Shown here: piece after piece, positions 1-64,000 of the stretch
Layout of the letters: every line of letters begins with the position of its first letter
Position numbering within the stretch: position 1 is the stretch's first letter
Source of the DNA: Ostrea edulis
Taxonomy: Eukaryota
Assembly: GCF_947568905.1 (NCBI RefSeq)
Contig: NC_079165.1
Location: forward strand, 103,602,001 to 103,666,000
Direction: 5' to 3'
Length of the DNA stretch: 64,000 bases
Position numbers and translations under genes: made by a program
The notes under the pieces: generated by a model
Database searches by the model: none
Told to the model about the DNA's origin: nothing
What the model saw: only the letters and a program-made list of their open reading frames with translations

Positions 1-455
1 AAAAGAAGTAAAAATGCAGCAAGATTTAGTAAACATCCATTTGAAATTAAGGAATTAGGAGAGTTATAAGAAAATAACATAATTACAAACCTTGAATTTG
101 CTAATTCCCTCCATGTTATTGGTAAGTAGTAAACGGCAAGACTTAAATCCATTGGTGATTGGGTCATAGCAATAAATCGATGGATATTTAATGTAATCCA
201 GATTAGTAGTAGAGAGTTTAAAAGTAGGAGAAGATTTGTTTTGGTATGTTGAATCAATACACAACACAAAGAACCCGTGGCCCACAATGACCATTGTCCT
301 GTATTATCACGTGAATGAAGCCCCCACAATATGAGTAGCTAACTATTACACTATACCTATTTGCTGAACTGAACAAATAAAATGTTTTACATTTCAAAAG
401 ACTAAATTACACTATGGGATATACTTAGAATCTGTACATGATATTTATCTATTAG

Positions 456-610
456 TTTGTTGTTTAACGTCCCTTTGTAAAATTTTCAATCGTAGGCCTG
501 CTTTAATTAAAGCGTCACAAACCTAGACCTGTACATGGTGCCCAGGGCTGTAGTAATGAGGGTTCTTTATCGTACCAACACTTGCCGCATCACGGGACCT
601 CCTTTACCCA
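456..610 (-). mobile_element. 3' fragment of the same tRNA-SINE family; similar fragments near 6080-6196, 30600-30670, 35820-35960, 46575-46680 and 52185-52320
   Basis: Tail GGGACGTTAAACAACAA and body ATAAAGAACCCTCA on the minus strand. Confidence 0.55.
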
Positions 611-953
611 AAATAAGGACACTTCTTACTTCTGAATTCCGTGCGTTTGGTGAATTTTTACTTCTAAGGAGGCAAGGTACGACATACAATGTAGGCTCGA
701 ACCCACGAGATAATGTCAGAAAGCTCGGCCATAAAAATATTTATCTCAAGAATTAGCTACTAATAGTTACATTCCGAATAATATTCCCATTGTGTATTTA
801 CTTTTGATTTTCGGAGGCTCAGGACTTGTACGTGTCATGAGTTTATTAGCAACATTTATGCAAATTATTAAATTTTTTTATTAATGCCTCTCCAATACAG
901 AGTTATGACATGGACAACAGGAATTGTGGTTACGGGGGCGCCACTTTATGAGG

Positions 954-1281
954 CAGTGGGTCCTGGATTTTACAGATTTTATGGGGCTTGACATATTTCT
1001 CCTATTAAGTCATTTGTACTATTTTCTATCATTTTAATGTTGAAATCAATAAAATGACTCAAAGTTTAAGGGGTTTTGGAAAAAATTAAATTCTTCCAAT
1101 AAAATATTCAAGAAATCAAAGGAATTTGTCATTTATTTCTCTGGGAGTGGAAGAAATTATTGCTTCTTTTATCGTTTAGTACATTTTCCGAAACAAGATA
1201 CCGCGATTTACCTTAAATTTGAAAATTTTAGGGGGGGGGGGGGGGGGGGTGCCGGCTGCGTCCCCTCTAAATCCGCCACTG
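954..1281. mobile_element. Decayed MITE with CAGTGG...CCACTG termini and a poly-G tract
   Basis: Right end CTAAATCCGCCACTG intact, left end degenerate. Confidence 0.4.
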
Positions 1282-1426
1282 GACATACATTTATGATTTT
1301 AAACACTCGTACTATGAGTAAGTCGTGACATGATATCTCGCAACAAACTTCTGGTGTGTTTATTTAGCATATTTTGTGATAAAAACTTAGAAGGCGTTTA
1401 CCAATTAAAGCAATATCCGAGGAAAG

Positions 1427-1459
<33 letters not shown>

Positions 1460-2075
1460 CGAGAGACTGTCGTCAAATCATGAATAACAAAAAATTATCA
1501 TTTGCAAGCAATGATCAGTATCATGTTTTGTTAAGCTTTCAAAATTGTGAAAATACTTTAGATTCCCGGCACTTTTGTGACAACCAACATTACATATCAC
1601 AAACGACAACATATACATGTATTAAGCACAAAAATGTGGATGAATTTTGAGAATATGACGAGATTTAAATGGAATAATACATAGTTAATTAACTACAAAA
1701 CTTTCAACAGAACCATGTATATGCATGGTGATAAAGGTGTTCCACTCGGTATTGAATTATTTTAATGTTTTGATTCTATTACAGGTCATTTGATTGATGT
1801 TAAGAATTTCCAAATTTGTAAAAATAAAATAAAAATAAAAATATCTAATTCCCTTCTAGTTTTGTGAAAACCATTAGTATACAGTGTATCACAAATAACT
1901 ATATATACTGCGCACAAAATATGAGGAAGTTTTTTACAACATATACTTTAGTGAGATTGAAATGGGACACTCCCATAGTTAACGACGTAACCTTAGATAC
2001 AATCAAGTACTTGTGTAGTGATAAAGATGTCTAACTCAGTGTTAATTGTTTTTATTGATATGATGCTATTGCTGG

Positions 2076-2292
2076 TCTGACGGGTTTCATGCAATATTGT
2101 TAAGCCGTTCTTTACATATTGATTTTGACTATGGATTACTCCGTTTTCTTGATTAGGATGTAGGGTCCATGGCGGTCAACACGGGATGCATACGCTTAGT
2201 TACCTGATCGTTTCAATGGGTCCCTGTTTGCCCTAGATTCTCAATTTTGAGATTATTTATGAGATTGACCACTGTTCATTATCTTTACGCAT
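2076..2292 (+). mobile_element. Old, degenerate copy of the Naiad-like repeat tail
   Basis: GATTTTGACTATGGATTACTCCG...ATGAGATTGACCACTGTTCATTATC resembles the family tail. Confidence 0.55.
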
Positions 2293-2816
2293 CTAAAACC
2301 ATCATATATTTTCATTATTTCCCTGTAATCCTGTTGATTATGACGTAATTGATACTAAGATTTTATGGACAAAATCAAAATATACATTCGCCTTTCATTT
2401 CCACCCCAAATTCCTTCAAATAATGTATATATGGATTCCCCTTTTCTCTAAACTTAGTTCTACAAATTACCGAGAGAATAATTTGTATGCAAAAGGTCAG
2501 ATCACTCAAGTTAGTTAAAGTTTTAGATCTTTAAGTACTGTATAGAAATAATAGATTAACGATAATGCAGATAATACATGCGCATTTATGACAACTTTTA
2601 TTGGTTTTGTGTTTAAAACTATTCCTTGTCTTTTCAATGTATTTATATCTGGGTTTGAATAGATAAATAGGGATGTGAAAACCTAACCCATATGTGTTTA
2701 TTATTCTTCGTCCTTGACTTCTTATTTCATGTCCCAACACTTTTAACAAAGCCAATCTCTTCCTTTAATGATTTAAATAACAGCAGAAAACGCATACGAA
2801 GAAAACGTCTCAAGCA

Positions 2817-3995
2817 ATGGACAACTATACATCTGATCCGCAGGAGAAAGTCCGGGAATGGAACAGTGAGCTTGTCAGGAGTCTTGTTCCCAATAACGTC
2901 ATTTTGTCTCTATATATGTTCACAGGCTTGGTGGGAAATTCCACTGTGATTTTTATTTACGGATTTAAGATGAGAGGAAACAAGGAGGACAGATACTTTA
3001 TACCATTCCTTGCCACGGCGGATCTGTTGGCCTCTCTTGTGTGCGCGTCATTTGGTATCGCTCAGAATGTGATGCAGGCTACATTTGATGATGAACATTT
3101 GTGTAAAGCCTGGTGGTTCTCTGCAGGTTTCACCACATTAACATCGGTGTTTTTCCTTCTCATCATTGCTGTGCACAGGTATTTAAAAGTCTGCAAACCC
3201 CTGGGAAAGCAGATGACATTGAAATGGAAAAGAGGTGCCCTGTGTGTAGGTTTAACAGTTGCCTTTACACTCTCTGTTCCCATGTCTCATTTTTATGGAT
3301 CGGAATCCTTTCTGAATGACGAGAGGCAGATCCATGGACTTCGATGTGGCAGACTGAGTACCACAAACAAAACTGGATCTTTGATTTTCGGCGGTGTCAT
3401 CGTTCTTACAGCAATTACTCTCATTGTAGCTCTCATTTGTTTGTATTCTAAAATAGGATACACTATTTTGGAGCATTTTAAATACACGAAGACTGTTGGC
3501 AAACGCGATAAAATTGACCACTCTCAAAGCGGGTTATCTAGCAGTGACGACCCCCTTAGTGATACTGAACATGAAATCCATTCCATTGAGACGGATAATA
3601 CCGGATTTTCGGCAACGTATACCTCTCAAGCTTTCGAACATCCAACAGGAAATATACAAACAAGGAATATCGAACACAGGGGAAATCCGTTACCTAAACT
3701 ATCGAGTACTAAGCGTCGGAAAAACAGAAAAGTTGTGCATAAATTTACTTTAATGTTTATGCTTATAACTATTATATTTCTGATTTGTTACATCCCTAAA
3801 GTTATCATCATGCTACTGGAGGCAAGCAATACGAAATTCTGGGAGGGATTCACAGATTCCGGAAGATCTGGCGTGTTGTTTGTGTACAGAATATACATTT
3901 TAAACACTGTTACCAATCCATTCATCTATGCATTCCTTGACAATAAGTTTACAAAAGAAATAAAGGCATTTTGTAAATCGTGTAAGAAACTGTAA
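2817..3995 (+). CDS. G1: intronless class A (rhodopsin-like) orphan GPCR, 392 aa
   Basis: Single ORF with seven hydrophobic segments; GN (TM1), LAxAD (TM2), C3.25, HRY in place of DRY, CYIP (TM6), NPFIY (TM7); long S/T-rich ICL3. Confidence 0.95.
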   Translation: MDNYTSDPQEKVREWNSELVRSLVPNNVILSLYMFTGLVGNSTVIFIYGFKMRGNKEDRYFIPFLATADLLASLVCASFGIAQNVMQATFDDEHLCKAWWFSAGFTTLTSVFFLLIIAVHRYLKVCKPLGKQMTLKWKRGALCVGLTVAFTLSVPMSHFYGSESFLNDERQIHGLRCGRLSTTNKTGSLIFGGVIVLTAITLIVALICLYSKIGYTILEHFKYTKTVGKRDKIDHSQSGLSSSDDPLSDTEHEIHSIETDNTGFSATYTSQAFEHPTGNIQTRNIEHRGNPLPKLSSTKRRKNRKVVHKFTLMFMLITIIFLICYIPKVIIMLLEASNTKFWEGFTDSGRSGVLFVYRIYILNTVTNPFIYAFLDNKFTKEIKAFCKSCKKL

Positions 3996-4738
3996 AAAGA
4001 AACCAAACTATGTGCATTATTTATTTACATGTCTTTGTTTCTATTGAGGACAATTCATACAAAAAAGAACACCAAGGAAATATAAACTTAATAGAATCTT
4101 AAAATGTGTGTAGAAAACAGTTTTAAAAGCGCATTGCTAACATTTTGTTTATATACATATATATGTAATTCGTCATGCAAGTTTTTAATTTTTGAAGATA
4201 TAAAAATACAAGGTTTGTATTTTACATGTATGTCGCCTACCGTTATCACGTGTCAGTGATTCTTTCATGATTCATCTGTATTTTTTCCAGTTTATTCATA
4301 AATTTCACCGGAAGAATAGGATTGACTGGTAGTTATCCATTCCAAGTGGTCTGCATTTAGTATCTCTAAACTCCTTATCTATTGAAAATTCTAACCATTC
4401 ACCTACAACACTGTTCTTGGAAGTAATTACTGCAAGGTCTGATGACCAAAGCGCGCGATAAAGTCTGAGCTGAAGCTGTACATTCTCCGGCCTTGCCTGC
4501 AAGCGGGTTGATTGGTAGCTGCAGAACTGTAGCTCTCTGAAAAAATATTGGGACAGATCAGAGAGCTACGGATCCACTCCTTATAAAAACCTTCAATTTA
4601 CGGCGCACAAGAATGTGCACGGTTGAGGCCTTATATCGCTATAGTCTTGCAACGCCGTCTCATAAATATAAAATAAAAGAATTCCTAACATATTTTCCTA
4701 CTATATATGTATCCAGATATACCTTCTGATATTCATAA

Positions 4739-4960
4739 GGGCCTCCTTCGCCGAGTGGTTAGATCACGCTCAAAATCACACGGCCTCTCACCTCTGGTAA
4801 GTGAGAAAGTTTCTCAGTTTACTTTCGAAAGGTCGGTGGTCTCTTCTCAGGTACATTGTATCTGGGTTCTCTCTTCCACCTATAAAATCTGGGCGCCACC
4901 AGATAACTAAAAAATTGTTGAGTGTGACGGAAAACAGCAGAAAACAGCAGAACAATCAAT
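4739..4960 (+). mobile_element. Second tRNA-derived SINE family (possibly V-domain type); B-box region deleted
   Basis: GGGCCTCC..GCCGAGTGGTTAG head, GTAAGTGAGAAAGTTT..GAAGGTCGGTGGTCTC body; homologous to 55636-55831. Confidence 0.65.
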
Positions 4961-5036
4961 ATAATATTTATAAAAGTCCCATACGACCTGAAAACTCCCG
5001 AGCTTGCCGGAAAGACCCAAAAAGTTCAATCTATAA

Positions 5037-5302
5037 ATGCAAGGTGAAGATAACGAACAGTGATCAATCTCATAACTCCTATAAGCAATAAAAAATAGAT
5101 AGTTGGGCAAACACGGACCCCTGGACACACCAGATGTGGGGCCAGGTGCCTAGGATGAGTAAGCATCCCCTGTTGACTGGTCACACCCGCCGTGAGCCCT
5201 ATATCTTGATCAGGTAAACGGAGTTATCTGCAGTCAAAATCAGTGTGCCACGAACGGCTTAACAATCGGTATGAAACACATCAGACAGCATTTGACCCAA
5301 TT
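5037..5302 (-). mobile_element. Copy of the same Naiad-like repeat family
   Basis: Same 3' terminus and tail. Confidence 0.75.
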
Positions 5303-6201
5303 CGAGGTTAAAAATGTTTGGTCACAATCCCAGAAGGCCTTCATTGAATATATGTCATAGGATAGAATTGAGATAATTTAAAAGTTCGTAATCTGAGATC
5401 GATGAGATGTGACTTTGCAAGATCTCCGACATCTTTAATGAGGGACTTCTAAGATGGTGAGAAGAAACTTTTCTTGACAAATATGCAGCTTTTTCACACG
5501 TTTTAATCATTAGAGCTCTCACTACGATCTAGCACTTAGCACTGGCTCGCTATTTTGTGAATGCTGAAATGTTTATATTTACATGTAATTGTACCCCTAA
5601 AAATACATGGATGAAACCCATTTCCCTAGGGAACATTTCTGGATCCACTCATATTCATGTAGCAGCATTCTCTCTAACGATAGTTCCGTCAATACATTAT
5701 CCAGTTGGAAATTTTTTCTTCCATCAGAAAAAGTATTTTCCATCCGTTCGAAATAATAATTCGACATTTTAAGATATCACTATATCTTACCAACTAGATA
5801 AAAACTTGACAATTATTATATGCATGTTCCTGGTATAATTTCAGACGGGGTTGCTTTTGCACCATCTGAGGAATTTCTTGACCAGGGAGAGAAGGTTCTT
5901 TTTTCATTACGTAGAATATCGGAGACTATGATTGTACTTTCTTCGATGCCCCTTGACACTGCTTCCAATGGACTTGATTTTTATGATTGTATTTAACGCG
6001 TCCCATTCAAGGATTTTTTACTCATATTGATCCCAAAATCACTAACTGTAGGTAACTTGGTATCAATGTTGATCAATGCATGACCCCCAAGGCCGCAGCA
6101 GTGAGAATTTCTTTATCGTGCCAACGCCTACCATAACACTGAACCTCTGTTTTAAAAGGTAAGATCAAAAAGACCAGTGACATTCACTCCTAATGCAGGG
6201 G

Positions 6202-6537
6202 ACCGGTCGCGGTAGCTCAGTGGTAGAGCGTTCGCTCCGTAACCAGGAGGTCATGCGTTTGAGCTCCGCTCGTGCCATGGCCACGTCAAACATACATGTA
6301 GGTACATGTACATGTAGTGACTGCTCCATAGCGAAGCGCTCAGGATTTAGAAGCGAAAATCACGGGTCTGTCGAATATGACCTTAATTTATTAATTAATT
6401 GTGTCGAGACAGGCGTTGGCACGTTAAAGAATTCTGCTATGACCCTGAGCGCTAAGTACTGAACTATGGTACCTCACCCTACAGCTGGTGAAGTCTCAGT
6501 ATGAGGGGAAAATTGTCAGTGGGGTGTAAAACAAACA
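6202..6537 (+). mobile_element. tRNA-derived SINE (Thr(CGT)-like head), near full length
   Basis: A box TAGCTCAGTGG, decayed B box, body shared with 34940-35247, A/C-rich tail. Confidence 0.75.
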
Positions 6538-7646
6538 CTACCTAATGTAGGGTGAATCATTAGTACTTTTTCTACTATCGTAGCCAAAAGCATTTGTTTT
6601 GATATCTTCAGTTATTTCCTTGTTCATGCAATTGTCAAAGGAATTAAAGTTACTGAACGAAACTGAGAAAAAATAGAGTTCAATAGGTGTCTGGGCTCTG
6701 CCTTACATACATGTATTACGTATTCTTAATGTTTAATCTAGCATTCATTACCATGCGTCATACACTGTGCACGATTTCAAGGTGACAATTCTTAGCTGCA
6801 AATGTTAATAGCGTGGTATACTTTATAAATTTTATTTCGAAAAAAAAGTAGATACGGAATCTACGACTGTTATTGATAAGAAGCCTGTTATAAAATTTCA
6901 TCCTATCTAAAAGTCTGATGGTGTATACTCTTTTTATATCGTAAAATATATAAATAAACATATATTTTTCATATCATTTATTTACATGACATGCTTTTTT
7001 TAAACATTAGTTTTTGTGATTCTTCATTTTTTGAAATGCAGTGTAAATATCGTTTTACATTTTTAAATTTTCGTTAAATTTCCTATATTGTTAAATAACA
7101 TTTTTCTGTTCCATTATATCATAGATCTTCAGTAATATATTCTTTTAATGTTCGTAAGTTTTCTATCTCTGTTTTGACTCCTATATGTTGAAGGAAACTT
7201 CTATTTGCGCAGGTAAAGAGGTGGTCACATTTCCATACGTAGTTTGACAATGTTTTCCGAATGCCACATATTAGCGACTTCCCATTTCTTTTATTTGAGG
7301 GATGGCAAGGCTACACTGATATCTAATCAAAATCATGCTCCCTATCTGTGCCATTATATAGCTCATCTTAATTAAATTTGCATAGATATGTCATATTCTA
7401 AATTGAAGAGACCTTTTATTACAGTAAAATTGCCTAATCTAAACATATCTATCGAACACAATATGATACTAAACTTGAAAAGAAAACTCCTTTATTACAT
7501 ACACATTTAAACAATCGGTAGAGAGAAAACGTAGTATCGAGCGTTTGCGCGTGTCAAACGCAGCGCAAGTGATGCATATCCATGAATAACTAAATCGAAT
7601 AAATTACTTTGAACCAGGAAGCTCTTATTACAAAGTAACGGCGAAA

Positions 7647-8855
7647 ATGGACAACAGTACGTATTTATCGGAGAAGTTAGATGAGTGGAATGGTGAACTA
7701 GCCAGTGGTTTAACCCTGAATAATGTGATTTTGTCTCTGTATATTGTAACAGGTTTGTTGGGAAATTCTACAGTGATTCTGATTTACGGATTTAAGATGA
7801 GAGGAAACAAGGAGGAGAGATACTTTATTCCATTCCTTGCTACGGCGGATCTATGGGCTTCCTTGGTTTGCGCTTCTTTCGGAATCGCTCTCAACATGAT
7901 GCAGGCCGAGTTTAACAACACGCACCTGTGTAAAGCCTGGTGGTTCTTCGCGGCGTTCACTACTTTTACGTCCATCTTCTTTCTTTTGATCATTGCCGTA
8001 CACAGGTATCTCAAAGTCTGTAGACCTCTTGGAAAACAAATGACTCTGAAATGGAAAAGATTTGCTTTAAGTTTGGGTTTGATACTAGCGTTTTTACATG
8101 CTGTACCTATGGTTCATTTTTATGGATCAGTTCCCTTTCCTAATGATGTGGAGGGGATCGTTGGACTACGGTGTAGCAGGCTGAAAACCACCAACAAAAC
8201 AGGCTCTTTGATCTTTGGAGGGGTTGTAGTCATTACAGCAGTTACAAGCATTATTACGCTTGTTTCTCTCTATTCCAAAATTGGATACACTATTCTTGCA
8301 CATTTCAAATATTCTAAAACCGCATGCAAACCTGCAACCAGTTCGGACACAGAAAAATCCAGCAGGATCGATCACTCTCAGGTCACAATCCCAAGCAGCG
8401 ACGTGCCACTTAGTGACACAGAAAATGGAACTTACTCTATCGAGACGGACAACACTGAATTATCCGAATCGTTACCTCCTCAAACGTCTATAAAACCAAC
8501 AGGGAAAACTCTTACAACAAATACAACAAAACTTGAAGGAAAAGTGAATCCTCATAAGTCAAGTGCAAAGCGGAGAAAAGAAAGGAACAACCAGCGAGTT
8601 GTACACAAATTCACTCTGATGTTTATGCTCATCACGATAATCTTCCTCATTTGTTACATCCCAAAGGTTATCATCATGTTACTAGAGGCCAGGAACCCGA
8701 AGTTCTGGGAGGAGTTTTCAGATTCTGCTAGAGCTGGCGTGCTGTTTGTGTATAGGATGTACATCATAAACAATATTACTAATCCAATCATTTATGCATT
8801 CCTGGACGAGCAATTTGCTAAAGAAATCAAGTCGTTGTTTAAAGTTTGCAAATAA
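7647..8855 (+). CDS. G2: intronless class A orphan GPCR, 402 aa
   Basis: Same motifs as G1 (GNS, LATAD, HRY, CYIPK, NPIIY); close paralogue of G4, G5 and G6. Confidence 0.95.
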   Translation: MDNSTYLSEKLDEWNGELASGLTLNNVILSLYIVTGLLGNSTVILIYGFKMRGNKEERYFIPFLATADLWASLVCASFGIALNMMQAEFNNTHLCKAWWFFAAFTTFTSIFFLLIIAVHRYLKVCRPLGKQMTLKWKRFALSLGLILAFLHAVPMVHFYGSVPFPNDVEGIVGLRCSRLKTTNKTGSLIFGGVVVITAVTSIITLVSLYSKIGYTILAHFKYSKTACKPATSSDTEKSSRIDHSQVTIPSSDVPLSDTENGTYSIETDNTELSESLPPQTSIKPTGKTLTTNTTKLEGKVNPHKSSAKRRKERNNQRVVHKFTLMFMLITIIFLICYIPKVIIMLLEARNPKFWEEFSDSARAGVLFVYRMYIINNITNPIIYAFLDEQFAKEIKSLFKVCK

Positions 8856-8994
8856 GAAACAGCTTGCCCGAATACTTTATGCTTTTGTTTCATTTGATAT
8901 GCATGGATAATCCATCTGTTTAATACCACAAACATTTTATTTTTATACTACCATTGGTTTTTTATTGGGTTTTTTTTAGTTCTAATTTAGTGAG

Positions 8995-8996
<2 letters not shown>

Positions 8997-9050
<54 letters not shown>
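8997..9050. repeat. (TA)n microsatellite downstream of G2; other (TA)n tracts at 9559-9611, 43850-43900, 55121-55143 and 55975-56026
   Basis: Directly visible. Confidence 0.95.
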
Positions 9051-9054
<4 letters not shown>

Positions 9055-9556
9055 AGATTCAATCAACTATAATTCCAATGTTACTTATTACAATTGTTTT
9101 GATTGGACAAAAATAAAGCTGAACAAGAGTTTATACATCAATAAATCCGAAAACGCGATGTATTCATACACGCCTGAAAAAAAAATAGTGCGGGGAAACT
9201 ATTCAAATTTTTGCAATGGTTAATAAAGTGAGTGAATTGGAATTATAAGAATCAAACATTCTTTTTGAAGAATTTATCGATGTGTAAACTCCGGACATTT
9301 TACTCACAAACTTAACATAAAAGTGCTTCACAATGTCATATATCTTCTTTTTAAACTTTAATACTTTTTCAAATTTGGAATGGAAGAATTTATAAGATAT
9401 CAATTGATTTTTCTCAGTCTTTGTTTTAAAATTGAACTGGATTTATATTCAATTATGTTCTATGTCAATACATCTATTTCTAAAATAAAATCAATACAAA
9501 TTTTTTTCCCAACTGTTGATGGTCATAATTATGGGATACATATACTTAACACGATG

Positions 9557-9615
<59 letters not shown>

Positions 9616-10054
9616 CGTGACATATCTTCTTTGTCTTCTTTGTTTTACTTCCGATTTAAAGAAAAAAGAGGGATAGTTTTAATTTGATGAAGTGTCGTAA
9701 TTTCCGATAATGTGTTAATGGTGGGAGCGAAATACTTGCAATAATGTGTTGAGTTACGTATTATTATACGAACACGAATATAATCAAAACCTATACGTGT
9801 TTCTTTAATACATGTAGGTGTAAATATGAATATTAAAATGATAAAAAGGCCCATTGCATTTAATGATATCATAAACAGTTTTAAACAAGTAAAATTAAAT
9901 GTTTAAAGTTGTAAGAGTGCATACATATATCATCAATGTAATAGAAAACCCGTTGAATTATACAGTATATCATCAACAGTTCCAAATTAGTATGTATGTA
10001 ATTAAACGTTTAAAGTTTTGAAAATACATATTTATGTATTTATTTAAGGATTAT

Positions 10055-10517
10055 TCACCTTTGAACCGCTTCACTCAGGTCAGCGTTACAAAGATACACA
10101 AGAGCTTGTTCTGTGGATTGTCAGTTTTTACATCCAGACAGGCTACTGACAAACAAGTTGATGATAGAGGGGTTTCCACAATCTCGTTTAAAGGTAGCAT
10201 TTCGCAAATTCTATGGTGGTTATAGCGATTTAGTTTGCCAATACAACCTATCATTGGGTCAAATGCTGTCTGACGAGTTTTATACCGATTGTTAGACCGT
10301 TCGTGGCACTCTGATTTTGACTACGGATAACTCCGTTTACCTGATCAAGATATAGGGCTCACGGCGAGTGTGACCGGTCGACAGGGGATGCTTACTCCTC
10401 CTAGACACCTGATCCCACCTATGGTGTATCCAGGGGTTTGTGTTTGCCCAACTATCTATTTTGTATTGCTTATAGGAGTTATGAGATTGATCACTGTTCG
10501 TTATTTTCACCTTTCAT
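10055..10517 (+). mobile_element. 5'-truncated copy of an abundant RT-encoding repeat, probably a Penelope-like element of the Naiad type (N-terminal endonuclease)
   Basis: ORF end LLTNKL..QGF.QSRLK.AFRKFYG.Y.DLV with no endonuclease after it, then a conserved 3' tail ending TTCACCTTTCAT. Clade call is from memory of the motifs. Confidence 0.7.
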
Positions 10518-10828
10518 CAGTGCTGCGATGTTAATTAATTAAAAAAGCAGTGATGCCATGGGTTGCTGAGAGAACGTGTTCCCATACCAAGTTAGATTGT
10601 AAAATATAAACTTTTTCCGTATGCTCAATCAATCAAACTCCGTGTTTCAAGTAAAATTCAATGATATATACCAATATTTATCATATTCTTGTCATTGTTA
10701 TTATCATTATAATCTCTATTGCTATTTTAGATTTTATCAATATGACGTAGAACCGGAATTTTGACATCACAAGCATGGCGTTTTGCTGTAATTTTCAATA
10801 TTTTGGCAAAACGCATATTTTTCACTCA

Positions 10829-11290
10829 ATGAAAGGCGGAGGTAACGAATAGTGATCAAGCTCATAACTCCTATAAGCAATACAAAATAGAGAGTTGGGC
10901 AAACACGGACCCCTGGACACACCAGAGGTGGTATCAGGTGCCTAGGAATAGTAAACATCCCCTGTTGACAGGTCACACCCGCCGTGAGCCCTATATCGTG
11001 ATCAGGTAAACCGAGTTATGCGTAATCATAAATCGTGTGGCAAGAACGGCCTAACAATCGGTATAAAACACGTCAGACAGAATTTGCCCGAATGATAGGT
11101 TGTATTGGCAAACTAGATCGTTATAACGACCGTAGAAGTTGCAAAACGCTGACTTTGAACGAGACTGTTGAAACCCCTGCACCATCAACTTGTTTGTCTG
11201 TAGCCTGTCTCGATTTAAAAACTGATCACACGCAGAACAAACTCTTGCATATCGAATCAGTTATAACTTATTTGTCAATGCGAACAATTA
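10829..11290 (-). mobile_element. Copy of the same Naiad-like repeat family
   Basis: Same 3' terminus (ATGAAAGG on the + strand) and body. Confidence 0.75.
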
Positions 11291-11699
11291 GGATTACTAG
11301 TTTTTGTAATGATTCGCTTGTATTATCAAAGATTTAATAAAATGAAATTTTGAACTGCTTTCAAACTGTTACCAAGGATAGGAAATGTTTCCTGTTTTTT
11401 GTGCATTGAACTAATACCAAGACAAGGCTATATTATGCATGAACAAGGTCCTGAAGAACCCGATAATTCTATCAAATTTTTTTTATAGATAAATTCCCTT
11501 GATAGCGAATACATACATTAATATAGGTATGTAAGATTTAAAACGTACATGATTTGACGAGATTGTAACTGAACATCATCATACAAGGAAGTAAAAATAA
11601 ATTGAGTAATACTTGTTGGACGGGTAATACGATTTACAACTTCATTCACACTGTTAACGTTGACTCGATTTCCTTCCGCTATAGTAATATAAACATGTG

Positions 11700-11794
11700 C
11701 ATGTACAGTAGCGTGACAAAAGTAAATTCCCATGTACAGTAGCGTGACAAAAGTAAATTCCCATGTAGAGTAATATTGACAAAAGTAAGTCCCA
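11700..11794. repeat. Short tandem repeat, 31-bp unit CATGTACAGTAGCGTGACAAAAGTAAATTCC; two exact copies and one decayed
   Basis: Directly visible. Confidence 0.9.
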
Positions 11795-12345
11795 ATGTGA
11801 TTGTTTTCCTATAAAGTTTATATTGTAAATAATCTTTTCATAAAATCATCCTGATGTATGAATTGTTCTGAAATAAGCAATCAATTGAAAATCCAACGCT
11901 TTTCTTTCTGGTGACTTTTCCGAGATTTTATTCAAATTAAAACGATAAAAATATGATATCACGAAAGAATAAAAGAAAAAATATTGCTTTGTACTAATCA
12001 TATGGGTAATTTTTTCCTAGGAACTTCATTTTGGCCAAGAAGTGGTTGCCGTTTACTTTTGATTGATTCTGTCATGCTGATTTAGTAATTTTAAAAGTAT
12101 TGTAAACAAAAAAGATGTCAACAATTTAGCGGAAGTTCAAGGTAGATGAAACACAACTGCACCATTACTTGGCCTTTTGCTATTGTTGTTTGGTTAGTTG
12201 AATTTTATGACTTTGATTTAAGATTTTTGATTCATTTTTTGTATTTATTGAATTATAAATTTCACATGCGAAAATATACATGTCCAGAAATTTGAGATAT
12301 TTGAATACAAGACGTAAAATCCCTAATATTTAAGTGAAAAAGAAA

Positions 12346-13518
12346 TTAGAAACACAGCGATTCCTTCAGTTTAGAAACAAATACTCTGTCAAAGAATGCG
12401 TATATAAAAGGGTTTGTGACATTGTTGATGATGAACATTCTATAGACAAACAACACCACAGGTCGTGTAGTTTCAGAGAGCTCCTCCCAGAAGTTCGGAG
12501 AATTGGCCTCCAGAAACATAACTGTAACTTTTGGGATATAACAAATCAAGAAAATAAGAGTAATAAGCATAAACATGAAGGATATTCTTATCAATGTCCT
12601 TTTGTTTATCTTTTCATTTTCTATTTTATGCTTATGACTTCCTCCTGAGCAATCTTTCTTTTGTTTTTTATCACAATTTTCAATTTCATTTGATGAATGA
12701 AAGATGACATGCTCCATTTTGGTTTGGCTGTTTTGTTCTGCTTTATTTCTACTTTCCTCGGGAATTTGGAATTCGTCTACAGTTCCCAAATTAGTATTTC
12801 TAATTTCTGTAGGTTTGTGCCTCGAATGTCTGAAATATGCATGAATAGCCAAGCCAATCTTTAGATATATCAATATCAATGTAGTGATCGTAACAAAAGC
12901 TACAGCAATGAGAATTGATCCATAAATCAGTGACGTTACTTTGTTGACGTCGTCCATCCTACTACAGCGTTTTCCTGTAATATTCCTGACTCGGTCATGA
13001 AACGAAACAGTTCCATAGAAATACGGCATAGGAATAGAGAGAGACAGAGAAGACACTGTTACCATCATCAAGGCGAGTCGTCGACATTTGAAGTCCATAC
13101 TTTTCCCGCGATATGTACAGATCCTCATTCGCCTTTGGATGGCAATAACCACTAGTAATAACATCGACAAGAGGGTCGTGAATCCCGCGAAGAACCACCA
13201 AGATTTGCAGAGAATTGTGTTGTGAAATGTCGCCTGATTCAAGTTCAGAGTCATTCCAAAGGATGCACAAACAAACGCCGCAAGTAGGTCTACAACGCTT
13301 AGGAACGGTATGAAATACCGCTCTTCTTTTTTCCAAAGTTTGGAACGCAGGTATGTTAATATGACACAGCCATTTCCACTGACTCCAACTATTACGTAAA
13401 TGAACAAAATTATATTGTTTGGTACTAATTTCATTGCAAGCTCCTCGTTCCAGATATCTAGACTAATATTCATGGTGTTACACAGATTAAGTGAGAAGGT
13501 TCGACTCATTCTGGACAT
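12346..13518 (-). CDS. G3: divergent intronless class A orphan GPCR, 390 aa from the first in-frame ATG
   Basis: GN, VVD (TM2), QRR in place of DRY, CYIPK, NPFIY. The ORF track starts at a GTG (13548); first ATG is at 13518 and the true start is uncertain. Confidence 0.9.
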   Translation of the reverse strand: MSRMSRTFSLNLCNTMNISLDIWNEELAMKLVPNNIILFIYVIVGVSGNGCVILTYLRSKLWKKEERYFIPFLSVVDLLAAFVCASFGMTLNLNQATFHNTILCKSWWFFAGFTTLLSMLLLVVIAIQRRMRICTYRGKSMDFKCRRLALMMVTVSSLSLSIPMPYFYGTVSFHDRVRNITGKRCSRMDDVNKVTSLIYGSILIAVAFVTITTLILIYLKIGLAIHAYFRHSRHKPTEIRNTNLGTVDEFQIPEESRNKAEQNSQTKMEHVIFHSSNEIENCDKKQKKDCSGGSHKHKIENEKINKRTLIRISFMFMLITLIFLICYIPKVTVMFLEANSPNFWEELSETTRPVVLFVYRMFIINNVTNPFIYAFFDRVFVSKLKESLCF

Positions 13519-14116
13519 AAATATTATGTCTTGTTGTTTCAGATTCACGTTATTATCATGTGTTTGGTTCAGTCTGACTCCGTGTGTGACTACCAGGTTT
13601 TTTTCTTCAATCCATGCATTGTAAAAACGGTATGCAACTAACCGGATATATTGACGTACTGTGCATAAGATTGCCGCTTAATCAGTGTGTATGTCATGAC
13701 AAATTTAAAACTTTGAAATATTACAACAGTGTTTATTTTTTAGCAATCATATGATCGTATCAAAATCACTCACCAGACATACTGTTTATTCTAAATACGG
13801 GCGTTTAAATGTTGAAATATTTGAAGAAAATATATTCACATCAAACTCGTCTGGTGATATACGGTGTAGTTTGTTCAGCTCGCTGGTTTTTCCCCCTCAA
13901 TATCAATGGAAGGTGGAGGTATAATATTATGAAATATTCAAGTATTGTTGATGTTTATGTTATTGATATCGGAATGTGATTTAGTTTTAAAGTATGTAAT
14001 TTACTGGAATTGAGTTAAGTATTATGTATACAGTATGTCAGTGCTGGTATGAAAACACTGTAATACGTCCACGTTTCAGTTGATAGAATAGATTTGAATG
14101 AATCTTTGAAGTGTAA

Positions 14117-14118
<2 letters not shown>

Positions 14119-14174
<56 letters not shown>

Positions 14175-14196
14175 CGGGGGGGGGGGGGGGGGGGGT
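14119..14196. repeat. (TG)n followed by a poly-G run, just upstream of the satellite
   Basis: Directly visible. Confidence 0.95.
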
Positions 14197-14612
14197 ATAG
14201 GGCCAAAACATGAAATTGTCCACAACTCCTCGGAAATTCAATATGTTAACATAAATCATATTCAAAGTGATGATTCAGAAACCATCGCTTGATTGAATTT
14301 ATATGTTTGTATTTCTATAAATATAAAACATAATATATATTCTAAAACATCTTTAGACATTACGAAAACAAGGAAATATACATCCGAAGAAAGGAAGTAG
14401 TCTCTTGTTCCTAACACCATTCATAAATTAGACATTGATTCAAGTGGCTTTATATGTGTAGTATACGTATGTCCACGTGTCTGTGTATCTACCTATATAT
14501 TGTATCTGAATGATGTCTAGTGTTTATTGTCTGTGTATTTATATCGTATACGATTATTATTTGAATATTTGTGTGTCTTTATTGTATCTTGACTGATATA
14601 CAAACGTCTATA

Positions 14613-17600
14613 TGTCTATAATGTGTCTGATTAGTAGTCTGTCTGTCTATAGTGTGTCTGATTAGTAGTCTGTCTGTCTATAATGTATCTGATTAGTAGT
14701 CTGTCTGTCTATAATGTATCTGATTAGTAATCTGTCTGTGTATAATGTATCTGATTAGTAGTCTGTCTGTGTATAATGTATCTGATTAGTAGTCTGTCTG
14801 TCTATAATGTATCTGATTAGTAGTCTGTCTGTGTATAATGTATCTGATTAGTAGTCTGTCTGTCTATGATGTTTCTGATTAGTAGTCTGTCTGTCTATAA
14901 TGTGTCTGATTAGTAGTCTGTCTGTGTATAATGTGTCTTATTAGTAGTCTGTCTGTCTATGATGTATCTGATTAGTAGTATGTTTGTCTATAATGTGTCT
15001 GATTAGTAGTCTGTCTGTCTATAATTTATCTGATTAGTAGTCTGTCTGTGTATAATATGTCTTATTAGTAGTCTGTCTGTGTATAATGTATCTGATTAGT
15101 AGTCTGTCTGTCTATAATGTATCTGATTAGTAGTCTGTCTGTGTATAATGTGTCTGATTAGTAGTCTGTCTGTGTATAATGTGTCTGATTAGTAGTCTGT
15201 CTGTGTATAATGTGTCTGATTAGTAGTATGTCTGTCTATAATGTATCTGATTAGTAGTCTGTCTGTGTATAATGTGTCTGATTAGTAGTCTGTCTGTGTA
15301 TAATGTGTCTGATTAGTAGTCTGTCTGTGTATAATGTGTCTGATTAGTAGTATGTCTGTGTATAATGTATCTGATTAGTAGTCTGTCTGTGTATAATGTG
15401 TCTGATTAGTAGTCTGGCTGTGTATAATGTATCTGATTAGTAGTCTGTCTGTCTATAATGTATCTGATTAGTAGTCTGTCTGTGTATAATGTGTCTGATT
15501 AGTAGTCTGTCTGTCTATAATGTGTCTGATTAGTAGTCTGTCTGTGTATAATGTGTCTGATTAGTAGTCTGTCTGTGTATAATGTATCTGATTAGTAGTC
15601 TGTCTGTGTATAATGTATCTGATTAGTAGTCTGTCTGTGTATAATGTATCTGATTAGTAGTCTGTCTGTGTATAATGTATCTGATTAGTAGTCTGTCTGT
15701 GTATAATGTGTCTGATTAGTAGTCTGTCTGTGTATAATGTATCTGATTAGTAGTCTGTCTGTGTATAATGTATCTGATTAGTAGTCTGTCTGTGTATAAT
15801 GTATCTGATTAGTAGTCTGTCTGTGTATAATGTATCTGATTAGTAGTCTGTCTGTCTATAATGTATCTGATTAGTAGTCTGTCTGTGTATAATGTATCTG
15901 ATTAGTAGTATGTCTGTGTATAATGTATCTGATTAGTAGTCTGTCTGTGTATAATGTATCTGATTAGTAGTATGTCTGTGTATAATGTATCTGATTAGTA
16001 GTCTGTCTGTCTATAATGTGTCTGATTAGTAGTCTGTCTGTGTATAATGTATCTGATTAGTAGTCTGTCTGTCTATAATGTGTCTGATTAGTAGTCTGTC
16101 TGTCTATAATGTATCTGATTAGTAGTCTGTCTGTCTATAATGTGTCTGATTAGTAGTCGTCTGTCTACAATGTATCTGATTAGTAGTCTGTCTGTCTATA
16201 ATGTATCTGATTAGTAGTCTGTATGTGTATAATGTGTCTGATTAGTAGTCTGTTTGTCTATAATGTGTCTGATTAGTAGTCTGTCTGTGTATAATGTATC
16301 TGATTAGTAGTCTGTCTGTGTATAATGTATCTGATTAGTAGTCTGTCTGTGTATAATGTATCTGATTAGTAATCTGTCTGTGTATAATGTATCTGATTAG
16401 TAGTCTGTCTGTCTATAATGTATCTGATTAGTAGTCTGTCTGTGTATAATGTGTCTGATTAGTAGTCTGTCTGTGTATAATGTGTCTGATTAGTAGTCTG
16501 TCTGTGTATAATGTGTCTGATTAGTAGTATGTCTGTGTATAATGTATCTGATTAGTAGTCTGTCTGTGTATAATGTGTCTGATTAGTAGTCTGTCTGTCT
16601 ATAATGTGTCTGATTAGTAGTCTGTCTGTGTATAATGTATCTGATTAGTAGTCTGTCTGTCTATAATGTATCTGATTAGTAGTCTGTCTGTGTATAATGT
16701 GTCTGATTAGTAGTCTGTCTGTGTATAATGTGTCTGATTAGTAGTCTGTCTGTGTATAATGTGTCTGATTAGTAGTATGTCTGTGTATAATGTATCTGAT
16801 TAGTAGTCTGGCTGTGTATAATGTGTCTGATTAGTAGTCTGTCTGTGTATAATGTGTCTGATTAGTAGTCTGGCTGTGTATAATGTATCTGATTAGTAGT
16901 CTGTCTGTCTATAATGTATCTGATTAGTAGTCTGTCTGTGTATAATGTGTCTGATTAGTAGTCTGTCTGTCTATAATGTGTCTGATTAGTAGTCTGTCTG
17001 TGTATAATGTGTCTGATTAGTAGTCTGTCTGTGTATAATGTATCTGATTAGTAGTCTGTCTGTGTATAATGTATGTGATTAGTAGTCTGTCTATGTATAA
17101 TGTATCTGATTAGTAGTCTGTCTGTGTATAATGTATCTGATTAGTAGTCTGTCTGTGTATAATGTGTCTGATTAGTAGTCTGTCTGTGTATAATGTATCT
17201 GATTAGTAGTCTGTCTGTGTATAATGTATCTGATTAGTAGTCTGTCTGTGTATAATGTATCTGATTAGTAGTCTGTCTGTGTATAATGTATCTGATTAGT
17301 AGTCTGTCTGTCTATAATGTATCTGATTAGTAGTCTGTCTGTGTATAATGTATCTGATTAGTAGTCTGTCTGTGTATAATGTATCTGATTAGTAGTCTGT
17401 CTGTGTATAATGTATCTGATTAGTAGTATGTCTGTGTATAATGTATCTGATTAGTAGTCTGTCTGTCTATAATGTGTCTGATTAGTAGTCTGTCTGTGTA
17501 TAATGTATCTGATTAGTAGTCTGTCTGTCTATAATGTGTCTGATTAGTAGTCTGTCTGTCTATAATGTATCTGATTAGTAGTCTGTCTGTCTATAATGTG

Positions 17601-20600
17601 TCTGATTAGTAGTCTGTCTGTCTATAATGTATCTGATTAGTAGTCTGTCTGTGTATAATGTATCTGATTAGTAGTCTGTATGTGTATAATGTGTCTGATT
17701 AGTAGTCTGTTTGCCTATAATGTGTCTGATTAGTAGTCTGTCTGTGTATAATGTATCTGATTAGTAGTCTGTCTGTGTATAATGTATCTGATTAGTAGTC
17801 TGTCTGTGTATAATGTATCTGATTAGTAATCTGTCTGTGTATAATGTATCTGATTAGTAGTCTGTCTGTCTATAATGTATCTGATTAGTAGTCTGTCTGT
17901 CTATAATGTATCTGATTAGTAGTCTGTTTGTCTATAATGTGTCTGATTAGTAGTCTGTCTGTGTATAATGTATCTGATTAGTAATCTGTCTGTCTATAAT
18001 GTATCTGATTAGTAGTCTGTCTGTGTATAATGTATCTGATTAGTAGTCTGTCTGTGTATAATGTATCTGATTAGTAGTCTGTCTGTGTATAATGTATCTG
18101 ATTAGTAGTCTGTCTGTGTATAATGTGTCTGATTAGTAGTCTGTCTGTGTATAATGTATCTGATTAGTAATCTGTCTGTCTATAATGTGTCTGATTAGTA
18201 GTCTGTCTGTGTATAATGTATCTGATTAGTAATCTGTCTGTCTATAATGTATCTGATTAGTAGTCTGTCTGTCTATAATGTTTCTGATTAGTAGTCCGTC
18301 TGTGTATAATGTATCTGATTAGTAGTCTGTCTGTGTATAATGTATCTGATTAGTAGTCTGTCTGTGTATAATGTGTCTGATTAGTAGTCTGTCTGTGTAT
18401 AATGTATCTGATTAGTAGTCTGTCTGTCTATAATGTATCTGATTAGTAGTCTGTCTGTGTATAATGTATCTGATTAGTAGTCTGTTTGTCTATAATGTAT
18501 CTGATTAGTAATCTGTCTGTGTATAATGTACCTGATTAGTAGTCTGTCTGTGTATAATGTGTCTGATTAGTAGTCTGTCTGTGTATAATGTATCTGATTA
18601 GTAGTCTGTCTGTGTATAATGTATCTGATTAGTCGTCTGTCTGTCTATAATGTATCTGATTAGTAGTCTGTCTGTGTATAATGTATCTGATTAGTAGTCT
18701 GTCTGTGTATAATGTATCTGATTAGTAGTCTGTCTGTGTATAATGTATCTGATTAGTAGTCTGTCTGTGTATAATGTATCTGATTAGTAGTCTGTCTGTG
18801 TATAATGTGTCTGATTAGTAGTCTGTCTGTGTATAATGTATCTGATTAGTAGTCTGTCTGTGTATAATGTATCTGATTAGTAGTCTGTCTGTGTATAATG
18901 TATCTGATTAGTAGTCTGTCTGTGTATAATGTATCTGATTAGTAGTCTGTCTGTCTATAATGTATCTGATTAGTAGTCTGTCTGTGTATAATGTATCTGA
19001 TTAGTAGTCTGTCTGTGTATAATGTATCTGATTAGTAGTCTGTCTGTGTATAATGTATCTGATTAGTAGTATGTCTGTGTATAATGTATCTGATTAGTAG
19101 TCTGTCTGTCTATAATGTGTCTGATTAGTAGTCTGTCTGTCTATAATGTATCTGATTAGTAGTCTGTCTGTCTATAATGTGTCTGATTAGTAGTCTGTCT
19201 GTCTATAATGTATCTGATTAGTAGTCTGTCTGTCTATAATGTGTCTGATTAGTAGTCTGTCTGTCTATAATGTATCTGATTAGTAGTCTGTCTGTGTATA
19301 ATGTATCTGATTAGTAGTCTGTATGTGTATAATGTGTCTGATTAGTAGTCTGTTTGCCTATAATGTGTCTGATTAGTAGTCTGTCTGTGTATAATGTATC
19401 TGATTAGTAGTCTGTCTGTGTATAATGTATCTGATTAGTAGTCTGTCTGTGTATAATGTATCTGATTAGTAATCTGTCTGTGTATAATGTATCTGATTAG
19501 TAGTCTGTCTGTCTATAATGTATCTGATTAGTAGTCTGTCTGTCTATAATGTATCTGATTAGTAGTCTGTTTGTCTATAATGTGTCTGATTAGTAGTCTG
19601 TCTGTGTATAATGTATCTGATTAGTAGTCTGTCTGTGTATAATGTATCTGATTAGTAGTCTGTCTGTGTATAATGTATCTGATTAGTAGTCTGTCTGTGT
19701 ATAATGTATCTGATTAGTAGTCTGTCTGTGTATAATGTGTCTGATTAGTAGTCTGTCTGTGTATAATGTATCTGATTAGTAATCTGTCTGTCTATAATGT
19801 GTCTGATTAGTAGTCTGTCTGTGTATAATGTATCTGATTAGTAATCTGTCTGTCTATAATGTATCTGATTAGTAGTCTGTCTGTCTATAATGTGTCTGAT
19901 TAGTAGTCCGTCTGTGTATAATGTATCTGATTAGTAGTCTGTCTGTGTATAATGTATCTGATTAGTAGTCTGTCTGTGTATAATGTGTCTGATTAGTAGT
20001 CTGTCTGTGTATAATGTATCTGATTAGTAGTCTGTCTGTCTATAATGTATCTGATTAGTAGTCTGTCTGTGTATAATGTATCTGATTAGTAGTCTGTTTG
20101 TCTATAATGTATCTGATTAGTAATCTGTCTGTGTATAATGTATCTGATTAGTAGTCTGTCTGTGTATAATGTGTCTGATTAGTAGTCTGTCTGTGTATAA
20201 TGTATCTGATTAGTAGTCTGTCTGTGTATAATGTATCTGATTAGTCGTCTGTCTGTCTATAATGTATCTGATTAGTAGTCTGTCTGTGTATAATGTATCT
20301 GATTAGTAGTCTGTCTGTGTATAATGTATCTGATTAGTAGTCTGTCTGTGTATAATGTATCTGATTAGTAGTCTGTCTGTCTATAATGTATCTGATTAGT
20401 AGTCTGTCTGTCTATAATGTATCTGATTAGTAGTCTGTCTGTGTATAATGTATCTGATTAGTAGTCTGTCTGTCTATAATGTATCTGATTAGTAGTCTGT
20501 CTGTGTATAATGTATCTGATTAGTAGTCTGTCTGTGTATAATGTATCTGATTAGTAGTATGTCTGTGTATAATGTATCTGATTAGTAGTATGTCTGTGTA

Positions 20601-23600
20601 TAATGTATCTGATTAGTAGTCTGTCTGTCTATAATGTGTCTGATTAGTAGTCTGTCTGTGTATAATGTATCTGATTAGTAGTCTGTCTGTCTATAATGTA
20701 TCTGATTAGTAGTCTGTCTGTGTATAATGTATCTGATTAGTAGTCTGTTTGTCTATAATGTATCTGATTAGTAATCTGTCTGTGTATAATGTACCTGATT
20801 AGTAGTCTGTCTGTGTATAATGTGTCTGATTAGTAGTCTGTCTGTGTATAATGTATCTGATTAGTAGTCTGTCTGTGTATAATGTATCTGATTAGTCGTC
20901 TGTCTGTCTATAATGTATCTGATTAGTAGTCTGTCTGTGTATAATGTATCTGATTAGTAGTCTGTCTGTGTATAATGTATCTGATTAGTAGTCTGTCTGT
21001 GTATAATGTATCTGATTAGTAGTCTGTCTGTGTATAATGTATCTGATTAGTAGTCTGTCTGTGTATAATGTGTCTGATTAGTAGTCTGTCTGTGTATAAT
21101 GTATCTGATTAGTAGTCTGTCTGTGTATAATGTATCTGATTAGTAGTCTGTCTGTGTATAATGTATCTGATTAGTAGTCTGTCTGTGTATAATGTATCTG
21201 ATTAGTAGTCTGTCTGTCTATAATGTATCTGATTAGTAGTCTGTCTGTGTATAATGTATCTGATTAGTAGTCTGTCTGTGTATAATGTATCTGATTAGTA
21301 GTCTGTCTGTGTATAATGTATCTGATTAGTAGTATGTCTGTGTATAATGTATCTGATTAGTAGTCTGTCTGTCTATAATGTGTCTGATTAGTAGTCTGTC
21401 TGTCTATAATGTATCTGATTAGTAGTCTGTCTGTCTATAATGTGTCTGATTAGTAGTCTGTCTGTCTATAATGTATCTGATTAGTAGTCTGTCTGTCTAT
21501 AATGTGTCTGATTAGTAGTCTGTCTGTCTATAATGTATCTGATTAGTAGTCTGTCTGTGTATAATGTATCTGATTAGTAGTCTGTATGTGTATAATGTGT
21601 CTGATTAGTAATCTGTTTGCCTATAATGTGTCTGATTAGTAGTCTGTCTGTGTATAATGTATCTGATTAGTAGTCTGTCTGTGTATAATGTATCTGATTA
21701 GTAGTCTGTCTGTGTATAATGTATCTGATTAGTAATCTGTCTGTGTATAATGTATCTGATTAGTAGTCTGTCTGTCTATAATGTATCTGATTAGTAGTCT
21801 GTCTGTCTATAATGTATCTGATTAGTAGTCTGTTTGTCTATAATGTGTCTGATTAGTAGTCTGTCTGTGTATAATGTATCTGATTAGTAGTCTGTCTGTG
21901 TATAATGTATCTGATTAGTAGTCTGTCTGTGTATAATGTATCTGATTAGTAGTCTGTCTGTGTATAATGTATCTGATTAGTAGTCTGTCTGTGTATAATG
22001 TGTCTGATTAGTAGTCTGTCTGTGTATAATGTATCTGATTAGTAATCTGTCTGTCTATAATGTGTCTGATTAGTAGTCTGTCTGTGTATAATGTATCTGA
22101 TTAGTAATCTGTCTGTCTATAATGTATCTGATTAGTAGTCTGTCTGTCTATAATGTGTCTGATTAGTAGTCCGTCTGTGTATAATGTATCTGATTAGTAG
22201 TCTGTCTGTGTATAATGTATCTGATTAGTAGTCTGTCTGTGTATAATGTGTCTGATTAGTAGTCTGTCTGTGTATAATGTATCTGATTAGTAGTCTGTCT
22301 GTCTATAATGTATCTGATTAGTAGTCTGTCTGTGTATAATGTATCTGATTAGTAGTCTGTTTGTCTATAATGTATCTGATTAGTAATCTGTCTGTGTATA
22401 ATGTATCTGATTAGTAGTCTGTCTGTGTATAATGTGTCTGATTAGTAGTCTGTCTGTGTATAATGTATCTGATTAGTAGTCTGTCTGTGTATAATGTATC
22501 TGATTAGTCGTCTGTCTGTCTATAATGTATCTGATTAGTAGTCTGTCTGTGTATAATGTATCTGATTAGTAGTCTGTCTGTGTATAATGTATCTGATTAG
22601 TAGTCTGTCTGTGTATAATGTATCTGATTAGTAGTCTGTCTGTCTATAATGTATCTGATTAGTAGTCTGTCTGTCTATAATGTATCTGATTAGTAGTCTG
22701 TCTGTGTATAATGTATCTGATTAGTAGTCTGTCTGTCTATAATGTTTCTGATTAGTAGTCTGTCTGTGTATAATGTATCTGATTAGTAGTCTGTCTGTGT
22801 ATAATGTATCTGATTAGTAGTATGTCTGTGTATAATGTATCTGATTAGTAGTATGTCTGTGTATAATGTATCTGATTAGTAGTCTGTCTGTCTATAATGT
22901 GTCTGATTAGTAGTCTGTCTGTGTATAATGTATCTGATTAGTAGTCTGTCTGTCTATAATGTGTCTGATTAGTAGTCTGTCTGTGTATAATGTATCTGAT
23001 TAGTAGTCTGTCTGTCTATAATGTGTCTGATTAGTAGTCTGTCTGTCTATAATGTATCTGATTAGTAGTCTGTCTGTGTATAATGTATCTGATTAGTAGT
23101 CTGTATGTGTATAATGTGTCTGATTAGTAGTCTGTTTGTCTATAATGTGTCTGATTAGTAGTCTGTCTGTGTATAATGTATCTGATTAGTAGTCTGTCTG
23201 TGTATAATGTATCTGATTAGTAGTCTGTCTGTGTATAATGTATTTGATTAGTAATCTGTCTGTGTATAATGTATCTGATTAGTAGTCTGTCTGTCTATAA
23301 TGTATCTCATTAGTAATCTGTCTGTCTATAATGTATCTGATTAGTAGTCTGTTTGTCTATAATGTGTCTGATTAGTAGTCTGTCTGTGTATAATGTATCT
23401 GATTAGTAATCTGTCTGTCTATAATGTATCTGATTAGTAGTCTGTCTGTGTATAATGTATCTGATTAGTAGTCTGTCTGTGTATAATGTATCTGATTAGT
23501 AGTCTGTCTGTGTATAATGTATCTGATTAGTAGTCTGTCTGTGTATAATGTATCTGATTAGTAGTCTGTCTGTGTATAATGTGTCTGATTAGTAGTCTGT

Positions 23601-26600
23601 CTGTGTATAATGTATCTGATTAGTAATCTGTCTGTCTATAATGTGTCTGATTAGTAGTCTGTCTGTGTATAATGTATCTGATTAGCAATCTGTCTGTCTA
23701 TAATGTATCTGATTAGTAGTCTGTCTGTCTATAATGTGTCTGATTAGTAGTCTGTCTGTGTATAATGTATCTGATTAGTAGTCTGTCTGTGTATAATGTA
23801 TCTGATTAGTAGTCTCTCTGTGTATAATGTATCTGATTAGTAGTCTGTCTGTGTATAATGTATCTGATTAGTAGTCTGTCTGTCTATAATGTATCTGATT
23901 AGTAGTCTGTCTGTGTATAATGTATCTGATTAGTAGTCTGTCTGTCTATAATGTATCTGATTAGTAATCTGTCTGTGTATAATGTATCTGATTAGTAGTC
24001 TGTCTGTGTATAATGTATCTGATTAGTAGTCTGTCTGTGTATAATGTATCTGATTAGTAGTCTGTCTCTGTATAATGTATCTGATTAGTCGTCTGTCTGT
24101 CTATAATGTATCTGATTAGTAGTCTGTCTGTGTATAATGTATCTGATTAGTAGTATGTCTGTGTATAATGTATCTGATTAGTAGTCTGTCTGTCTATAAT
24201 GTGTCTGATTAGTAGTCTGTCTGTGTATAATGTATCTGATTAGTAGTCTGTCTGTCTATAATGTGTCTGATTAGTAGTCTGTCTGTGTATAATGTATCTG
24301 ATTAGTAGTCTGTCTGTGTATAATGTATCTGATTAGTAGTCTGTCTGTGTATAATGTGTCTGATTAGTAGTCTGTCTGTCTATAATGTATCTGATTAGTA
24401 ATCTGTCTGTGTATAATGTATCTGATTAGTAGTCTGTCTGTGTATAATGTATCTGATTAGTAGTCTGTCTGTGTATAATGTATCTGATTAGTCGTCTGTC
24501 TGTCTATAATGTATCTGATTAGTAGTCTGTCTGTCTATAATGTATCTGATTAGTAGTCTGTCTGTGTATAATGTATCTGATTAGTAGTCTGTCTGTGTAT
24601 AATGTATCTGATTAGTAGTCTGTCTGTGTATAATGTATCTGATTAGTAGTCTGTCTGTGTATAATGTATCTGATTAGTAATCTGTCTGTGTATAATGTAT
24701 CTGATTAGTCGTCTGTCTGTGTATAATGTATCTGATTAGTAGTCTGTCTGTGTATAATGTATCTGATTAGTAGTCTGTCTGTGTATAATGTATCTGATTA
24801 GTAGTCTGTCTGTGTATAATGTATCTGATTAGTAGTCTGTCTGTGTATAATGTATCTGATTAGTAATCTGTCTGTCTATAATGTGTCTGATTAGTAGTCT
24901 GTCTGTGTATAATGTATCTGATTAGTAATCTGTCTGTCTATAATGTATCTGATTAGTAGTCTGTCTGTCTATAATGTGTCTGATTAGTAGTCTGTCTGTG
25001 TATAATGTATCTGATTAGTAGTCTGTCTGTGTATAATGTATCTGATTAGTAGTCTGTCTGTGTATAATGTGTCTGATTAGTAGTCTGTCTGTGTATAATG
25101 TATCTGATTAGTAGTCTGTCTGTCTATAATGTATCTGATTAGTAGTCTGTCTGTGTATAATGTATCTGATTAGTAGTCTGTCTGTCTATAATGTATCTGA
25201 TTAGTAATCTGTCTGTGTATAATGTATCTGATTAGTAGTCTGTCTGTGTATAATGTATCTGATTAGTAGTCTGTCTGTGTATAATGTATGTGATTAGTAG
25301 TCTGTCTGTGTATAATGTATCTGATTAGTCGTCTGTCTGTCTATAATGTATCTGATTAGTAGTCTGTCTGTGTATAATGTATCTGATTAGTAGTCTGTCT
25401 GTGTATAATGTATCTGATTAGTAGTCTGTCTGTGTATAATGTATCTGATTAGTAGTCTGTCTGTGTATAATGTATCTGATTAGTAGTCTGTCTGTGTATA
25501 ATGTATCTGATTAGTAATCTGTCTGTGTATAATGTATCTGATTAGTAGTCTGTCTGTCTATAATGTATCTGATTAGTAGTCTGTCTGTGTATAATGTATC
25601 TGATTAGTAGTCTGTCTGTGTATAATGTATCTGATTAGTAGTCTGTCTGTGTATAATGTATCTGATTAGTAGTCTGTCTGTGTATAATGTATCTGATTAG
25701 TAGTCTGTCTGTGTATAATGTATCTGATTAGTAGTCTGTCTGTCTATAATGTGTCTGATTAGTAGTCTGTCTGTCTATAATGTATCTGATTAGTAGTCTG
25801 TCTGTGTATAATGTGTCTTATTAGTAGTCTGTCTGTGTATAATGTATCTGATTAGTAGTCTGTCTGTGTATAATGTGTCTGATTAGTAGTCTGTATATGT
25901 ATAATGTATCTGATTAGTAGTCTGTCTGTGTATAATGTATCTGATTAGTAGTCTGTCTGTGTATAATGTATCTGATTAGTAGTCTGTCTGTGTATAATGT
26001 ATCTGATTAGTAGTCTGTCTGTGTATAATGTATCTGATTAGTAGTCTGTCTGTCTATAATGTATCTGATTAGTAGTCTGTCTGTGTATTGTGTGTCTGAT
26101 TAGTAGTCTGTGTATAATGTATCTGATTAGTAGTCTGTCTGTGTATTATGTGTCTGATTAGTAGTCTGTCTGTGTATAATGTATTTGATTAGTAGTCTGT
26201 CTGTGTATAATGTATCTGATTAGTAGTCTGTCTGTGTATAATGTATCTGATTAGTAGTCTGTCTGTGTATAATGTATCTGATTAGTAGTCTGTCTGTGTA
26301 TAATGTATCTGATTAGTAGTCTGTCTGTCTATAATGTATCTGATTAGTAGTCTGTCTGTGTATAGTGTGTCTGATTAGTAGTCTGTGTATAATGTATCTG
26401 ATTAGTAGTCTGTCTGTGTATAATGTATCTGATTAGTAGTCTGTCTGTCTATAATGTATCTGATTAGTAGTCTGTCTGTGTATAATGTATCTGATTAGTA
26501 GTCTGTCTGTGTATAATGTATCTGATTAGTAGTCTGTCTGTGTATAATGTATCTGATTAGTAGTCTGTCTGTGTATAATGTATCTGATTAGTAGTCTTTC

Positions 26601-26889
26601 TGTGTATAATGTATCTGATTAGTAGTCTGTCTGTGTATAATGTATCTGATTAGTAGTCTGTCTGTGTATAATGTATCTGATTAGTAGTCTGTCTGTCTAT
26701 AATGTATCTCATTAGTAGTATGTCTGTCTATAATTTATCTGATTAGTAGTCTGTCTGTGTATAATGTATCTGATTAGTAGTCTGTCTGTGTATAATGTAT
26801 CTGATTAGTAGTCTGTCTGTGTATAATGTGTCTGATTAGTAGTATGTCTGTGTATAATGTGTCTTATTAGTAGTCTGTCTGTCTGTCTA
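14613..26889. repeat. Satellite/minisatellite array, 31-bp unit TCTGATTAGTAGTCTGTCTGT(G/C)TATAATGT(A/G), about 396 copies
   Basis: Directly visible head-to-tail array with no spacers; two common dimorphic sites and several rare variants. Confidence 0.99.
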
Positions 26890-28002
26890 GATTGTATCGA
26901 TTGATTTTCACATTATCTTTACGTCTATTACCTCTATATTCTACCTTGTTTGTATGCTTCTGAGATAGTAGCGATTACCTAAGCGAACAAGCAAACATGT
27001 GTTGGAAAATACTTAAAGAAAATTGTTTTTCATCTCGAGAAAACTTCCCGGTATAGTGATTTAAAGCGAGGAATGTGTACTTTAAACTTTCAACAACAAT
27101 TGTCACTAGCATTTCCGCGTTTCTGTAGCCTTTAAAGTTCAGCTGATAGATCCTTAAGTTGTCTGTACTTCATAGTATGCTTTAATGTTTGAATGAGAGT
27201 AACAAGAAAACATATACACATCAAACCATTGTTAACATTTCCGCCATTGAATGAGGATTCGTCATCCGAATGACATAATTCGAACATTTTCCCAAAACTT
27301 CAATCTTGAAAGTTATTTTCCAGTTTCTGGAATAGAGCGATAATCATTAAGATATAAAAAATATTCTTTTCTCAATTTACACTTCCGGAGTCATTTTATG
27401 AAAAATCATACTGAAATACAACTTAGAACAAGAAGCCTATAGGTCATACCTCACATCACCTGAACCGTTGCATTTTCATTGTACAGCATTAGATGCCAAT
27501 CATGAACCTACCACGGGGACACGAATGTTTCATTTTAGTTCTTTTAGTAGAATTTTAAAGAATTTTCCTACATGTATATACACCTATAAAAACCCCTATA
27601 AAACCCTTGGAATTAAAATGTGAACAAACTTGCATCTATCTTGCATGTACATTCTTGCATATTGAAGTGGCATTTTGTATCATTGTGGTTATTGACAATA
27701 AGAATTCCGATACAAAACTTTGTACGCCTTTTTTTTTTTTTTTTTTACATCGGTCTGGAACAAACATGTATATACACTTCATGAGGACACTTTCGTAATA
27801 TATTGACCTGTTTTACATTAGTGGTTATTAAGAAGATTCCTACAGAATTTTGAATGCATGTATGTTTCTATATAAATCTTGAACATATTTTCAGGTCATG
27901 CCTAGATATCAAGGTTAATTGTATTAACGAGTATGGTATACATGTATACTACATCAAGATGTCTGCACGTTGTTTGATTTACACACACACACACACACAC
28001 AC

Positions 28003-28454
28003 ACACCAAATCGTCGCTTGTCCCAAATTGTCGTCGGCGACGATTTGGGATGGGCGACGATTTGGGATTTCTTATGTAACACCCCAAATAATCGCCCGTC
28101 CTAGAAATCGTCGCCGGCGATTTTGGCATAACCTTGCATCCCAAATTGTCGCCCTTTTGCTGTAACTACATGTATTTGGAAACATCGTTTACATACAAAC
28201 TGGCCCTGTTTGTTAACTCCCTCTCCTCTCCTCCTCTTTCTTCTTCTGTGGTCCATATATAACCGCAAATTGTCTAATCTTCTACTTCGACTTTTACTTG
28301 TTCTGTTGTATATTTTAAAAAAAAGATTTATTATGATCACAGTATTTATCATTGTTGTTTTGGTTGGTAGTGGTGTTGTTAATATTGAAAGAGTTGTATT
28401 TGTTGATGGTGGTGGTGCCATTGTTGTCTATATGAATTGTTTTCATCCAGTCCT

Positions 28455-28516
<62 letters not shown>

Positions 28517-29030
28517 GTCCGACAATAAATCATTTCGCCTTTTTTTGTAGGGTCATTCTGCTGATCACGGGGTTGTTAGGTCTTGTTCACCGCAGATTTG
28601 TTAGTGACATCAGATTGTATTAAATTACGCCTGTTAGCTCTCTTTCCGGAATTCTCATTTTTGGGGAGGCATGTCCGAGGGTCACTTGTAATCTACATAC
28701 AAAATTTTGGCCCAATAGGTCAACAAACACCAGAGATATGAGTGAGGACAGACAGACCAAGTGAAACTTACCTACCCCTCCCTCCCTATAAGAGAGGGTA
28801 CAATAAAATAACTTCTGTGTAATCTATCCTAGAAACGTGAATAAAATATTGGTGGGCGACGATTTAGGGTGTACTATAGTACATCCCAAATCGTCGGCCC
28901 TAATGATAGTGCAATTTTGTCCCAAATCGTTGCCGGGATTTGGGATGCCGGGCGACGATTTGGAGTGAATTGTCATCTCAAATCGTCACCGGCGACGATT
29001 TGGGATGGGGCGACGATTTATGGTGTAACA
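28003..29030. mobile_element. Non-autonomous TIR element with arrays of the palindrome AAATCGTCGCCGGCGACGATTT at both ends
   Basis: Left end ACACCAAATCGTCGC..TCCCAAAT.GTCG matches the reverse complement of the right end ..GCGACGATTTATGGTGTAACA; (CA)n on both sides. Confidence 0.7.
28457..28514. repeat. (GA)n microsatellite; others near 1427-1466, 50042-50117, 55060-55112 and 61220-61304
   Basis: Directly visible. Confidence 0.95.
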
Positions 29031-29621
29031 CACACACACACGCACACCGTTGTTGATTTAAACTATTTTCATTTACGCCATCAAAGTAGGGAAAACAAGA
29101 ATAAGAAAATCATGAAGCGATTCATAAAAGAAAACTACTACAATCTGTTTCCTAAACTATGACCTTTAACAAAATAAACACAATTAACTCGAATACAATG
29201 CAAAGGAAATGTCATAGAAAATACAGATAAAAGGTATACAACGTAAATGGCAATGTATAGCATCGAATTTCATTAAAGCGCGGCCTTTTTTTTATTGAGT
29301 TGGTTTACGGATCCGCCGCACTGAATTTTTGGGATGTTGGGAAAAAAATAAAATGGTTTTTCACTTTTATATTTCCGACGCTATAATTTTTCCTTTTCAC
29401 AAAAAAGAAAAGAAAAGAAAATAGATTCCGCTGGAGTGGATATTTGGACAGACGCCTCCGTCGAAATCTCGGGACAGTCCACAATATTCATGTGTGGAAT
29501 ATCAGTCAACTTCAGCCGGTGCTAACAATTATTCTGCACCTTAGTAACAATGCTTTTTGCTTCCAATAAGTTATCTGTTTATAAAACTAACTTTTAATTA
29601 GCATTAGTTATGCATTGCATA

Positions 29622-30151
29622 CCATTTAGATATGTAAATCCCAAAATAAAAACAAACACTTGTTTTCAGATGGCATCCATGACGTACGTTGGGTTGCACT
29701 AATCACCTAAACAAGTATAACCCTACCTGACCTTACCATGCATATATTTTGCCGAGGATACACTTTTGAATTCTTATTAATGAATTTTAGAAATATTTTT
29801 CATAATTAATATGTGTAATTCTTCATATGTTGAAGGAGGTTAAAAACATATTTAACATTATTGAATTCATTCATTGTATAAAATTTGTTGACTACCAACA
29901 ATAAATTGATCTGACCTATATAAAATTCAGAATTTTTTAATAAATGTTTATAGGGTTCATGAATTTTATTTATAACTACTTGACTTCATAAATAAGACTT
30001 TAAAACTTAAAAGTAAATTTTTAGACAAAATATATGCTTGGTAAGGTCAGTCAGGATTTTAGTACTTCAGGTGATTAGTGCGTCCCTATATACGTCATGG
30101 TTGCCATCTACGATGTGGTTCTTTTATTTTGGGATTTACATAACTAAACGG
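29622..30151. mobile_element. MITE with ~130-bp terminal inverted repeats and a TA target duplication (Tc1/mariner-type)
   Basis: TA|CCATTTAG-TATGTAAATCCCAAAATAAAA ... TTTTATTTTGGGATTTACATAACTAAACGG|TA. Confidence 0.75.
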
Positions 30152-31221
30152 TAAACAATGGACATTTGATAATGATAGAAAGTTAATTTAATAAACAAAT
30201 AATATTTTTTAAGGAAACAGCATTGTTGCCAAGGTGCACAATAGTCACTAGGCCTATATACCACTGTCTTAAGTTGACAGTGAAGAGAATATTAAAGTTG
30301 ATAATAAAACATATACCTCAAATCAAGTTCATTTTTATTACTTGACATTTTGTCATTTGAACTTTTTTTTTACCTCCTCCGAACGGATTTGAAAATTTTG
30401 AAATCTGTAAATCAATTTTTAAAAAGATTGGCCTTAGTCTCGTAAATTCTGCTCCTCTACGATACACTCCTGATATAAGATCTAACAACATCCTGGGCGG
30501 AGCTTGTTTTACGTCCCTCAGACAATTTTTCATTCATACACAGACGTAACGAACTGTAAGTGAAGTGACACTTTAGACATGTGCATAATCTTCAAGGACG
30601 TAGGAGTAAGGGTTCTTTATCTTGTCAATGCCTTCCGTGACACGACACCTCGGTTATTAAATTCTCGTTCGACTCTTTCTTCGAAATTTCGAGAGTTTGG
30701 CTAAATTAAAGTCATCTCGGTATGACGTATGATGATAGTCAATCGGTGAATCATGTGCGGAGTGTATTGTGGAGATGTAGGATTTACCTGTCTAATTTTA
30801 ATTGAATTGTTTTACTATTTCATTTTATAGTATTTATTGAAGTGAGTTTCTGTATAAAGTATGTCTGTTGTACTGTTATTCTGTAACAAAGTCCGACATC
30901 CAGACCGATGAGAAATATTGATATACAAGTTGTAGAACTTTGTTAATCGTTGTAAAATAAATGTAGTCTAATAAACATAATTTCCACTTACAAAATCGTA
31001 ATTTTGTAAATTGTAATTAAACTAAGAAAGTGTAAGTAAGAAACATACTATCCTTTTGGAATAATTGAATATTTACACTCACCCAATGAATCAATATATA
31101 ACAGAACGACAGCTTACATGTAAAACAAAATCTGCGTTTGAACAACGGTTAAGAAAAACATTACGTAATGGCTTTCTGTACATAAATGTACAATATGTAT
31201 ATATACATTGTACATATATAT

Positions 31222-31510
31222 GAAAAGATGAACATAACGAACAGTGATCAATCTTATAACTCTTACAAGGAATACAAAATAAAGAGCTGGGAAAGCAGGA
31301 CCCTTGAATATACCATAGGTGATATCAGATGCCTAGGAGTACGCATCCCCTGTCGACCGGTCACACACCCCTTGAACCCTATATCTTGGTCAGATAAACG
31401 GGGGAGTAATCTGTAGTCAGAATCAGTGTGCCAAGAACGGCCTAACTTTTGAGACAGAATTTGACCCGATGACAGGTCGTCTTGGCAAACTAGATCCTTA
31501 CAACGACCAG
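31222..31510 (-). mobile_element. Diverged copy of the Naiad-like repeat family
   Basis: Shared tail motif ATAACGAACAGTGATCAATC. Confidence 0.7.
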
Positions 31511-32009
31511 AGAATTTGCATAACACTGGGGTAAGGTATTTATGGAAATTAAAGAGCCACATATATGAAAAAGTTATGAAAAATTTCTAACAGACAACAA
31601 GGCAATAATATACCCAAAGCATGATACAATGGTGAGTAATGATAATTCAGTTTAGTATGAATTTTTAACATGGGTCCGTAACAGACCTAAACCAGCGGGC
31701 AAATTTTCTTTTGTAGGAATCTTATTTTCAAAATGAATCATTTATACATACATGTATTTAGATATTAGCAGTTTTTCTAAATTGTTGACTTGAAAATTTT
31801 CTATAATAGACATTCAGTAGAGGAAATACCAGCAGAGAAGTTATTGCCCTTGACAACATTTTTTCATTTTAAATAATTGATTATCTATGGGAAATATCAA
31901 CTTTTTCACCATTAACAGTTTACTTTTTTTCATTTCATGCAGTGAATGAAATTCCCCTGAAAGATATATTTCTATTATGCGCAAAGTTAAATTCAACTAT
32001 TTTTTCCCC

Positions 32010-32790
32010 AAAAACCGATGACAGAAGGATAAATAAGACACGGAATAAATAGTCACTTGTTGCTTCTCTGTTGAGAACACAAGTAACGTAGATTACTCCT
32101 GTGGTGCGGTTGATGCTGAAGGATGTTTCAACACAATGAAGACTATATTGAATCCCGGAATGATCCATGAAAGGTGAAGATAACGAACAGTGGTCAATCT
32201 CATAACTCCTATAAGCAATACAAAATAGATAGTTGGGCAAACACGGACCCCTGGACACACCAGAGGTGGGATCAGGTGCCTAGGAGGAGTAAGGATCCCC
32301 TGTCGACCGGTCACACCCGCCGTGAGCCCTATATCCTGTTCAGGTAAACGGAGTTATCCGCAGTCAAAATCAGTGTGCCAAGAACGGCTTAACAATCGGT
32401 ATGAAACACGTCAGACAGCATTTGACCCAATGATAGGTTGTATTGACGAACTAGATCGTTTTAACGACCATAGAATTTGCGAAATGCTGACTTCAATCGA
32501 GACTGTTGAAACCCCTGTACCATTAACTTGTTTGTCAGTAGCTTACCTCGATTTAAAAACTGACTATACCATGTCAGTGGCTGAGACTTGGATGATAAAG
32601 AGTCCAAGAGGACATTTTCTCTGATGTTAGCAAAGTAAACGAAACGAGAAATGTTGTCATTTTCGGTAACACGAATATCCGCCGAAAACGTTCCGGATAC
32701 CAATAAAGCGACCATCACTAGCGGAGGCACCATCACGAAATGTATTTGCATTTACAGAGGCCTGTCCATTCGTTATTTCCGATACTTGGG
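32010..32790 (-). pseudogene. Decayed cadherin-repeat exon fragment (about 1.5 EC domains), interrupted by a retroelement at 32167-32569
   Basis: Across frameshifts it reads ASDGRF..IRVTENDN..F..YFANIREN..IIQVSATDM | DHSGIQYSL..FSINRTTGVIYV..LNRE...Y.FRV, matching the cadherin xNDN, ExN, ATDxD, TG and LDRE motifs. Confidence 0.75.
32167..32569 (-). mobile_element. Naiad-like copy inserted in the cadherin remnant, flanked by a CATG duplication
   Basis: CATG at 32166-32169 and 32570-32573; removing the insert restores ATDMD. Confidence 0.8.
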
Positions 32791-34133
32791 GTAACTGACT
32801 CAAGGAATAATTTCAAACCCATACATACACATATTAATCATAAATCTTGACAAATAACAAAATGTTGTTAAATTTCATAGCTCTGGGAAATATTTACTTT
32901 GTCACGTACTCGTTAATATCAGTTGTAACCATCTGAGTAAAATCTCTAAAGTATTTGATAACAAGGCAGGAAAAGAATCACCAATCTTCAATGAATTTTG
33001 TAGGATAAAGACCCATGTGATAAAAAGGTGAACTTTTTAAAACAGTTACGTAATGTCGTATGAGTTTGACAGTCATTTTGAATGCTAGGCTAATAAAATA
33101 ACAGCTTTAAGAATGGTATGCAAAATAGCCCTTTAACATAGCTGTATTAAAGCAAGAAGGATTGAACTACTGATCATTTTGTAAACTCAGGTGATTGTAG
33201 TAGTCGTTTTCAATTTCAAATCATCAAGATTTCAGAAATTCAATGAACAAAAAAATTCATCCTTTATTTTGCTTGGTGTTAAAATTCATTTCTTGTAGAT
33301 GTTCTTAAGAAAATATTTAGTATTCGTAATTTCCCTATCATTACTGTAGGTACACGACCTAAATGAAGGTAAACCATCTGACTTGAGGTGTTATTTGTCA
33401 CATTTAGGATTGCTTACATAATGTTTTTCACCTCTCGATCTCTATGCTAGACAGAAGCCTCATACGGATATAAAACGATCAAGAAAAACAATATATCAGT
33501 GTGTATGGAAGTCGAACGTTTTTCATTGCCGTTGTTATTGCTAACATTTGTAAAAGAAATACATAGTATACATTTTATGAATTTTACATAATAATACCAA
33601 AAGGATTTGCATTATAGCCAATTTATATCGAGAATAAAATTCGCTTAATGAATACATTTGTTACAACGCACTTAATTCTACAGTTTACCAGCATTCCAAA
33701 ATCCAACAAATTTTAGTTCTCACTACATTATCTTTGCTTTTCTCCTAAGTCCCCCTACATTTACTATAACACATTATAGAACAAGAAATGTGAAGATAAT
33801 CAGAAGAACATCTATAGAAATCACAATGTGTCCTGTAGAATTTTAAGTTAACAGTTAATGATGTCGTTATAGAAAGAGGATGTAATTGATATTTTGGGCA
33901 TTTATTACCTGCAACACACTTTCATAGCTAAAAAATTAATTTATTGACATATGTGAAAATTTGAGATTATCATCTTTCAGGAGAAGATTAAAATCTTCCA
34001 TCATTTTTCTTTTAAACAGCCTACAAAATTTTGGACCGTGGAATTGTATCACCTTTCTGATAACCCTCTTATTTTGTTACTGTTATTTATAGATATTTTA
34101 ATACCCAGACCCATCATATCATCTCAATTAATA

Positions 34134-34233
34134 GTGTCTGATGTACTTCATAAGGCAAGAGTCTGATATAATTCATAAGGCAAATGTCTGATGTAATTCA
34201 TAAGGCAAGTGTCTGATATAATTCATAAGGCAG
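34134..34233. repeat. Four copies of a 25-bp unit (G)TGTCTGATRTAATTCATAAGGCAA
   Basis: Directly visible. Confidence 0.9.
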
Positions 34234-34939
34234 AGACCGGGAATGTATGCATCCTGATTCCATTAGTTACAGCGATGATGCTATTATCTTACAATTCATC
34301 ATATTGCAATAAGATACACATGAGTGTTGATGTGGTATTCTTCTCCGTTTGAGATTTAAATCCAACAACACTAACGATAATTTTGAAGAATATGTCAGAA
34401 AAATAGGCATCTGCTATATATTATAATTAGGCCATTGTTAGTTGGAGTTGAATAATATAAGTACATGTTTTTTAGATTACTACTTTAACTGGTCTTATAC
34501 TTTGACCGTTAAGTCAAGACAAGTCTGTCCTAAAATTTCGGCAAAAATCTTCATTTCGAAAATGCAACTTTTGGTAAAAAGACATCAAAGTATACCTCGA
34601 AGCGCGATATCATTAAAAGAAGTCTAATTAGTTCACTCACGTATTTTACTACACAAAATCTAACAACACCCCTTGAGCTCACAACGGAGCTACTATTTTA
34701 TCAGCCAATGAAATTATTCCTGCGGATATCTTAAAGACATAATTACGGTTTGATTAAAAATTTTCAGTAATTTAATTTCATTGATTACAATGCATCTGAT
34801 AGGTATTTTCAACAGTAAATGAAACTATGAATGGCAGTAATGAATTTACATGCGCATTACAGATATATATATATCACAATGTATTTGTTATCTAGGAACA
34901 GCTGATGTCTTTATTTGTTTACCAATAAAAAAAAATGTA

Positions 34940-35247
34940 TGATTAATCTTATGTTCCTTCAAGAATTTTTCACTCATATTGAGGCGTCACTAGGTGTAGG
35001 TGGAGTACCACAAATTTAGACCTATGCTCGGGCTCTAGCAATGAGGATTCTTTAACGTGGCGTGGGTCCTCCGTTTTTAAAGTCATACCCAAAATTGCTG
35101 TGATTCTCGCTTCTAGATACCAAGTGCTTGGCGAAGGAGCATTCATTACTAACATTTACATGCTAAGTTTGACACGGCCATGGAACCAGCGGGGCTCGCA
35201 TTCATGATCTTTCGGGTATGCTTTTCCACTGAGTTACCACGACCGGT
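34940..35247 (-). mobile_element. tRNA-derived SINE, same family as 6202-6537
   Basis: Head GGTCGTGGTAACTCAGTGG, body CACGTTAAAGAATCC, tail ATATGAGTGAAAAATTC. Confidence 0.7.
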
Positions 35248-37663
35248 CTACAAATAAATTGTTGCAAAAAATTGATCATACGCAGAACATGTTCTCGCTG
35301 CTTGAATCATTTGGGAGACAGAAACACAATAACGCAAACGATAGTGGAGTATTGCTACATAATTATGGGAAGTTGACGATTGAGAAGGTGAAGTAATCCC
35401 GTTTTTCATAAAGTTTAGTTATTGATACTTCTGCTATTTTTTTTAGATCACAAATCAAATCCACTATAAAAGCGGACAGCATGTATAAAATCACATCCAA
35501 TGTGTGTTTCAGCAGTTTCTTACATTTCACTTATTCTAAATGTTTTGTACGAAACCCTTTTCCGGGGAGTAAGTTGATACCAGGTGCAAATCTTAGATCT
35601 AGATGTTTTCTTCTTCTAATTAGGATCTAAAGATTTATATTTCTACTATGACCAAACGAACATTTATATTTAAGTAGCGTACGTGTTTTCTTGTTTGCAA
35701 TCCTTGTCAGTCTTGGATCTACAATGCTTCCATAATGCTACAGATTAACGTCATGTCGTTATCATAAATATACTTTGATATTTTATCAGAACACGTCAGC
35801 ATTTGTGCGGAACACAGCACATTTTTATTTTGTTTGTTGTTTTACGTCCCTTTCGAGAATTTTAACTCACGTAACACTAGTTTTCAGGAAAATTGTCATG
35901 AATTTTGGCTTCCGATGCTTCTCAAGGCCGTAGCAATTAGGATTCTCCATCATATCCGAATTACTCTTCACCCCTATTTCAATTGCCGGACCCTTTGCGA
36001 AGGATAAGTCACTGTCACTGGTAAGGTATCCGATCCATAAAATCATTTATTTTCACAAGAATTAACTCAATATCTGTTGCACTAAATCTTTTGTGAAAAC
36101 AAGTGAGAGTAGATGATGCCCAGAACTACTTCAAGTGAATTAGATTTTTTTGTCAGAGTTATTTTCCCTTGCAGGAATGTAGAAAATAAACTATTTTCAT
36201 AATTCTTATGATGACCTTTACTTTTCTTTGCATATTCTGAAAGACCATGGTATGTAACTCGTAATAGGAAGCTTTTCACCAAAATTTTTCTTTGGAAATT
36301 ATGTTCTAATTGACTTAATATGTCAGAAATTAGCTTTTCTCATAGAGATTAACGTTAATCTCTATAACAGATATTTCTTAATATATATGTCTTGTCTTGT
36401 CAAATTCTTTTGGTGCATCACTGTGTATGTTAATTACCTTTCATTTGATGCCAAGTTTTGAATTGCATAACAATTAGTTCCGAAAAAAAATTGGGAGGGG
36501 TGTGTGGATCGGACACCTTAAAGGTGGTGCAGCGATGAAGAATGGATCCCGAGCCTAAGAGTCCTAATCATTAGACTGCCGCATTCTCTACTGTAGAATT
36601 TTTTTCAGGAGAATGGAAAATTGTTCATTTAAAACTATCGGACAAAATCTGAAATTAAACTCGAAAAACACCCTAGTACTAATATGTATGTACACATTTG
36701 CTTTAGGGAAACCGTAATCTAAAGTAGTTTGTGTGAGAAATGAAGCACACGAAAGTTTACATGGATTAGGATAGCGACGGATAGCAACCATGTGATCAGT
36801 AAAAATTGTGTATTTTCACGTGAATTTATTTTCCGGAATTCCTTACTCCGTCATAGAATAGTCGAAAAACAAAAACGGGTTCCGAAAGTGTTTTGTTGCT
36901 GTGACTGACTCGTCTAGAGAAAATCAGCACATACCACATACGTATACGTCAATGTCTGTAATAATGGTAAATCAAATGTTTCATCTGTGTGAAACTTTTT
37001 GCCAAACGAAATGTTAAACCAACCACCAATCCATGTACATAGATGCGCTAAGCTACGTAAACAAAGTTGTTGATTGATGCATCGTAATGTCCGAGTACGC
37101 GAGTGCTGCATGCTGCGAGATTAAATACTGTTTACAGTCATTGAGAGGCTAAACAAAGTTTCTTGCAAGAAAAGGAATTTGGTGGATGCATTAAACTTGG
37201 ACAACGAAATCATAGTTTCGTTTGGTGAGTGGGAAAAAATGCCATAAATTTGTATTCAAAAGTTCAACTCACATTTCCTCTGCTATTTCACAATGCGATT
37301 TATAATAACATTTGTAAGTTTAAACACACGACATACAGTATATTTTTTATTTTGTATGTATTTATATATTCCACGTGTGCTTAAATATATCTCCCACCTG
37401 TGTATGTAATTGTAAACGGATGTCATGTAAATGTATACCACATTTGTAATGGGCTCTCACAACTCTTTTATTAAGAAAATATTGTTATGAAAATAACCGT
37501 TACGAAAATAACATACCTTGAACTACATGTATAAAAGTTATGGAAAACAAATATCTGTATAGATGGGGGAACCGGATAGAAAATGGAAGGGGCCAAGGGG
37601 GGATGTGTTTGGCTATATTTAGCTCTAAAACTTCATAGTTATTTCGGATTTCAAACATTTCGG

Positions 37664-37716
37664 TTGAGCATCACTGAAGAGACATTATTTGTCGAAATGC
37701 GCATCTAGTGCATCAA
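37664..37716 (+). ncRNA. Minimal type I hammerhead ribozyme, copy 1; predicted cleavage after C37705
   Basis: GCATCA-CTGAAGA-GACA(TTATT)TGTC-GAA-ATGCGCAT-C-TAGTGC: CUGANGA core, stem II, GAAA, palindromic stem III, AUC site. Confidence 0.85.
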
Positions 37717-38014
37717 AATTGGTACCGTATAAGTTTTACATTACGACCCCTGGGTCGAGGCCTCTGCTGGTGGACTGTTAGTCCCCGAGGGTCTCTACAG
37801 CCCAGTAGCTAAGTACTTCGTTACTAGCTTGAAAATACGGATGTATATTTAATTGCTGTTATGAAATTTAGAAATTCATTTCAAAATTAAGGATTATCTC
37901 CCTCATGCATAGTTCTTATCCTTAGACGAATTTGGCTCCACTTTTTTGGCACGCTGTTTTTCGCAATATTTAGCTCTAAAACTTCATAGTTATTTCGGAT
38001 TTCAAACATTTCGG

Positions 38015-38067
38015 TTGAGCATAACTGAAGAGACATTATTTGTCGAAATGCGCATCTGGTGCATCAA
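38015..38067 (+). ncRNA. Minimal type I hammerhead ribozyme, copy 2; predicted cleavage after C38056
   Basis: GCATAA-CTGAAGA-GACA(TTATT)TGTC-GAA-ATGCGCAT-C-TGGTGC. Confidence 0.85.
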
Positions 38068-39784
38068 AATTGGTACCGTATAAGTTTTACATTGAATTAT
38101 AATTCCCTAGACTATAGTATACTATACATCTACTATTACTTTGAAATTTCAGTGACCTAAGACATATATCAAACCTGAGGTTTCGTGTTTCACACAAACA
38201 TGTAGGTTTGCAAAACCTTTCTAAAAATGATGAAAATTAATCACAAGTCTGCATATGCCCTCTCATAGGCAAATATATGCATTGGATGTATAAGTAAGAT
38301 ATATATACTACACGTGTGTCCTTCTCTTGACCCACATTTTGTAAATAAAACAGATATGATGAGTCTATGGCAGTTTATGAAAACATATATGTCATCTCAT
38401 ATTGCAATTTATAATTTTGAAACATCAGTATTTTAATTTTTACTGAATATGAGACACAATTTTAAAATCCACATTGTCTGACGCAGTCTAATTACTCAAT
38501 GGTATAATATAGACCTAACTGTGGAAATATCAATTATGATGATCTTTTTTCTAGGCATCAGCCTGAGGACCATTGGAGGTTAGATAGGACCAGTGCAGGT
38601 TGAAGTGGGTTTCGAGTCAACAAGTTTAACAGCAAGAAAGATACTAATCTATATTTTCTTTAGATAAACATCAGACAGCATTTGTAAAGACAATTATGAG
38701 TATATCAGATATTCATCTTTTTTGCTATATTTAAATATATTTATCTATATTTTGAACAGATACTCCATTTACAGTGATGATGACATATCCCCTGGATCCC
38801 CACAACTCCACAAATTTAAAAATGTTTGATCAAGTTCCGAAGATTAAAGAACTACTGCAAAATCTGGGACTTGGATGAAAAACATTACTTCACTTATGAG
38901 CTCAGAGCAGTGGATGTTGTACAACATACTTTAAACTAAATTGTGAATTTAAGGGAAAACAAGTACATGTACTCATGTATTACATGCACATGCCTTTTGA
39001 AAGACAATAATATTGCAGAGATGTAAAGGAAATTTCACTGTTGATTACTCTTTCTTAGATATATTAGTTAAAAAAATATGCACATGATAGATTGCCAATT
39101 TTATAACTTCAATCAATGTGTTTGAATTTTCGTTGTAATTCAAAATTGGGTTGAAACATACATCATTGATACATCAATGTACATCAAATTTTTAGAAAAG
39201 TTTCATAATGGAACTAATTCACCCCCCCCCCCCCCACCACCACCACCTTATACATACAGTGAACATAGACCTTCACCTGGGGAAAATTACTGTTAGTTAA
39301 TGCAATATACATGCATTCTCAGTTATCTAATAGTGAGTTTTTGGTTCATTGTGAAACTAAAATTAGGAATCTTAAACTTATTAAAGACACACCTATCTGT
39401 GAAGGGCAAGATGGCTCAGATGGACTTAGTGATCCATGGGCAGTCCATGGGCCTCTTTCCATTGATAATAATTATCTATTGAAATATTTAAACATATTTG
39501 GTGTATTATATTGTATACTCATATCAATTTCTATCAAAAATGTGTATAGGTAATATATTGGGTCCAGTTATTACAAGAAATTGTATGAAAAATAACTAAA
39601 TATTTAGGCAATCATTGTGAGTGCAAAAAGGTCAACTGCAATAGCACACACTATATATCATTCTTAAATGGCTCATCGAAACTTCTAGTATTGTGATGTT
39701 GAATGCTCAAAGTGATAATTTGGGAATGCTTAATCATTTAAGATCAATAGTTTATCTCAGCTGACTGTATCTCTTAAAATTTAT

Positions 39785-41470
39785 TTCTACTTGCTTACTT
39801 AATCCTCTTCGTGCATGTCTGCACATAAGGCTGAAATCAGCTCCCGTCACACTTGTCTGTCCCTTGCCTTCTTTTCTGCTTCTTTCCAGGTTAGTCCCAT
39901 CTCTTTCAAATCTCCATCTATCATTCTTCACCAGATTTCTTTTGGTCTTCCCCTCTTTCTTTTCCCTTCAGGAGTCCATCTGAGAGCGACATTTGCTGGG
40001 CATGCTTTGTTCATTCTCATGGCGTGCCCTAGCCACCTCCATCTGCGTTGTTTAATTTCTAATTGGATGCTCTTTTGAGATGTTTTACTCCATAGGTCTT
40101 TATTAGAGATCATTTTCGGCCAATAGATTTTGCAGATTCTCCTAAGGCAGGTGTTATGGAAGGATGACAGCTTCTTAAGATCGCTCTGAACAAGTTTCCA
40201 GCACTCTGCTCCATAAAGTAATATGGACTTGACATTACTGCTATAGATCCTTACTTTAGTTTTAAGGGAAACTTTTCCTGATCTCCATAAAGGTCTTAAC
40301 TGACAAAAAGCTGATCTTGCCTTGCTAATTCTCGATGTTATGTCTTTTGATGTTCCATTGTCTTTACTTATGATGGCACCTAAGTATGTAAAGTTGTCTA
40401 TTTCTTCGATGTCATGATCCTGGATTCTTATGGGTGTATTACAGGTATTGTTTATCGCCAATACTTTTGTCTTCGTTGCATTTATGTCCAAACCAATAGA
40501 CTGTGCAGTTGTTTCTAGTCGTGCTGTCTTTCTTTGCATTTGTTGTTTGTTGCTAGAGATGAGACAGACATCATCGGCAAAATCAAGGTCTTCGAGAAAT
40601 GATTCCAATGTCCATCTTATTCCAGTATTTTCATTTCCGAGGGTAGATCTCATGCACCAATCTATAGCCGTGATAAAGAGAAGAGGAGATACAATACAGC
40701 CTTGCCTCACTCCAGTGTGTACATTAAACTAATCAGATTATTCTCCGTTGTGGATAACACAGCATTCATAGTTGTTGTAGAACACTTTGACAAGTGCTAC
40801 TATGTAATCTGGTAGTCCATATGCTGAAAGTATTTTCCACATGTAATGTCTATCAATGCTGTCGAATGCTTTTTTGAAGTCTACGAAATTGAAGATGATT
40901 TTGCTTTGCCATTCTAAGCTTTGTTCGATGATATTTCTGATTGTAAATGTATGGTCAATACATCCTCTGTTTCGTCTAAATCCAGACTGTTCTTCCCTCA
41001 ATTTCTTGTCGATTAAGTCATCTATTCTATTTAACAATATTCTAAGGAATACTTTACTTGGTATGGATAACAATGTTATACCTCTCCAATTGTCGCATAT
41101 TGTTAGGTCTCCTTTTTTGGGCAGTTTTATGATGATGCCTTTTGTCCAGTCCTCCGGAATGTTTTCATTGTTTCAGATCTTATTGAACAGTTGGTGTATA
41201 ATAGTTGCTGTAAACTCTACATTTACTTTAAGTACTTCAGCACAAATTGAATCTTTTCCAGGGGACTTCCCGTTCTTTAATTTCTTAATGGCTCTTTTGA
41301 TTTCATCTATGGAGATGTCTGATAGGTCGATATTAAGAGACTCGCCAAAAGGTTGGATGTTCAATGCCTCACAGTTATTTACTTTATTCAATGTCTCCTT
41401 AAAGTGTTCTGTCCATCTTTCTAGTTGCTTTGCTTGAGATGTTATGACATTTCCTTCCTTGTCCTTGACT
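39785..41470 (-). mobile_element. 5'-truncated, inactivated RTE-clade LINE (RT domain and 3' end)
   Basis: EQSGFR, FVDFKKAFDS, GVRQGC, LEDLDFADD, YLG, WRWLGH, GKRKRGRP motifs; in-frame stops near 40730-40740; TAAG-like 3' tail near 39790. Confidence 0.92.
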
Positions 41471-42281
41471 AGTTATCTGTATTTAGATACTACTTGACTT
41501 ATTGTGAAAATGAAATAAAATCAGAAATTTTATGAGCAGAATTGTTTTGTTGTCAGAAAATGTATGCCTGATAGTGTTTGAAAAACGCCATATTTAGGGT
41601 AAATTTGGCCAATTGCCAAGTCAAACATCCCAATGTTTCCCTTGGATGCATTTTGAATTTCTAATTAATGTTGATTTTTTTTTTATCTGTTTGTGTTTAA
41701 TTTACATAAATATATATGACAAACAATATTTCTGATGTCAATAAAAAAAATTTATTGGCTTCTGTGTTAATTTGCTCAATTTTGGCATTTTTTGCATTTT
41801 GGGCTGCAAAAGAGGGGATTTCAATCTCGCTTTCCTCGAAAATTAACCTGATTACTTTTGTCGATTTTTTTTATATGTTCTAGGATAAAGTCTGAATATT
41901 ATAATAAATAAAATTGAAAAAATTCAATGAGTGATTTTTTGGGGGGCTAGCTATCAGTAGCTACCTTAAGTGTGTATGGTTTATGCCATTTTGGCAATAT
42001 TTCAGCCAGTTTCCTTGACGGCACCCAGTGAACCTACTCTTTTAAGAAAATCAGGTAAACGATCTTTTGCGTGCCAAGGTGGTTGTAATCTTTGACACGG
42101 GGCACCTTTTAACGTCCCGCCCGATGGGAAATGCAGGAAGTCTACGTTGATATTTTGAATTGAAAACATTCACATTTGCCGTATTTTTAAGTGAAATGCA
42201 GTCTGAACAAACATTTAATACATGCTAAATTCCAGCCCACCATACACAGCGGCAGTCTTACAAATTAACTCTACCGTAAAC

Positions 42282-42289
42282 TATAAATA
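42282..42289 (+). promoter_or_regulatory. Candidate TATA box of G4
   Basis: AAAC-TATAAATA-G conserved in the homologous upstream region of G5/G6. Confidence 0.5.
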
Positions 42290-42328
42290 GGAATATATTC
42301 ACATTTCTCTTATTGTGTCGAAAGCATT

Positions 42329-43612
42329 ATGACTATGTTTTATTCCTGTGAAATAAATGGAAAACTATTTGAACCAGGAAGCTCATACCAGACATTAACA
42401 ACAAAGATGGAGAACAGTTCGTATTTATCGGATAAATTGGAGAAATGGAATAGTGAGCTAGCACGGGGTTTAACCCCGAATAATGTGATTTTGTCTCTGT
42501 ATATCTTAACTGGTTTGTTGGGAAATTCTACAGTGATTCTGATTTATAGATTTAAGATGAGAGGAAACAAGGAGGAGAGATATTTTATTCCATTCCTTGC
42601 TACGGCGGATCTATGTGGTTCATTGGTTTGCGCTTCTTTTGGAATCGCTCTCAACATGATGCAGGCCGAGTTCAACAACATGCACCTGTGTAAAGCTTGG
42701 TGGTTCTTCGCGGCGTTTACTACTTTTACGTCAGGCTTTTTTCTCGTGATCATTGCCGTGCAAAGGTATCTCAAAGTCTGCAGACCTCTTGCTAAACAAA
42801 TGACACTGAAATGGAAAAGATTTGCTTTAAGCTTGAGCTTGTTGGTAGCATTTATACATGCTGTACCTATGGTTCATTTTTATGGATCCGTTCCCTTTCC
42901 TAATGAGGAGGAGGGGATCGTTGGACTACGGTGTAGCAGGCTAAAAACCACCAACGAAACAGGTTCTTTGATCTTTGGAGGAGCCTTAGTCCTCATAACA
43001 GTTGCATGCATTGTCACGCTAATTTGTCTGTATTCTAAAATTGGATACACTATTCTTGCACACTTCAAGTTTTCTAAAATCGATTGCAAACCCGATACCA
43101 GTTCGGAAGTAGAAAAGACCAGCAAGATTGATCACTCTCAGGTCAAAATCCCGAGTAGCAACGGGCCGCTTAGTGACACTGATGATGGCACTTACTCTGT
43201 CGAGACGTACAACACAGAATTATCCGAATCGTTACCTCCTCAAAAGTTTATAAAACCAACAGGAAAAACTCTTACAACAAATACAAAACGTGAAAGAAAA
43301 GTGAATCCTTATAAGTCAAACGCAAAACGGAGAAAGGAAAGACTCAACCTGCGAGTTGTACATAAATTCACTCTGATGTTTATGCTCATCACGATAATCT
43401 TCCTCATTTGTTACATCCCTAAGGTTATCATCATGTTACTAGAGGCCAGGAACTCGAAGTTCTGGGAGGAGTTTTCAGATTCTGCTAGAGCTGGCGTGCT
43501 CTTCGTGTATAGGATGTACATCATAAACAATATTACTAATCCAATCATTTATGCATTCCTGGACGAACAGTTTGCTAAAGAAATCAGGTCGTTGTTTAAA
43601 CATTGCAAATAA
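42329..43612 (+). CDS. G4: intronless class A orphan GPCR; the Met homologous to the other paralogues is at 42407, with a possible 26-aa in-frame extension from 42329
   Basis: GNS, LATAD, QRY, CYIPK, NPIIY; close paralogue of G2 and G5. Confidence 0.95.
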   Translation: MTMFYSCEINGKLFEPGSSYQTLTTKMENSSYLSDKLEKWNSELARGLTPNNVILSLYILTGLLGNSTVILIYRFKMRGNKEERYFIPFLATADLCGSLVCASFGIALNMMQAEFNNMHLCKAWWFFAAFTTFTSGFFLVIIAVQRYLKVCRPLAKQMTLKWKRFALSLSLLVAFIHAVPMVHFYGSVPFPNEEEGIVGLRCSRLKTTNETGSLIFGGALVLITVACIVTLICLYSKIGYTILAHFKFSKIDCKPDTSSEVEKTSKIDHSQVKIPSSNGPLSDTDDGTYSVETYNTELSESLPPQKFIKPTGKTLTTNTKRERKVNPYKSNAKRRKERLNLRVVHKFTLMFMLITIIFLICYIPKVIIMLLEARNSKFWEEFSDSARAGVLFVYRMYIINNITNPIIYAFLDEQFAKEIRSLFKHCK

Positions 43613-43847
43613 GGAGCAGCTTTCCCGAATACTTTATGCTTTTGTTGCATTTGATATGCATGTATAATATATCTCTGTTTGATACAATTAACATTTTCTT
43701 TTTAAACTCCCATAGTGTTTTTTTTTTTTTTTTCGTATTTGGTGACCTATGTATAAATGATCTCTATGTATATTACCATCTCTGAACAACATCATCGTCA
43801 TCTTTTTTATATTCCTATGTATTTTCATATTGGACGAACTGAAATTG

Positions 43848-43904
<57 letters not shown>

Positions 43905-44552
43905 ATAATATTTTTTATTATAGTCTTTCTAATTTTTTAACATTCTTTTTATCTCCTGTGTTTTCGGCGAAATATCTTATCAAGCGTTATTTATTTTCAC
44001 ATTTGAGATTGAGGTATTTATATAATGTTAACTGATCTTTTCCTAATCTTACATAGCCTGTTTTGAATTGGATTAATATTCAATGTCAATATATCTAATT
44101 CTACAAGTAAAATCAATACAAATCTTCTCTTCTGTTCACTTATTTCTGAATGTTAATGGTTGTAATTATGGTATACATATACCTAACAGAACAACGTTTA
44201 TACATTTTCACGTGACATATTCAAAACAATTTCACTTTCATTTTAACAAAGAAAACTTTTTTTTTTAAAAACTGAGATAGTTTTATTTTAATTAAGTGTC
44301 ATAATGTGTTAGTGTTGGTAGCGAAATACTTGCAATAATGTGATGATTTCTGTATTATTAATCAAACACAAATATAATCAATATGTATTAAACGTACACG
44401 TTCTTCTTGTATAGGGCGAAATTTTATTATCAAAATAATAGATGACCCATTAAATTACATGATACCATCAACAGTTTCAAACGAGTAGAATTAAAGGTCT
44501 GAAGTTGTAAGAGTACATATATCTTTTGAAGGAATGAAGTTAACTTTTATCC

Positions 44553-44666
44553 ATGAAAGAATAAGATAACGAACAGTGATCAATCTCATGATTCCTATAA
44601 GCAATACAAAATTAAGAGTTGGGCAAACACCGATCCATGGACACACTAGAGGAGGGATCAGGTGAC
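44553..44666 (-). mobile_element. Short 3' fragment of the Naiad-like repeat
   Basis: ATGAAAG..AAGATAACGAACAGTGATCAATCTC. Confidence 0.7.
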
Positions 44667-45749
44667 ATGTTTTCTTATAATTTGTTCACCTTTCAGTCGT
44701 TAAACTCATCATCATTACAAACATACATAAAGAATCAGCACATGAAACACGCGAAATACAGTTATGAAGAGAATTATGAAAACACGTAAACTGTCACGAG
44801 TTACAAATGTAATTTATATGATATGATATCGGTATAAATGAGTTTCATTCCGTATGATTTAATGCATAATTAATTGGTTGCGGTTTTACGCCGTTCTGGC
44901 AATGTTTCAGCCATTTTACGGCGTCGATTTAATGCGAAATGACAAAGCTACACATTTTATTTCATAAAAAGGAACAAACACCAATCAATAGAAATCCCTT
45001 GCGCTGCGGAAGGATTCTCTTACCAACTACCGATGTAGCATTGACCGTGAAGGAAGTCATCTTGGTTCTTCGTGTAACCGGAGCATGTAATGCTATTTTT
45101 CAAATTTGAAAGACGTAGTTATTGAAGGTTGAGTTAACAATGAAACTTGATAAGAGGGGGTGTGTTTAGACCTAATGTTTACGTAACTACTGTGTATCAC
45201 CGACACCGGATATTGCTACCAGACGAAGCGAGGACGTTTGAAGTAATAACACACCACGATTAGAAGTCCTTCTTTTCAACAACTTTTTATGCATTTGCTG
45301 ATGCTACCCGTTTGTTTGGATGTTTCAACTATGTTCAGACGTATTGTCAATGACTTAGAATTACACGAAATAGGGCATTTTTCGTTTTATACATTAAATT
45401 TAAGCTCCAGGAACCTGTGAAACTGAGGGCTCATTCTCAGTTTTTAATTCAAATACAATTCTAGTGATTCATTTCACTGTTTCCCCGTTATGATATGGGC
45501 AATATTCTTACATTGAAATCTGTGTTAGTCCATAAATGTTGATTTTATGAAAGAAATTAACAAAACCAATTCAAGACCTTAGTGATTGATAACTATTGGT
45601 GATCTTCAATTAGTTTCATTACATTTAATTCTCCGACAAAGCTAATGCGTGATCATTGCATCATTTCGTATTCAATATTTTACAAATTTTCTTTCAGGAA
45701 ATTGGATGCACTAAGGTCAATTTTTCAAATGATTAATATTAAAAATAAT

Positions 45750-46194
45750 CATTTTCATTCATATGTCAATTACATATATCCATTTGAAATCGCAATAAAA
45801 GACACCACAGAATCCTTCGCCTCTGCTTCGTACTTATCTACCATTGTTAAAGGTATGGCGTGACCTATTTTTCTTTGTTGATGATGTCAATAAATACCAT
45901 TTTGATATAATGTTGGATTGTTTTTTTTTTCTAAATAGTAACAATGTAATTTCATACCGATCTTTAGATCATTCTTGACACACTGATTGTGACTACGAAT
46001 CACTCTGTTTACCTGATTAAGATATTGAATGTGCTCGCGGCGGATGTTACCAGTCGACAGGGGATGCTTCCTCTTCTTAGGCACCTAATCCCACTTCTAG
46101 TATATCCAGGGGTCCCTGTTTGCCGAACTCTCTATTTTGTATTCCTTATAGGAGTTATGAGATTGATCACTGTTCATTATCTTCACCTTTCATG
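45750..46194 (+). mobile_element. Internally deleted Naiad-like copy that retains an RT segment
   Basis: IYPFEIAIKDTTESFASASYL followed by the family 3' tail. Confidence 0.65.
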
Positions 46195-46687
46195 ATACAT
46201 GTTCTAGTTTGATGGTTTATCTCCCTTTCTTGAAAAAATGGAATGACTTGTCTTTCTTTGTTGGTGATGTCAATGAATACCACTTTGATGTAATGATGGA
46301 TTTTTTATTGATCTGTTATTAGTTGCCCACCGACTTTTAAAACCGAAGAGGACTGTATGTTTTTCTCTGTCTACCCGTCCCTTTGTCTGTCAGTCAGTGC
46401 GTTGCATTTGTTTTTCAGACTTTTTCCAGTTATGTTTGTGGAGATTCATTTGAAACATGTAGTGTAGTTTCAGTGTGGCAAATGCCACACTTATTTTTTA
46501 AAGTAAACAATGGCTACTACTTTGGTGTTTGTATTTGTTTACAAATAAATTTTATTTGTTCTAAATCCCTTCAAGACTTTTTCAATCATATTGAGACGTC
46601 ACCACCTGTAGGTGAAGTACCACTTTAGTCCTGTGCTTAGCTCTCAGGGCCGTAGCAGTGAGGGTTTTAACATGCCAAGGGTAAATT

Positions 46688-46797
46688 CAGGTGACCTATT
46701 GCAATCGGTTGTCGTCCGTCGTCGTGCGTCGTCCGTTAACAATGGAACAATTTTAACTTCTTTTTATAACTACCAGACCAACTTGGTATGAACCATT
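46688..46797 (+). mobile_element. Fragment resembling the 5' end of bivalve Helentron/HINE elements; similar fragments at 46318-46460 (+) and 28625-28810 (-)
   Basis: AGGTGACCTATTG..GTCGTCCGTCGTCGT..CGTCCGTTAACAAT pattern with GTC(Y) microsatellites; family call from memory. Confidence 0.45.
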
Positions 46798-49700
46798 CGC
46801 AACGGTCTATGGGGGTGGTGTCGTATCTTTCGTGGTAAGGCTTGCGTTACACGGCTCAACCTGAACCTAGGAGGGCTTCTGTGGCACAGTGGTTTAAAAT
46901 TTAACGCCCTTAACTTCCTGTTTCGCAATACTGAGTTATCTCCCTTTAATCATCAACTTTCGATTACTCAACTATATCACTCACCACTGCCTACAACCAA
47001 TACCTCCTATATTATTTACCCGCACTCTCCAAGTCACACTAAATTTATTAATACACGAAATCTCTTAAATTCTCTTCTCTATTTGTCAAGCTTATCAACA
47101 CCTAGATTGTAAGGAAGTCACAAAATTCCATAAACACTCAGTATCTTCTGATTCGATTCTCACTCTTTACTATCCCGCATTTCCAAAATAGGCAAAACCC
47201 TCAATTCTAGAAAACCTTGTAAATCTCTGTATTCGAAATAAGACCTTTTTTTTTTTTTTTTTTTTTTTACAATTTATTAAAATGGTATAAATCTCTCAAA
47301 TGCACGATCAACAAATTCTAAACTCTGTCTCAGTCTCTCAAGTCACCTAAATCTGTCTATAAACAACTTTTCCCACCACTCTTATGTTGGAAAATCAACC
47401 AACACTCAAAAGTATAAATTATTCCTGACTCCCAATCTTTCTTCCAGACCTCCTGGATGAAATTAAAAAGCAATAACTAAAACTTAGACCCTTGAACTTA
47501 ATTTCTTAGTGAATTTCCAACACTATTGAAATTCCTGAATAATTTCTAAAACTGAGTTCTGGTAAGTCTGAATTCCAGTTATAAAACAACAGCAAAATTT
47601 AGGAATACACTAGCTTCCTCAGCTAAATGTATAATTTACACTAATCTAATAATATATGGATTTCAATAAATTCTGTAACTATAATTATCTGACATCAATT
47701 TACTAAATATTCAACAAATAGCAAATTTCAGCAAAGTCTAATTACTCACTAAAATTCACTTAACTCAACCAAAACTTCTTATGAAATTCCACAAATAATT
47801 CCAAAAACCCAAAGATGTGCTGGAAATATACCTGGCTCTTCTTAAAATAAAATTAAAAAGTCATTCTCAAGTCTAAATACAAAAATGCCCAACCCATGCT
47901 AACTTCTAACTCCTTGCCCCTAAAACGAAGCTTCACTAAGGAAACGAACCTCGCAGAAGAACCAAAATTCCTTGAATCTTTCCCTTTTATAAAACAAAAA
48001 AAAAACAAAAAAAAAAACAGGACGTAAAAGTTGGAAAACGTTGTACACGTTGGAAAATGTCGGAGAATCTCTCGTGACATTTCCCATAAGCGGCAAAACT
48101 CGTAGAAAAATCTAAGTACAAACAAGACAACTATTCTGAATTAAAATCATCACTAAATACATTCCTAAACTGAAATAAGTAAATTATTATCCGTTTAATA
48201 CAAATAACACGGTTAACTCCAAAAATCCCAAAGCTATAGTAACTTTAACGATCGGGCTCGACCTCCTATAATTAAGACAACCAAGTCTGTAAACAAATTC
48301 TACCAGTTTACAACAGGACAATAAACCATCGTTAATCGACTGAAAACAAGTTAGAGGCCGGGAGTAACCTATAAAAATGTACACCCCTACAGCAATTAAG
48401 CATATATGGCAAGAGGGCAGGGCTTAGCAGTGTTATCAGAATAAGCAGCAGTCTGATGCTTGACTCTACACGTGCTCTGTAGCAGACGATATTTTGAACA
48501 GGGAGACTGGCATGATTTATCAAAATAAACTAACGTTTTCCCGCATTTTTTTTACCACTCTGCTCAATCTGTGAGGCACTGAAGGGATATGTTTTTACTT
48601 TAACAAAACTTCACCCTAGGAACTACAAAATGAATTCAGTATTGTTTTATCCATGTCTTTTAAAACATGTAGTTTTATGATAATATACACAAATATTGGT
48701 ATAAATGATATACTAATACTTATGATTTTCCTCTTGGTGCCTTGCAATTATGAGAAGAATTTGGGGGGAAATCGTAGCTGTGCAATTGAGGACATGTGCA
48801 TTGAAGGATTATTAAGAAACACTTTGTCCATTATGATATTTGGAGATCTACTATCTGTGATTGTCTCTTTTGACATTGTAATGTTCACACGTGAGAGTCC
48901 AGATTGAGAGTAATTTTAGAGTGATGGTTGATCAATTGGAAATTTTGTCATCATTGGTGATAGACAATGGGAGTTGCACAACTGGCCTAGGAGATTGTTG
49001 CTTAATCAGACAAACATCATGCTTGACATTATTCGAGAAAAGGTACCAGCAATCCTGCAAAACTCTGAAACAGCAATCAGACTGAACATTCCTAATGAGT
49101 TATTTTTATAAAGTTAACCAATTTTTTAAAGGAATGTGATTATATATCATTAAAAAATAAAATCTGGATTTACCAATGATATGAGTAAGTACTTTTTTCC
49201 ACGTTATACAGTGATTTGATTACATGTTTCCTTTGGTGCAATCTCCCTTATCTAGAACTAGACAAGCATACTCGTGCAATATGTGAGTCAACATCCGGTG
49301 TAAACAATAACAAAAGATAATCACACCCACAAACTGCCAATCTCTAGTTTGAAATACAAATTTCGCCCTGTTTCTGAATGTGACCAGAAAATTCATATAT
49401 TCCACCATTTTCACCAATTGGCTGCTTTTATACCCAATTACCGGCCTTTAAACTACAGGAAACATGCCATCATCCATAAAGCTATGGTTTACTTCCTATA
49501 GGATACCCATTTAAAAGTCCCTAGCAAATTAAGTAAGCTAAAATTCTACAACTTTACCACAGCTTACGATCAGGTGATTTCTACTAAAGTCAAAACATGT
49601 GCTCAAACTATTTCAACACATACAAATCACTTAAACTTTTCAATAATGACCTATCAACTACATGAAAATCATAACTTATACATATTCCTGCAATGTCAAG

Positions 49701-49808
49701 TCAAAATACACCAATACAAGTTCCTCTAAACTTTCCAACAAATGTCATCAATAATCAGGTTCAATAACTCTCTATGAAACTAATCTGTCAAATCACTCGA
49801 CCGTTAAA

Positions 49809-50039
49809 ATATATAAGATCTATTGAGTAGCACCAAATTAGCATAAAATGAAGTAATTGAAAATAGCATTATTTAAAGATATGTTTAATTCTTAATTATT
49901 GCGTGCTTTAAATGAATCAAATAAATCTGTATCATCAGTTAATGAGAGCAATATTGAGTTACTAGTACTGTTCTCTTTTATTGAATTAACGATATCGTTT
50001 GTCTTAATAAGAGCGCGATTATTACAAGATCATCGGTTG

Positions 50040-50092
<53 letters not shown>

Positions 50093-50761
50093 CTCTCTCT
50101 CTCTCTCTCTCTCTCTCAGGGTAAATATTATACTCTGATACTTCCCCTGATTGAAGATAGCCGATCGGCACGGGCTAAGTGTGTCGCAGTCTGTACAATG
50201 GACAATGGTATTACTGTTGGAATGCAAATGGAGTTTATCGTTTTGTTTCATGGATTATGCAAATAAAGGGAGTTTTACTATTGCTGAGAGTATTTTCGAC
50301 AAGTGTACACGTACATCTACGGTCCTTTACATATATTACGAGTAGACCCAGGTAAATCAGTTTTTGTATATTTTGACATATTTACTGCAAATGTACGCAC
50401 ATTCACGTAAAGAAAAGACATTTTATATATATTTATCCAAAGCTTTTAGAATGATTTACTTCTGTACGATATGTTTATTATAATTTTGAGCACTGCGTGG
50501 TGTTCCAAAACGTGATTTTATTTCTTCTTGATGTCCTATAAATTAGTATTGGAGATGTACGTGTTACCTGTCGAAGCTACCCGCACAGGTAAATCGAAGA
50601 TACTGATGTGAAGTGAAGCGTAACAAAACTCGTCCCCTTATATACCATGCGAATCCTGATACATATAACAATAGAATGTTCAACAAATATGGCGGATTAG
50701 CAGAGAAATATGGCGGACATATAGAATTATACTATATTTATTAATTCATGTCAGCTTTAAG
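49809..50761. repeat. Older inverted-repeat unit A, upstream of G5
   Basis: Reverse-complement homology to 54102-55367 with many substitutions and a shared internal GA/CT microsatellite; mirrored at 60576-61538. Confidence 0.9.
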
Positions 50762-50764
50762 TTT

Positions 50765-50853
50765 TTAGGTTTGACACAGTCATGGTACGAGCGAGTCTTG
50801 CACTCAAGACTGGTTACGAAACGAACGCTCTACCAACTGAGCTGCCGCGACCG
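50765..50853 (-). mobile_element. Head only of the same tRNA-SINE; mirrored at 60484-60570 (+)
   Basis: GGTCGCGGCAGCTCAGTTGGTAGAGCGTTCGTTTCGTAACC; body cut off at the boundary of repeat A. Confidence 0.7.
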
Positions 50854-51661
50854 TTATACAAATAAATGATGGTAAGTAAATTCCATATTTTCAACAGTGA
50901 CAAGTGACAAACATGATATACAGTTTACTTACAATATGATTGTGGTATTAAGAAGCATATCAATCATTGTGTGACTGAAAAGGAATTTTTACCACATACT
51001 TTAGGTTACATCACTTAATACGCAAACAAAACAAAGCACGAATCATCTTTAGATAGCAAAATATTGCGAGCTCCGTAATACACATATAAATGAACAAGTG
51101 ACATTATGGTTGATCATAAAATTTGCGAAATGCCAATTTTAAACAAGGCTGTGAAAAATCCCGTACTATAAACTTATTTGTTTTGTAGTCTTGTCTCAGT
51201 TTGAAAATTGATGATACGCAGAACATACTCTCGCTTATGGAATCAGCTGGAAAACACTATATGCAGATGGTATTGAAATATTGCTACATAAATATGGGAA
51301 GTTGAAGACGGAGAAGGTGAAGTCATCCCGTTTGTCAAAGTTGAGTTCTTGATACTTCTGATATATTTTATAATGACAAATTAAATATGCTATAAAAGTG
51401 GACAGTATATATACATTAACATCCAATGGCGAGAGGGGGGGGGGGGGGGGTCAGCACATTCTTGCATTATACTTATTCTTAATGTTCAGTATAAAACTTT
51501 CTCCGGGGAGTAAGTTGATTCCATATGCAAATTGTAGATCTAGATTTTTCTTCTTCTAATTACAATCGAGCCATGACCAAAAAGGATATTTAGATTTGTG
51601 CAGCATATGTGTTTTGCTGGTTACAAATGTAGTCCCATTTCACTGTCTGTCTTAGATCTCC

Positions 51662-52159
51662 ATCGTCAACTTCCCATCTTTGTGCAGCAATATTCCATTA
51701 TCACCTGGATATGGTCTTTATATATCTCAACTGATTCGATATACAAAAGGTTATTCTGCATATAGTCAGTTTTTATATGGAAACAAGCTACTGACAAACA
51801 AGTTGATGGTACAAGGGTTTCAACAGTCTCGATTGAAGTCAGCATTTCTCCAATTCTATGCTCGCTATAACGATCTAGTTCGTCAGTACAATGTTTCAAT
51901 GGGTCAAATGCTGTCTGATGTGTTCATACCGGTTGTTAAGCCGTTCTTGGCACGCTGATTTTGACTACGGATAACTCCATTTACCTGATCAGGATATAGG
52001 GCTCACGGCGGGTGTGACCGGTCGACAGGGGATGCTTACTCCTCCTAGGCACCTGATGTGCCCTGGTGTGTCCAGGGGTCCGTGTTTGCCCAACTATCTA
52101 TTTTGTATTGCTTGTAGGAGTTATGAGACTGATCACTGTCCGTTATCTTCACCTTTCAT
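51662..52159 (+). mobile_element. Naiad-like copy upstream of G5; mirrored at 59171-59668
   Basis: SNIP.SP.YG.YISQLIRY..LLTNKL..QGFQQSRLK plus the 3' tail. Confidence 0.78.
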
Positions 52160-52536
52160 CTACAATGTTTTTGTAACAGTGCATTTTTATTTCGTTTGCT
52201 GTTTTCCGTCCCTTTTGAGAGTTTTAAACTCATATTGAGACGTCAATAGCTTGAGGGAAATTGTCATACATTTTTACTCGTGCATGGCGCTCAAGGTCGA
52301 TGTAATTAGGATTTTCCGTTTTATGGTTATAATCTGAAGACCAATTTAGACGGGAAATGGGAGAGGATGTACAATGATAATTTGTATTGAAAACATTCAC
52401 ATTGATCTGAAATCAAGGAATACAGATTTAGTGGAAATAAATCTAAACAAATATTTGACACGTGCTAGATTCCAGCCACGATACAGAACGACAGTCTTAC
52501 AAGTTAACAATTGAGTTACCCTACTTTGTAGGAAAC

Positions 52537-52544
52537 TATAAATA
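52537..52544 (+). promoter_or_regulatory. Candidate TATA box of G5; mirrored for G6 at 58786-58793 (-)
   Basis: AAAC-TATAAATA-G about 135 bp upstream of the ATG, conserved with G4. Confidence 0.5.
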
Positions 52545-52676
52545 GAAATACATGTTTTGCTATTTCTATTATTATTTCGAAAGGAAATCAGCCATTATCA
52601 CAATGTTTAATTCGTATCAAATAGGAGGAAAAACTACTTGAACCAGGAAGCTCTTTTTCTCAAAGGAACAACAAAA

Positions 52677-53882
52677 ATGGAAAACAGTACGTATTTATCG
52701 GAGAAGTTAGATGCGTGGAATAGTGAACTAGCCAGTGGTTTAACCCCGAATAATGTGATTTTGTCTCTGTATATTGCAACAAGTTTGTTGGGAAATTCTA
52801 CAGTGATTCTGATTTATGGATTTAAGATGAGAGGAAACAAGGAAGAAAGATACTTTATTCCATTCCTTGCTATGGCGGATCTATGTGCTTCCTTGGTTTG
52901 CGCTTCTTTCGGAATCGCTCTCAACATGATGCAGGCCGAGTTTAACAACACGCACCTGTGTAAAGCCTGGTGGTTCTTCGCGGCGTTTACTACTTTCACG
53001 TCAATTTTGTTTCTCTTCATCATTGCCGTACACAGGTATCTCAAAGTCTGTAGACCTCTTGGAAAACAAATGATTCTGAAATGGAAAAGATTTGCTTTAG
53101 GTTTGGGTTTGTTTGTAGCATTTATACATGCTGTACCTATGGTTCATTTTTATGGATCAGTTCCCTTTCCTAATGAGGAGGAGGGGATCGTTGGACTACG
53201 GTGTAGCAGGCTGAAAACCATCAACAAAACAGGCTCTTTGATCTTTGGAGGAGTCATAGTTCTCATAACAGTTGCATGCATTGTTACGCTAATTTTTCTC
53301 TATGCCAAGATTGGATACACTATTCTTGCACACTTCAAATTTTCAAAATCCCCATGCAAACCTGATACCAGTTCGGACACAGAAAAATCCAGCAGGATCA
53401 ATCACTCTCAGGTTACAATCTCAAGCAGAAACGACCCTCTTAGTGGCACAGAAAATGGAACCTACTCTATCGAGACGGACAACACTGAATTATCCGAATC
53501 GTTACCTCCTCAAACGTCTACAAAAACAACAGGGAAAACTCTTACAACAAATACAAAGCTTGAAAGAAAACTGAATCCTTATAAGTCAAGTGCAAAGCGG
53601 AGAAAAGAAAGGAACAACCAGCGAGTTGTACACAAATTCACTCTGATGTTTATGCTCATCACGATAATCTTCCTCATTTGTTACATCCCAAAGGTTATCA
53701 TCATGTTACTAGAGGCTAGGAACCCGAAGTTCTGGGAGGAGTTTTCAGATTCTGCTAGAGCTGGCGTGCTGTTTGTGTATAGGATGTACATCATAAACAA
53801 TATTACTAATCCAATCATTTATGCATTCCTGGACGAGCAGTTTGCTAAAGAAATCAAGTCGTTGTTTAAAGTTTGCAAATGA
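52677..53882 (+). CDS. G5: intronless class A orphan GPCR, 401 aa
   Basis: GNS, LAMAD, HRY, CYIPK, NPIIY. Start set at the ATG homologous to G2/G4; the ORF track uses a TTG at 52638. Confidence 0.95.
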   Translation: MENSTYLSEKLDAWNSELASGLTPNNVILSLYIATSLLGNSTVILIYGFKMRGNKEERYFIPFLAMADLCASLVCASFGIALNMMQAEFNNTHLCKAWWFFAAFTTFTSILFLFIIAVHRYLKVCRPLGKQMILKWKRFALGLGLFVAFIHAVPMVHFYGSVPFPNEEEGIVGLRCSRLKTINKTGSLIFGGVIVLITVACIVTLIFLYAKIGYTILAHFKFSKSPCKPDTSSDTEKSSRINHSQVTISSRNDPLSGTENGTYSIETDNTELSESLPPQTSTKTTGKTLTTNTKLERKLNPYKSSAKRRKERNNQRVVHKFTLMFMLITIIFLICYIPKVIIMLLEARNPKFWEEFSDSARAGVLFVYRMYIINNITNPIIYAFLDEQFAKEIKSLFKVCK

Positions 53883-54101
53883 TAAAATACCATGGTGTCA
53901 TCATTACATAGCTTTGTGAAATATGATATTTCTTAGGTTTTTATGAAATATGGAATCTATTTGACGTCACACAACATTGTGTCCATCTTATCATATGTCA
54001 TCATATTACAAGTAATTACATATATACATAACCATGTAAGTAATTGTAAAGAACATTGGATTTGCAATTCTTTTGGGAAAAGAACATATTATTCATCTCT
54101 G

Positions 54102-55053
54102 CTTAAAGCTGACATGAGTTAATAAATATAGTATAATTCTATATGTCCGCCCTATTTCTTTGCTATTCCGCCATATTAGTTGGATATTCTATTGTTATAT
54201 GTATCAGGGTTCGCATGGTATATAAGGGGACGAGTTTTGCTACGCTTCACTTCACATCAGTGTCTTCGATTTACCTGTGCGGGTAGCTTCGACAGGTAAC
54301 ACGTACATCTCCGATACTAATTTATAGGAGATCAAGAAGAAATGAAATCACGTTTTGAAACACCATGCAGTGCTCAAAATTACAATAAACATATCGTACA
54401 GTAGTAAATCATTCTAAAAGCTTTGGATAAATAAATATAGAGTGCCTTTTCTTTACGTGAATGTGCGTACATTTGCAATAAATATGTCAAAACTATACAA
54501 AAACACGGAGAAATATTTCATCTATTATCTAGATCTATTGATGAAATGGAATAAGCAAAGGATATAAAATCTATACCATTCACACTTACTTCAAGCAAAA
54601 TGCAAATACATAAATGCGACTGTACGTATAAAGAAGACATGGTCATGTATGTTCGTCATGAAAAAGCATCGAATGCGGATGACTATTTACCTGGGTCTAC
54701 TCGTAATATCTGTAAAGGATCGAAGATGTACGTGTATACTTGTCGAGAATACTCAAAGTAGTAGTAAAACGCCCTTTATTAGCATAATCCATGAAGCAAA
54801 ACGATACACTCCATTTGTATACCAACAGTAAACAACATTGTCCATTGTACAAACTGCAACACACTTAGCCCGTGCCGATCAGCCATCTTCAATCAGGGGA
54901 AGTATCAGAGTAGAATATTTACCCTGTATTGTGCATGAATCCCTATACCGTATGATCTACTTGTCAGAGTATTGCAGATTTATAAATCAGGAAATTATTT
55001 AGGTACATAAATTGTTTGTGCATAGATAATTTGCATATACAACACTGCACGAG

Positions 55054-55116
<63 letters not shown>

Positions 55117-55367
55117 CAGGATATATATATATATATATATATATTCAAACGATGATCTTGTAATAATCGCGCTCTTATTAAGACAAATGATATCGTTAAT
55201 TCAATATAAGAGAACAGTAACTCAATATTGCTCTCATTAATTGATAATACAGATTTATTTGATTCATTTAAATCACGCAATAATTAAAAATTAAACATAT
55301 TTTTAAATAATATTATTTTTAATTACTTCATTTTATGCTAATTCGGCGCTCAATAGATCTTATATAT
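54102..55367. repeat. Older inverted-repeat unit A', downstream of G5
   Basis: Reverse complement of 49809-50761, with extra insertions near 54505-54680 and 54927-55060. Confidence 0.9.
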
Positions 55368-55635
55368 CTATGCCATTTTGTTTTATTACATTCTGCGTTT
55401 AACTCGACGCAAATTCTAGTAATGCAAAATGTAATAATTGAGTTTATCATATGCGTAGTTATCAAGCACATAGAATATTTTTTTTAAAACATATTTTATT
55501 GAGAAACTCAACAGGATTGAGCAACAGGCATAGCCTATGTAGGCCCTCTCCCAAATACAAAGGTCAAGTACAAAGTACTTAGAATCAAAGTGAGGGGACA
55601 AGAGTGTCTGTCCTCCACCTTTGATAACAATATCC

Positions 55636-55831
55636 ATTTTTTTATGTTTTCCGCCACACTCAACAATTTTTCAGTTATCTGGTGGCACCGAGTTTTTGTT
55701 GGTGGAAGAAAGAAAACAGATACAATGTATCTGGGAAGAGACCACCGACCTTCCGAAAGTATACTGGGAAACTTTCTCACTTACCGGCGCGAGCGGGTTT
55801 CGAACCCGTGCCGACAGAAGTGAGAGGCCGT
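55636..55831 (-). mobile_element. Copy of the second SINE family in the palindrome spacer; B box kept, A box missing
   Basis: GGGTTCGAAACCC followed by the same body as 4739-4960. Confidence 0.65.
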
Positions 55832-55969
55832 TATTTTGTAATGCAAGTAAAAATATATTGGGCAATAATGCTGAATTAGTAGTGTGAAAGAGTGTGAGAA
55901 TGTATAAAATTATTATTATGTATCTTCATTACTATTACTGATGATTATGTGAATATGGAAAAAGAATAA

Positions 55970-56027
<58 letters not shown>

Positions 56028-56029
<2 letters not shown>

Positions 56030-56865
56030 TGATGATCAGATGGAGTTCAATCACATAACATTTATTTCTCTACAGTCTGTTTCGTAAGGGGATGGTTTCC
56101 CCTCACTCGTCGGGAGAAAAATGACATCTAACGAAAAACATCCGCATGGCTGAGAATATGTTACACAGAAACATACTGGATAGTTGCTAAGCATGATTAC
56201 ACACAGGATTGAGTAAATAGAAATTTATGGGAATGACGGCAAGTGCTGACGAGTTCTGAACGCTTATTCAATGAAGATTTTTCGGGATGACATATTATAA
56301 AGAATTTCTCTAGAATACAAAGGTTGCACTTTTTTGAAATGTTTGAGTATGATGATGTTTTTCCTAAAATTTCCCACTTGATTTTGTAGTCAATATTTTT
56401 GTCTTTCAATGTCTATATGAATTTGCTGAGCTCGGTGGTATTCTTTTTCGTGGAATTACGGAATGAATGAGTGTGGTTGGCGTATCTTAATTTGAACTCG
56501 GTGTCTGCTAGTCCCACGTAGCTCTCTTCTTGTCCATTATCGGCTCTGACTCTAGCTAAGTACACAATTCCGTGGGCGCGACATTCACCGTTGAGCGGGC
56601 ATTGATCTTTGTTTCGGCAATTACACCTGTTACATGTATCTCCGGTCTGGCGCACTTGTTTGATTGAAGCGTTATGCGAGTCGATTACATTTTGCATGGA
56701 TGGCATACAACTGTACGATATTTTAATAGTGTTTCTGTTGATAATCGAGCAATAATAATAACATGGCCTATCGGGAAACACTCATCTATAATTTTGAGAA
56801 ACTGTTTACCCAAGTTTGTTTTTACGTTACTATCATATGGGGGGTTAAACCATGTGATGTTACGG
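56028..56865 (-). mobile_element. 5'-truncated Penelope-like element with a C-terminal GIY-YIG endonuclease remnant
   Basis: [45 protein letters not shown] linker, [27 protein letters not shown]; one frameshift and a TAG at 56413-56415; a hammerhead follows the ORF. Confidence 0.88.
56059..56123 (-). ncRNA. Type I hammerhead ribozyme motif with a core substitution (CCGACGA)
   Basis: Minus strand TTTCTC-CCGACGA-GTGAGGGG(AAACCAT)CCCCTTAC-GAA-ACAGACTGT-A-GAGAAA; stems I, II and III all pair; GUA cleavage site. Confidence 0.8.
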
Positions 56866-59800
56866 ACATTCACGTAAAGAAAAGGCACTCTATATTTATT
56901 TATCCAAAGCTTTTAGAATGATTTACTACTGTACGATATGTTTATTGTAATTTTGAGCACTGCATGGTGTTTCAAAACGTGATTTCATTTCTTCTTGATC
57001 TCCTATAAATTAGTATCGGAGATGTACGTGTTACCTGTCGAAGCTACCCGCACAGGTAAATCGAAGACACTGATGTGAAGTGAAGCGTAGCAAAACTCGT
57101 CCCCTTATATACCATGCGAACCCTGATACATATAACAATAGAATATCCAACTAATATGGCGGAATAGCAAAGAAATAGGGCGGACATATAGAATTATACT
57201 ATATTTATTAACTCATGTCAGCTTTAAGCAGAGATGAATAATATGTTCTTTTCCCAAAAGAATTGCAAATCCAATGTTCTTTACAATTACTTACATGGTT
57301 ATGTATATATGTAATTACTTGTAATATGATGACATATGATAAGATGGACACAATGTTGTGTGACGTCAAATAGATTCCATATTTCATAAAAACCTAAGAA
57401 ATATCATATTTCACAAAGCTATGTAATGATGACACCATGGTATTTTATCATTTGCAAACTTTAAACAACGACTTGATTTCTTTAGCAAACTGCTCGTCCA
57501 GGAATGCATAAATGATTGGATTAGTAATATTGTTTATGATGTACATCCTATACACAAACAGCACGCCAGCTCTAGCAGAATCTGAAAACTCCTCCCAGAA
57601 CTTCGGGTTCCTAGCCTCTAGTAACATGATGATAACCTTTGGGATGTAACAAATGAGGAAGATTATCGTGATGAGCATAAACATCAGAGTGAATTTGTGT
57701 ACAACTCGCTGGTTGTTCCTTTCTTTTCTCCGCTTTGCACTTGACTTATAAGGATTCAGTTTTCTTTCAAGCTTTGTATTTGTTGTAAGAGTTTTCCCTG
57801 TTGTTTTTGTAGACGTTTGAGGAGGTAACGATTCGGATAATTCAGTGTTGTCCGTCTCGATAGAGTAGGTTCCATTTTCTGTGCCACTAAGAGGGTCGTT
57901 TCTGCTTGAGATTGTAACCTGAGAGTGATTGATCCTGCTGGATTTTTCTGTGTCCGAACTGGTATCAGGTTTGCATGGGGATTTTGAAAATTTGAAGTGT
58001 GCAAGAATAGTGTATCCAATCTTGGCATAGAGAAAAATTAGCGTAACAATGCATGCAACTGTTATGAGAACTATGACTCCTCCAAAGATCAAAGAGCCTG
58101 TTTTGTTGATGGTTTTCAGCCTGCTACACCGTAGTCCAACGATCCCCTCCTCCTCATTAGGAAAGGGAACTGATCCATAAAAATGAACCATAGGTACAGC
58201 ATGTATAAATGCTACAAACAAACCCAAACCTAAAGCAAATCTTTTCCATTTCAGAATCATTTGTTTTCCAAGAGGTCTACAGACTTTGAGATACCTGTGT
58301 ACGGCAATGATGAAGAGAAACAAAATTGACGTGAAAGTAGTAAACGCCGCGAAGAACCACCAGGCTTTACACAGGTGCGTGTTGTTAAACTCGGCCTGCA
58401 TCATGTTGAGAGCGATTCCGAAAGAAGCGCAAACCAAGGAAGCACATAGATCCGCCATAGCAAGGAATGGAATAAAGTATCTTTCTTCCTTGTTTCCTCT
58501 CATCTTAAATCCATAAATCAGAATCACTGTAGAATTTCCCAACAAACTTGTTGCAATATACAGAGACAAAATCACATTATTCGGGGTTAAACCACTGGCT
58601 AGTTCACTATTCCACGCATCTAACTTCTCCGATAAATACGTACTGTTTTCCATTTTTGTTGTTCCTTTGAGAAAAAGAGCTTCCTGGTTCAAGTAGTTTT
58701 TCCTCCTATTTGATACGAATTAAACATTGTGATAATGGCTGATTTCCTTTCGAAATAATAATAGAAATAGCAAAACATGTATTTCTATTTATAGTTTCCT
58801 ACAAAGTAGGGTAACTCAATTGTTAACTTGTAAGACTGTCGTTCTGTATCGTGGCTGGAATCTAGCACGTGTCAAATATTTGTTTAGATTTATTTCCACT
58901 AAATCTGTATTCCTTGATTTCAGATCAATGTGAATGTTTTCAATACAAATTATCATTGTACATCCTCTCCCATTTCCCGTCTAAATTGGTCTTCAGATTA
59001 TAACCATAAAACGGAAAATCCTAATTACATCGACCTTGAGCGCCATGCACGAGTAAAAATGTATGACAATTTCCCTCAAGCTATTGACGTCTCAATATGA
59101 GTTTAAAACTCTCAAAAGGGACGGAAAACAGCAAACGAAATAAAAATGCACTGTTACAAAAACATTGTAGATGAAAGGTGAAGATAACGGACAGTGATCA
59201 ATCTCATAACTCCTACAAGCAATACAAAATAGATAGTTGGGCAAACACGGACCCCTGGACACACCAGGGCACATCAGGTGCCTAGGAGGAGTAAGCATCC
59301 CCTGTCGACCGGTCACACCCGCCGTGAGCCCTATATCCTGATCAGGTAAATGGAGTTATCCGTAGTCAAAATCAGTGTGCCAAGAACGGCTTAACAATCG
59401 GTATGAACACATCAGACAGCATTTGACCCATTGAAACATTGTACTGACGAACTAGATCGTTATAGCGAGCATAGAATTGGAGAAATGCTGACTTCAATCG
59501 AGACTGTTGAAACCCTTGTACCATCAACTTGTTTGTCAGTAGCTTGCTTCCATATAAAAACTGACTATATGCAGAATAACCTTTTGTATATCGAATCAGT
59601 TGAGATATATAAAGACCATATCCAGGTGATAATGGAATATTGCTGCACAAAGATGGGAAGTTGACGATGGAGATCTAAGACAGACAGTGAAATGGGACTA
59701 CATTTGTAACCAGCAAAACACATATGCTGCACAAATCTAAATATCCTTTTTGGTCATGGCTCGATTGTAATTAGAAGAAGAAAAATCTAGATCTACAATT

Positions 59801-61218
59801 TGCATATGGAATCAACTTACTCCCCGGAGAAAGTTTTATACTGAACATTAAGAATAAGTATAATGCAAGAAAGTGCTGACCCCCCCCCCCCCCTCCCCCC
59901 CCTCTCGCCATTGGATGTTAATGTATATATACTGCCCACTTTTATAGCATATTTAATTTGTCATTATAAAATATATCAGAAGTATCAAGAACTCAACTTT
60001 GACAAACGGGATGACTTCACCTTCTCCGTCTTCAACTTCCCATATTTATGTAGCAATATTTCAATACCATCTGCATATAGTGTTTTCCAGCTGATTCCAT
60101 AAGCGAGAGTATGTTCTGCGTATCATCAATTTTCAAACTGAGACAAGACTACAAAACAAATAAGTTTATAGTACGGGATTTTTCACAGCCTTGTTTAAAA
60201 TTGGCATTTCGCAAATTTTATGATCAACCATAATGTCACTTGTTCATTTATATGTGTATTACGGAGCTCGCAATATTTTGCTATCTAAAGATGATTCGTG
60301 CTTTGTTTTGTTTGCGTATTAAGTGATGTAACCTAAAGTATGTGGTAAAAATTCCTTTTCAGTCACACAATGATTGATATGCTTCTTAATACCACAATCA
60401 TATTGTAAGTAAACTGTATATCACGTTTGTCACTTGTCACTGTTGAAAATATGGAATTTACTTACCATCATTTATTTGTATAACGGTCGCGGCAGCTCAG
60501 TTGGTAGAGCGTTCGTTTCGTAACCAGTCTTGAGTGCAAGACTCGCTCGTACCATGACTGTGTCAAACTTAAAAACTTAAAGCTGACATGAATTAATAAA
60601 TATAGTATAATTCTATATGTCCGCCATATTTCTCTGCTAATCCGCCATATTTGTTGAACATTCTATTGTTATATGTATCAGGATTCGCATGGTATATAAG
60701 GGGACGAGTTTTGTTACGCTTCACTTCACATCAGTATCTTCGATTTACCTATGCGGGTAGCTTCGACAGGTAACACGTACATCTCCAATACTAATTTATA
60801 GGACATCAAGAAGAAATAAAATCACGTTTTGGAACACCACGCAGTGCTCAAAATTATAATAAACATATCGTACAGTAGTAAATCATTCTAAAAGCTTTGG
60901 ATAAATATATACAAAATGTCTTTTCTTTACGTGAATGTGCGTACATTTGCAGTAAATATGTCAAAATATACAAAAACTGATTTACCTGGGTCTACTCGTA
61001 ATATCTGTAAAGGACCGTAGATGTACGTGTACACTTGTCGAAAATACTCTCAGCAATAGTAAAACTCCCTTTATTTGCATAATCCATGAAACAAAACGAT
61101 AAACTCCATTTGCATTCCAACAGTAATACCATTGTCCATTGTACAGACTGCGACACACTTAGCCCGTGCCGATCGGCTATCTTCAATCAGGGGAAGTATC
61201 AGAGTATAATATTTACCC

Positions 61219-61307
<89 letters not shown>

Positions 61308-64000
61308 CAACCGATGATCTTGTAATAATCGCGCTCTTATTAAGACAAACGATATCGTTAATTCAATAAAAGAGAACAGTACTAGTAACTCAATATTGCT
61401 CTCATTAACTGATGATACAGATTTATTTGATTCATTTAAAGCACGCAATAATTAAGAATTAAACATATCTTTAAATAATGCTATTTTCAATTACTTCATT
61501 TTATGCTAATTTGGTGCTACTCAATAGATCTTATATATTTTAACGGTCGAGTGATTTGACAGATTAGTTTCATAGAGAGTTATTGAACCTGATTATTGAT
61601 GACATTTGTTGGAAAGTTTGGAGGAACTTGTATTGGTGTATTTTGACTTGACATTGCAGGAATATGTATAAGTTATGATTTTCATGTAGTTGATAGGTCA
61701 TTATTGAAAAGTTTAAGTGATTTGTATGTGTTGAAATAGTTTGAGCACATGTTTTGACTTTAGTAGAAATCACCTGATCGTAAGCTGTGGTAAAGTTGTA
61801 GAATTTTAGCTTACTTAATTTGCCAGGGACTTTTAAATGGGTATCCTATAGGAAGTAAACCATAGCTTTATGGATGATGGCATGTTTCCTGTAGTTTAAA
61901 GGCCGGTAATTGGGTATAAAAGCAGCCAATTGGTGAAAATGGTGGAATATATGAATTTTCTGGTCACATTCAGAAACAGGGCGAAATTTGTATTTCAAAC
62001 TAGAGATTGGCAGTTTGTGGGTGTGATTATCTTTTGTTATTGTTTACACCGGATGTTGACTCACATATTGCACGAGTATGCTTGTCTAGTTCTAGATAAG
62101 GGAGATTGCACCAAAGGAAACATGTAATCAAATCACTGTATAACGTGGAAAAAAGTACTTACTCATATCATTGGTAAATCCAGATTTTATTTTTTAATGA
62201 TATATAATCACATTCCTTTAAAAAATTGGTTAACTTTATAAAAATAACTCATTAGGAATGTTCAGTCTGATTGCTGTTTCAGAGTTTTGCAGGATTGCTG
62301 GTACCTTTTCTCGAATAATGTCAAGCATGATGTTTGTCTGATTAAGCAACAATCTCCTAGGCCAGTTGTGCAACTCCCATTGTCTATCACCAATGATGAC
62401 AAAATTTCCAATTGATCAACCATCACTCTAAAATTACTCTCAATCTGGACTCTCACGTGTGAACATTACAATGTCAAAAGAGACAATCACAGATAGTAGA
62501 TCTCCAAATATCATAATGGACAAAGTGTTTCTTAATAATCCTTCAATGCACATGTCCTCAATTGCACAGCTACGATTTTCCCCCAAATTCTTCTCATAAT
62601 TGCAAGGCACCAAGAGGAAAATCATAAGTATTAGTATATCATTTATACCAATATTTGTGTATATTATCATAAAACTACATGTTTTAAAAGACATGGATAA
62701 ATCAATAATGAATTCATTTTGTAGTTCCTAGGGTGAAGTTTTGTTAAAGTAAAAACATATCCTTTCAGTGCCTCACAGATTGAGCAGAGTGGTAAAAAAA
62801 AATGCGGGAAAACGTTAGTTTATTTTGATAAATCATGCCAGTCTCCCTGTTCAAAATATCGTCTGCTACAGAGCACGTGTAGAGTCAAGCATCAGACTGC
62901 TGCTTATTCTGATAACACTGCTAAGCCCTGCCCTCTTGCTATATATGCTTAATTGCTGTAGGGGTGTACATTTTTATAGGTTACTCCCGGCCTCTAACTT
63001 GTTTTCAGTCGATTAACGATGGTTTATTGTCCTGTTGTAAACTGGTAGAATTTGTTTACAGACTTGGTTGTCTTAATTATAGGAGGTCGCGCCCGATCGT
63101 TAAAGTTACTATAGCTTTGGAATTTTTGGAGTTAATCGTGTTATTTGTATTAAACGGAAAATAATTTACTTATTTCAGTTTAGGAATGTATTTAGTGATG
63201 ATTTTAATTCAGAATAGTTGTCTTGTTTGTACTTAGATTTTTCTACGAGTTTTGCCGCTTATGGGAAATGTCACGAGAGATTCTCCGACATTTTCCAACG
63301 TGTACAACGTTTTCCAACTTTTACGTCCTATTTTGTTTTGTTTTTTTATATAAAAGGGAAAGATTCAAGGAATTTTGGTTCTTCTGCGAGGTTCGTTTCC
63401 TTAGTGAAGCTTCGTTTTAGGGGCAAGGAGTTAGAAGTTAGCATGGGTTGGGCATTTTTGTATTTAGACTTGAGAATGACTTTTTAATTTTATTTTAAGA
63501 AGAGCCAGGTATATTTCCAGCACATCTTTGGGTTTTTGGAATTATTTGTGGAATTTCATAAGAAGTTTTGGTTGAGTTAAGTGACTTTTAGTGAATAATT
63601 AGACTTTGTTGAAATTTGCTATTTGTTGAATATTTAGTAAATTGATGTCAGATAATTATAGTTACAGAATTTATTGAAATCCATATATTATTAGATTAGT
63701 GTAAATTATACATTTAGCTGAGGAAGCTAGTGTATTCCTAAATTTTGCTGTTGTTTTATAACTGGAATTCAGACTTACCAGAACTCAGTTTTAGAAATTA
63801 TTCAGGAATTTCAATAGTGTTGGAAATTCACTAAGAAATTAAGTTCAAGGGTCTAAGTTTTAGTTATTGCTTTTTAATTTCATCCAGGAGGTCTGGAAGA
63901 AAGATTGGGAGTCAGGAATAATTTATACTTTTGAGTGTTGGTTGATTTTCCAACATAAGAGTGGTGGGAAAAGTTGTTTATAGACAGATTTAGGTGACTT
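56866..64000. repeat. Right arm of the giant inverted duplication
   Basis: Reverse complement of 47340-54464. Confidence 0.97.
57448..58653 (-). CDS. G6: inverted copy of G5
   Basis: Reverse complement of 52677-53882; no nucleotide difference found in a line-by-line comparison. Confidence 0.95.
   Translation of the reverse strand: MENSTYLSEKLDAWNSELASGLTPNNVILSLYIATSLLGNSTVILIYGFKMRGNKEERYFIPFLAMADLCASLVCASFGIALNMMQAEFNNTHLCKAWWFFAAFTTFTSILFLFIIAVHRYLKVCRPLGKQMILKWKRFALGLGLFVAFIHAVPMVHFYGSVPFPNEEEGIVGLRCSRLKTINKTGSLIFGGVIVLITVACIVTLIFLYAKIGYTILAHFKFSKSPCKPDTSSDTEKSSRINHSQVTISSRNDPLSGTENGTYSIETDNTELSESLPPQTSTKTTGKTLTTNTKLERKLNPYKSSAKRRKERNNQRVVHKFTLMFMLITIIFLICYIPKVIIMLLEARNPKFWEEFSDSARAGVLFVYRMYIINNITNPIIYAFLDEQFAKEIKSLFKVCK

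What the first reader, a model, noticed from the sequence alone, without database searches (positions are those of the whole stretch)
47340..64000. Giant palindrome duplicating a GPCR tail-to-tail
Seen: arms of at least 7.1 kb (47340-54464 and 56866-64000) surround a 2.4-kb unique spacer, each carrying one copy of the same receptor pointing at the spacer. The outer arms differ by substitutions and microsatellite lengths, so this is not a simple read fold-back. Established: large palindromes, as on mammalian sex chromosomes, preserve gene pairs by arm-to-arm conversion and are prone to spacer inversion. Inference: palindrome formation is one route of expansion for this receptor family. Caveat: two alleles mis-joined in a heterozygous assembly could mimic it.
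Basis: partly seen in the sequence, partly recalled or inferred. Interest (0 to 1): 0.8.

Follow-up and report, generated by a model that had tools for sequence, protein, structure and literature searches.

The report
Oyster receptor gene inverted duplication
A 7.6-kb stretch of a flat-oyster chromosome carrying one intact receptor gene is present twice as a mirror-image pair around a 2.4-kb spacer of transposon debris; it is most likely a young, ordinary inverted gene duplication, and public short-read data could not independently confirm it.

Summary
The window is Ostrea edulis chromosome OX387705.1 (assembly GCA_947568905.1). Sequence fetched past the window end shows the arms are finite: 46862-54469 and 56861-64483, 7.6 kb, 99.1% identical.

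Each arm carries an identical, intact, intronless rhodopsin-type GPCR gene of 401 aa, and the two genes lie tail-to-tail. The inner 2335 bp of each arm is 100% identical. The outer 5.3 kb has 33 substitutions and 7 indels (P of an identical tract by chance about 4e-7).

The spacer is unique within the palindrome but is made of high-copy transposon fragments. The left arm/spacer boundary is ancestral continuity. The novel joint is on the right (56865/56866), where a 5'-truncated GIY-YIG (Penelope-like) repeat meets the inverted arm through a 4-nt microhomology. That looks like DNA-break or retroelement repair, not an assembler overlap.

The assembly is gap-free HiFi here, so a mis-join inside a 2.4-kb spacer is unlikely (about 0.15). 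The reads test gave only short contigs over repeats and was inconclusive.

Verdict: a probably real, young inverted segmental duplication, possibly polymorphic, in a tandem cluster of at least 8 paralogs. It is a new member of a known kind and of modest interest. Other readers of this scan had already noted parts of it.

The parts
46862..54469 (+). Left arm of the palindrome (probably the ancestral copy)
   Evidence: Blast of L002 against L001, 99.1% over 7636 columns; base-by-base alignment
56861..64000 (-). Right arm (derived copy); it runs on to 64483, which is 483 bp past the window end
   Evidence: The end at 64480-64483 is seen in L001
54470..56860 (.). Spacer of 2391 bp made of repeat fragments: the rest of the older repeat S', (GA)27, an unclassified repeat, (TA)28, and a truncated GIY-YIG/Penelope-like fragment
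   Evidence: high-copy k-mer depth
52130..54464 (+). Inner tract of the left arm that is 100% identical to 56866-59200. It holds the whole receptor gene plus about 550 bp upstream of the ATG and about 580 bp downstream.
   Evidence: last difference at 52129; P of zero differences = 4.4e-7 at the outer-arm rate
56866..59200 (-). Mirror of the identical tract in the right arm
52677..53882 (+). G5: intronless rhodopsin-family GPCR gene, 401 aa from the ATG (the ORF opens at 52638)
   Evidence: ORF; Pfam 7tm_1 at E 8.5e-31; called gene in the public annotation
57448..58653 (-). G6: identical copy of G5, tail-to-tail with it
   Evidence: G5 equals G6 at the nucleotide level
56861..56866 (.). Novel inner joint: the truncated transposon (through 56865) meets the inverted arm (from 56866). 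TACG at 56861-56864 is shared by both sides. 56865 G follows the transposon, not the arm.
   Evidence: Sequence; loose ends at 56865 in runs X2 and X7 show other copies of the repeat running on with different letters
56030..56865 (-). 5'-truncated repeat with broken ORFs for a Cys-rich motif plus a GIY-YIG-type endonuclease at the C-terminal end; probably the 3' part of a Penelope-like element. Its 3' end abuts (TA)28.
   Evidence: ORFs; homologues, one named GIY-YIG domain-containing; sequence; Penelope-like element traits in PMC8557442. Pfam and Rfam gave no support.
55972..56026 (.). (TA)28 microsatellite next to the 3' end of the Penelope-like fragment. It is the likely insertion target and a possible original centre of the palindrome.
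49809..50761 (+). Older repeat copy S, which also belongs to a high-copy family
   Evidence: 85-94% inverted match to 54102-55367
54102..55367 (-). Older repeat copy S', inverted relative to S. It is collinear across the left arm/spacer boundary at 54469, which shows that this boundary is ancestral continuity.
51738..52160 (.). Very high-copy short repeat (MITE/SINE-like). The identical tract starts at its edge. Its mirror copy lies at 59170-59592.
   Evidence: Seven further copies in the window; k-mer depth 1e6

Best explanation
This is a real, evolutionarily young inverted segmental duplication in the sequenced flat-oyster haplotype.

Shown:
- A 7.6-kb segment from inside a tandem cluster of orphan rhodopsin-type receptor genes lies again in reverse orientation 2.4 kb to its right. 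The segment holds one intact intronless gene and several transposon copies. The result is two identical receptor genes lying tail-to-tail.
- The right-hand copy is the derived one. Its inner end is a repair-type joint between the truncated 5' end of a GIY-YIG (Penelope-like) repeat and the inverted arm. The joint shows 4 nt of microhomology and one mismatched base.

Inferred (two variants for how it formed):
- The duplication arose by repair of a broken or retroelement-primed 3' end. In variant (a) that end folded back on its own strand 2.4 kb upstream and copied it.
- In variant (b) the palindrome was first centred on the self-complementary (TA)n. It then lost about 1.5 kb of the right arm's tip when the Penelope-like element inserted there.

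Inferred (the identical tract):
- The perfectly identical inner 2.3 kb beside a 0.6% diverged outer arm reflects one of two events. One is a recent arm-to-arm gene-conversion tract. The other is a very recent duplication whose outer part was later exchanged with a different allele.

The functional effect is a doubled dose of one receptor gene whose paralogs evolve under purifying selection.
For: - Arms and identity.
- Finite arms, and no N in the window or in 4.65 kb beyond it.
- Identical intact genes that are annotated as genes.
- The left boundary lies inside a collinear older repeat, so it is ancestral continuity.
- At the right joint, other copies of the repeat continue differently beyond 56865 (loose ends in X2 and X7). 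The joint shares TACG with the arm.
- The repeat encodes a GIY-YIG-type ORF and ends at (TA)28. This matches the 5' truncation and the inverted arrangements described for Penelope-like elements, and the (TA)n target preference reported for the Naiad clade (PMC8557442).
- The assembly comes from 38x HiFi reads with hifiasm (PMC10979132). Reads of that kind are expected, from general knowledge, to be far longer than the 2.4-kb spacer. The contig path should therefore rest on molecules that contain spacer and both arms.
- Polymorphic recent duplications are reported to be very common in this species (bioRxiv 10.1101/2025.06.24.661118).
- Non-random identical tract: P = 4e-7.
- Paralog dN/dS of 0.1-0.5.
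Against: - No independent data set was shown to contain the novel joint or both arms.
  - The four public runs gave only 120-580-bp contigs, and none of those listed bridges 56865/56866.
  - Everything around both boundaries is high-copy repeat, and no single-copy depth baseline was available.
  - None of the four runs carries the reference haplotype across the identical tract, so they may simply lack the duplication.
- Outer-arm divergence (0.6% substitutions plus microsatellite length changes) is in the range I would expect, from general knowledge, for two oyster alleles. The mis-join caveat is therefore not excluded by divergence alone.
- At 51402 the runs show either the left-arm or the right-arm letter, as alleles would. 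At 51458 all three covering runs show only the right-arm letter.
- No other O. edulis assembly was reachable.
- The two formation variants, and the two explanations of the identical tract, cannot be told apart with the data at hand.
Confidence: 0.78

Rival explanations
1. Assembly artefact. The two arms are the two alleles of a single-copy locus in a highly heterozygous individual, wrongly laid head-to-head in one contig. The genome would then hold one receptor gene here, not two.
For: - Outer-arm divergence (0.63% substitutions plus microsatellite length differences) is allele-like.
- At 51402 one individual run shows the left-arm letter and two show the right-arm letter.
- Curation of this assembly removed 33 haplotypic duplications, so such errors did occur (PMC10979132).
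- No independent run was shown to bridge the joint.
Against: - Haplotypic duplications normally sit at contig ends or gaps. Here there is no N within 47 kb to the left or 4.6 kb to the right.
- The orientation is inverted and the spacer is only 2.4 kb. By my general knowledge of HiFi read lengths, any read entering the spacer should run into both arms. A mis-join would then need real palindromic molecules.
- The joint is a 4-nt microhomology at a truncated transposon, not a long overlap of the kind assemblers join on.
- The two 'alleles' would have to be identical over 2335 bp and share at least four letters (52526, 53717, 53937, and 53074/53076 in three of the four runs) that the four other individuals do not show. 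Right next to this tract they differ at 0.6%.
- Each 'allele' would also need its own different outer flank.
Confidence: 0.13
2. Old, fixed palindrome maintained by recurrent arm-to-arm gene conversion, as on mammalian sex chromosomes. The duplication would be ancient, and concerted evolution would keep the gene pair identical.
For: - An identical inner tract covers the whole gene while the outer arms have diverged.
- The tract adjoins the spacer.
Against: - Maximum arm divergence is only 0.6%, against dS of 0.098 to the nearest paralog G2, so nothing indicates great age.
- A single sharp step in identity needs only one event.
- Nothing in the four runs shows both arm variants together in one individual. 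Logan contigs drop variants, so this is weak evidence.
- Most duplications detected in this species are reported to be low-frequency polymorphisms.
Confidence: 0.15
3. Retroelement-made duplication. The Penelope-like element's own target-primed reverse transcription produced the inverted copy. Its cDNA 3' end would have jumped by microhomology onto nearby genomic DNA, and synthesis would have continued for 7.6 kb.
For: - The element's truncated 5' end is exactly at the joint, with a 4-nt microhomology and a mismatched terminal base.
- Its 3' end sits on (TA)28.
- Penelope-like elements are known for inverted 5'-truncated arrangements (PMC8557442).
Against: - The outer joint at 64484 shows no (TA)n half-site.
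- Copying 7.6 kb of DNA is far beyond the known template jumps of reverse transcriptases, from my own knowledge.
- The same anatomy arises if an ordinary insertion with a target-site deletion hit a pre-existing palindrome.
Confidence: 0.12

Closest known systems
Gene-bearing palindromes of mammalian X and Y chromosomes (for example human Y P1-P8)
   Same: Inverted arms more than 99% identical around a non-duplicated spacer; intact gene pairs in the arms; a tract of perfect identity compatible with arm-to-arm conversion.
   Different: From my own knowledge, arms here are 7.6 kb against 9 kb to 1.45 Mb. Here the organism is a sequentially hermaphroditic oyster (PMC12144841 abstract, listed; I know of no sex chromosomes in it) and the cargo is an orphan GPCR rather than testis genes. 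There is no evidence of fixation or of recurrent conversion. The spacer is transposon debris.
Inverted duplications with a short single-copy spacer made by fold-back priming or microhomology-mediated template switching (yeast, and human inv-dup rearrangements)
   Same: An inverted copy separated from its template by a kb-scale spacer; a joint with a few nt of microhomology; the template side is left intact.
   Different: This case is interstitial, not terminal. No deletion partner is visible. A retroelement end sits at the joint. The comparison rests on my own knowledge, not on a tool result.
Polymorphic segmental duplications of Ostrea edulis (Colston-Nepali, Lapegue and Bierne, bioRxiv 10.1101/2025.06.24.661118)
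   Same: Same species; recent duplications with near-identical copies that hit coding and non-coding DNA alike and mostly segregate at low frequency.
   Different: That study infers copy number from depth and does not locate or orient the copies. Here the reference itself carries the two-copy state with its exact joints. The frequency of this one is unknown.
Lineage-specific tandem expansions of orphan class-A GPCRs in bivalves ('probable G-protein coupled receptor No18', 'cholecystokinin receptor-like')
   Same: Pfam 7tm_1; intronless; at least 8 intact paralogs within about 145 kb on one chromosome; relatives in Saccostrea, Magallana/Crassostrea, Mytilus, Pinctada and Pecten.
   Different: The other paralogs are older (dS 0.1-2), and most are in direct orientation. 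Only this pair is a mirror-image duplicate with intact flanks.

Membership tests
Genomic palindrome (large inverted repeat with spacer) | Two kb-scale arms in inverted orientation with very high identity | tested here: met
   7.6 kb arms at 99.1% identity
Genomic palindrome (large inverted repeat with spacer) | A central spacer that is not part of the repeat | tested here: met
   A 2391-bp spacer with no mirror partner; it consists of high-copy repeats
Genomic palindrome (large inverted repeat with spacer) | Arm-to-arm gene conversion keeps the arms alike | tested here: inconclusive
   The identical 2335-bp tract is non-random (P 4e-7). A young duplication followed by allelic exchange gives the same pattern.
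Genomic palindrome (large inverted repeat with spacer) | Both arms present on single DNA molecules, and seen in independent individuals | tested here: inconclusive
   Only short Logan contigs were available, and no listed piece bridges the joint. No other assembly was found, and a junction 32-mer was absent from the metagenome contigs.
Rhodopsin-family (class A) GPCR | Seven-transmembrane 7tm_1 domain over the whole protein | tested here: met
   PF00001, E 8.5e-31, profile positions 1-260 of 260; matches to solved orexin, CCK and opioid receptors at E of 1e-14 or weaker
Rhodopsin-family (class A) GPCR | Conserved E/DRY and NPxxY motifs | tested here: met
   Read from the translation: HRY (in AVHRYL) in place of DRY, and NPIIY at the expected TM7 position. 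The DRY acid residue is replaced.
Rhodopsin-family (class A) GPCR | Membership of a named ligand class (CCK, orexin and the like) | not tested
   The database names conflict (No18, CCK-like, olfactory-like). No orthology analysis was done, so I treat the protein as an orphan.
Penelope-like retroelement (the spacer fragment) | GIY-YIG endonuclease with an upstream Cys motif | tested here: inconclusive
   The motifs GIVY...YVG...R..H and CxxCxC are read from the ORF, and one relative is named GIY-YIG domain-containing. Pfam gave no GIY-YIG hit.
Penelope-like retroelement (the spacer fragment) | Reverse transcriptase of the Penelope-like/telomerase type | not testable with these tools
   The copy is truncated upstream of the endonuclease region, so no RT is present in the window.
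Penelope-like retroelement (the spacer fragment) | 5' truncation and insertion at a (TA)n microsatellite | tested here: met
   Other copies run on past 56865; the 3' end abuts (TA)28; the traits are described in PMC8557442, with the (TA)n preference reported there for the Naiad clade.
Penelope-like retroelement (the spacer fragment) | Hammerhead ribozyme motif in the pseudo-LTR | tested here: not met
   No Rfam match at E up to 0.1 in 44000-64000. A truncated copy may simply lack that part.
Haplotypic (false) duplication in an assembly | Lies at a contig end or next to a gap, usually in direct orientation | tested here: not met
   No N in the window or in L001, and the orientation is inverted.
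Haplotypic (false) duplication in an assembly | Each copy has half the normal read depth | tested here: inconclusive
   Contig depths only, with no single-copy baseline inside the laid stretch.

The most novel reading that the evidence does not exclude
A Penelope-like retroelement insertion at a (TA)n site directly created, or immediately reshaped, a gene-bearing palindrome. In that reading retroelement integration intermediates are a source of inverted duplications of host genes in bivalve genomes. That could help explain the very high load of young polymorphic duplications reported for oysters.
Probability: 0.12. Interest if true: 0.6.

Novelty: new member of a known kind. Interest (0 to 1): 0.3.

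Why it matters
If real, this is a cleanly resolved example, with both joints at base-pair level, of how a bivalve receptor family gains a copy. Copy-number variation is reported to be rampant in this species but is usually seen only as excess read depth.

The joint anatomy (a truncated retroelement, a 4-nt microhomology and a neighbouring (TA)n) gives a testable lead on mechanism.

The sharp switch from 0.6% divergence to perfect identity offers a small natural test of gene conversion against allelic exchange.

For users of the reference genome, reads from G5 and G6 will multi-map, and SNP calls in the arms will be unreliable.

It does not change what is known about palindromes or about GPCRs.

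Tried and rejected
1. Reads test. I laid Logan contigs of four O. edulis runs from four studies on 51300-57100. I hoped to see contigs bridging both boundaries and a 2:1 depth step between arm and spacer.
   - It failed because the spacer, the arm tip and a MITE are high-copy repeats.
   - Contigs are only 120-580 bp, contig depth has no single-copy baseline, and the tool lists only the longest pieces.
2. Other O. edulis assemblies. The 90% clusters of G5, G4 and G2 each hold a single member, and the word search found only paralogs and other species. No independent assembly could be compared.
3. Exact look-ups of two small ORFs that straddle the novel joint, hoping for contigs from other runs: nothing on record.
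4. Exact 32-mer across the joint in the metagenome contigs: no match. A blank was expected and it says little.
5. The continuation of spacer-repeat copies seen as loose ends at 56865 was searched for in the window plus L001. The aim was to see whether other animals join the spacer directly to the outer flank. No match was found, so it is just the repeat's own sequence.
6. Extension of the palindrome past the right-hand transposon. A mirror copy of G4 was sought. G4's protein has one place only and a one-member cluster, so the arms cannot reach as far as G4.
7. Pfam and PDB searches for GIY-YIG in the spacer ORF and Rfam for hammerheads or a SINE tRNA head: all negative.
8. Fold-back of a single molecule as the artefact: rejected because the arms differ at 40 places.

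Full report
**Identity of the window.** An exact look-up of the receptor protein places the window on Ostrea edulis (European flat oyster) chromosome record OX387705.1 of assembly GCA_947568905.1, at about 103.60-103.67 Mb of 109.5 Mb. Window position x corresponds to record position x + 103,602,000. The same look-up returned 10-kb flanks. Locus L001 is the reverse complement of window positions 47448-68653 (verified base for base). It therefore shows 4.65 kb beyond the window end. There are no N in the window or in L001.

**The observation.** The repeat finder and blastn confirm a large inverted repeat.
- With the extra sequence the arms are finite: 46862-54469 and 56861-64483, 99.1% identical over 7636 aligned columns.
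- A base-by-base alignment shows 33 substitutions and 7 indels. Among them are a (TC)5 length difference, a G-run and A/T-rich runs. All lie between 46865 and 52129.
- From 52130 to 54464 (2335 bp; mirror 56866-59200) the arms are identical. At the outer-arm substitution rate (0.63%) about 14.6 differences would be expected there. The chance of none is 4.4e-7.

**The cargo.** Each arm has an open reading frame (52638/52677-53882 on +, 57448-58653/58692 on -) for the same 401-aa protein from the first ATG.
- The two coding sequences are identical, and both are called genes in the public record.
- The protein matches Pfam 7tm_1 over the whole profile (E 8.5e-31). It also matches solved orexin, cholecystokinin and opioid receptors weakly (E 1e-14 and weaker).
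- HRY and NPIIY stand at the DRY and NPxxY positions (read).
- The genes point at the spacer with 587 bp between each stop codon and the arm tip, so 'tail-to-tail' is correct.

**The gene family around it.** The window holds four more intact paralogs: 2817-3995 +, 7647-8855 +, 12346-13548 - and 42329-43612 +.
- Further paralogs lie 45 kb and 80 kb past the window end, both on +. A 632-aa 7tm_1 gene lies at L004:1633-5729, also on +.
- Relatives are found in other oysters, mussels, pearl oysters and scallops under conflicting automatic names.
- Pairwise dN/dS among paralogs is 0.11-0.50, so the family is under purifying selection.
- The nearest paralog of G5 is G2 (dS 0.098).

**Anatomy of the boundaries.** A self-comparison shows an older, diverged (85-94%) inverted repeat pair: S at 49809-50761 and S' at 54102-55367.
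- S' is collinear with S across position 54469. The left arm/spacer boundary is therefore not a breakpoint: arm and spacer are contiguous ancestral sequence there.
- The right arm's tip (56861-57228) is a copy of the first 368 bp of S'.
- The novel joints are therefore on the right. At the inner one the + strand reads ...CATGTGATGT TACGG ACATTCACG....
- Contigs from two other oysters match the spacer side up to 56865 and then continue with different letters, GAACGATTTC... (loose ends). Those letters are not found anywhere in the 68.6 kb at hand.
- The spacer side is thus one copy of a multi-copy element, broken off exactly here.
- TACG (56861-56864) is shared by the element and the arm. 56865 G follows the element, where the arm's mirror would give C. 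This amounts to a 4-nt microhomology with one mismatched terminal base.

**The element at the inner joint.** On the minus strand the element carries broken ORFs with a Cys-rich motif followed by GIVY...YVG...R..H, and then ends.
- Its relatives are widespread unnamed short proteins, one of them named GIY-YIG domain-containing.
- About 170 bp after the last ORF the element abuts (TA)28 at 55972-56026.
- Strong 5' truncation and adjacent inverted 5'-truncated copies are published traits of Penelope-like elements. A preference for (TA)n targets is reported for the Naiad clade (PMC8557442).
- Pfam, the PDB sequence search and Rfam gave no support for the endonuclease or for a hammerhead, and no reverse transcriptase is left. 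The assignment is therefore probable, not proven.

**The outer right boundary.** Homology ends at 64480-64483. There a roughly 320-bp unit, repeated once, begins with CTCTCAAGCAATGG. It is followed 3 kb on by a retrotransposon pol gene.
- This looks like the terminus of another transposon.
- The arm may therefore be interrupted rather than ended there. It cannot extend as far as G4, which has no mirror copy.

**Is it real?** The assembly was made from 38x PacBio HiFi reads with hifiasm, purge_dups and Hi-C scaffolding. Curators removed 33 haplotypic duplications (PMC10979132).
- False duplications of that kind sit at contig ends or gaps. This one is inverted and lies inside gap-free sequence.
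- By my general knowledge of HiFi read lengths, the spacer is much shorter than a read. The assembled path should therefore need real molecules holding spacer and both arms.
- The joint is a microhomology at a truncated transposon, not a long overlap.
- A fold-back of one molecule is excluded by the 40 arm differences.

**The direct test was inconclusive.** I could use only Logan contigs of four runs from four studies.
- The spacer, the arm tip from 54016 and the repeat at 51700-52270 have k-mer depths of 1e4 to 1e6.
- Contigs are 120-580 bp, and none listed bridges 56865/56866.
- No single-copy baseline lay within the 5.8 kb laid.
- All four runs differ from the reference inside the identical tract. 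T>C at 52526 is seen in three runs. The changes at 53074, 53076, 53717 and 53937 are seen in all four; only X2 also holds the reference letters, and only at 53074/53076. None of the four therefore carries the reference haplotype, and none appears to be the source animal.
- At the two arm-difference sites outside high-copy repeats the picture is mixed. At 51402 runs X1 and X2 show the right-arm letter and X5 the left-arm letter. At 51458 all three show the right-arm letter. Contigs drop variants, so this neither shows nor excludes two arms in those animals.
- No other O. edulis assembly was reachable through the protein collection. Look-ups of joint-spanning ORFs and of a joint 32-mer found nothing.
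- I put the artefact at about 0.13-0.15.

**How it most likely arose.** The derived right arm needs a free 3' end at 56865 that continued by copying the left arm's + strand from 54464 outward. There are two readings.
- (a) A break or an integration intermediate left the element's truncated end as a 3' tail. The tail folded back 2.4 kb upstream on its own strand at CGTA (54466-54469) and primed synthesis. This is the fold-back route known, from my own knowledge, for inverted duplications with kb-scale spacers.
- (b) The palindrome first formed by snap-back at the self-complementary (TA)n. The Penelope-like element then inserted at (TA)n, and its 5' joining deleted the first 1.5 kb or so of the right arm through the same microhomology.
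- Both readings give the present sequence, and I cannot separate them.

**The identical inner tract.** This needs one further event. It may be an arm-to-arm conversion tract running from the spacer to about 52130, at the edge of the high-copy repeat. Or the whole duplication may be very young, with a later crossover or conversion against a one-copy allele having replaced the outer part of one arm. The report that young, low-frequency polymorphic duplications are extremely common in O. edulis (bioRxiv 10.1101/2025.06.24.661118) makes the young, possibly polymorphic reading attractive.

**Comparison and verdict.**
- The structure works like the gene-bearing palindromes of mammalian sex chromosomes in form: inverted arms above 99% identity, a spacer and a gene pair.
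- It is three orders of magnitude smaller than the largest of them, and it is not shown to be fixed or maintained by recurrent conversion.
- It is best filed as an inverted segmental duplication inside a tandem GPCR cluster.
The other paralogs are older, most lie in direct orientation, and homology between them is confined almost to the ORF.
- This is a new member of a known kind, and the interest is modest.
- Other first-stage notes of this scan had already described the identical inner tract, the older inverted repeat and the microhomology joint on this same stretch. I checked all three here. A note on another chromosome piece describes a comparable metallothionein inverted duplication that was also left unproven.

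Noticed in passing
window:14606-26882: A 12.3-kb satellite of about 396 copies of a 31-bp unit (95% matches) with a very strong strand skew (GC skew +0.35, AT skew -0.34). It sits between receptor genes G3 and G4.
   Followed up: no
window:7601-8859 vs 52631-53886; 42123-43610 vs 52349-53880: Homology between receptor paralogs stops almost exactly at the ORF ends. G2/G5 are 93.4% identical from 46 bp upstream of the ATG to 4 bp past the stop, although dS is only 0.098. Flanks of that age should still align. This hints at ORF-limited gene conversion between paralogs, or at duplication of the bare ORF.
   Followed up: partly
window:51738-52160, 59170-59592, 5034-5309, 10093-10518, 10829-11262, 31224-31519, 32167-32568, 45951-46193: A short repeat of about 425 bp (MITE/SINE-like) has at least nine copies in the window. 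Its k-mer depth is about 1e6 in Logan contigs of four oysters, which makes it one of the most abundant repeats of the genome.
   Followed up: partly
window:46865-46910: The outermost bases of the arms carry a tRNA-like A-box (TGGCACAGTGG) about 10 bp inside the homology boundary. This suggests that a SINE head lies at the arm's outer edge. Rfam found no tRNA-like family there.
   Followed up: partly
L001:3830-4170 (window 64484-64824 equivalent, beyond the window end): The sequence flanking the right arm starts exactly with a unit of about 320 bp that is repeated once in tandem (75% identity). A retrotransposon pol gene (RVT_1, RNase H, integrase) follows 3 kb on. This is probably a transposon terminus that ends or interrupts the arm.
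   Followed up: partly
window:7647-8855 and 12346-13548: G2 (+) and the much more diverged G3 (-) also lie tail-to-tail, about 3.5 kb apart. It could be the worn remnant of an older inverted duplication, or a coincidence.
   Followed up: no
L004:1633-5729: About 75 kb to the right of the window end, an annotated 632-aa gene combines DUF5641 (a retroelement-associated domain) with a 7tm_1 receptor domain. It may be a chimeric or mis-merged gene model in the same receptor cluster.
   Followed up: no
window:39928-40710: A 260-aa ORF on the minus strand resembles, by eye only, the C-terminal part of a non-LTR retrotransposon reverse transcriptase. It lies just upstream of G4.
   Followed up: no
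window:50077-50095: Four arm differences form a symmetric pattern (G>C, G>C, C>G, C>G within 19 bp) next to the (GA)n/(TC)n tract. It looks like a tiny inversion or a microsatellite register shift rather than four independent substitutions.
   Followed up: no

Follow-up and report, generated by a model that had tools for sequence, protein, structure and literature searches.

The window analysed here, a stretch of 64,000 nucleotides from Ostrea edulis (NC_079165.1, positions 103,602,001 to 103,666,000), contains two intact receptor genes arranged tail-to-tail in the arms of a large palindrome, with a truncated copy of a Penelope-like element (PLE) lying between them (Table 1). The neighbourhood is a tandem GPCR cluster that is rich in repeats. 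When the left side is compared with the right by blastn, 46865-54472 aligns to 64480-56857 with 99.1% identity over 7633 columns, and the inverted duplication thus measures 7.6 kb around a spacer of 2.4 kb. The outer end of the right arm corresponds to G000:C2:103666480 in L018, 480 nt past the end of the window. The differences between the arms are unevenly distributed: the outer 5.3 kb (5265 nt) carry 34 substitutions (0.65%) and 8 indels, and the inner zone, which includes the whole right copy of the receptor gene, carries neither differences nor indels, an outcome with a probability of 3e-7 at the outer-arm rate.

Table 1. Features of the palindrome and its spacer, in window coordinates
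Feature	Position	Strand	Remarks
Left (original) arm	46865..54464	+	Holds repeat A, GPCR gene and start of repeat A'
Repeat A	49829-50761		Inside left arm
Difference-free inner arm zone	52130..54464, mirror 56866-59200	.	2335 nt, from arm-to-arm alignment
GPCR ORF, left copy	52677..53882	+	Rhodopsin family, intact, single exon; 401 aa from ATG; Pfam 7tm_1, E 7.7e-31
Repeat A'	54102-55350		Inverted relative of repeat A
CGTA	54466..54469	+	4-nt match to the first bases of the element; a single mismatched base (54465 G) separates it from the joint
Left-only spacer	54465..55974	+	Rest of A' to 55350, then SINE
(GA)n and (TA)n within A'	55060-55150		In left-only spacer
tRNA-like SINE	about 55555-55948	-	Very high copy; in left-only spacer
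(TA)n microsatellite	55975..56026	.	Preferred target of the element family; adjoins element 3' end
Penelope-like element copy	56027..56865	-	5'-truncated, 839 nt; C-terminal ORF third (linker + GIY-YIG nuclease) and 3' UTR
Inner joint J1	56865..56866	.	Blunt; element (..GATGTTACGG) meets host (ACATTCACG..)
Right (derived) arm	56866..64000 in window, on to 64480	-	Stretch past 64000 read from L018
GPCR ORF, right copy	57448..58653	-	Same as left copy; coordinates by mirroring, paired positions sum to 111330
Outer joint J2	64480/64481		Meets internally cut copy of repeat T2; 2-nt (GT) microhomology

With regard to the direction of copying, the preliminary description had taken the right arm as the derived one, on the grounds that the left arm runs on into repeat A' and the right arm does not. 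This is borne out at both ends of the right arm, each of which interrupts a repeat that is whole on the left side. At the inner end, the left arm includes the first 363 nt of A' and the right arm 368 nt of it, the remainder being found on the left side only, and at the outer end the boundary falls inside a 386-bp repeat, whose left copy (46801-47186) is complete on that side alone. It follows that the right arm was copied from the left and laid between the head of the element and T2. A placement of J2 at the terminus of T2, suggested by 39 copies that match from the same base, was rejected: of the 68 other copies, 67 have a conserved TCTCCGAACCCCCT-type sequence upstream (exact or with 1-3 changed bases), so that T2 is cut internally. 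There is no (TA)n tract at J2. The palindrome does not appear to resume past T2, as no second copy of 44000-46864 was found anywhere in the genome, and the two outer flanks of the palindrome are not homologous.

At the inner joint, the end of arm identity at 54464/56866 was confirmed base by base. The G at 54465 faces a G at 56865 (complement C), a mismatch in which 56865 has the base of the element and differs from the host, and beyond this single base CGTA at 54466-54469 is, as first described, the reverse complement of 56861-56864. The interpretation of CGTA as a junctional microhomology did not hold, as the joint is blunt and the match lies one base off. Nor is the mismatch a later mutation, since the host G is ancestral and present in both A copies. 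Offset matches of the CGTA type arise in 1.3-2.6% of simulated joints between these two sequences. The element origin of the motif, for which a full consensus had been suggested, could be established from genomic carriers rather than from a consensus sequence. The exact 35-mer starting CGTAAC occurs in 67 other genomic arms, 64 of which have the canonical TTCC upstream, so that both CGTA and the preceding C derive from the element, and CGT-AAC corresponds to the R-N codons of a sister copy whose 630-aa ORF is intact.

The element copy itself was correctly recognised at the outset as a 5'-truncated PLE whose 3' end (..CATCAATTTA) adjoins a (TA)n tract, and its priming at that tract is supported, other family copies being likewise flanked by (TA)n. 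It shares 97-98% identity with at least 40 scored copies, aligns to positions 1330-2169 of the reference copy L013:2778-4946, and is dead, with a stop codon in place of W559 (56414) and a complex, frameshifting 5-bp indel at 56748-56759. Possibly two changes in the UTR accompany these lesions. No further pieces of the element were found in the window plus the next 10 kb (to window-equivalent 74000), nor in L019 (84001-94000).

The family is young. Its copies reach at least 2.17 kb, and homologous ORFs of about 700 aa lie on contigs of about 2.5 kb. Solemya velum and Oculina patagonica are the sources of the named homologs. Pfam searches with the ORF pieces of the window and with the full ORF returned nothing significant, and neither single-sequence nor profile searches of PDB sequences gave a match. 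An AlphaFold2 model of the 630-aa ORF (pLDDT 82.8) has the fold of a telomerase-like reverse transcriptase (RT): the top Foldseek matches are TERT (3du5, E 3.6e-9) and fungal and ciliate telomerases, above group II and LINE-1 RTs. On this predicted structure, the nearest relatives of the RT are telomerase RTs, a trait by which PLEs are recognised. Across 22 homologs, the YRDD motif and motif A (FDIVDFYPSI) do not vary, and Pfam RVT_1 is reached in a homolog only, below threshold (25.9 bits against a cut-off of 29.6). Equally invariant in the 22 homologs is the C-terminal series GIVY..(10 aa)..YVG..R535..H539..E594..N608, and Pfam GIY-YIG is detected in homolog P0001 (26.2 bits, cut-off 22.6). 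These residues point to a putative GIY-YIG endonuclease fused to the RT, also a PLE trait. The insertion structures are those of PLEs as well (PMC8557442), with head-to-head pairs and a 57-nt tail at one end in L002, L003, L007, L011 and L013.

Within the PLEs, members of the Hydra clade have a C-terminal nuclease, a length below 3 kb, a single ORF and insertion into (TA)n, and are hosted by aquatic invertebrates, molluscs and cnidarians among them (Craig et al. 2021, PMC8557442). The element is provisionally assigned to this clade, as the nuclease position, size, ORF, (TA)n target and hosts fit. The clade is further described as lacking the CCHH motif in the GIY-YIG core, having an altered linker motif and universally carrying canonical hammerheads (Craig et al. 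2021, PMC8557442). The element has the linker CNRCNCRNKDQCPLNGEC and, further on, C..C and C.H pairs, which can be set beside the clade by its description only. With regard to hammerhead ribozymes, an Rfam cmscan of L013 and L001 gave no family at E <= 1; by eye only, a hammerhead-like core (CCGACGAG, stem, CGAAAC) can be discerned in the 3' UTR, with C replacing the conserved U4.

At least 19 of about 32 loci are head-to-head inverted pairs with arms 99.7-100% identical, so that a switch onto an inverted template is habitual at the 5' end of this family. In one of them, L005, the partner is an internal piece of 121 nt, which calls for a snap-back because twin priming from the 3' end cannot give an internal partner. 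The 5' end of the window copy is also shared within the family. Among 67 arms, the window copy included, only the window copy, L007 and L016a carry the 35-mer without the canonical upstream bases: L007 ends at the same nucleotide in an unrelated flank, L016a is one nt longer, and L017b ends 4 nt further upstream. With a hot spot that was defined after the data had been seen, the probability that at least three of the 66 other arms would end within 5 nt is about 0.002, and that of one other arm sharing the exact nucleotide is about 0.05. These shared or neighbouring ends suggest that the 5' end of the window copy was made by retrotransposition rather than by a random break. Spacer-poor pairs centred at positions 1326-1330 are present at L016 and L017. 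Of the four solo copies surveyed, with 1.2-1.5 kb of flank each, two (L004 and L007) have a 5' flank that is not (TA)n, and neither has an inverted host copy beside it within that flank.

As regards timing, the element differs from young copies by 9 substitutions in 839 nt (1.07%), to be compared, like for like, with the 34 in 5265 nt of the outer arms (Fisher p = 0.18), and the divergence of the outer arms per lineage (0.32%) matches the post-insertion damage of the copy. On these substitution counts, the ages of element and arms are compatible. A first count of private columns, 16 in the window copy against 0-4 in its sisters (p = 0.004 per lineage), had made the element look clearly older than the palindrome. 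This indication was downgraded, because none of the four private coding substitutions that lie away from the indel cluster changes an amino acid and three private bases of the window copy are CpG where young copies have TpG or CpA, so that the private differences appear to lie largely between master lineages. Moreover, as the arms were homogenised or copied in two steps, their divergence does not date the order of element and palindrome.

Taken together, these observations are tentatively explained by one aberrant PLE insertion, in which the end of the cDNA turned back to pair with the target strand 1.56 kb upstream and the GPCR gene was duplicated in inverted orientation. The GIY-YIG nuclease would have cut at the (TA)n tract, as the normal 3' junction suggests, and target-primed reverse transcription would have produced a cDNA of 839 nt, stopping at an end that is frequent in the family, given the same 5' end in independent copies. 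In the usual course, the cDNA end would switch onto its own cDNA and yield a head-to-head pair. Here, the cDNA 3' end (..TTACGG) may instead have folded back on the same target strand, with TACG pairing with CGTA and the terminal G left mismatched. A host repair polymerase, probably, rather than the RT, would then have extended the copy leftwards over 7.6 kb and through the entire GPCR gene, after which the far side of the break may have captured the new strand by way of the 2-nt microhomology in T2, with loss of the intervening DNA. The product would be the tail-to-tail pair of identical receptor genes, the identity of the inner 2.3 kb being attributable to later gene conversion from arm to arm.

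The preliminary description had proposed a receptor duplication triggered by a retroelement, through a template switch of the cDNA. The first part stands as the single most likely reading, short of being probable in its own right, and its timing relative to the palindrome lacks support. As for the switch, priming at (TA)n and the inverted switching habit agree with the data, and it is the copying of 7.6 kb of DNA by the RT itself that was given up, a host polymerase taking over after the fold-back being more plausible. Several observations count against the single insertion. The blunt joint and mismatched primer end make the microhomology weak, the lack of (TA)n at J2 obliges an additional deletion on the right side to be assumed, the identical inner 2.3 kb need a second process, and the absence of inverted host sequence beside L004 and L007 leaves recurrence of the event without support.

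It is unlikely, without being far-fetched, that the element came first and the break later, with a resident PLE breaking at its centre and the end thus exposed, the natural 5' end of the element, folding back 2.4 kb upstream to prime a break-induced inverted copy. The resident would plausibly have been a near-perfect head-to-head pair, a fragile palindrome, whose partner arm and right flank were lost as far as T2. In its favour, the copy is dead and the inner arms are free of differences over 2335 nt, pairs of the required kind exist at L016 and L017, no RT acting on DNA is needed, and the natural-looking 5' end would be explained as well. Conversely, cleavage exactly at the arm joint and full loss of the partner arm and flank are required, which is one step more than a single insertion, and the equality of arm divergence and copy damage calls for no age gap.

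The reverse order, which the preliminary description had itself named as its alternative, is improbable. It supposes that an inverted duplication of greater length, with the self-complementary (TA)n perhaps at its centre, was already present when the PLE landed in this preferred target and deleted about 1.5 kb from the tip of the right arm. The normal 3' junction and natural-looking 5' end would suit such an insertion, (TA)n tracts favour fold-back and PLE insertion alike, and the 5' flanks of L004 and L007 point to target deletions or rearrangements at 5' junctions. It nevertheless places two rare events at one site, and the element is if anything older than the arms (1.07% against 0.65%, not significant), so that gene conversion of whole arms would be needed.

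A replication template switch of the FoSTeS/MMBIR type, with one breakpoint falling by coincidence in a longer resident copy of the element, is quite improbable. The 0-2 nt of microhomology at both joints are typical of such events and the repeat-rich tandem GPCR cluster would be a suitable setting; if the element is only a bystander, the inverted duplication at this locus is an ordinary one of the microhomology type. Against this, natural 5' ends cluster within 5 nt, a target that a random breakpoint would seldom hit (about 5 in 1330-2000 positions), and the remainder of the element was not found in the 17 kb to its right (to window-equivalent 74000) nor in L019 (84001-94000).

That the inverted arm is an assembly artefact, a mis-joined haplotype or the product of a chimeric read, is very improbable. 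The arms are nearly identical, the assembly contains no alternative haplotig of the arm, and no run has more than 54% of the words of the stretch. In four short-read contig sets examined on 52600-58500, all of 53979-57327 has the contig depth of a high-copy repeat, so the finding that no listed contig spans either joint is uninformative rather than negative. The two specific asymmetric joints and the 2.4-kb spacer are, however, unlike a missed-adapter fold-back, the substitutions and indels of the outer arms indicate that two distinct sequences were assembled, and there are no N gaps. The least probable reading, in which the RT jumped to a nearby unspliced sense GPCR transcript ending near 54469 and the right arm is a chimeric retrocopy, draws on the normal template jumping of such reverse transcriptases between RNAs, a template in the sense of the gene, a matched block ending exactly at 54469, an AATAAA at 54430-54435, 34 nt before it, and an insertion site in the read-through zone of the gene, but there is no poly(A) at the joint, and to yield a colinear copy of 7.6 kb from which no intron has been removed, the transcript would have to begin within a repeat copy and carry an unspliced leader of 5.8 kb.

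Large palindromes, such as those of the primate Y chromosome, are kept uniform by gene conversion between their arms. The oyster palindrome resembles them in its gene-bearing arms, unique spacer and stretch of zero divergence, and differs in being much smaller, in having one truncated arm and in that only its inner 2.3 kb are identical, the outer arms differing by 0.65%. Inverted duplications also arise at double-strand breaks, by fold-back priming and microhomology-mediated break-induced replication. With the products of these processes the locus shares a short spacer, minimal microhomology at both joints and a derived arm cut arbitrarily inside repeats; unlike such products, one end here is the natural 5' end of a retroelement and not an arbitrary genomic position. 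Oyster and other invertebrate genomes contain many Penelope-like elements and many tandem or inverted clusters of receptor genes, and PLE insertion, if the single-insertion reading is true, would be a direct source of palindromic gene duplicates in them.

Head-to-head inverted pairs of 5'-truncated insertions are known for PLEs (Craig et al. 2021, PMC8557442; also Evgen'ev and Arkhipova 2005, as cited in PMC8557442). The locus shares with the pairs of its own family the (TA)n target, the donor point (positions 1326-1330 of L013:2778-4946), the outward 3' end and the inverted sequence at the 5' end; the inverted partner is a second element copy in those pairs, and 7.6 kb of host DNA from 1.56 kb upstream in the oyster locus. 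An in vitro system for studying how PLEs resolve the 5' ends of their insertions has been called for (PMC8557442). If confirmed, the locus would be a natural reaction product of the inverted template switch landing on host DNA, and would indicate that the switch acts on the primer strand, as a snap-back, and is able to duplicate genes.

A precedent for the single insertion comes from human tumours, where fold-back inversions whose breakpoints lie 5.5 kb from each other are bridged by small insertions of L1 (Rodriguez-Martin et al. 2020, PMC7058536). As in those inversions and duplications, the 3' end of a small 5'-truncated insert lies at an endonuclease-type target, normal for the element, the 5' end meets, in inverted orientation, same-strand DNA of the same chromosome arm a few kilobases distant (5.5 kb in the tumours, 1.56 kb in the oyster), and the adjoining sequence is duplicated head-to-head. 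The L1 events are somatic, depend on an AP endonuclease and lead to megabase duplications, isochromosomes or breakage-fusion-bridge cycles (PMC7058536), whereas the oyster locus, found in a germline assembly, involves a PLE with a putative GIY-YIG nuclease, an interstitial duplication of 7.6 kb with a second joint, and two intact receptor genes. Confirmation of the single insertion would thus extend L1-bridged fold-backs, hitherto observed in tumours alone, to germline evolution and to another class of retroelement.

The arms of the palindrome form a single inverted match (46865-54472 against 64480-56857) when the left half of the window is compared by blastn with the right half and the next 10 kb (stretch L018) of the oyster assembly (G000; 895 Mb, 10 chromosomes), in which the window occupies G000:C2:103602001-103666000. 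The match has 99.1% identity over 7633 columns, with 34 mismatches and 8 gaps, and the arms enclose a spacer of 2391 nt. Every difference lies outside the inner 2335 nt (52130-54464), a stretch free of differences having P = 3e-7 at the outer-arm rate. Each arm carries an intact GPCR gene, a member of a tandem cluster in which at least 5 further paralogs show 83-93% identity. These paralogs all have plus-strand orientation, and the right-arm gene is the sole inverted copy in the cluster. At the mirror positions 53717/57613 and 53076/58254, the non-reference base alone is found in all four population samples (e.g. T>C at 53717). The assembled haplotype has alleles that are private to it or rare, and has them in both arms, which is what homogenisation of the arms inside this haplotype would produce.

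The spacer contains a 5'-truncated element with 97-98% identity to at least 40 scored copies (730 candidates). The protein encoded by a sister copy is not recognised by Pfam. The assignment of the element to the Penelope-like elements (PLEs), made in the preliminary description, is upheld by several features. The best match of an AlphaFold2 model (pLDDT 82.8) is to telomerase reverse transcriptases (3du5, E 3.6e-9), followed by the group II and LINE-1 enzymes, and the YRDD and GIY..YVG..R..H..E..N (GIY-YIG) residues are invariant in 22 homologs. Furthermore, the family copies are located in (TA)n and form head-to-head inverted pairs at no fewer than 19 of the ~32 loci, with arms 99.7-100% identical. 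More than 3000 homologs are present in public data, typically ~700 aa long and encoded by ~2.5-kb contigs; those with a named source are from Solemya velum, a bivalve, and Oculina patagonica, a coral. An Rfam search of the element detected no hammerhead at E <= 1; a hammerhead-like core can be discerned by eye in the 3' UTR.

Coordinates of the features discussed (bare positions, window numbering; L handles, other stretches of the same genome)
Feature	Location	Strand	Details
Left arm	46865-54464		
Right arm	56866-64480		inverted copy
GPCR ORF, left arm	52677-53882	+	single exon, intact; Pfam 7tm_1, E 7.7e-31
GPCR ORF, right arm	57448-58653	-	single exon, intact; mirror of left copy
GPCR paralogs	G000:C2:103609601, 103644123, 103710383, 103739847, 103745292	+	
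PLE, window copy	56027-56865	-	839 nt
PLE ORF, sister copy	L013:2878-4770		630 aa
Inner joint	56860-56869	+	TTACGGACAT
Left arm, inner end	54460-54470		AATGTGCGTAC
Element sister copies, corresponding stretch			..GATGTTACGGGAACG..
Independent 5' ends in 5-nt cluster	window 56865; L007:1501; L016:1840; L017:1907		positions 1326-1330 of the reference copy (L013:2778-4946); GTTC/C/CGTAAC
L005 inverted pair	L005:1248-1368 vs 1715-1835 (G000:C7:69895625-69896711)		
Conserved 57-nt tail	L013:4947-5003; also L002, L003, L007, L011		TGTAGCTCCGTGAGGCC..TTATCCCA; separates 3' end from (TA)n; confined to one of the two ends of the insertion unit
Hammerhead-like core	56086-56125 (strand given for the window copy); also L013:4853-4890	-	CCGACGAG, 9-bp stem, CGAAAC; C in place of conserved U4
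Repeat T2	L018:479-3429 (G000:C2:103666479-103669429)		non-coding; copies 95-98% identical; at least 2.95 kb; internal tandem units of 277-328 bp

A base-by-base comparison reproduces exactly the inner-joint coordinates of the preliminary description, with element sequence up to 56865 and host sequence from 56866. The joint is blunt, since element and host share no base there. The CGTA match previously placed at this joint is real, TACG at 56861-56864 being the reverse complement of CGTA at 54466-54469, but it is offset by one mismatched base, and to call it a microhomology was an overstatement. Both copies of the older repeat A likewise have the host G of 54465, which is thus ancestral, so the mismatch does not represent a later mutation. 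Repeat A lies at 49829-50761 and its inverted relative A' at 54102-55350. In 400,000 joints simulated from these two sequences, a run of at least 4 matches within 6 nt arose in 1.3% of cases when a single side was counted and in 2.6% when it could fall on either.

With regard to the direction of copying, the left arm runs on through the repeat A' to 55350 at the inner end, while the right arm ends 363 nt into A'. The outer boundary (46862-46865) falls 61-64 nt within a copy of a 386-bp repeat that is complete on the left only. As the repeats are whole on the left and cut on the right at both ends, the right arm is the derived copy, as had been proposed. From 64481, to the right of the outer joint, lies repeat T2. 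All hits begin at the joint, which could place it at the T2 terminus; this was rejected, as 67 of 68 other copies have a conserved sequence of the TCTCCGAACCCCCT type upstream, either identical to it or differing at 1-3 bases, and T2 is therefore cut internally. The arm and T2 have 2 nt (GT) of microhomology in common at this joint. An apparently intact LTR element of Ty3/Gypsy type is nested right after T2 (L018:3430-7995); its ORF of 1328 aa contains RVT_1, RNase H and integrase domains and is flanked by direct repeats of 196 nt that share 98% identity. The 2.9 kb to the left of the left arm have no second copy genome-wide. No further element pieces were found from the window copy to window-equivalent position 74000, nor in L019 (84001-94000).

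The 5' end of the window copy coincides, or nearly coincides, with the ends of a few other insertions. A 35-mer beginning CGTAAC occurs in exactly 67 genomic arms, the window copy included, and 64 of these have the canonical TTCC in front of it. The three that lack it are the window copy, L016a, and L007, which lies on a different chromosome. The 5' end of L007 is identical to that of the window copy, with a 2-nt ambiguity (CC) with its own, unrelated flank; L016a is 1 nt longer and L017b ends 4 nt further upstream. The probability that at least 3 of the 66 other arms end within 5 nt is ~0.002, and that at least 1 ends at the very same base ~0.05. Because the comparison window was picked after the data were seen, these values are taken to favour a 5' end formed in the course of retrotransposition by roughly 10 to 1, which falls short of proof. 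The cluster points to a site favoured for stopping or for template switching, or to a shorter RNA with its 5' end there. Additionally, the inverted partner in L005 is an internal piece of 121 nt, beginning at a distance of 344 nt downstream from the switch point and stopping short of the 3' terminus. This pair is direct evidence of a snap-back onto the element's own nascent cDNA; twin priming from the 3' end could not yield such a partner.

The 3' end of the element abuts (TA)n, as previously described, in a normal junction at the family's target. Its natural-looking 5' end is bluntly joined to an inverted copy of DNA that, on the strand used for priming, begins 1.56 kb further upstream; this copy is cut at arbitrary points. 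The observation made in the preliminary description is thus confirmed, and its interpretation as a retroelement-triggered inverted duplication is supported in part: an origin in one aberrant PLE insertion is the best reading, albeit a tentative one. The cDNA end would have snapped back during insertion, landing on the same strand further along, in resected target DNA rather than on its own cDNA as in the usual pairs. A host polymerase would then have extended it for 7.6 kb, and the opposite break end, chewed back into T2, would have captured the extended strand.

Alternatively, a break may have occurred at the centre of an older element, or of a head-to-head pair prone to breakage, with fold-back following, which is possible though unlikely. 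Together with the single aberrant insertion, this reading makes a causal role of the retroelement probable. At face value, the element seems older than the arms (p = 0.004). Compared with 14 sister copies, it has 16 private alignment columns, corresponding to 9 substitutions and one complex 5-bp indel. Outside the indel cluster, however, the private substitutions in coding sequence number four and are all synonymous, and three private bases form CpG at sites that read TpG or CpA in every young copy. Both findings weaken the age difference: much of the divergence lies between active master lineages and does not reflect decay of the window copy. The damage that clearly arose after insertion is the conversion of a W codon to a stop (56414) together with the indel, and two substitutions in the UTR may belong to it. 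In a like-for-like comparison, 9/839 in the element and 34/5265 in the outer arms do not differ significantly (Fisher p = 0.18), and the ages are compatible with one event and also with either order. The identical inner 2.3 kb shows later homogenisation of the arms or copying in two steps, either of which undermines the molecular clock at this locus. The reverse order, in which the PLE landed in the central (TA)n of an existing palindrome, would entail a 1.5-kb deletion at the 5' junction and seems rather doubtful. Pure coincidence of the inverted duplication and the element is improbable.

Misassembly of the inverted arm is more improbable still: both joints are specific and asymmetric, the spacer measures 2.4 kb, there are no gaps, and the outer arms differ by 34 substitutions and 8 indels. 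The best sequencing run contains 54% of the stretch's words. In contigs on 52600-58500 (4 runs from 4 studies), 53979-57327 consists wholly of high-copy repeat (A', a SINE and the PLE), and among the contigs listed none crosses a joint. The A and A' copies bracketing the GPCR gene are two inverted members (82-94% identity) of a very high-copy family, not a local duplication; the family has internal (GA)n and (TA)n, and its contig depth is 100-1000x that of unique arm sequence. Elsewhere in the window, from 14455 to ~27000, a tandem array of 31-nt units (at least 396 register copies, 92-96% mutually identical) floods whole-window direct-repeat searches. An RNA acceptor for the template switch is the least credible of these accounts.

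The features of the oyster family agree with the hallmarks described for PLEs (PMC8557442), including the reverse transcriptase, the nuclease, the (TA)n sites, the head-to-head pairs and the 57-nt tail, which matches the 'tail' reported for these elements. The C-terminal position of the nuclease, the shortness of the element and its preference for (TA)n fit the Hydra clade of that study, as matched by description. As for the single aberrant insertion, a direct precedent is provided by the L1-bridged fold-back inversions of tumours (PMC7058536), whose breakpoints lie 5.5 kb apart, compared with 1.56 kb at the oyster locus.
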